Below are positions 1 through 32,000 of a DNA stretch of 32,000 nt, one piece after another. The position numbers and the translations under genes were made by a program. Every line of letters begins with the position of its first letter. Within the stretch, counting starts at the first letter, position 1. This DNA comes from Trichodesmium erythraeum IMS101 (lineage in GTDB: Bacteria > Cyanobacteriota > Cyanobacteriia > Cyanobacteriales > Microcoleaceae): NCBI RefSeq assembly GCF_000014265.1, contig NC_008312.1:3510001-3542000 (forward strand). Direction: 5' to 3'. The notes under the pieces are model-generated. The model made no database searches and was not told where the DNA came from. It saw only the letters and a program-made list of their open reading frames with translations.

Positions 1-1928
1 AAAAAGAAGTAGTTGATATTTCAGGAGCCCAACTCAATGGCAAAGTTAATGGTGCAAAAGTTGTCGCCGACTCAAAATTTGGTCATTGTCTAAGTTTTGA
101 TGGGGCGGATGACTATCTTGAACTACCAACAGCAACTATTCCTCAAACAGGGGCAATCACAATTAGTTTTTGGGCTAATGGTGATAACTCTTTACCCAAG
201 GATAATTCCATAATAGCTGCATACGACCAAAGTAATAACAGGGTGATTAATATTCATTTACCTTGGAATAATAGTTACATTTACTTTGATTGTGGAAATA
301 CGGGAAACAGTTATGACAGAATAGAAAAATTAGCTAAAGCTGCTGATTTTAAAGGGAAATGGACTCACTGGGTATTTACGAAGAATGTTACCACTGGAGA
401 GATGAAGATATATCTCAATGGTGCTTTATGGAGTAGTGGTAAGGATAAGAGTAAGCAAATAAGTGGCATGACCCTGGTGAAGCTTGGTTCTGGTTATGGA
501 TTTTATCATGGTCAAGTTGCTCATCTGCGAATTTATGACCGAGTGTTGTCTACAGAAGAAATTAACGAATGTATGAAGGTGGATGGTACCGATGCCACAT
601 CAACTACTGATGAGACTGATACCATATCAACTAATGATGTTACTGATGTCACCCCAACTACTGATGGTACTGATACCACATCAACTACTGATGGGACTGA
701 TACCACACCAACTACTGGTGGGACTGACACCACACCAACTACTAGTGAGACTGATACCACACCAACTACTGATGGGACTGATACCACATTAACTACTGAT
801 AGGACTGGTACCACATCAACTACTGATATTACTGATGCCACATCAACTACTGATGGGACTGGTACCACATCAACTACTGATGGAACTGATACCACACCAA
901 CTACTGATGGAACTGATACCACATTAACTACTGGTGGTAATGATACCACATCAACTAATGATGTTACTGATGCCACATCAACTACTGATGGGACTGGTAC
1001 CACATCAACTACTGGTGGTAATGATACCGCATCAACTAATGATGTTACTGTTACCACACCAACTACTGATGGGACTGATACCACATTAACTACTGATGGG
1101 ACTGTTACCACACCAACTACTGATGGGACTGGTACCACATCAACTACTGATGGGACTGTTACCACATCAACTACTGGTGGGACTGATACCACACCAACTA
1201 CTGATGGGACTGATACCACACTAACTACTGATGGGACTGATACCACATTAACTACTGATAGGACTGGTACCACATCAACTACTGATATTACTGATGCCAC
1301 ATCAACTACTGATGGGACTGGTAACACATCAACTACTGATGGGACTGGTACCACATCAACTACTGATGGAACTGATACCACATTAACTACTGGTGGTAAT
1401 GATACCACATCAACTACTGGTGGTAATGATACCACATCAACTACTGGTGGTAATGATACCGCATCAACTACTGGTGGTAATGATACCACACCAACTACTG
1501 ATGGTACTGATACCACATCAACTACTGGTGGGACTGATACCATATCAACTACTGATGGTACTGATACCACATTAACTACTGGTGGTAATGATACCACATC
1601 AACTAGTGATGTTACTGATGCCACATCAACTACTGATAGTACTGATACAACCCAAAAACCTATGGAATATCAGATTTATCAGGTAAAAGGTAATCCCACA
1701 ATTAAAACCGGATATCAAGGATCAGAATGGACTGCAGTTATTGCTGGATTTAATTGCGGAGCAAAGAAGAAACACAAAGCAACAGCATTCACTATCATGC
1801 CTGTTCTAGATGATGGAGAATGGAAAATTAAGTGCGATATTAAGGATGTAGATGATCGCTATTGGGATGTAGCAGTTCTATTTATCAGGAACAACATGGT
1901 AAATATGTTAAACCATTTTCACCGTTAA
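1..1928 (+). CDS. Surface/secreted-type protein, 5' end outside the window: LamG/concanavalin-A-like lectin domain, about 40 Thr-rich nonapeptide repeats, and an unassigned C-terminal domain of about 90 aa
   Basis: The frame of the listed ORF (GTG at 243) stays open back to nt 3 with no stop, so the gene starts upstream of the window. Translation of nt 3-575 reads ...GAKVVADSKFGHCLSFDGADDYLELPTATIPQTGAITISFWANGD...KWTHWVFTKN...MKIYLNGALW...GQVAHLRIYDRVLSTEEI. This is the classic Laminin_G_3 pattern (FDGxDDYlelP, hWvft, iYlNG, lRIYdRvLs). It is followed by the TTDGTDTTx repeats and a non-repetitive tail ending at the TAA at 1926-1928. Confidence 0.8.
   Translation, partial: KEVVDISGAQLNGKVNGAKVVADSKFGHCLSFDGADDYLELPTATIPQTGAITISFWANGDNSLPKDNSIIAAYDQSNNRVINIHLPWNNSYIYFDCGNTGNSYDRIEKLAKAADFKGKWTHWVFTKNVTTGEMKIYLNGALWSSGKDKSKQISGMTLVKLGSGYGFYHGQVAHLRIYDRVLSTEEINECMKVDGTDATSTTDETDTISTNDVTDVTPTTDGTDTTSTTDGTDTTPTTGGTDTTPTTSETDTTPTTDGTDTTLTTDRTGTTSTTDITDATSTTDGTGTTSTTDGTDTTPTTDGTDTTLTTGGNDTTSTNDVTDATSTTDGTGTTSTTGGNDTASTNDVTVTTPTTDGTDTTLTTDGTVTTPTTDGTGTTSTTDGTVTTSTTGGTDTTPTTDGTDTTLTTDGTDTTLTTDRTGTTSTTDITDATSTTDGTGNTSTTDGTGTTSTTDGTDTTLTTGGNDTTSTTGGNDTTSTTGGNDTASTTGGNDTTPTTDGTDTTSTTGGTDTISTTDGTDTTLTTGGNDTTSTSDVTDATSTTDSTDTTQKPMEYQIYQVKGNPTIKTGYQGSEWTAVIAGFNCGAKKKHKATAFTIMPVLDDGEWKIKCDIKDVDDRYWDVAVLFIRNNMVNMLNHFHR
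582..1652 (+). repeat. In-frame 27-bp (9-codon) tandem repeat, about 39.5 units, consensus D/G-G-T/N-D/G-T-T-S/P/L-T-T
   Basis: Units were counted directly from codon 582 (GAT) in steps of 27 nt up to the partial unit at 1635. A block of about four units is repeated at an offset of 17 units (459 bp): 771-878 versus 1230-1337, reading DGTDTTLTT-DRTGTTSTT-DITDATSTT-DGTG(T/N)TSTT. Four tandem GGNDTTSTT-type units lie at about 1392-1499. Confidence 0.95.
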
Positions 1929-1966
1929 ATAGCTGTAACTTAAAACCGTATTTGATAGATTTTTTA

Positions 1967-1997
1967 AGGGTAGTTTTTTATAGCTACCCTGTTTTTT
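1967..1997 (+). terminator. Rho-independent terminator of the LamG-repeat gene
   Basis: Located 39 nt after the stop codon. The stem AGGGTAG (1967-1973) pairs with CTACCCT (1984-1990) and is extendable by T:G and T:A pairs. A T6 run follows at 1992-1997. Confidence 0.75.
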
Positions 1998-2544
1998 GTA
2001 GTCTAGGCTCTTAATAGAAAAGAATAAAGCAAACTTTTATAAAAGACATCTCCAAAATCAAAACTAAGCTATAATTTTAGTTAAGGTTTTGATAAAAAAA
2101 TATACTAGTGAATAAAATATAAATAAGGACCTAGAGGATACTAAAATAGTTATTAATTTTCTTTTAATAAATAATTGAAAAAATTAATAGAAAATGCTTA
2201 AATTATAGTCGACAATAAAGAAGCAAAAGCAGCTCGAAAAAATTGCCTAGTGTTTAGTATTTCAAGATGAAAAAGTTAGCATTTTAGGCATTCCCATGGC
2301 ATAATAATCAGGAGAAAAATACATCCGACTCCCAAGAGTGGGAGGGATTAGAGGTGGGTAAATTCACTGTTCCTCTGTAAGGAAATTCCATGCAAAGTTT
2401 CTACCTATCTCCCTAATCCTTAAAATAGTTTTTCAGCAAACCCTACTAAGTTTTCATCGGGCTTTTAATTAATAGGAAACTCATATCACAAGAGTTATTT
2501 AGAACACAAACTAATGATAAATATTATACTGATAAATGTTTTTC

Positions 2545-3108
2545 CTACTGTTGTATACTACCTCTAATCATATCTCTCTTCAATACAAAAAAGAAAGGTT
2601 GTGGTACACCTTTAAAATCCATTAAACCTAAAACTGTATTATCGTCTATTTTTCTAAAGATATCGTTAATGGGTAAATTATCATAAATCATGGTGGCACT
2701 AACCTTTTGACGATACTCCATCATACGAATCCTGGCCTGACTTTTCTCTGTTTTTAACATCAAGTTCATCAGGGTCAAAATAGGTTTCATGGCCTTATTT
2801 TTGAGACCTGACAAACTAAGTCCCAAATTCATGGCAATTGGACTTGGCTCAACCTTAAATATATTATTATTCCCATCTGAAAATAATAAAGGATGAACAA
2901 ACTCAGCATCAACAAATTCTTTTCCATACCAACCACTAGCTTCTAACAAGCCATCTATTGGGTGATTTGTAGGAAATTCAGCTCCTTGCCACCTACCTAT
3001 CATAAACTCCAAGTCTACCTATTCTAACTCATCAAAAAATGTTAAGGCTTGCTCTGTACTATACCCTCCATTTTCTAGAGCTGTATCTAATCTTTCTAAA
3101 GTGTTCAT
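2545..3108 (-). pseudogene. GXWXG/DUF4334-family protein gene interrupted by an in-frame TAG (or N-terminally shortened, restarting at the ATG at 3003)
   Basis: The minus-strand ATG at 3108 opens MNTLERLDTALENGGYSTEQALTFFDELE. A TAG follows at 3019-3021, and the same frame continues VDLEFMIGRWQGAEFPTNHPIDGLLEASGWYGKEF... to the stop at 2545. GRWQG is the eponymous GXWXG motif, and WYGKxF plus the C-terminal half fit the GXWXG+DUF4334 architecture. The family is recalled from memory. Confidence 0.6.
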
Positions 3109-3237
3109 GTTAGCTTTTTGATTACTTACGATTAACATAGTATATTTGTATTCAGACTGATAGATTAATTTTCTTTAGAGTTAAAGATTATCTTTATTAG
3201 TCAGCAGAAAATTATTTATTTGTTTGGGAAAAATTAT

Positions 3238-4542
3238 ATGCACCAAATATTAAAAATAAAACAAATCCTCACTGGCACTTTAACAACAATGGCCAGCATT
3301 ACCATCATTTCAATTGGAAATATACAGAGTGCCTCAGCAGCAGAATCTCATACTAAATCTGTTCAAGAACTTTATGAGATGCGCGATCGCATCGTAAATC
3401 AATTAGAATCTCTACCTACTCCTAGAAAAACATTATTTTTTTCTGAGCAATATCAAACAACATTAGAAAAACAACAAAACTTAGTTCAAAAATTACAAGA
3501 AATTGATGTTCAAATATTAATTGAACAGCGAGCTAATGATAATTGGAAACAAGCATTAAATCTAGGTGCTCAAGCTGCAAAAGTATCAGTATCTCAAAAT
3601 CCCAGCCTCAAAACTAGAAAAACACAAAAACATCTCTGGCAACAAGCTATTTATAACTTAGAGGAAATTCCTACCGACTCACTTATCGGAGAAAAAACTA
3701 ATAAAAAACTCAAAGAATATAAGCGCAGTCTCAATGATTATTCTGATCAATTAAACCTAACTAAATCCAAATTTTTAGAGAGAATTCGTAAAGACAGTGG
3801 CCTATCAAGCAAAGCGATGATTACTGTTTGTAATCTCCAACGAGAATGCTTAGATTTAAATGGTAATAAACCACCAGCAAGTGCTGCAAGTTTAATAAAA
3901 GTTCCTATTGCTGTAGCATTGATGCAAAAAGTATCCAAAGAAAATATTAGTTTAGATACTCCTGTTTATGTGAGTCGAGGTAATTTTACTGAGGATGGTT
4001 CAAAAATTCGAGCTAGAAAACGTTATCCCTTGAAAACTTTGGTCGGAGAAATGATTGACCATAGTAGTAATATTGCCACAAATCAACTAATTGATTATTT
4101 AGGGCAACCTTATATTAATAAAGTTCTCAAAGATGATGGCTACAAAATTATTCGGGTCAACTACAAACTAATGGGCAACCGTATTAGGCCTAAAAATCCC
4201 GGTAGAGGTCGTAATCGTTTAACCAGCAATGAGCTAACAGATATGATGGTCTCAATATATAATAACGAGTACCCAAATTCTGATGTATTGATAGAAGCAT
4301 TAGCTAATCAGAAAGATAGGTTATTGGGATATGCTGGCCTAGAAAAATTGCCAGAAGCCAAATGGTTAGGTGAAAAGACTGGAGAAAATTCTCGTGCTCT
4401 GGGTACTACTTTAGGATTTAGTATTAATGGCCAAGTTTACGTAATGACTGTAATTGATAATCGTGGTGGACGGGATCCTCAGATTCGTGCTTCTGTTAAT
4501 AAGTTGGCCAAATATCTAATTGATAATGATGGTCTGCTATAG
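3238..4542 (+). CDS. Secreted serine hydrolase with class-A beta-lactamase/PBP-like fold and an N-terminal extension of about 200 aa
   Basis: The ATG at 3238 is preferred over the listed TTG at 3220. The hydrophobic N-terminus ...LTTMASITIISIGNIQSASA/AE looks like a signal peptide. The C-terminal ~230 aa carries, in order, SxxK (ASLIKVPIAVALM), SxN (HSSNIATNQL) and KTG (GEKTGEN). Confidence 0.75.
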   Translation: MHQILKIKQILTGTLTTMASITIISIGNIQSASAAESHTKSVQELYEMRDRIVNQLESLPTPRKTLFFSEQYQTTLEKQQNLVQKLQEIDVQILIEQRANDNWKQALNLGAQAAKVSVSQNPSLKTRKTQKHLWQQAIYNLEEIPTDSLIGEKTNKKLKEYKRSLNDYSDQLNLTKSKFLERIRKDSGLSSKAMITVCNLQRECLDLNGNKPPASAASLIKVPIAVALMQKVSKENISLDTPVYVSRGNFTEDGSKIRARKRYPLKTLVGEMIDHSSNIATNQLIDYLGQPYINKVLKDDGYKIIRVNYKLMGNRIRPKNPGRGRNRLTSNELTDMMVSIYNNEYPNSDVLIEALANQKDRLLGYAGLEKLPEAKWLGEKTGENSRALGTTLGFSINGQVYVMTVIDNRGGRDPQIRASVNKLAKYLIDNDGLL

Positions 4543-4545
4543 ATA

Positions 4546-5375
4546 GATGGCGAGATCGATATTTAACCACAGGCTCAATAGTCCCTAAGGCCAATGTACC
4601 TCCTCCTCAAATATCTAAAATTAAAGATTGGGAAGAATTTGAAAAATTTCTTGAGGCTAATCATGAGCAAACTCAAAAACAAATGGCTGGAAAATGGGGA
4701 AATTATAGTCGTTTTACTATTAGTAGAGGTTTTAAAAAAATTGGTTTTACTCCTAAAAAAAACATCTGGTTATCAAGAAAGAGATGAATTAGAAATAGAA
4801 GAGTTCATGTTGAAACTAAATCAAATAGACAACAAAAGTATTGTCTATGTAGATGAAGCCGGAATAGATAATCGGGAAGATTATTCCTATGATTATGGAG
4901 TTAAAGGAAAAAGATTACCAGGTATGAAGTTAGGAAAAAGGACTGAGAGAGTAAGTTGGATTGCAGCTATAAATCAAGAAAAAATGTTTGCTTCTTTAAC
5001 ATTTATAAGAAGTTGTAATCGTGATTTATTTGAGAACTGGTTGGAACATTGTTTACTACCAAAATTACACCCAGGGCAAGTGATCATAGTGGATAACGCA
5101 ACGTTTCATAAGTCAGTTGATATTGAAGAATTAGTAGCTAAAGTCAAGTGTGAAATCTGGTATCTACCACCTTACTCACCAGATTTTAACAAGATAGAAC
5201 GTTGGTGGTTTGTACTAAAAAATTGGATCAGACCAAGACTCAAAGAATTTAAGAATTTTAGAGACTGTGTAGATGCAGCTTTCATAATCCAATCCTCAAG
5301 TTTTTTCCTAGGGAGCAAAGATATGCTATAGAAATAATTAGTGTAGTTGCTCTTTGAGACGCTTGCTATCACACA
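4546..5375 (+). mobile_element. IS630/Tc1-mariner-family insertion sequence remnant, 5'-truncated; the right boundary is approximate
   Basis: The remnant begins 3-5 nt after the hydrolase stop codon. Only the distal part of the HTH region is present (WRDRYLTTGSIVPKANVPPPQISKIKDWEEFEKFLEANHEQTQKQMAGKWG...ISRGFKKIGFTPKK), followed by the DDE_3 catalytic region. The first ~45 aa typical of IS630 transposases are missing, and so is any left inverted repeat. Confidence 0.75.
4548..5331 (+). pseudogene. IS630-family DDE transposase, N-terminally truncated and frameshifted in an A8 run
   Basis: The HTH part is in frame 3 (4548 to the TGA near 4785) and the catalytic part is in frame 1 (...KKTSGYQERDELEIEEF...VYVDEAGID...IIVDNATFHKS...YLPPYSPDFNKIERWWFVLKNWI). 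The frames join if one A is removed from the A8 run at 4755-4762, giving KIGFTPKKTSGYQERDE. Confidence 0.8.
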
Positions 5376-5408
5376 AGAATGTGATTTTTGACTTGTCTGT
5401 TAAATCAA

Positions 5409-5500
5409 CAGGATTTACGCATAACCACTATATATCCTAGGGTTAACTGCCGTTGACCCCTACAGATGATGTATCTTTGCATTTGCGTGGGTAAGTCCTG
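5409..5500. mobile_element. 92-bp MITE-like element, copy A (TIR CAGGATTTACGCA ... TGCGTGGGTAAGTCCTG)
   Basis: It has terminal inverted repeats plus an internal hairpin (TAGGGTTAAC..GTTGACCCCTA). A second 92-bp copy lies at 13030-13121 and can be aligned over its full length. Confidence 0.7.
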
Positions 5501-6535
5501 ATCAAGTTCCAAGGTGCGAGGGCGAGAGAGTCATGTCAGTGATAGCAGAATGGATGCGAAAGCAACATTCATGCAACAAAGCCGTTATGAACTATAAATT
5601 TTAAATCCATTACACGCATCCTTAAAACTTTAGTGTTTGGCGATCGCCTAATTTATGAAAGAAAAATGCAGGTCATACAGTACACAGTACTACATCAAGA
5701 CAATCTTTGTAATATGTAAATATGCCAGCGCTCATTGCTATATTACTCTACATTATATCTAACAGTGAGTAAGTCAGCTTTATAGCTTTTTACTCAATCC
5801 TACTCCTCCTAAAACCTACAACCTTATGTGTATAATTACCTTGAATGGCTTCCTAGCTTTTTGACCTATATTACTAGGATGTTCTAAGAGGGTTTTCTTG
5901 TTCCCTTATTCCTTTATTGCGACTGATTTAGCAGAGTAAAATCTCCCGGAGGGTTCTGTATGATAATAATTACCAGCCCATATAATTATCCATTGACCCC
6001 CTGACCTTTTGGTCCTAAATTCCTTAGCTGTTTTTGGAATGGTCAACGCTAATGAGAGTTTAATTACCTTCCTATTCTTCTGCGTATCAGCCTTTGCTAG
6101 CAAACTCACTCATTTGACAGTTAGAGCTTTGTCCGCATTTAAACAAGCTTTACGGATTGATGTTCAGTCTCTACCGTATGGTCTACGCTGTTAACCCAAC
6201 AACAAGGTAGTAGAAATTTTACCTACAAGGATATAAGAGTTTGCCATGACCGATGTTTTACCATCATGTATTGGCATGGAAGAATTATTATACATGCTTT
6301 ACAGCGGTTTTGTGCAAGCCAACAAGTCCCACGACGCTGGAGAGTTTCAGGTGATTTTGTTGGGTCTCGAACTCCAAGCTGATTGGGGGGAAGTGGGCTA
6401 TCTTGACGAACTGCTTGTTGCCAAGTTTTGGGTTCTACATTTGCAAAAGTTTTAATTTCAGCTAATTTTTCTAGTGCTTTTGCCATATTTTCGCCACGAT
6501 TTTTTTGATTTGACTCTGGTTTCTTTAAAGTATTA

Positions 6536-6736
6536 ATGATTGATTTTCTAGACTTTTTGCTGAGTCAAAAACCTGGTCGTAATTCGGAAAATTCATCTGA
6601 CAAGGAAGAAGAAAAAAAAGTTTCTTTTTATGAAGCAACTAAAGAAATAGCAGGCGCTCTTAATTTTTGTCCCGGAGACTTAGCAACCAATAAGAAATAT
6701 TTGGAAAATCTTGGTAAAGAATGGATAAAAAAGTAA
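6536..6736 (+). CDS. Small antitoxin-like ORF (DUF2281-like ...IDFLDFLLSQK... motif), probably N-terminally eroded
   Basis: The FLDFLLSQK motif and the tail ...PGDLATNKKYLENLGKE resemble small cyanobacterial antitoxins, recalled from memory. The 3' end overlaps the ATG of a PIN-like reading frame by 16 nt, which is typical TA-operon geometry. Confidence 0.3.
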   Translation: MIDFLDFLLSQKPGRNSENSSDKEEEKKVSFYEATKEIAGALNFCPGDLATNKKYLENLGKEWIKK

Positions 6737-6857
6737 TTATAGACACAGGTGTTTTAGTAGCTTATTTGAACAAACGTGTTCAATGATCGGTTTGGCAAAA
6801 ATAGATAAACTTAGTTTACTCAAGGAACTAGGCTGCGCGATCGCTATTGATAAATAA
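6721..6857 (+). pseudogene. PIN-domain (VapC-like) toxin remnant with an internal deletion and frameshift
   Basis: 6721-6786 encodes MDKKVIIDTGVLVAYLNKRVQ-stop, a PIN N-terminus with the acidic D in xxDTxVL. 6783-6857, in another frame, encodes MIGLAKIDKLSLLKELGCAIAIDK-stop, which resembles the (V)IGLAKIgrLdLLk segment of PIN/DUF3368 proteins. The two pieces total about 137 nt, against about 400 nt for an intact PIN gene. Confidence 0.3.
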
Positions 6858-7320
6858 TAGAAATAAACTCGTTTTTATTGATTTTAATATATAGCTTTAT
6901 GATTTTTTAAGGGGGCAATATAAAGAAAAAAAAGTGCTATAAAAAGAGTAGTTACTAACAGTATTACTGATGTAGGAGGCTCTAAGCACACAGTTATTTG
7001 AGTAAGTTTTTTTCTTCATTCTAAATTATAAATGATGAGGTGATAGGGCTGATACTATACTCAACGATACAGCTAACGCCACGCTCGGCAAAAGCTTTTT
7101 TTCATAGATGTAATACCACTCTTTTTTTTATGTATAAGCCATCTATTGGCATGAGAGTTTCTTGTTAAATTGGCCAAAACTTATGTTAAATCCATATTCC
7201 TGTTTTTAGATCAATATCCTACTTTTAGTGTTTTGGAGGAAATTTTACTTTTGTTGCGTCAATTGTGGTAGTCTTTTGGGACAGCAAATTCTCGGATGTT
7301 AGAAAAAAACAGAAATAAGA

Positions 7321-8097
7321 ATGAAAGTAGTTATTCTAGCGGGTGGTATTGGTACTCGTCTGAGAGAAGAAACTGAATATCGTCCTAAACCATTGGTGGA
7401 AGTGGGAGGATATCCCATTATTTGGCACATAATGAAGCTTTATGCCCATTATGGCTTTTTAGATTTTATTATTTGTTTGGGCTATAAGGGCAATTTAATT
7501 AAAGATTATTTTCTTAATTACGAAGCCATAAATAATGACTTCACTATTAATTTAGGTCGTTCTCAGAAAATTACTTATCACAAAGCCTATAATGAACAGG
7601 ATTTTCGGGTTACTTTGGTCAATACCGGTCTGGAAACTATGACGGGGGGGCGAGTGGTTAAGGTCAAACCATATATTGATGAAGATTTATTTATGGTGAC
7701 TTATGGGGATGGTCTGGCAGATGTTAATATTAGAAATTTGGTGGAATTTCACAAGGGTCATGGAAAAATGGCTACGACTACTACGGTGCAACCCCTTTCT
7801 CGTTACGGGGTTTTAGATGTTGACAGGGAAGCTAGGGTTTTAAAGTTTGGGGAGAAGATTAAAGATGATAAAATGGTCAGCGCTGGTTTTTTTGTTTTTG
7901 ACCGTCGGGTTTTTGACTATTTATCTGGGGATAATTGCGTTTTAGAAAAAGACCCATTAGAAAAGTTGGCGACAGAAGGTCAATTAATGGGTTATTATCA
8001 TTCTGGTTTCTTTTACGCCATGGATACTTTTAAGGAATATCAAGAGTTAAATAAGATGTGGAAGTTGGGTCAAGCGCCTTGGAAGATTTGGGAATGA
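7321..8097 (+). CDS. rfbF: Glucose-1-phosphate cytidylyltransferase
   Basis: 258 aa. The N-terminus MKVVILAGGIGTRLREETEYRPKPLVEVGGYPIIWHIMKLYAHYGFLDFIICLGYKG and the YGDGLADVNI motif are typical of RfbF/DdhA. Confidence 0.9.
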   Translation: MKVVILAGGIGTRLREETEYRPKPLVEVGGYPIIWHIMKLYAHYGFLDFIICLGYKGNLIKDYFLNYEAINNDFTINLGRSQKITYHKAYNEQDFRVTLVNTGLETMTGGRVVKVKPYIDEDLFMVTYGDGLADVNIRNLVEFHKGHGKMATTTTVQPLSRYGVLDVDREARVLKFGEKIKDDKMVSAGFFVFDRRVFDYLSGDNCVLEKDPLEKLATEGQLMGYYHSGFFYAMDTFKEYQELNKMWKLGQAPWKIWE

Positions 8098-8189
8098 GAT
8101 ATAAAAGTAAACATTTCCTCGGGCTTGTTATAAGCTCACAATCTGCCAATTATTTTTGTTGACTTGAATACAATTTTAGGAAAAAAACT

Positions 8190-9542
8190 ATGGAAGCTGA
8201 AAATCTCAAAGTGCAGATTTTAGAATTGGTTAAAAAATATTACCAAACAGCTCATCAAAAGTCTGGTTTTGAACCAGGAAAAAGTCGAATTAACTACTCA
8301 GGAAGGGTTTATGACGATCAAGAATTGGTCAATTTAGTAGATTCTTCTCTGGATTTTTGGTTGACCGCAGGGCCTTATGGAAACAAATTTGAGTCTAAAA
8401 TGCGCGATTTTTTCAGCAGTAGAGACTTTTTGCTTGTCAATTCTGGTTCATCGGCTAATCTACTAATGGTAAGCACTATTTGTTCACCTGAATTAAAATC
8501 CCAAAAGGATACTCAGTTACAACCTTTAGAACCAGGTGATGAAGTTATTACTCCGGCTGTAACTTTTCCTACTACTTTAGCCCCTATCATTCAAAACCGC
8601 TTAATACCTGTTTTTGTGGATTGCGAGGTGGGCACTTACAATATTAATCCCCATCTTATTGAGGATGCTGTTGGGCCTCGGACAAAAGCCATTTTTATTC
8701 CTCATACTGTCGGTAATCCTTGCAATATGGAGATTATTATGGATGTAGCTAAACGTCACAATCTATGGGTATTAGAAGATAGCTGTGATGCTTTAGGGGC
8801 AACTTTTGATGGTACTTTGGTGGGTACTTTTGGGCAAATGGCTTCCTTGAGCTTTTATCCAGCGCACCACATGACAATGGGTGAAGGAGGAGCCGTTATT
8901 GTTAATCAAGCTAGTCTGAAAAAAACGGTACTCTCTTTACGGGACTGGGGTAGAAGTTGTTGGTGTCCTCCAGGGATATCTGATAGTTGTAGCAAAAGGT
9001 TTAATTGGGAATTGGGCGAACTACCATTTGGGTACGATCATAAATACATTTATTCTAACATTGGCTATAACTTGAAAGTTACTGATATGCAGGCGGCTAT
9101 TGGTATTGCTCAAAAGGAGAAGGTTGAAGGGTTCATTGAAAAAAGGCGTCATAATTTTTGGCGACTGTATGAAGGCTTAAAATCTCTCGAAGAGTACCTA
9201 ATTTTACCTAAAATTGATTCTAGGGCTAACCCTTCACCATTTGGTTTTCCTATTACTGTGAAGGAAGGAATAAATCGTCGCGAGCTAGTTCAACATTTGG
9301 AAGCTCATCAGATTGAAACTAGGTTGGTTTTTGGAGGTAATATACTAAAACAACCTGGATTTATGAATATTGAACGTAGAGTTCACGGTACTTTGGAAGA
9401 ATCAGATATAATTATGAATCGCACGCTTTTTACTGGTGTGTTTCCTGGATTAACTGATGAAATGATAGATTATGTCATTGAGCAATTTACTGTTTTCTTT
9501 AAAAAAGATCCTGTTAATTCATCGGTTACTCTTTTGTCATAA
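8190..9542 (+). CDS. rfbH: CDP-4-keto-6-deoxy-D-glucose 3-dehydrase (E1; DegT/DnrJ/EryC1 fold, PMP- and [2Fe-2S]-dependent)
   Basis: 450 aa. SFYPAHHMTMGEGG has His where aminotransferases carry the PLP lysine. The spacing C(DSCDALG)-X57-C-W-C-X7-C (RSCWCPPGISDSC) was counted by hand and equals the E1 iron-sulfur motif C-X57-C-X1-C-X7-C. Confidence 0.88.
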   Translation: MEAENLKVQILELVKKYYQTAHQKSGFEPGKSRINYSGRVYDDQELVNLVDSSLDFWLTAGPYGNKFESKMRDFFSSRDFLLVNSGSSANLLMVSTICSPELKSQKDTQLQPLEPGDEVITPAVTFPTTLAPIIQNRLIPVFVDCEVGTYNINPHLIEDAVGPRTKAIFIPHTVGNPCNMEIIMDVAKRHNLWVLEDSCDALGATFDGTLVGTFGQMASLSFYPAHHMTMGEGGAVIVNQASLKKTVLSLRDWGRSCWCPPGISDSCSKRFNWELGELPFGYDHKYIYSNIGYNLKVTDMQAAIGIAQKEKVEGFIEKRRHNFWRLYEGLKSLEEYLILPKIDSRANPSPFGFPITVKEGINRRELVQHLEAHQIETRLVFGGNILKQPGFMNIERRVHGTLEESDIIMNRTLFTGVFPGLTDEMIDYVIEQFTVFFKKDPVNSSVTLLS

Positions 9543-9563
9543 ATTTTCAACATAATAGAAATA

Positions 9564-10676
9564 ATGGTAAATACTATCCAAACAGTTGTCGAGAAAGATT
9601 TAGAGTACATCTGCACTCTTCTTAAGGAAGAGATGTCTTGCTTGGCTGGAAAAAAAATGTTGATAACTGGAGGTGCAGGTTTTTTAGGTTATTACTTGGT
9701 TAAGTCAGCTTTATTCTGGAATCAGTCTGTAGAAAAGTCTCGAAAAATAGATTTGACAGTTTATGACAATTATATCCGTGGCGTACCTAGTTGGTTAACC
9801 GATTTAGAAGAAAACAGTTTTAGCTTGGTAAAGCACGATATTACTCAACCACTGCCTAGTAATATTGATGATTTTCAGTACATAATTCATGCAGCTTCCA
9901 TAGCTTCTCCGACATACTATCGTAAGTATCCTATTGAAACGATGGATGCTAATGTTAATGGGTTAAGGTTTTTGTTGGAATATTGCCAACAACAAAAACA
10001 TAAACCTCAACCAGTGGAAGGTTTCCTATTTTATTCGACTAGCGAAATTTACGGCGATCCGACTCCTGAAAATATCCCTACTCCAGAAACCTACAGAGGA
10101 AATGTTTCTAGCACTGGTCCGAGGGCTTGTTATGATGAATCTAAACGCTATGGTGAAACTCTGTGCGTGAATTTTGCCCAGCAGTACAATTTGCCGATTA
10201 AAATAGCACGTCCTTTTAATAATTATGGCCCTGGGTTAAAAATTACTGATAAAAGGGTAATTCCTGATTTCGCTCGCGATATCCTGGCGGGTAAGGATAT
10301 TGTCATGCTTTCTGATGGTTCCCCCACTAGGACTTTTTGTTATGTCGCCGATGCAATTATTGGCTATTACAAGATTTTAACTAAGGGTAAGCAAGGTGAA
10401 GCTTACAATATCGGTGTGGAAAAACCAGAGATTTCTATGCTTGATTTGGCAAATAAGATTGTGGAGTTAGCAGGAGATTTATTCAATTATTCTGGTAAAG
10501 TTGTTCGTCAAGCTAGTGCTGACCAAAATTACTTGGTTGATAATCCTAATCGTCGTTGTCCTGTCATTGCTAAAGCTAGAAATGATTTGGGATACAATCC
10601 TGGTATTTCTCTTGATGAAGGGCTAAAAAGATCGCTGATATGGTATCAAGATAATTCAGAAGCAGCGGAGGCATAA
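9564..10676 (+). CDS. NAD-dependent extended SDR, UDP-glucuronate decarboxylase (UXS/ArnA-C)-like
   Basis: ITGGAGFLGYYL Rossmann motif. STSEIYGDPTPENIPTPETYRGNVSSTGPRACYDESKRYGETLC aligns with the UXS signature S-T-S-E-V-Y-G-D-P...G-N-V-N-P-I-G-P-R-S-C-Y-D-E-G-K-R. It does not show the RfbG pattern (GHTGFKG, DPYSxSK). Confidence 0.6.
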   Translation: MVNTIQTVVEKDLEYICTLLKEEMSCLAGKKMLITGGAGFLGYYLVKSALFWNQSVEKSRKIDLTVYDNYIRGVPSWLTDLEENSFSLVKHDITQPLPSNIDDFQYIIHAASIASPTYYRKYPIETMDANVNGLRFLLEYCQQQKHKPQPVEGFLFYSTSEIYGDPTPENIPTPETYRGNVSSTGPRACYDESKRYGETLCVNFAQQYNLPIKIARPFNNYGPGLKITDKRVIPDFARDILAGKDIVMLSDGSPTRTFCYVADAIIGYYKILTKGKQGEAYNIGVEKPEISMLDLANKIVELAGDLFNYSGKVVRQASADQNYLVDNPNRRCPVIAKARNDLGYNPGISLDEGLKRSLIWYQDNSEAAEA

Positions 10677-12032
10677 ATGAAAGTTTCTATGATTGGTACG
10701 GGATATGTAGGTCTAGTGTCTGGGGTTTGCTTTGCCGAAAAGGGGCATTCGGTTATTTGTGTAGATATTGACCAAGATAAGGTCGATTCTATTAATCAGG
10801 GCATTCCCCCAATATATGAGAAGGGTTTGCAGGAGTTGTTGCAAAAAAATATTGGTGATGGCTTACAAGCTGTCACCGACTTGGGACAGGCAGTACAAGA
10901 AACTGAAATTTCTATGATTGCTGTTGGCACTCCTTTTGATGGTAAGGAAATTGACTTGGGTTATATCAAGCAGGTTTCTCAGCAAATAGGGGAAGCTTTA
11001 AGGAATAAAAATTCTTATCATTTGGTCGTTATCAAAAGTACGGTAGTACCAGGTACTACTGAAAATGTGGTGTTACCAATATTAGAGGAAACTTCTGGCA
11101 AAAAAGCAGGGGTGGATTTTGGTCTGGGGATGAATCCTGAATTTTTGAGGGAAGGGGAAGCTATTGAGGATTTTATGTTTCTTGATAGGATTATTTTAGG
11201 TGGAATTGATGCTAAAAGTATTAGCTTACTGGAGCTTTTATACCAAGTTTTCGAGGGCATAGAAAAGCTAACTACAAATTGCACTACGGCAGAAATGATT
11301 AAGTACACTGCTAATTCACTTTTGGCTACTATGATTTCGTTTTCTAATGAAATAGGTAATCTCTGTAGTGCTGTTGGTGGTGTAGATGTGGTTGAGGTGA
11401 TGCAAGGAGTTCATTTGGATAAACGCTTTAGCCCAATTACGGCTAGTGGCGATCGCATTACTCCTGCTTTTCTGAGCTACTTACAAGCAGGTTGTGGTTT
11501 TGGTGGTAGTTGCTTTCCTAAAGATATAAAAGCTTTAACTGCTTATGGCAGTAAACTGGGAAACCAGATGGAAATTCTGGAGGCTGCGATTAGAGTGAAT
11601 GTTGCTCAACCTCAGAAAGTTTTGGATTTGTTGAAAAAGCATTTTCCTTCGACTGAGGGGGTAAAGGTAAGTGTTTTGGGTCTAGCTTTTAAACCTGGGA
11701 CTGATGATATCCGAGAGTCTCCGGCGATTCCTATCATTGAATCTCTCTTAAGTCAAGGTGCGATAGTTAAGACTTACGATCCATTTGCTCAAAAGGAGGC
11801 TCAAAAGTATTTTTGTGAAAATGAATTGCTGTTTTGTGATGATTTAACTGATGCTTTAGATGCTGTAGAGGCAGTAATAATAGTCACTTGCTGGTCTGAG
11901 TTTGAGGCTCTCCCACGGCTATTAGCTGGTAAGGATAATCCACCAGTTGTGGTTGATGGCAGAAGAATGTTGGGTAAACAGAGTGTTTCTATCTATGAAG
12001 GAATAGGTTGGTCCTCCAAATCAAAGTATTGA
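10677..12032 (+). CDS. ugd: UDP-glucose 6-dehydrogenase family protein
   Basis: MKVSMIGTGYVGLVSGVCFAEKGH N-terminus, catalytic GFGGSCFPKDIKAL, and C-terminal LGLAFKPGTDDIRESPA. The ATG directly abuts the upstream TAA (10674-10676), suggesting translational coupling. Confidence 0.85.
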   Translation: MKVSMIGTGYVGLVSGVCFAEKGHSVICVDIDQDKVDSINQGIPPIYEKGLQELLQKNIGDGLQAVTDLGQAVQETEISMIAVGTPFDGKEIDLGYIKQVSQQIGEALRNKNSYHLVVIKSTVVPGTTENVVLPILEETSGKKAGVDFGLGMNPEFLREGEAIEDFMFLDRIILGGIDAKSISLLELLYQVFEGIEKLTTNCTTAEMIKYTANSLLATMISFSNEIGNLCSAVGGVDVVEVMQGVHLDKRFSPITASGDRITPAFLSYLQAGCGFGGSCFPKDIKALTAYGSKLGNQMEILEAAIRVNVAQPQKVLDLLKKHFPSTEGVKVSVLGLAFKPGTDDIRESPAIPIIESLLSQGAIVKTYDPFAQKEAQKYFCENELLFCDDLTDALDAVEAVIIVTCWSEFEALPRLLAGKDNPPVVVDGRRMLGKQSVSIYEGIGWSSKSKY

Positions 12033-12036
12033 AAAC

Positions 12037-12942
12037 ATGACACAAACAATTTTAGTTACTGGGGCTACAGGATTTGTGGGAAGTCATTTGGTTAGGCAAC
12101 TCCTGAATAAAGGCAATCGAGTTATTATTCTCAAGCGTAGTTTTTCTGAAACTAAAAGGATTGAGAATTGCCTGTCACAGATAACTGCTTATGACATAGA
12201 TCGGTGCAACATAGAAAAACCTTTTCAAGACTTTGGAAAAATTGATGCAGTAGTTCACACAGCAACGGCCACTGGTCGCCGTCAAGAGAGTCTTATAGAA
12301 ATATTTGAGGCTAATACTGCATTTCCTTTAAAATTGTTGAAAACAGCCAAAGATTTCCAGACCAAGACTTTTATTAATACGGATACTTATGTTAATAAAA
12401 GCAATATATTATATCAAGGATTAGAAAGCTACTCTCTTTCAAAAAAACATTTCCAGCAGTGGGGAAAACAAATTGCTCTAATTCATCAGATAAAGTTTTT
12501 GAATGTTAGATTAGAATACGTTTTTGGCCAAGGGGATTATCGTAACAAACTAATATCTTACGCGAGCCAGCAGTTTTTAAGCAATGCCTCTGAGTTAAAA
12601 TTCACTTCGGGGGAACAGCAACGAGATTTTATTCATGTTGAAGATGTAGTTTTGGCCTATCTTTTGCTGCTAGAAAAAGAATCGAAACCCTCACAATATT
12701 ATCAAGAATATGAAGTAGGAACAGGTAAAGCAACTTCATTGCGACAACTTCTAGAAATGTTGAAAGAATTAATGCAAGTTCAAACAGAATTAAAATTTGG
12801 AGCTTTACCTCAACGTCGGGGTGAAATTATGTTTTCTCAGGCTGACACTAAGACCATTGAAGAAATTGGTTGGTATCCGGCCAAAAGTTTAAAAGAACGT
12901 TTGATGCAAACCATTGAAGGTGAAAAAAAACTCAAAGATTAA
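12037..12942 (+). CDS. NAD(P)-dependent SDR epimerase/reductase, possibly an NDP-4-ketohexose reductase (similar in size to RfbJ/RfbS)
   Basis: 301 aa with the VTGATGFVGSHL glycine motif and the YSLSKKHFQ catalytic YxxxK. The specific function is inferred only from size and operon context. Confidence 0.5.
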   Translation: MTQTILVTGATGFVGSHLVRQLLNKGNRVIILKRSFSETKRIENCLSQITAYDIDRCNIEKPFQDFGKIDAVVHTATATGRRQESLIEIFEANTAFPLKLLKTAKDFQTKTFINTDTYVNKSNILYQGLESYSLSKKHFQQWGKQIALIHQIKFLNVRLEYVFGQGDYRNKLISYASQQFLSNASELKFTSGEQQRDFIHVEDVVLAYLLLLEKESKPSQYYQEYEVGTGKATSLRQLLEMLKELMQVQTELKFGALPQRRGEIMFSQADTKTIEEIGWYPAKSLKERLMQTIEGEKKLKD

Positions 12943-13029
12943 CTAGGTTGGCTCAAGACTATTTTTGACACATCAGCACATTGCTGATAGAATACTAAAA
13001 TTGTTTTACTTATATTATATTATTATATT

Positions 13030-13121
13030 CAGGACTTATGCAGAACCACTATATCTAGTAGGGGTCAACTGCCTTTAACCCCTACAGATGGTGTATATTT
13101 TCATATTTTGCGTAAGTCCTG
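13030..13121. mobile_element. 92-bp MITE-like element, copy B (TIR CAGGACTTATGCA ... TGCGTAAGTCCTG)
   Basis: It has the same length and architecture as copy A (5409-5500), including the inner hairpin GTAGGGGT..ACCCCTAC. It occupies 92 of the 199 nt between two genes of the sugar operon. Confidence 0.7.
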
Positions 13122-13141
13122 CATATTATCGAAAAAAATAA

Positions 13142-14452
13142 ATGACTCAATCAACTTCTTACTCTGAAATTACTAAATGCCGAGTTTGTGGCTCCGAAAA
13201 ACTTACTCCAGTTTTAAGTTTGGGCAGCCAACCTCTCAGTGGAATTTATCCGTCCCCTGACTCTCCAGATCCATCTACTTCTCCTTTAGATTTAGTAATT
13301 TGTGATAGTGAGGAAGGCTGTCGAACGTTGCAACTAAAACACAGTGCAGATGCATGGGAAATGTATGGTGATAACTATGGTTTTCTCTCCGCAACAAGTC
13401 CAACAATGTGCCGTCACTTACAAGGTATTGTTACAGAAGCTTTGGAACTGGTACAACCCAATCCTGGGGATGTGGTTTTAGACATCGCTTGCAATGATGG
13501 TACTTTACTGAACTTTTATCGCGATCGTAACCTAACTCGCATAGGCATGGATCCATCAAGTAAAAAATCTGCAGATAAATTTGATGCAGACATTCAAGTT
13601 ATCTATGATTTCTTTTCTGCTGATGGAGTACGGGAAATGGTGGGGGATAAGAAATGTAAAATCATTACTTCCATTGCCATGTTTTATGACCTGGAAGATC
13701 CAATAGACTTTATGAAGCAAATTCATTCTGTTTTAGCTCCAGATGGGATTTGGGTTTTTGAACTTTCCTATATGCCCCTGATGTTGAAAAATCTGACCTA
13801 CGGCCAGATTATGCACGAACATTTAACTTACCTGGGTTTGCAGCAAATTCAATGGATGGCAGAACGCGCTGACCTTAAAATACTCGATGTCAGTTTGAAT
13901 TTTATGCATGGTGGTAGTTTTCGGATTAAAGCTGCCCGCAAGGAGAATCCGATGAAGCCTAACCATGAGGCGATCGAGAAAATTCTTGATGCCGAAAAGC
14001 CCCTGGCAACAATGGCTCCTTTCGAGCGATTCCACAATCGGATTATTCAACATCGGCATGAGATACGAGCATTTTTTGATCTGATGCGATCTTCTGGTAA
14101 AAAAGTCTATGGCTATGGAGCTTCGACTAAGGGGAATATTGTTTTGAATTATTGTGGCATTACCCCACAAGATTTGATAGCTATTAGCGACCTGGAACCT
14201 CAAAAAGATGGTGCGGTTACGCCAGGAACTCGGATTCCAATTATAAGTCACGAAAAGCTACGAGAAATCCATCCTGATTATGCTCTGGTGTTGGCTTGGC
14301 ATTATCGTCCAGAAATCATTAATAGTGAGATTAACTACTTGGAAAAAGGTGGGAAATTGGTATTTGATTTACCGCGTCCCCATACTGTTAATTTGGAAAA
14401 TTATCAGTATTATTTGAATGCTTCCTTTGAAGACCTAGCTTTTTCTTTATAG
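13142..14452 (+). CDS. NDP-hexose C-methyltransferase (TylCIII/EvaC-like; zinc-ribbon + SAM-MT + C-methyltransferase C-terminal domain)
   Basis: N-terminal CRVCGS...LSLGSQPLSG...VICDSEEGC (4-Cys zinc-binding domain), SAM motif VVLDIACNDGTLL, and C-terminal VYGYGASTKGNIVLNYCGI. This matches the Methyltransf_13/_14 architecture as recalled. Confidence 0.8.
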   Translation: MTQSTSYSEITKCRVCGSEKLTPVLSLGSQPLSGIYPSPDSPDPSTSPLDLVICDSEEGCRTLQLKHSADAWEMYGDNYGFLSATSPTMCRHLQGIVTEALELVQPNPGDVVLDIACNDGTLLNFYRDRNLTRIGMDPSSKKSADKFDADIQVIYDFFSADGVREMVGDKKCKIITSIAMFYDLEDPIDFMKQIHSVLAPDGIWVFELSYMPLMLKNLTYGQIMHEHLTYLGLQQIQWMAERADLKILDVSLNFMHGGSFRIKAARKENPMKPNHEAIEKILDAEKPLATMAPFERFHNRIIQHRHEIRAFFDLMRSSGKKVYGYGASTKGNIVLNYCGITPQDLIAISDLEPQKDGAVTPGTRIPIISHEKLREIHPDYALVLAWHYRPEIINSEINYLEKGGKLVFDLPRPHTVNLENYQYYLNASFEDLAFSL

Positions 14453-14486
14453 ATTAAAGAATTGCTGCTGTTTTATGTTGGCCCGT

Positions 14487-14509
14487 AGAACAGACATCTT
14501 GTCTGTTCT
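14487..14509. terminator. Perfect 9-bp hairpin shared by the two convergent operons (candidate bidirectional terminator)
   Basis: AGAACAGAC-atctt-GTCTGTTCT lies between the stop codons at 14452 (+) and 14520 (-). The plus-strand T tract is weak (gtgtaggtttt) and there is no T tract on the minus strand. Confidence 0.45.
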
Positions 14510-14519
14510 GTGTAGGTTT

Positions 14520-17500
14520 TCATTGCCCTTTAAGTATTGCGGTAATTACTCTTTTCAATTTATCTATATTCATTTCAAAACCATTGAGCGTTTGGTCGCA
14601 ATATAGTGGGTAAAAATTATGTTGGCCCAATACAGATACAGGGTAAAAAAACCTATCTATAAGGTATCTACCGGTGAATATCTCGACAACAGTGGTATTT
14701 GGATGACACATAAGAATGCAGCTCAACCCTGCGCCAATAGCACCAACTAAAACAGAAGTGTGGTGCATTAACATCGCTTTCTCCTCAAAACTCAACCTTT
14801 CGGCATAAACAATCGAAAATCCCAAACTCGCCATCAATTCTTCTACTTCTACCTCGTTAGCCATCGGTCGGCGAGGAGAATACCTTCTGGAAATATACAC
14901 ATAACGAGCGCGATATTCTGGAGGTATATCCGAACGCTTTGCAACAATTGATTCTCTCAATTGTCTGTAAAAATCAATCCTGTCTATATCGTATTGATAA
15001 CGACTAATTATCAAGTATTTAAACTTCTGCTCTTGCTTTACCAAAATTTTCTCTTTTGGTATGTTCAAATGACTAAAGATTTCCCAGTGGCTATCCGTAA
15101 TTTGGGGAACAAATATTGGGCAGGATAAATTCAGCTTTTGATAGAGAATTAAGCTAGGAATTTGGTCTAGGAGTAAATGGGCGTAGTTCTGATATGCACC
15201 CCAAATATGACCGATAACAGCCAAACTGAAAATTACATCATCTTCGTAATAATTATCCAGTACTGTTTTCCTAATAGCAATCTCCTCTAAAGTTGCTCTA
15301 GTATTTGCCATCTGACTATAATTATCATCTGGCGCAACGTCTTCCCTCGAACTGGCAGTCTTTTCACCAATAAATTCCTTAACAAATTTATCAGATATTC
15401 TCGGGTCACAACGATGAAAAATATATCCCTCAGAAACACAAAATGGAGACTCGCAAATAAAATCCTTAAATATCTCTATGGTTTGCCTGCTTCTCAACTT
15501 AAACGAACCTGACAATTTCCGCACGGTAGCTACAAAATACTCCTTATCTCGATCCATTAACTCGGGTAAATATTTGACCGTAGCTTGTACCTGAAATTTT
15601 GGCACCCGTTCGTCCGCGCCCATTATATAGCGTACCGACGATGACAAACCATCAAAACACAACTTATCCATCAATGGCAGTGGAATTTCCGAGCGAATTA
15701 GTTTAACCCTTTTATACTCGCTACTATTTAATCTCTGGGATTCTTCTTTCAGAAGTTGGATAGCCATATTGAAGTGTTTTAATATTAACAAATAGGACTT
15801 TTTAGGAACCTCTTGAGTAGCAATAACTTGGGAAAACAATTCTTTTAATATCTTTAATTTTGGCAGCAAGGGAGGAGCATCCTTCGCTACGGGGGCAAGA
15901 TGATTACTTCTCCAATAAAATAGTACTTTATCTGTTAAGTTAGCTAAAGAAACAATATCCTTAATACTATCCGGTTGTTTCGTAACCAGTCGGTCGAGCA
16001 GCAAACCTAATTCCTGAATAGAAGTTAAAGATGTCCCCAGTAGTTTAACCTCTGGATATAAACCACGCTGCTGATGGAAACTTACAATCTCTTCGTACTT
16101 GGCGATCGCTTCACTCTCCCGACTCAAATTCTTTAACTCCACTGCCGCCAGTATATAAGCATCAATAGCTTTTTGAGGATGATAAAATTTAATCACTCGC
16201 TCAAATCTCTCCAGAGCTAACTCTCTATTTCCCTGTTGACTGGCTAAAATTCCGCCCTGGAGCAAGGTCGTTAAATCATTGGGATTCCTTTGCAAAGCCT
16301 GTAGAAATTTTTCCTCAGCCTCCGCAAAACGCCCCATAGCTATCAATTCCTTAGCCGCCTCACAGTATGCCGGAATATGCCCAGGGAACTTTTCGATCGC
16401 TTGTTCAAACCTTTGCCAGGCAAACTCCCGATTTCCCAACAGCCTCGCCAAAGCAGCACTTTTGTATAATCCTTCATGGCGAGCGGGATATAAAGCAATA
16501 ACTTTTTCCCACCAAATTTCTGCTTCCTCATACCTAAACAAATTAGCCAGTACATCCCCTTTTTGCAAATAAAAATTAAAATGGCCGGGAAACTTAGCAA
16601 TAGCATTTTCCCAACGCTCCAAAGCCAACTCCCAATCCCCTAAACTCTGAGTTAAAGCTGCACAACGTTCATAACCATCAGGCTGATTTGGATACTTTTC
16701 TATTAACTGTTGAAAAACCGCTTCTGCCTCATCAAAACGAGATAAATTGATTAAAGCATTGGCTTTTTGAACTTGAAAATCAATATTTTCGGGAAATTTG
16801 AATACCGCCTCCGACCACCGTTTTAATGCCAATTCCCAATCCCCTAAACTCTGAGTTAAAGCTGCATAACGTTCGTAACCATGAGGTCTATTTGGATACT
16901 TTTCTTTTAATTGTTGAAAAACCGCTTCTGCCTCATCAAAACGAGATAAATTGATTAAGGCATTGCCTTTTTGAACTTGAAAATCAATATTTTCGGGAAA
17001 TTTGAATACCGCCTCCGACCACCGTTTTAATGCCAATTCCCAATCCCCTAAACTCTGAGTTAAAGCTGCATAACGTTCGTAACCATGAGGTCTATTTGGA
17101 TACTTTTCTTTTAATTGTTGAAAAACCGCTTCTGCCTCATCAAAACGAGATAAATTGATTAAGGCATTGCCTTTTTGAACTTGAAAAACGATAGGTTTAG
17201 GAAATTTAATAATCGCCTCTGACCACAATTTTAATGCCAACTCCCCATCACCTAACCTATGAATTAATCTCGCATAATTCTCATAACCTTGAGGTTGATT
17301 TGGATACTTTTCTTTTAAATGTTGAAATACCGCTTTTGCTTCATCAAATCTGGCTAAATTGATTAAAGTATTACCTTTTTGAACTTGAAAACCGATATTT
17401 TCGGGGAATTTAAAAATCGCCTCCGACCACCGTTTTAATGCTAGTTCCCAATCCCCTAAACTCTGAGTTACCCTGGCATAACCATCATAACCATCTGGTA

Positions 17501-18161
17501 GTTCTGGATAAAATTTTATTAATTGTTGAAAAACCCTTTCTGCTGACTCAAATTTGCCTAAAGTCATTAAATTATTACCACAACTACGATAAATAGACAT
17601 CGGTTGTTGAGGATTCAGAATTAATGCTTGTTGATAAAATTCAACAGCTTCCTTGATCTTTCCTGCCTCGTTTAATTTATTCCCGTTATCGATACAATTG
17701 AGAGCAATATCTGTTTCCAAGCGAGAGATTTTTTGAGTTGCCAGAGAGTGATTTGGATGAAGAGAAAGGATTTTTTGCCAAGTCTTGAATGCCTGCCATA
17801 AATCTAATTTAGCCTCATAAGCTAAGGCTAAAGTTTGATTATAAATAGCCAAGTCTGGCTCTAGAAAAATAGCTTTTTGCGAATAGTTAATAGCCTCATC
17901 TAATTTCCCTTGCTCTATTAAAGCCTCCGCTAAACTATTGTGCAAGGTAGCAGAATTAGGATTGAGTTTAATGGCTTTTCTATATTGGGTAACTGCATCC
18001 TGCCATTTTCCTTGTTGAAAAAACAACTGCCCCAAGTAATAGTAATTCCAAGCAAAATTGGGCTGTAATTCGATGAGTTTTTGATACTCTTTTTGGGCAT
18101 CTTCTAATTTACCCGCCTGCAATAATTTGTTAGCGATTTTAAGGGAATTATTTGTGGCCAT
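14520..18161 (-). CDS. TPR-repeat (about 700 aa) / GT61 (DUF563, EOGT-like) glycosyltransferase fusion, 1213 aa
   Basis: The N-terminal 34-aa TPR periodicity includes seven 68-aa double-TPR units. The C-terminal ...RYVYISRRYSPRRPMANEVEVEELMASLGFSIVYAERLSFEEKAMLMHHTSVLVGAIGAGLSCILMCHPNTTVVEIF matches the Glyco_transf_61 core (yiSR..R.i.Ne.E....l...GF......ls..eq...f..a..ivg.hGAgl.n..f..p.t.viEi). Confidence 0.8.
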   Translation of the reverse strand: MATNNSLKIANKLLQAGKLEDAQKEYQKLIELQPNFAWNYYYLGQLFFQQGKWQDAVTQYRKAIKLNPNSATLHNSLAEALIEQGKLDEAINYSQKAIFLEPDLAIYNQTLALAYEAKLDLWQAFKTWQKILSLHPNHSLATQKISRLETDIALNCIDNGNKLNEAGKIKEAVEFYQQALILNPQQPMSIYRSCGNNLMTLGKFESAERVFQQLIKFYPELPDGYDGYARVTQSLGDWELALKRWSEAIFKFPENIGFQVQKGNTLINLARFDEAKAVFQHLKEKYPNQPQGYENYARLIHRLGDGELALKLWSEAIIKFPKPIVFQVQKGNALINLSRFDEAEAVFQQLKEKYPNRPHGYERYAALTQSLGDWELALKRWSEAVFKFPENIDFQVQKGNALINLSRFDEAEAVFQQLKEKYPNRPHGYERYAALTQSLGDWELALKRWSEAVFKFPENIDFQVQKANALINLSRFDEAEAVFQQLIEKYPNQPDGYERCAALTQSLGDWELALERWENAIAKFPGHFNFYLQKGDVLANLFRYEEAEIWWEKVIALYPARHEGLYKSAALARLLGNREFAWQRFEQAIEKFPGHIPAYCEAAKELIAMGRFAEAEEKFLQALQRNPNDLTTLLQGGILASQQGNRELALERFERVIKFYHPQKAIDAYILAAVELKNLSRESEAIAKYEEIVSFHQQRGLYPEVKLLGTSLTSIQELGLLLDRLVTKQPDSIKDIVSLANLTDKVLFYWRSNHLAPVAKDAPPLLPKLKILKELFSQVIATQEVPKKSYLLILKHFNMAIQLLKEESQRLNSSEYKRVKLIRSEIPLPLMDKLCFDGLSSSVRYIMGADERVPKFQVQATVKYLPELMDRDKEYFVATVRKLSGSFKLRSRQTIEIFKDFICESPFCVSEGYIFHRCDPRISDKFVKEFIGEKTASSREDVAPDDNYSQMANTRATLEEIAIRKTVLDNYYEDDVIFSLAVIGHIWGAYQNYAHLLLDQIPSLILYQKLNLSCPIFVPQITDSHWEIFSHLNIPKEKILVKQEQKFKYLIISRYQYDIDRIDFYRQLRESIVAKRSDIPPEYRARYVYISRRYSPRRPMANEVEVEELMASLGFSIVYAERLSFEEKAMLMHHTSVLVGAIGAGLSCILMCHPNTTVVEIFTGRYLIDRFFYPVSVLGQHNFYPLYCDQTLNGFEMNIDKLKRVITAILKGQ
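16124..17552 (-). repeat. 204-bp (68-codon, double-TPR) tandem repeat, 7 units; the central units are nearly identical
   Basis: The period was measured from TGAAAAACCG at 16711, 16915 and 17119. Units 16711-16914 and 16915-17118 differ at only 2 positions as read by eye. The flanking units become progressively more diverged. Confidence 0.9.
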
Positions 18162-18352
18162 AACTTTTGGGGAACTTTGGGTCTTAGGATTTTGATTTTA
18201 CACCATTTTTAATTAGGGTTTGCTGATTAAATATAAAAAACAGATAAAGGTTTTAGCCTTTTTAAGTCCTAAAAAATTACCTGGGTTTTGACTTTTGTCG
18301 TCACTTTCATGCAACAAAGCCCTATTTAATCTAAGTTGTGTAGCCACAATCT

Positions 18353-19612
18353 CTAAAGCGTTGCATCCGCCGAGGGCAAAAAGGACTTGACGTCAAAAAT
18401 AACTTGCCCGTCATTCTTAGCCAAAGGAAGCTGTTTAAATTCATCGTGGGCAACAGCCAGTACAATTGCCTGATAGCTAGCAAGTTTTGGTAGATCGCTT
18501 AAAATATCAATATCATGCTCCTGCTTAACCTCCTCTGGCAATGCCCAAGGGTCATAAACATCTACAACACAACCAAAATCTTCTAATTCACGAATTAAAT
18601 CTATTACTTTAGAATTACGAATATCCGAACAATTTTCCTTAAAAGTAATACCCAAAATTAGAACAGCAGCACCCTCAACTTTTTGCCCCTTTTTAATCGC
18701 GAGCTTAACAACCTGCTTAGCAACATAAATTCCCATATTATCATTGAGGCGTCGTCCTGCAAGAATAATTTCTGGGTGATAGCCTAGTTCCTGGGCCTTG
18801 TACGTTAAATAGTATGGATCTACTCCGATACAGTGTCCCCCCACCAGTCCTGGTTGAAAAGGCAAGAAATTCCATTTAGTAGCGGCTGCCTCTAACACTT
18901 CCCTAGTTTTGATCCCCATTTTATTAAAAATAATCGCCAACTCATTGACAAAAGCAATATTAATATCTCGTTGAGAGTTTTCAATTACTTTAGCTGCCTC
19001 AGCAACTCTTATAGAAGATGCTAAATGGGTTCCAGCTATGACAATCGTATTATAGAGTGCATCAACTTTTTGAGCTATTTCAGGCGTCGAACCTGAAGTG
19101 ACTTTTTTAACTTTGGTAACTGTGTGTATCTTGTCACCAGGATTAATGCGCTCAGGGGAGTAACCACAGAAAAAGTCTTGGTTAAATTTTAAACCTGAAA
19201 TCTTTTCTAACACAGGAACGCATTCTTCCTCTGTTGTGCCCGGATAAACAGTAGATTCATAAATGACTATATCATCCTTTTTAAGAATTTTACCAACTGC
19301 TTCGCTGGCTTGAATTAAAGGAACTAAATTTGGTTGTTTGTGTCGGTCAATCGGAGTTGGTACAGTTACAATATAAATATTGCAATTAGCAATATCCTCA
19401 ATAGAGGTGGTGACGCGAAATCCTGTTTCAGATATAACTGAAGCTAAATAATCGTTGTCAACTTCGAGGGTGCTATCAAATCCTTGATTCAGTTGTTCAA
19501 CTCGCGTTTGTGAAATGTCAAACCCAAGGGTTGGAAACTTTTGAGCAAATTCAACCGCAAGGGGTAAACCAACATATCCTAAACCAATCACAGCTATTTT
19601 AATGTTCTGCAT
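18353..19612 (-). CDS. UDP-N-acetyl-hexosamine 6-dehydrogenase (TviB/WbpO-type nucleotide-sugar dehydrogenase)
   Basis: 419 aa. [46 protein letters not shown] closely follows the TviB/WbpO N-terminus. The catalytic-Cys segment is [12 protein letters not shown]. Confidence 0.8.
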
Positions 19613-19655
19613 TTTTTATTTGATGAAAAATATACTTTATTTTTTTGCACAAAAA

Positions 19656-22600
19656 TTAATCAACAGACCAGCTTTCAAAAAAGGTTGCATCTGTTGGAAA
19701 TTTTTTAAAGTATTCATAATGGCTAACACCTGATATTGAGATCATCACAACCGTTTCATAAAAAACTGGAAACTCAAATTTAAACCCCTGAATCTTAGGT
19801 GGATGTTTTGATGAATCGAAGTGATGCTGATCTATGGGAGCATTAATCGACTGTACATGGTTGTCATCAGAGGACAAAATTGGTTTTTTACCATGAATTG
19901 AAAACTTCTGCAAAAGCCCTTCATCTTTTAACTCCTTCATTAACTTAAACAAAGATAGAGTAGTCATCTGATTCGGATGTCCAGTCCAATCAGAGAAAAA
20001 CAATTTGAGTCCATTTTGGAATAAATAACCATCCGCATCAAAATAGGGTTGCTTGATAAAAACAAAATCAGTAGATACTTGGCAAGCTTTTCGTACAAAA
20101 GCTTTAACATCGTTTTCGCTTGGCAAATTCTGAAGTAAGTGGGAGAGAACTGTAAATCTTACCAGTTTTTTTGTAGGAATATTGTTTATATCAAATATCA
20201 CAGCATTATGACCAGCAGCTTTCGCTTGAGCTATCTTTTTGGGATCGATATCAATTCCCAAACCCTGTTTACCACCAAAAAGGCGTTTGCTCCAGTTTAG
20301 GGAATTTCCTTTTGAACAACCAAAGTCAAGATAGTCAAAATTTCCTTCCCGCAATATTTTTATGAATTCATCTCTTGGGTTAATAGATATTTTTTCCGCA
20401 TTGGATATTCTATAATTTTTTGTATCATCAGAATCGGGGTTAATAACAAATTCTTTAATTCTCTCAAATGCAAATTTCCAATCCATTTTTTTTGTTGTTT
20501 CTAGCCCTCCTTTGATAATTTGCTCCCTTAGTTGGTTATTTTCTAATAAACGAATAATGTTTCCAGCAACATCATCGGGTAAGAGAGACGATAACAGTGA
20601 ATTTTGTTCGTGCTGAAAAAGCCATGAAGTTCCTAAGTTATAATTACTAACTGTAGCACAGCCTGAAGCCATATATTCAAGAGGTTGGTAGGATGGATGT
20701 GGGGTCAGCATAAAGACTAAGCCCACATGACTATTTCCATAAAGCTCTGCTACTTTTTCCAAGCTGTCAAGCACACCTAAGTTCTCAATAATGCTTTCGA
20801 GGCCATAATCCTTGGGATTCCAATCGCTACCAACAGAGACGATTCTTACATTGTCCTGGAAATGTAACTTGACAAGCTTTAAAGCCTCAATCCCCAGAAC
20901 AAAAGCATTTCTTTTATTTTTCGGTCTGCCATAAAATACAACTTGCCACGGTAGTTTGTTTTTACTATAAGGTTTCGGATAATAAATACTCCGATCTATT
21001 CCCGGAGTGAAGTATGTTACATTATCTCCATATTGCTTGTACTTTTCCGCTATTCCTAAAGAATTGGCAATGCAATGAAAACCAAAGCGGTAAGTCATAT
21101 CAATCGTTCCACTCACGCTACCAGCTGGATAGAATAACGACTCATCATCTTGCATAAAGTAAAATTTGGCTTGGCAATTATTGTATCGAGCAAGTAGATA
21201 AGCTGTATGCCAAGCTGTGCAAAAAGCTATATCTGTTCTGGGAATTTCTTTTGGGTTATCATCAAAATTAAAAACAATTAATTCAAAATTTAGGTCAGGG
21301 AAGAATTTTTTTATTGTAGATTTGTCTAAAAATACCTCTGTCGGAGAAGTCATTTGAATTAAAAAAACGTTTTTACTATTCCAGGACCGTGAAAATTCCT
21401 CGGCTACCATAAATACAGTTCTAATTCCTCCCGCTAATATATTTCGACAGTTAGGGATAATCCATAACACTTTTCCTGGAGGCTCTTCTAAGGGCTTACC
21501 TCTCATGTTTTCAGTAAAAACGCTGTTCTCCTGTAGCTCCTGTAATGAAATTTTTACCAGCAGTAGCTCTTTAGGAAAAATTACCGAATTTATTTTTGTG
21601 AGCTGACTTAAATCGTAGTTGGCTAATTTTTGGGGAGAATCTGACGGTCCAGAGCTTTCTGGCAAATTTGTGCTTTTCGGTAGATCGGAGCTTTCTGGCA
21701 AATTTGTGTTTTTCGGCACAGATGAAAGTTTAGTAAGTCCCTTTTCTAGAACTTCAACGCCATAATACTCCCCAGCATAAGCCCGTAAACGTTTAAGAAA
21801 TGGATGAAAATTTAGAGAAATCACAGCTCTTTTGATTCGTTTCTCTCCATGTCTGGCTCTTAGTGCATTCCCACCTGCTTCAGCAAGGACACTTCTAGTT
21901 TCCGCACCAAAACTCTTTGATTTGGCATGAAAAACATAGCAATGGGTTGCCAATGCATGGGTAAAACCTGCATTCAAGGCGCGCATAGAATAATCATCTT
22001 CCTCCCCATATCCTTTGGGAAAAGCTTCTTCATCAAAGTAGCCAATAGCATCAATAACTTCGCGCTTTATACCATAACAAAAACCATTAATTAAAGGAAC
22101 CCGGGGGAAATGCCCAAACCAACCGTATTGCTCGCAGAACTTATCCATGTCAGCTACAGTCTTGCCCTCTGGAAGTTCATTGATTATCATTCCACCGTTC
22201 TTTGGATCTTTGACAAAAGGTAATGATTGCCATGATGCTGCATTACTCATGGGACCTACTACACCTATCAAATTACTACTCGTTGCAGTTTGCAAAAGTT
22301 TCAAAGCCCAGTCTGGGCTTACTATAGTATCACTATTTAAAAGAATAACAAACTCCGCATCAGCAATCTGCATTCCTAAATTTGCAGATTTTGTGTAACC
22401 CTTAGCTATCTCATGTCGAACTAAAGTAATGCTATGGTTTTGTGCAGCAATCTGTTTTAGGTAGTCCCAGGTGTCATGATCAGAACCGTCATCCACAATA
22501 ATAATCTTATGGCTTGGCAAAAGATTGACAAGCACAGAATTAATACAATTTTTAACATGCTCAAGGGCATTGTGTACACAAATGACAATATCAATAGGAA

Positions 22601-24458
22601 AAGCACTTATGCTTTTTAAGGAATTTCGATCGTAAGGCTTAGTTTTTGAGTGCCAAAATGGAGTTTGTTCAAAGGCAAATTCTTTAGGCAGGAAAGAGGG
22701 TATCTGATAGGGGATATCTCTTGTGGTAGATCTTAACCCATGCTGAAAGAAGCCAAATCCTGGGTGGTTTCTTGTTGATCGCCCTTTCTTCATCAATGGA
22801 ATCCACTTTAAGTCAGTTTTCCATAGAGCAAACATTACGGAAAGCTGGTCTCTTTTACTATATTTTTCTATTTCTTCCCACCATAAATTGTGCAAGTTCC
22901 TAATACAATTGTCGTTATGTTTACGAATCATAACACCTGTCTCTATTAATCCTAATTCATAGGGCAGACCTTCCTGTTGATAGTGAGTAGTTTGCTCTTC
23001 AATTGTATCTTTGTCGTCTTTCTCTTGCTGGCTACATATATTAGCTTCTTGATAAGTACAATTCCTATATGGGTGAGGGATAGCTGCAAACAATTGCTGA
23101 TTTTTGATAAAACTATTCAGAAACTCCTCCAGAAAATTGGATTTAACCAGAATGTGCGCATCTATCCAGATACTATACTCATAGTTATTGAAATAAATAT
23201 GAGGATGTGTTTTTACATATCGAGCAGTGCGAGTGCTATCTTCATGTATGTAATCGAAATGACGAATTTCCCAACAATGCTCCCCTGGATATTGCGCTCT
23301 ATCCGTAAAGCAAACATAATCCCAGTCAGGGCATAAAAACTCTGGTATTTTTAATACATCATAGTTATTGCAAATGGCTGTATAAACAACCACGTTCTTT
23401 TTTTTGGACTTTGACGCCTTTAAATATTTCCGCACCCTTTCTAGCAACTGCTTATCTGCAATCTGTTTAGGACTTACAGACTCAGTATCAATCTGTTGCC
23501 CCCGCTGATAAACCTTAACAGCCTCCTCCCTCTTCCCCAACTCCCTCAAAACATTCCCTAAGTGCTGCCAAACCACGGCAGATGCTGGATGCAACTCCGC
23601 TGCCTTCCGTAACTCAATCTCTGCCTGGACCCAATACTTCAACTGCATCAAAGCATACCCCAAATGATGCCGAAACTCAGCCGACTTCGGATTAATTTCC
23701 ACTACTAACCGATACTTAACAACCGCCTCCTCCCATCGACCCAACTGCGACAAAGCTTGACCAAACCCAAACAAAAACTCCTCAGACTCATCAAACAGAT
23801 GTGCGCTCTGACGATAACATTCCACAACTTCCGACCATCGTCCCAACTTACCCAAACTTGCAGCCCAACCCATACAGCATTCCAATTTACCATAATTAGT
23901 TTCCCAACTCTGACGATAAAATTTCACCGCTTCAGACCATTGCTGTTGCCCAAACTTTATGTCTCCCAAGTAAAAATAAGCCTCTGATACATAGAATGTC
24001 ATTAAGGAAGTTCCATATACCTGCTTTGCCTCCTCCTCTAGAGGGAGAGAGTCAACACAGAAGTCAACCACCTGATAGAGAGATTCCTCCGCGTCCGACC
24101 ATTGTCCCAAATGCACCAATGCCCTCCCTAAACTTAAATAAAACTCCGGCACATTTGTTTTCTTTTCCACCGCTTGCCGCAAATAACCCACAGCTTCCTT
24201 ATACTGGCCTAACTTGTTTAACATTGCCCCTAACTTATAAAGAGACCAAGCAGAATTAGGGTTGATGGCCAATGCCTCACGAAAAGCAGCAGCAGCTTCT
24301 TTGATGCGTCCTGCTTTGATCAATGCCTCTCCTAAATTATGGTGAGAACAATAGAATTGGTTACTTTTAGTGGTGGCCTTTTTGTAAAAAGCGATCGCTT
24401 CCTCTATTTTTCCTTCCTTAAATAGTTGATTTGCCTGAGCGAAAGAAGTAGCAGTCAT
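19656..24458 (-). CDS. 1600-aa five-module protein: TPR (about 24458-23470), DUF616/TOD1-MUCI70-like (about 23400-22780), GT2 (about 22600-21900), GT-B WsaF-like (about 21470-20470), class-I SAM methyltransferase (about 20340-19900)
   Basis: DUF616: VVVYTAICNNYDVLKIPEF...WDYVCFTD...RTARYVKTHPHIYFNNYEYSIWIDAHILV. GT2: IDIVICVHNALEHVKNCINSVL...IIIVDDGSDHDT...ILLNSDTIV. A linker carries a 36-bp direct repeat (21652-21723; PK(N/S)TNLPESS). GT-B: VLWIIPNCRNILAGGIRTVF...FYGRPKNKRNAF...PLEYMASGCATVSN. MT: FDYLDFGCSKGNSL...GLGIDIDPKKI. Confidence 0.8.
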   Translation of the reverse strand: MTATSFAQANQLFKEGKIEEAIAFYKKATTKSNQFYCSHHNLGEALIKAGRIKEAAAAFREALAINPNSAWSLYKLGAMLNKLGQYKEAVGYLRQAVEKKTNVPEFYLSLGRALVHLGQWSDAEESLYQVVDFCVDSLPLEEEAKQVYGTSLMTFYVSEAYFYLGDIKFGQQQWSEAVKFYRQSWETNYGKLECCMGWAASLGKLGRWSEVVECYRQSAHLFDESEEFLFGFGQALSQLGRWEEAVVKYRLVVEINPKSAEFRHHLGYALMQLKYWVQAEIELRKAAELHPASAVVWQHLGNVLRELGKREEAVKVYQRGQQIDTESVSPKQIADKQLLERVRKYLKASKSKKKNVVVYTAICNNYDVLKIPEFLCPDWDYVCFTDRAQYPGEHCWEIRHFDYIHEDSTRTARYVKTHPHIYFNNYEYSIWIDAHILVKSNFLEEFLNSFIKNQQLFAAIPHPYRNCTYQEANICSQQEKDDKDTIEEQTTHYQQEGLPYELGLIETGVMIRKHNDNCIRNLHNLWWEEIEKYSKRDQLSVMFALWKTDLKWIPLMKKGRSTRNHPGFGFFQHGLRSTTRDIPYQIPSFLPKEFAFEQTPFWHSKTKPYDRNSLKSISAFPIDIVICVHNALEHVKNCINSVLVNLLPSHKIIIVDDGSDHDTWDYLKQIAAQNHSITLVRHEIAKGYTKSANLGMQIADAEFVILLNSDTIVSPDWALKLLQTATSSNLIGVVGPMSNAASWQSLPFVKDPKNGGMIINELPEGKTVADMDKFCEQYGWFGHFPRVPLINGFCYGIKREVIDAIGYFDEEAFPKGYGEEDDYSMRALNAGFTHALATHCYVFHAKSKSFGAETRSVLAEAGGNALRARHGEKRIKRAVISLNFHPFLKRLRAYAGEYYGVEVLEKGLTKLSSVPKNTNLPESSDLPKSTNLPESSGPSDSPQKLANYDLSQLTKINSVIFPKELLLVKISLQELQENSVFTENMRGKPLEEPPGKVLWIIPNCRNILAGGIRTVFMVAEEFSRSWNSKNVFLIQMTSPTEVFLDKSTIKKFFPDLNFELIVFNFDDNPKEIPRTDIAFCTAWHTAYLLARYNNCQAKFYFMQDDESLFYPAGSVSGTIDMTYRFGFHCIANSLGIAEKYKQYGDNVTYFTPGIDRSIYYPKPYSKNKLPWQVVFYGRPKNKRNAFVLGIEALKLVKLHFQDNVRIVSVGSDWNPKDYGLESIIENLGVLDSLEKVAELYGNSHVGLVFMLTPHPSYQPLEYMASGCATVSNYNLGTSWLFQHEQNSLLSSLLPDDVAGNIIRLLENNQLREQIIKGGLETTKKMDWKFAFERIKEFVINPDSDDTKNYRISNAEKISINPRDEFIKILREGNFDYLDFGCSKGNSLNWSKRLFGGKQGLGIDIDPKKIAQAKAAGHNAVIFDINNIPTKKLVRFTVLSHLLQNLPSENDVKAFVRKACQVSTDFVFIKQPYFDADGYLFQNGLKLFFSDWTGHPNQMTTLSLFKLMKELKDEGLLQKFSIHGKKPILSSDDNHVQSINAPIDQHHFDSSKHPPKIQGFKFEFPVFYETVVMISISGVSHYEYFKKFPTDATFFESWSVD

Positions 24459-24695
24459 TTTTTGAATCTTAATTTAAAAATAAGTTTTAGGGACTAAATT
24501 CTAAGCTTAAAGTATAAGGCGAGCTGTAGTAATGGAAGGAAAATGTACGCGCTTGGCTGTAAAGCATACCCTTCAATAGATGATATATTTTGTCTAAGTA
24601 TTTTGTTAGTTATTATGGGCCTTGCTGAATTTAGGGATTAATGTAGAATCTAACTGCAAAAATCACTAACTATACACCACTACCTATGATTTAAA

Positions 24696-24708
24696 CAGGA
24701 CTTACGCA
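24696..24708. repeat. Solo MITE terminal repeat (CAGGACTTACGCA)
   Basis: It exactly matches the TIR consensus of the 92-bp elements. Its left flank (TTAAA) resembles that of copy A, and I found no partner TIR within about 150 nt. Confidence 0.5.
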
Positions 24709-24975
24709 TTTTTTTGTGCACATATAGTGTTGACCGTCACCAGAGATATTAAGAAGTTCAAACCCTACTTCAGCAAACATTTCTGAACTATAATCATAAT
24801 CCAACTGTCATAATAATTCTTATTGGTTTTTATTGATAACTCTCCTTCAGTTTTTTTAGTCAAATTAATTGGTGTTATTGAATTAAGGGATGAATCTATA
24901 AGGGAACAGACACATTCCAAAACTTGTCGAAACTCTTTCATACAATATCATTCCGATACGCAAATACGTAACTCC

Positions 24976-25600
24976 AATTAATTTAATTCCTTAGTCCATC
25001 TATTGGAATTTTTCGGACTTGAAGTATAGTAAAAGTTATACAGCAAATTAAGTCGTATATAGTCAAATTAATATCAAATATTTTCGCGCTATTTTTACTA
25101 ACCAGCTACTAAAATATTTGACAAAATTTAATAACTATCTCCAATACGTTTAATAGTAGAATCAAACTATCTAAGAATTAAAGAATAAATGACAATAATC
25201 ATAAAAATTAATAAATACTCAGAGCATATAGTAGAATCAAACTATCTAAGAATTAAAGAATAAATGACAATAATCATAAAAATTAATAAATACTCAGAGC
25301 ATTTAGTGATTTGAAATCCTTAATTTATGAGATTAGTTAAGAGACATATTATTCAGAAAAATTATCGGTTTTATGCTTAAATTTACCCACTGTATTTCTT
25401 GTATAAAAATCTTTATAACTGTGCTAATTATTTAATTCGTAAGTCGGGGGTCCTTGAAAAGACTTATCGTCACTATTATGAGCTACAAAATATACTGCAA
25501 TCCCAACCATAAACTTAAATTTTTAAGTATTTTTTAAGTAGGTATAATATTTTCCTGATTTTCCTAGTGTGATGTCTTTTTCTATAAATCCTGCTTTTTT
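24976..25600 (-). pseudogene. Heavily decayed paralogue of the 26404-26937 gene; boundaries approximate
   Basis: 24976-25028 is about three-quarters identical to 26402-26454, and both encode ...TKELN-stop on the minus strand. The fragment 25424-25510 (MVGIAVYFVAHNSDDKS...) resembles LGAFFVIPAYKPEGK of the other copy. No long ORF remains. Confidence 0.3.
25153..25302. repeat. Perfect 2 x 75-bp tandem direct repeat
   Basis: The unit ATAGTAGAATCAAACTATCTAAGAATTAAAGAATAAATGACAATAATCATAAAAATTAATAAATACTCAGAGCAT occurs at 25153-25227 and again, with no mismatch read, at 25228-25302. Confidence 0.9.
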
Positions 25601-25617
25601 AGAATCATAGTATAGGT

Positions 25618-26215
25618 TTAATAATTGAGTAATTGAAGTTTTACTGTGTGTTGTTCTAATAACTCCTCATTTTCATAAAAAAAATAATCAAGAATAGCAT
25701 AACATTCATTTTTAATTAATTCAGTAGTCGCAATTCTTTTATTAACAATACCATTATCCAATTTCACTAAATTATCTCCATAAGCATTAAAAGCACTAAT
25801 TATTAACAGACCTCCTGCTTGAAGATATTTAGAAACAAAATCCAAGCTTTTCTGTATATATCAAAAACTAAAAATGTGGCTAGCCAACATTGTTTCTGAT
25901 TTGGGATTGCTATTTAAAAAAAAACGTCTACGCAGCACCACGAGAATAAGCCACATCGAATTTTTTACCAATATCTAACTCAGAAACATTTTGAAAATAT
26001 AAATCAACTTTTTTTCCTAGTCTTTTTTGAGCTTCTTCTAATAAAGATTCACTAGTATCAATTCCAGTTATTCTATAGTCAGGTTCAATTTGCAGTAAAT
26101 TTTCTACTATTAAAGCAGTACCTATTCCTATATCCAATAAATCTCTAGCTTATCCCATTATTTGAGCAAGGTCAGTAGCAATTTCATAATAATTTCTATT
26201 TTTTTTGAACAGCAT
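25618..26215 (-). pseudogene. Class-I SAM-dependent methyltransferase pseudogene with at least 3 lesions
   Basis: The minus-strand ATG at 26215 gives MLFKKNRNYYEIATDLAQIMG. An in-frame TAA follows at 26150-26152, then ARDLLDIGIGTALIVENLL...GIDTSESLLEEAQKRL (SAM motif I). A stop at 25925-25927 and a frameshift come next, and then ...SLDFVSKYLQAGGLLIISAF (post-motif II) lies in another frame. Confidence 0.7.
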
Positions 26216-26403
26216 CACTATAAAATTTAGCAACTCCTTAATATTAATTGTTCATTAGTTCAAATGCTCCTACTTAAAAATTATATTTTTTTCTAGTTTA
26301 CGGTACTTTTTAAGATAGTAAGTAGAGTTTATTACTAATCTTTTTCCCAGGTTCTCTCAACCTATCAAACTTTGTAACTCATTAACTAAAAAAATGCTGT
26401 AAA

Positions 26404-26937
26404 TTAATTTAATTCTTTAGTCAATATATTGAGATTTTCTGGAGTTGGAGTATGAATATAAGCATGTTTTTTAGATAAAAACTTTGCCCCTGTCTCCGTT
26501 TCCATTTCTGTAATTATTCTGGCAAAACCAGCATTTTTAGTTACTTCATGAACTTGATAAACAATCGCATTCAAAACCTCATAGCGGAACTTTAGGTGTA
26601 ATTCGATAGTAAAAATCCACCCTAAATCACAATCTTTTTTCCCTTCTGGTTTATAAGCAGGAATAACAAAAAAAGCTCCCAGAATATTGTTATCTAAATC
26701 TAGTGCAATAATATGCTTTATACCTTCTTGATAAGGTTCCCTAAGATTTTTTAAAGTATGTTCTGCTCGACGAGTTCTGACAAAATTATCATTAAACTCT
26801 GAATCTACAAATACTCTATATAAAATTGCGTCAATCTCATCCCAACAATTGAAGACAAATTAATAATCAACAACTTTTATTTGATAATCTCTTTTTGATT
26901 TATTTAAATGAAATGTATTATTAGTTATCTCTGACAT
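26404..26937 (-). pseudogene. 177-codon gene of uncertain function (possibly acetyltransferase/GNAT-like fold) with an in-frame TAA at codon 26
   Basis: Codons were translated by hand from the ATG at 26937: MSEITNNTFHLNKSKRDYQIKVVDY, then TAA (26860-26862), then FVFNCWDEIDAILYRVFVDSEF...IIALDLDNNILGAFFVIPAYKPEGKKDCDLGWIFTIELHLKFRYEVLNAIVYQVHEVTKNAGFARIITEMETETGAKFLSKK...TKELN, with the stop at 26404-26406. It is absent from the ORF track because the long part has no start codon. Confidence 0.5.
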
Positions 26938-27006
26938 AATTTAGTTTATACCTTTAGTAATTAACATTATTAAAAACTTGATAACTATCTAATTCGATTA
27001 TAATAA

Positions 27007-27735
27007 TCAAAACTGAAATTTATCACCCAAATAATATTGACGTACTAAGGGGTTGTTATAAAGTTCTTCTGCTGTTCCAGATGCCAAAATTTGTCCATCT
27101 CGCATAATATAAGCTCTATCTGTAATTTCCAAAGTTTCTCTCACATTATGATCCGTAATTAAGATGCCCATCTTTTGTTCTCCTAACTTTGCTACTATCT
27201 TTTGAATTTCCGAAATAGCTATGGGATCAACCCCCGCAAATGGTTCATCTAAAAACAAAAATTTCAGTCCATCTCGGTTAGAAGCTAAAGCTCTAGCTAG
27301 TTCTGTTCGCCGACGTTCTCCCCCTGAAACTTGAGAACCATTAGTAGAAGCTATTTTTTCTAAACGAAACTCATTTAATAGAAACTCTAAGCGCTGTTTC
27401 CATTCACGACGAGGCACTTTTGTTTGTTCTAAGACCAAGAGAATATTATCTTTGACACTAAGGTTACGAAAAATACTAGGTTCCTGAGCTAGATAACCAA
27501 TACCAAGTTTTGCTCTTTTATCCATTGGTAAAGCTGTTATATCTAACTCATTAAAAAAAACAGTACCCAGGGAAGGTTTTTCTAGACCCGTAGCAATATA
27601 AAATGTAGTAGTTTTACCAGCACCATTAGGACCGAGTAAGCCAACAATTTCTCCCTGATCAATAAATATATTAACTCGACTCACAACGGCACGACTACCA
27701 TAATATTTGTGAATATTCTCAAGAACAATTTTCAT
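27007..27735 (-). CDS. lptB: LPS export ABC transporter ATP-binding protein
   Basis: MKIVLENIHKYYGSRAVVSRVNIFIDQGEIVGLLGPNGAGKTTTFY (Walker A), LSGGERRRTELARAL (signature motif) and FLFLDEPFAGVDP (Walker B). The ATG at 27735 is preferred over the listed TTG at 27753. The size of about 242 aa fits LptB. Confidence 0.85.
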   Translation of the reverse strand: MKIVLENIHKYYGSRAVVSRVNIFIDQGEIVGLLGPNGAGKTTTFYIATGLEKPSLGTVFFNELDITALPMDKRAKLGIGYLAQEPSIFRNLSVKDNILLVLEQTKVPRREWKQRLEFLLNEFRLEKIASTNGSQVSGGERRRTELARALASNRDGLKFLFLDEPFAGVDPIAISEIQKIVAKLGEQKMGILITDHNVRETLEITDRAYIMRDGQILASGTAEELYNNPLVRQYYLGDKFQF

Positions 27736-28186
27736 ATTTGAGTTAGAAGCCAACTTTTAAACATAGAATTATATATTAAACCTCAATAATTAAATCCAAT
27801 GTGTAAATTTTTCAACAAACTATATTAATAATCAATATCCCATCAATTCTAGACTAGTTTAATAAAATTCATTAACAAAAATTGCTAACTATATTAATTA
27901 CCATATTAGTAATAGTAAGGGTGATAAAGATTTATTAAATAAGGTAGAGATATTACATACAACGTAAGTACCTTAAGACAAGAAAAAGTCAATATTGAAA
28001 AAGAGGGATAAAATGATAGAAATAGCTGTCTCAAATGAATTGGAGCAGCTTTTTTTAGCATCTCTGATCGAGATTCTAGACGTACTATGGTCAGGTGCAT
28101 TCTTTATTCAAAGTATTATAAATAAAAAGACTTTAAGTTTTAGGCAACAGCCCCAGAAAGCAACCTGGAATAGGGAATAATTTAGA

Positions 28187-28705
28187 TTATGGACTAATTG
28201 GAGTTTTAAAGGCAGGCTTAGGATTAAATGGTGCACTAACAGCACCTTCTATATCTGCTCCTTGACCAGTAGGAACTACATATACAGACTCTACTTGCCC
28301 TTGTGACTGGGGTAAAGCAATAAAACGTCCTTCATCTATTAGATAGGTGACAGTTTCTCCCCGAATTGTATTGCCATCTTGTAGTATAAATACATCTCCA
28401 CTAAGAACAATTCTACGCTCTCGGCTGAAATATTGAGCTTGAGCTGCTGTTGCTTGAATTTTGCGGGCAGGGTAGTTAATTTGGACGTTACCACGAGCTG
28501 TAACAACTCCTGTTCTAGCATCAGCTTCTTGAATATCGGAGCGAACAGTAAGACTACGACCTGAAGAATTTTGATTTCTTGGGGGTTGGTTAGGGTTAAT
28601 TTGAGCAAAGGTAGGATATGTAATAGAATTGAATATACTTAGAGGCAATATCAAGAATAATCCTTTTAATACCAGTGATTGTGATATTTTTTTATTAAGT
28701 ATCAT
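28187..28705 (-). CDS. lptA: LptA/OstA-N family periplasmic LPS-transport protein
   Basis: Signal peptide ...LFLILPLSIFNSITYPTFAQ/I, followed by the OstA_N-like beta-jellyroll repeats ADARTGVVTARGNVQINYPARKIQATAAQAQYFSRERRIVLSGDVFILQDGNTIRGETVTYLIDEGRF. It lies upstream of lptB. Confidence 0.7.
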   Translation of the reverse strand: MILNKKISQSLVLKGLFLILPLSIFNSITYPTFAQINPNQPPRNQNSSGRSLTVRSDIQEADARTGVVTARGNVQINYPARKIQATAAQAQYFSRERRIVLSGDVFILQDGNTIRGETVTYLIDEGRFIALPQSQGQVESVYVVPTGQGADIEGAVSAPFNPKPAFKTPISP

Positions 28706-28781
28706 TTGTCATTAAAATTAGGTGAAAAATTGTCAAGTGGTCCACCATCTCAATTATTGGGTATATAGCGCTACCCACAAG

Positions 28782-28809
28782 TCAGAACTCAGACCTCAGA
28801 ACTCAGAAG
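28782..28809. repeat. STRR-like heptamer tandem repeat (TCAGAAC x4, two variant units)
   Basis: TCAGAAC TCAGACC TCAGAAC TCAGAAG, read directly in the intergenic DNA upstream of lptA. Confidence 0.8.
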
Positions 28810-29551
28810 TTATTTTTGAGTAAATTTCAGCATTTATAAATGTCCTAATCTTGAGCTTCGACTGGTATAAATTAAGCATCTGTTTATTTTACCGAAAAAT
28901 TGGGCTTAAAGCCTCCCTGTTCTAGGACTACTTTTTAGTTGTTTTTTATACATCTGCTATTACTTTATTTTCTAACAGCCGGAGAGAATATCAAACAATT
29001 TTCAGATGTAGTCACCATAGACTAATACCCACACTAAAGCAACGGAGATTACTTTTAAGATATTTCAGTACTTCTGAGATAGGATTAACTTAGACGAAAA
29101 ATTTCATTTACCCTTTTGCCAAAACTTCAGTAACTCCTTAAAACCTTTGAATGTCTCTCGCTCTTACAAACTATATAAGTCTGCTCCACAGCAATAATAT
29201 GTGTATAGCCGATAATAATGAGGATTAAGCTTCATTTGAGTAGCCAACCATGGACTTTATGAGAACTTCTCTGCTTTCAAACTATCCCTACTAAGCATAT
29301 CTCAAGTGGATTTATAGAACTTATTTGAATCTGTGTATAAATACTCTAATACAACGGTAATTCCTAAATTGTGAGAAAGCTAATTTACTTGTGCTATAAA
29401 AGGTTTAGCCATACTTTGATTATATACTCGAGATTTAATAAATCCCTTAAGTCTTCTTGCGGCCACTCACCACAAAATATGGGGTTACCAGACTCCTGCT
29501 CTTTTTTAGATGCGCCCAAATTACCACTTATAAAAATATAATTTTTTCAAT

Positions 29552-31312
29552 TTAAATCTTATATTTTGAAATTATTGTAGCATTAACAGGAATGTTTTCT
29601 CTCTCAAAATTTTCTTTCAATCTGTAGCAAAACTCACGAGCTACATTCCACTGTTTTCTTGGTTTTGTTTTGACTCTAATTGTAATTTCTACATCCATTT
29701 TATTAATACTATTAACGGCTAAAATACTTGCAAAATCTATAATTTTATCTCTCCAATTTGCATCATTTATTAACTCATTATTAACTTTATTAATTAACTT
29801 TAGTGCTTGACTTAAATTAGTATCCAAATTAACTTTTATTTTCAAATCAATACTTGCCCAATCTTTAGTAAAATTATTTATAATAGTAACTTTACTATTA
29901 GGAATAGTCGTTAAACTTCCTCCAGTATTACGCAATTGTGTCACCCGAAAATTCATATCTTCTACATAACCAATAGTATTATCTAAGTCAATCAGGTCCC
30001 CTATTGCATATTGATCTTCCCCCAAAATAAAAATTCCACTTATTATGTCTTTAACTAAATTATCACCACCCAAAGAAACTGCAAAACTAATAATTCCTAA
30101 ACCAACTAATATGATAATTATAGAAATATTTAATTGGTAAAATATCAAAAGTATACAAATAAAAACCAATATAAAAATTACCATTCCTTGCAATGTATGG
30201 GAAAAAGTAATTGCTCTTGATACTGTTCTCTGAATATAAGATTCCATATCTAGTATATGAAAACTATTAATGGTAAACGAGTTGATTACAACTGGACTAA
30301 TTTTAATTATTAAGTAAGTACCGATGATTATAGTTAATACTGTGGCGTAAGAAAGTAATAAAATTTGTAGCCAACGACTATAAGGAAAATTTCCTAAAAT
30401 CCAGCTAATACTATACAGCCATAGAATTATTTTAGTTACTTGCAATAAACTTCTAAAAAAAGAATTTTTATATTGCTTTTGTTCCCAGATTAACTGTTGT
30501 TTTTGTCCAATGTTTAATTCTGGTTTGACTGAAGTTAATTGTTGCTGATTTCTCAACTCATCTATTTGTGTATAAGAAAATTTTAAACCTTCTATTAACT
30601 TTTGGAGTTTTTGATATTTCTCGAAGCAGTATTTTTGCCAAGTTGATATGAGAAAGCTCAACAGTATCAAAGTTAATATTATTCCTGTAGAAATTAAAGT
30701 TTGCCTGAATAAATAGTCTGGTTGTCGCTCTCTCTGTGCCCTAATTAAAGCATCTCTCATAAAACCAATAATCTGATTAGCTAAATCTTGTCTAGATATG
30801 CCATGAATCTGAGCATCTAAATCTGTAATAGCAATTAATTCTTGATTTTTTAGTTCTTCTGCATCAGAAGCAAATACTAAAGTCTGGTTTTCCAGGATTT
30901 CAAGAGTTAATTTTAAAGTATCTGCATCAAAGCAATTTTTAATCGTTTGTATAAGATTATTTTCATACAGTCTGACTCGAATATTTAGAGGAGATGTATT
31001 GCTATTTCCTTGAATTTCTTGCCCTGCTATTGCTGCGACTTTTAATATTTCTCTACCGTCTATTTTGATAGGTTTATAAACTATGTTGCTCCGAGGTGTT
31101 AATAAGTTAAAAGGGGCGATATTTTCAATATTACTATTTTGTGTTTTTTCTGAATTATTAACTAATGCTAAGTTACTTTTGTTAATGGTAAGAATGAAGA
31201 TTGACAGACTCAACACTATTACAGTTATAATTTTTGATATTTTATAGCAATTGTAGAATAAATTTTTTTTGATAAGCAGGAGGTTTAATAAAATAAGTTT
31301 AAAAATTTGCAT
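29552..31312 (-). CDS. Mechanosensitive ion channel family protein (MscS-like, large N-terminal extension)
   Basis: Multiple TM segments are followed by the MscS core ...LVKDIISGIFILGEDQYAIGDLIDLDNTIGYVEDMNFRVTQLRNTGGSLTTIPNSKVTIINNFTKDW (sGi.il.e.p..iGD.i.....G.Ve.i..r.T.lr...g....iPNs). Confidence 0.85.
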   Translation of the reverse strand: MQIFKLILLNLLLIKKNLFYNCYKISKIITVIVLSLSIFILTINKSNLALVNNSEKTQNSNIENIAPFNLLTPRSNIVYKPIKIDGREILKVAAIAGQEIQGNSNTSPLNIRVRLYENNLIQTIKNCFDADTLKLTLEILENQTLVFASDAEELKNQELIAITDLDAQIHGISRQDLANQIIGFMRDALIRAQRERQPDYLFRQTLISTGIILTLILLSFLISTWQKYCFEKYQKLQKLIEGLKFSYTQIDELRNQQQLTSVKPELNIGQKQQLIWEQKQYKNSFFRSLLQVTKIILWLYSISWILGNFPYSRWLQILLLSYATVLTIIIGTYLIIKISPVVINSFTINSFHILDMESYIQRTVSRAITFSHTLQGMVIFILVFICILLIFYQLNISIIIILVGLGIISFAVSLGGDNLVKDIISGIFILGEDQYAIGDLIDLDNTIGYVEDMNFRVTQLRNTGGSLTTIPNSKVTIINNFTKDWASIDLKIKVNLDTNLSQALKLINKVNNELINDANWRDKIIDFASILAVNSINKMDVEITIRVKTKPRKQWNVAREFCYRLKENFERENIPVNATIISKYKI

Positions 31313-31329
31313 AAGCTATTAGATATACA

Positions 31330-31433
31330 TAGGACTTACAAAAAAAACTGGCTGGCTCGACCAAATTTTCCATAAGTGCGAAAAACAATGATCGGGGCAA
31401 TAAACCTGGTTTCTTATTAGGTATGTAAGTCTT
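31330..31433. mobile_element. MITE-like element of about 103 bp, second subfamily with related termini (AGGACTTACA ... TGTAAGTCT)
   Basis: The terminal inverted repeats share the AGGACTTAC core of the 92-bp family, but the interior is unrelated to it. Confidence 0.5.
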
Positions 31434-32000
31434 GATAAAATTAGTCTACTGATTGATTTCTATCCGGAAGTAGAAGTATCCGGACAGAAGTCTTAGTGTT
31501 TTACTAATTAGTTAATGAGATAAGTAGCTAGGTAAAATTTAAGGTAAAATAGAAGGTAGTGTCATATATATAGTAAGAAGTTAATTAAATCATTAACTTA
31601 TGATATAATTGTCCTAAATATTACTTGATAATTTGTTGAAAAATAAAATTTTGTTTCTTGGACGATATAGCGGCCAAACTTGCAACAGCTATATCACTTC
31701 CTGATAATTTTATTACTACATCTGCAGGACGGGAAAATAGAAAATATTCCTCATATTAATTTGAGTATTCAGCTATTAGTTTCATTGTCTTTAAAGGATA
31801 AATTAGTATCCTCATAATTTTAAAAAATTCAAAGTACTAGTAATACTAAGTTTGAAAAAGAATGCACTTCACTAGGTGTCTTTTAATAAAAATAGCTGAA
31901 AAAGATCATATCTAATTAATTTGAGATAGTTATATCTATCATTTCTCCTTTGGTTTTAATATTTTCTCCTTCTTCCTTTTTCTTTCGGATGTAGAGACAT

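Follow-up and report, generated by a model that had tools for sequence, protein, structure and literature searches.

Soluble glycosyltransferases (GTs) without transmembrane (TM) helices are the norm for ABC-transporter-dependent pathways. In E. coli O9a, the multi-domain polymerizing glycosyltransferase WbdA works with the terminating methyltransferase WbdD, and the cap is read by the C-terminal domain of Wzt. WsaE and WsaF from Geobacillus stearothermophilus NRS 2004/3a, described as 'soluble proteins', elongate a lipid-bound primer made by WsaP; Wzt recognizes the methyl cap, and only later does the oligosaccharyltransferase WsaB pass the glycan on to the S-layer protein (PMC2943079). In this system GT modules and the chain-capping methyltransferase are combined in one enzyme. 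The genes wsaE and wsaF immediately follow wzm-wzt in a cluster that also includes wsaP and wsaB. The group 2 capsule polymerases Cps3D, Cps7D and Cps1B from Actinobacillus pleuropneumoniae consist of a TPR domain of 260–400 aa and two catalytic modules (PMC11666461, PMC5974469). In Cps3D and Cps7D this domain mediates dimerization and is essential for elongation of a lipid-linked primer (PMC11666461; PMC5974469). These polymerases are soluble, comprise 1100–1300 aa and are encoded inside kps-type loci.

TPR domains also occur in enzymes that modify proteins directly. That of FlmG from Caulobacter (aa 1–313) binds flagellins and is required for modifying them (PMC7591256), and a cyanobacterial TPR-Ogt, whose gene adjoins pilA, glycosylates pilin (PMC12288463). 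Like OGT and SPINDLY, these enzymes are soluble, with an N-terminal TPR array and a C-terminal glycosyltransferase. FlmG, Ogt and OGT contain a single GT (GT-B), which transfers one sugar straight to Ser/Thr.

We analyzed a 32-kb stretch of DNA from Trichodesmium erythraeum IMS101 (referred to as the window). According to the list of open reading frames it contains three co-oriented genes on the minus strand, encoding a 1600-aa fusion protein (G1600), a dehydrogenase and a 1213-aa fusion protein (G1213), each 100 % identical to the respective IMS101 entry. The intergenic gaps are 43 bp (G1600/dehydrogenase) and 191 bp (dehydrogenase/G1213), in exact agreement with the initial annotation. The gene order is kept in a second cyanobacterium (locus L001); because of this conservation and the common orientation we regard the three genes as a probable operon. 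The features of the window are:

7321..14452, plus strand: convergent sugar-nucleotide operon of six genes
14484..14512, no strand: hairpin with a 13-bp stem within the 67-bp spacer separating the convergent operons; candidate bidirectional terminator
14520..18161, minus strand: G1213 (ABG51494.1), 1213 aa, soluble, TPR / GT61
14685..15185, minus strand: GT61 core of G1213 (PF04577, aa 993–1159, E 4e-19)
16272..18161, minus strand: TPR array of G1213 (aa 1 to about 630, about 18 repeats)
16624..17543, minus strand: 204-nt tandem repeat (68 aa, two TPRs) within this array, 4.5 copies, 87 % identity
18353..19612, minus strand: TviB/WbpO-type UDP-N-acetylhexosamine 6-dehydrogenase (ABG51495.1), 419 aa
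19656..24458, minus strand: G1600 (ABG51496.1), 1600 aa, five modules: TPR / TOD1-MUCI70 (GT116-like) / GT2 / WsaF-type GT-B / SAM-methyltransferase
19659..20354, minus strand: C-terminal class I SAM-methyltransferase-like module of G1600 (aa about 1369–1600; weak)
20490..21464, minus strand: WsaF-type GT-B module of G1600 (aa about 999–1323, PF22772 WsaF_C, E 1e-24)
21891..22589, minus strand: GT2 (GT-A) module of G1600 (aa 624–856, PF00535, E 8e-24)
22812..23249, minus strand: TOD1_MUCI70 (formerly DUF616; GT116-like) module of G1600 (aa 404–549, PF04765)
23469..24458, minus strand: TPR array of G1600 (aa 1 to about 330, 9 repeats)
27007–27753, minus strand: LptB, upstream of G1600 and co-oriented
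28187–28705, minus strand: LptA/OstA-like protein, upstream of G1600 and co-oriented

Pfam profile scans bore out the domains previously assigned to both giants (TOD1_MUCI70, GT2, WsaF_C and GT61). The PF04765 match of G1600 (E 2e-18 to 6e-20, 67–72 bits with a cut-off of 21.4) covers only positions 138–290 of the 314 in the profile. G1600 shares this domain with plant RGGAT1/MUCI70 (GT116, rhamnogalacturonan-I GalA transferase). The plant enzymes, however, sit in the Golgi as type II membrane proteins and act on pectin, whereas in G1600 the domain is one of five modules of a soluble protein. The solved structures nearest to the GT2 module are chondroitin synthase K4CP (E 5e-12) and heparosan synthase. 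The GT-B module scored 87–89 bits for WsaF_C (cut-off 27) and weakly, with 19.3 bits, for WsaF_N; it aligns with residues 51–378 of 413 in the WsaF structures 2x0d/2x0e (E 2e-24). On these matches we assign it to the WsaF family (GT4-like GT-B rhamnosyltransferases), the donor specificity being a prediction. The methyltransferase assignment of the C-terminus is weak: Methyltransf_11 scored 23.9 bits, barely over the threshold of 21.2. In other Trichodesmium MAGs the same stretch forms a 232-aa protein of its own, annotated as 'class I SAM-dependent methyltransferase'.

The catalytic domain of G1213 scored 69.6–71.1 bits for PF04577, with a gathering threshold of 27, which places it in CAZy family GT61. 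It shares PF04577 with EOGT, POMGNT2, plant XAT/XylT and the DUF563 protein of Vibrio capsules. Profile searches found only POMGNT2 (E 0.007) and EOGT (E 0.28) as solved relatives; the eukaryotic enzymes are thus remote and, unlike G1213, lumenal, membrane-anchored or secreted and devoid of TPRs. In the Vibrio sulfated-capsule cluster the DUF563/GT61 gene occurs together with kpsDMET, kpsS and wecA (PMC11641403). GT61 enzymes bind UDP via an N-R-R constellation (PMC13123520). The invariant motifs of the G1213 domain are N-Y-A-H (aa 992–995) and SRRYSPRR..NE (aa 1091–1103). The arginine pair of the latter is aligned with 'ART-QNR..NE' of POMGNT2 in the same remote profile match. N-Y-A-H, which lies outside all alignments, is spaced like the N-x-x-H of EOGT (N245/H248). 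The AF2 model, with a pLDDT of 48.6, was too poor for use. Neither giant contains a TM helix, as had been noted before: Kyte-Doolittle maxima (19-residue window) were 1.35 for G1600 and 1.72 for G1213, compared with 2.86 for the control protein MscS. The G1213 maximum (aa 1134–1154) lies within the catalytic domain and is aligned with the buried 'MLVSMHGAQLVTTLFL' core of POMGNT2.

The dehydrogenase contains three UDPG_MGDP_dh domains and scored 411 bits for TIGR03026. We call it TviB/WbpO-type because its score for the TviB model NF011729, 565.9 bits, is below the cut-off of 592. The convergent operon encodes an RfbF glucose-1-phosphate cytidylyltransferase, an RfbH CDP-6-deoxy-4-hexulose 3-dehydrase, an SDR protein (370 aa), a UDP-Glc 6-dehydrogenase, an SDR/epimerase (301 aa) and an NDP-hexose C-methyltransferase. 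A convergent pairing of a TPR-GT61 gene with a CDP-deoxyhexose operon was also observed at loci L001 and L086. The RfbF/RfbH route to 3,6-dideoxyhexoses classically serves surface polysaccharides, as do uronic-acid dehydrogenases. The founding members of GT116 are GalA transferases acting on rhamnose-terminated polysaccharide (PMC13010939), and the combination of a GT116-like module, a rhamnosyltransferase-like partner and an adjoining uronic-acid dehydrogenase fits this chemistry.

The initial annotation had taken the TPR arrays as a sign of acceptor recruitment. This does not hold as a specific indication, because the capsule polymerases Cps3D, Cps7D and Cps1B carry TPRs as well. In OGT an asparagine ladder sits at TPR position 6. 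This conserved ladder lines the TPR lumen and anchors the peptide backbone (PMC11145291). In our arrays asparagine occupies position 6 in only 1 of 9 repeats (G1600) and 1 of 18 (G1213), and we rejected an OGT-type ladder. In G1213 asparagine is found on the concave face in every second repeat, at position 9 (7 of 18 repeats) and position 13 (5 of 18). The natural solved structure nearest to both arrays is the TPR domain of OGT; since engineered consensus TPR proteins score higher, however, this likeness is generic. The two arrays are only 23–25 % identical to each other. Membership in GT41 (OGT/SPY) was likewise rejected: neither giant contains PF13844, and the catalytic parts match PF04765, PF00535, PF22772 and PF04577. 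In the same lineage TPR arrays are joined to GT1, GT2, GT4, GT61, sulfotransferases and methyltransferases, and such a range of fusions, rather than indicating a scaffold, could equally mean a common protein target. The unusual length of the G1213 array also speaks against a scaffold on a lipid-carrier pathway. Its 204-nt repeat represents a recent expansion, still growing by 68-aa units. The TPR-GT61 clade was found in filamentous cyanobacteria only.

The architecture of G1600 differs from that of the described polymerases. In WsaE the methyltransferase is N-terminal and there is neither a TPR nor a GT116-like module; in E. coli O9a, termination falls to a separate protein, the kinase-methyltransferase WbdD with its coiled-coil ruler, and WbdA/WbdD lack TPR, GT116-like and GT61 parts. 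Cps3D-type enzymes combine a TagF-like phosphotransferase with GT-A/GT-B, whereas the Trichodesmium proteins contain GT116/GT2/GT4/methyltransferase or GT61 modules behind arrays of up to about 630 aa. No TagF-type domain was among the Pfam matches and Cps3D could be aligned through the TPR only (E 3e-10), so we do not count G1600 as a TagF-like polymerase; the resemblance is architectural rather than one of family.

Soluble or peripheral multi-domain polymerizing glycosyltransferases are a feature of ABC-transporter-dependent (Wzm/Wzt, KpsMT) systems, and G1600, with three GT modules in one chain and no TM helix, conforms to this. Such systems also have a chain-terminating modification enzyme, for which the weakly assigned methyltransferase module is a candidate. 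A wzm/wzt (kpsM/kpsT) pair and an initiating lipid-phosphate transferase in the same locus, a further feature, were not found. Neither WbaP/WecA nor Wzx/Wzy/Wzz or Wzm/Wzt is encoded in the window, whose sole ABC component is LptB and whose sole polytopic membrane protein is MscS. Syntenic contigs extending about 10 kb past the MscS end (right) and about 2.7 kb past the left end contained no carrier-lipid or export genes either. The previously noted lack of carrier-lipid machinery thus extends to about 17 kb on either side of the Trichodesmium genes, with no initiating transferase, flippase or Wzm/Wzt (KpsMT). Nor do wsaP and wsaB have counterparts near these genes. Wzm, Wzx-like and Wzy/WaaL-type homologs, for which the initial annotation had suggested a genome-wide search, are encoded at distant IMS101 loci (PMC4594306): a KpsM/Wzm ABC-2 permease (Tery_1363, at 2.09 Mb), Wzx-like Tery_1710 and the Wzy/WaaL-type (Wzy_C) proteins Tery_3696 and Tery_4577, along with Wza (Tery_1924, Tery_2691) and Wzc (Tery_1925, Tery_2688). 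In cyanobacteria the genes for EPS and O-antigen are present several times and dispersed over the genome (PMC4594306), so that missing local export genes are weak evidence. A strict Kps-type pathway is unlikely, because KpsC/KpsS have a confined distribution among cyanobacteria (PMC4594306).

The catalytic core of G1600 is present without TPRs in many phyla. The closest TPR-less homolog (P0125, Hydrogenophaga) is 61–62 % identical across the entire TOD1-GT2-WsaF core and is flanked by genes for KpsM/KpsT-like ABC-2 and ATPase proteins, Poly_export (KpsD) and three Capsule_synth (KpsC/S) proteins. Further homolog loci contain Poly_export, TviD_N, GT47, sulfotransferases and a polysaccharide lyase. 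We searched 80 genomic loci with core homologs, 56 of them with 15 kb or more of flanking sequence, for a permease and ABC-ATPase pair within 10 kb. An adjacent pair was found at 23 of the 80 loci (19 among the 56 well-flanked ones), many of the census matches spanning the GT2 or GT2-plus-WsaF part of the core only. The pair was upstream and co-oriented in 20 of 23 cases. Pfam confirmed ABC2_membrane in 19 of 22 permeases tested, and two were opp-type false positives. Wzt_C, a domain that binds capped glycan termini, was present in 12 of 15 long ATPases near core homologs. Overall, about 30 % of the well-flanked loci have an ABC-2/ATPase pair, mostly with a Wzt bearing Wzt_C; we estimate the chance of such a pair in a random 20-kb window at a few per cent. 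About 70 % of the homolog loci outside cyanobacteria lack a nearby Wzm/Wzt pair, which counts against a lipid carrier.

Based on these data we propose, with a probability of roughly 55 %, that the proteins synthesize a methyl-capped, acidic, deoxyhexose-containing surface heteroglycan on a lipid carrier at the cytoplasmic face, with the TPR arrays as scaffolds. This is favored because core homologs sit in Kps and Wzm/Wzt loci and because the solved relatives (WsaF, K4CP, heparosan synthase) are polysaccharide enzymes. Since none of the four cyanobacterial loci examined (window, L001, L085, L086) encodes a transporter, an initiating transferase or any membrane protein within 10 kb, a lipid carrier is connected with them wholly by analogy. 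The locus and the convergent operon would form the cytoplasmic part of a pathway to an O-antigen-, capsule- or sheath/EPS-type glycan. The dehydrogenase would supply UDP-GlcNAcA or UDP-GalNAcA, and the operon UDP-GlcA-derived sugars and a CDP-3,6-dideoxyhexose, possibly C-methyl-branched. G1600 may act as a multi-domain polymerase after the fashion of WbdA, WsaE/WsaF or K4CP: its GT116-like, GT2 and WsaF-type modules would add successive residues of the repeat and its C-terminal methyltransferase would cap the non-reducing end. A further residue or side branch would be attached by G1213. We infer that a lipid-linked primer carries the growing chain at the inner membrane face, with the initiator and a Wzm/Wzt- or Kps-type exporter encoded elsewhere. 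Once finished, the glycan would be released or joined to lipid A-core; it might also be passed en bloc to a protein. The TPR arrays would oligomerize and scaffold as in Cps3D, keeping the soluble enzymes together near primer or transporter, rather than clamp an acceptor protein.

The initial annotation had instead envisaged a machine that elongates and methyl-terminates a glycan directly on protein. A multi-enzyme function of this kind is plausible, but its protein-bound part is disfavored by the core homologs in capsule and O-polysaccharide loci with ABC exporters. In such a cytoplasmic O-glycosylation, comparable to FlmG, Maf, GtfA/B and OGT, the TPRs would bind an unfolded or Ser/Thr-rich acceptor, on which the glycan is started and extended without lipid before secretion. 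A candidate acceptor is encoded 12.6 kb downstream of G1213: a LamG protein in which a mucin-like repeat rich in Thr, Asp and Gly occurs in 39 copies. No acceptor gene is syntenic, however, as neighbors of the Thr-rich or LamG kind are missing from L001, L085 and L086. No flagellin is known to us in cyanobacteria. We found neither a linked flagellin or pilin gene nor a Pse/Leg pathway at the window, L001, L085 or L086, and therefore did not assign the proteins to the FlmG/Maf type. TPR-guided precedents do exist (FlmG, PMC7591256; pilin Ogt, PMC12288463), the acceptors of EOGT and POMGNT2 are protein-linked, and the four carrier-free loci, the rank of OGT among natural TPR matches and the concave-face asparagines of G1213 point the same way. 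On the other side stand the missing ladder, the generic and mutually divergent arrays, and the set of a three-GT polymerase, capping methyltransferase and 3,6-dideoxyhexose supply, which is typical of polysaccharides. WsaE/WsaF, invoked as a precedent, do yield a methyl-capped S-layer glycan, but one built on a lipid-bound primer (PMC2943079). We consider direct protein glycosylation unlikely.

Lipid-linked synthesis followed by en-bloc transfer to an S-layer, pilin or sheath glycoprotein through a Wzy_C-type O-oligosaccharyltransferase, as with Geobacillus WsaB or Neisseria PglL, appears rather improbable. To our knowledge Trichodesmium has no S-layer glycoprotein, and the co-oriented LptB/LptA genes immediately upstream hint, weakly, at LPS; this adjacency is absent from L001. 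The WsaF-type module and the logic of the methyl cap do stem from such a system (PMC2943079), Paenibacillus homolog loci bear Wzm/Wzt (L051), and IMS101 has the Wzy_C-type proteins Tery_3696 and Tery_4577 as well as the Thr-rich LamG protein near the locus. A soluble product independent of lipid, that is, a glycosylated small molecule or glycolipid or a polysaccharide with an unrecognized exporter, made by a TPR-built metabolon, is very unlikely: it would suit the membrane-free cyanobacterial loci, the TPR fusions to sulfotransferases and methyltransferases and the many homolog loci without an ABC pair, but it has no positive evidence or adjacent PKS/NRPS genes, and the domain set and its relatives are of the polysaccharide type.

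The TPR-GT116-like/GT2/GT-B/methyltransferase and TPR-GT61 architectures both appear uncharacterized, as had been surmised. A speculative and rather doubtful extension is that filamentous marine cyanobacteria (Trichodesmium, Okeania and relatives) evolved a membrane-independent, TPR-tethered assembly line. Nearly every enzyme (GT116-like/GT2/GT4/methyltransferase, GT61, GT1, sulfotransferases) would dock by its own TPR on one protein, for example the neighboring LamG protein, and build on it, in the cytoplasm, a long acidic, methylated or sulfated glycan, with the recently expanding 68-aa TPR units setting how far the enzymes reach or how long the chain becomes. If glycosylation were indeed direct, the fusions would constitute a novel class of machinery by which bacteria glycosylate proteins in the cytoplasm. 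Plant pectin and xylan enzymes and animal EOGT/POMGNT2 have bacterial relatives in the GT116-like and GT61 modules, which in their soluble form may be useful for biochemistry. The uncharacterized, lineage-specific fusions of long TPR arrays with carbohydrate enzymes could reveal how soluble polysaccharide synthases are organized in pathways whose genes are dispersed. In Trichodesmium, a marine nitrogen fixer of global importance, surface polymers govern colony formation, particle capture and carbon export. With a five-module polymerase and a TPR-GT61 protein, fed by uronic acids and CDP-dideoxyhexose, the locus is a concrete candidate for the synthesis of such a polymer.

The transferase operon comprises three co-oriented genes, and their ORF coordinates agree with the arrangement described in the initial annotation (gaps of 43 and 191 bp). 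The products of 1213, 419 and 1600 aa are 100% identical to ABG51494.1, ABG51495.1 and ABG51496.1, respectively.

14520–18161, minus strand: G1213, the TPR-GT61 fusion
18353–19612, minus strand: TviB-type dehydrogenase, 419 aa, separated from G1213 by 191 bp
19656–24458, minus strand: G1600, the larger TPR-glycosyltransferase fusion, separated from the dehydrogenase by 43 bp

Pfam, NCBIfam and PDB searches agree with the domains assigned initially, for the methyltransferase only weakly. The modules of G1600 are as follows.

aa 1 to ~330: TPR array
aa 404–549: TOD1_MUCI70 (formerly DUF616), E 2e-18, covering only profile positions 138–290 of 314
aa 624–856: GT2
aa ~999–1323: WsaF-type GT-B (WsaF_C, E 1e-24; solved WsaF, 2x0d, E 2e-24)
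C-terminus: weak SAM-methyltransferase (Methyltransf_11, 23.9 bits vs cut-off 21.2)

The dehydrogenase is a near-equivalog of TviB, a UDP-GlcNAc 6-dehydrogenase (566 bits vs cut-off 592, NCBIfam). In G1213, ~18 TPRs precede a GT61 domain (PF04577, 69.6 bits vs cut-off 27), and on sequence grounds its membership in GT61 is solid. The G1600 ORF recurs at 99% identity as two separate gene calls in several MAGs and metagenomes of Trichodesmium (P0254–P0266), split at aa ~405 between TPR and catalytic parts, at ~1335/1369 between GT-B and methyltransferase, or at ~1256/1263. The last position falls within WsaF_C and therefore marks a frameshift; the split calls reflect assembly errors, detachment of modules or, in some populations, decay. 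A promoter and terminator scan of the window gave counts matching the shuffled expectation and was uninformative on co-transcription.

No TM-length hydrophobic run had been found initially in either giant, and a Kyte-Doolittle scan, with the MscS channel of the window as positive control (2.86), is in agreement. No TM-grade segment was found in G1600 (maximum 1.35). G1213 has a single marginal peak of 1.72 at aa 1134–1154; a TM helix at this position was ruled out because in the profile alignment this stretch falls on a buried strand-helix, 'MLVSMHGAQLVTTLFL', within the Rossmann core of POMGNT2. Pfam and NCBIfam searches of all larger window ORFs revealed no WecA/WbaP, Wzx, Wzy, Wzz or Wzm/Wzt, and the sole ABC component was LptB. 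Through syntenic Trichodesmium contigs we viewed ~10 kb past the right (MscS) end and ~2.7 kb past the left end. These flanks encode alkane-biosynthesis genes, an aldehyde dehydrogenase, a glutamine amidotransferase and a LamG protein; an initiating transferase, flippase, polymerase or Wzm/Wzt was found in neither extension. The observation of soluble giants without local carrier-lipid machinery thus holds for the window and the extended flanks.

We consider it somewhat more likely than not (roughly 0.55) that the operon carries out the cytoplasmic steps, polymerisation and capping, in a pathway of the ABC-transporter-dependent type. The giants would polymerise and cap an acidic, deoxyhexose-containing surface heteroglycan in the cytoplasm, with the TPR arrays as scaffolds, and the initiation and export genes would be encoded elsewhere in the genome. 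The WsaE/WsaF precedent invoked for carrier-free synthesis on protein in fact speaks for a lipid carrier. WsaE and WsaF are soluble, and the repeats are assembled on a WsaP-initiated, lipid-bound primer; the chain is capped by the methyltransferase domain of WsaE, bound by Wzt in its capped form and exported by Wzm/Wzt, and only then does the S-layer protein receive the glycan via WsaB (PMC2943079).

Homologs of the G1600 core point in the same direction as the polymerisation and capping reading. The TOD1-GT2-WsaF core is common without TPRs, in Hydrogenophaga, Thiorhodococcus, Methylocaldum, Planctomycetota and Sneathiella, and is then often joined to sulfotransferase, methyltransferase, rhamnan-synthesis-F or pyruvyltransferase modules. 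The nearest such protein, P0125 from Hydrogenophaga (61–62% identity across the core), is encoded in a classic capsule locus of the ABC-transporter-dependent type, together with ABC2_membrane and ABC_tran (KpsM/T), Poly_export (KpsD) and three Capsule_synth (KpsC/S) genes. Two more homolog loci carry Poly_export, TviD_N, GT47, sulfotransferases and a polysaccharide lyase. We then took a census of the flanks of 80 genomic loci with core homologs. A permease/ABC-ATPase pair adjoins the homolog in 23 of them. Flanks of 15 kb or more were available for 56 loci, and 19 of the 23 belong to this set. The pair is upstream and co-oriented in 20/23, as in the classical gene order wzm-wzt-GT. Of 22 permeases examined with Pfam, 19 carry ABC2_membrane and two are opp-type false positives; of 15 long ATPases, 12 carry Wzt_C. 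Wzm/Wzt is therefore present within 10 kb at about 30% of the well-flanked loci, far above the few per cent that we estimate for a random 20-kb window. Capped glycan termini are recognised by Wzt_C, and its presence near core homologs fits a terminal methyltransferase on G1600.

Export components occur elsewhere in the organism. IMS101 homologs at distant coordinates include KpsM/Wzm (Tery_1363), Wza (Tery_1924, Tery_2691), Wzc (Tery_1925, Tery_2688), Wzy/WaaL (Tery_3696, Tery_4577), a Wzx-like protein (Tery_1710) and KpsF (Tery_3105) (PMC4594306). Export genes in cyanobacterial genomes are present in multiple, scattered copies (PMC8620461).

The sugar supply is encoded next to the transferases, and the following features flank the operon.

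3–1928, plus strand: LamG (Laminin_G_3) ORF, open at the left window edge
7321–14452, plus strand: sugar-nucleotide operon, convergent with the transferase operon
24459–27006: spacer between lptB and G1600, 2.5 kb, AT-rich (26–28% GC)
27007–27753, minus strand: LptB, equivalog threshold passed
28187–28705, minus strand: LptA/OstA-like periplasmic protein

A 67-bp spacer with a 13-bp-stem hairpin separates the two convergent operons. The sugar-nucleotide operon encodes RfbF (glucose-1-phosphate cytidylyltransferase, equivalog threshold passed), RfbH (CDP-6-deoxy-4-hexulose 3-dehydrase, 658 bits) and, from Pfam and NCBIfam, two SDR enzymes, a UDP-glucose 6-dehydrogenase and an NDP-hexose C-methyltransferase. 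Together with the TviB-type dehydrogenase, these enzymes would therefore provide a CDP-3,6-dideoxy (possibly C-methyl) hexose, UDP-GlcA-derived sugars and UDP-HexNAcA. MscS, the LptA-like gene, lptB and methyltransferase fragments lie 5' of G1600 in the same orientation. The co-oriented LptB and LptA/OstA-like genes directly upstream are a weak hint at an LPS connection; their adjacency to the G1600 ortholog was not found at the orthologous locus L001. The spacer contains, chiefly at 25618–26137 (minus) and 25153–25307, two adjoining class I SAM-methyltransferase ORF fragments (motif I 'DIGIGTA') co-oriented with the operon, likely a decayed gene or pseudogene, and a 75-nt repeat (2.1 copies, 98% identity). 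At 3220–4542 (plus) a 440-aa protein shows an unusual pairing of an N-terminal FadA-like coiled coil with a class A Beta-lactamase2 domain. Between this gene and the sugar-nucleotide operon, a DDE_3-family transposase (4594–5331, plus, E 5e-36) occupies the corresponding position on three syntenic contigs of Trichodesmium.

Direct protein glycosylation, with acceptors recruited by the TPR arrays, we regard as unlikely. In its favour, all four cyanobacterial loci lack membrane components entirely, TPR fusion is pervasive and a Thr-rich, mucin-like LamG protein lies nearby; all three points are non-specific. The LamG ORF contains a 27-nt tandem repeat (582–1648, 39.5 copies, 86% matches) encoding a Thr/Asp/Gly-rich region with the unit DGTDTTSTT, followed by a ~90-aa C-terminal domain. 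In the syntenic MAG contig L088 the protein has 798 aa and two LamG copies, and LamG_3 is fused in one polypeptide with some Limnospira/Arthrospira TPR-GT homologs (P0124, P0080). An antisense ORF at 533–1624 is an artefact of the repeat. It is conceivable that the LamG protein is an O-glycosylation acceptor.

The lipid-bound primer of WsaE/WsaF and the lack of an OGT-type asparagine ladder argue against synthesis on protein. The arrays are near-consensus TPRs whose best PDB matches are engineered consensus TPR proteins (E 4e-63 for G1600, 7e-85 for G1213); the best natural match of both is human OGT (2e-37, 1e-45), then SPINDLY, and Cps3D is also among the matches (3e-10). OGT-like TPRs are thus non-discriminating as a sign of protein recruitment. 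The asparagine ladder of OGT occupies TPR position 6, and no such ladder was found in the arrays, with Asn at this position in 1/9 repeats of G1600 and 1/18 of G1213. By this ladder OGT grips peptide substrates (PMC11145291). In G1213, Asn recurs in every second repeat at positions 9 and 13 (7/18 and 5/18). Its duplicated units at aa 256–527 (window ~16581–17396) carry 'KGNALIN', with Gln/Arg at the OGT-type position 6. The arrays of G1600 and G1213 are only 23–25% identical, which rules out one docking module common to both. The N-terminal TPR domain of FlmG binds flagellins and directs their cytoplasmic O-glycosylation (PMC7591256), and cyanobacterial Ogt proteins modify pilin (PMC12288463). 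Like both giants, the capsule polymerases Cps3D, Cps7D and Cps1B join a large TPR domain to catalytic modules, two in their case; this domain mediates oligomerisation and is essential to elongate a lipid-linked primer (PMC11666461, PMC5974469). TPRs alone are therefore not diagnostic.

Nor does the GT61 domain decide the acceptor. A phmmer search of this region against the PDB gave no match. A first family profile was swamped by residual TPRs; a trimmed one matched no solved structures other than POMGNT2 (E 0.007) and EOGT (E 0.28), and aligned the invariant SRRYSPRR..NE of the G1213 family with the Arg pair of POMGNT2. The invariant N-Y-A-H, which lies outside every alignment, has the N-x-x-H spacing of N245/H248 in EOGT (PMC13123520). 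An AlphaFold2 model of the C-terminal 513 aa from an 8-sequence alignment was too poor to use (mean pLDDT 48.6, pTM 0.36). GT61 acceptors are proteins in animals and polysaccharides in plants, so family membership does not reveal which type of acceptor is used. A DUF563/GT61 gene accompanies kpsDMET, kpsS and wecA in a Vibrio sulfated-capsule cluster (PMC11641403), and the founding members of GT116 add GalA to rhamnose-terminated RG-I (PMC13010939). A sub-variant of the polymerisation and capping reading, in which the same glycan would be moved en bloc to protein, appears rather improbable.

The G1213 array contains a 204-nt tandem repeat (window 16624–17543, minus, 4.5 copies, 87% identity) encoding near-identical 68-aa double-TPR units, and the orthologs are between 813 and 1349 aa long. 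The length of the array is therefore evolving, which suggests ongoing expansion and contraction of a TPR superhelix that is possibly a spacer or ruler. Arrays 45–62% identical to it are carried on Sulfotransfer_2 in Trichodesmium and Okeania (P0016, P0023–P0027, P0031, P0058).

Close relatives of the GT61 domain were found in filamentous cyanobacteria only. In a second cyanobacterium (L001, MAG GCA_034190295.1) the arrangement is the same: the G1600 ortholog has 1623 aa, the dehydrogenase 419 and the TPR-GT61 protein 1349, and the convergent operon encodes a C-methyltransferase, an epimerase, an RmlC-like protein, a dehydratase and a nucleotidyltransferase. Two further loci place TPR fusions with GT1, GT2, GT4, GT61 and sulfotransferase side by side.

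L085, 1–15527: TPR-GT4-GT1-sulfotransferase, sulfotransferase-FkbM methyltransferase, TPR-GT61, RfbT-like methyltransferase, TPR-GT2-GT1; the only locus from a metagenome scan for GT61 relatives
L086 (Okeania), 1–12442: TPR-GT1 giant, sulfotransferase and TPR-sulfotransferase, then TPR-GT61, likewise convergent with a CDP-deoxyhexose operon

No membrane proteins are encoded at L001, L086 or L085. Our literature search found no description of lineage-wide TPR fusion to carbohydrate-active enzymes; both fusion architectures and this tethering appear uncharacterised. Recurring across L001, L086 and L085, the fusion of TPRs to many classes of carbohydrate-active enzymes is thus a trait of the lineage.
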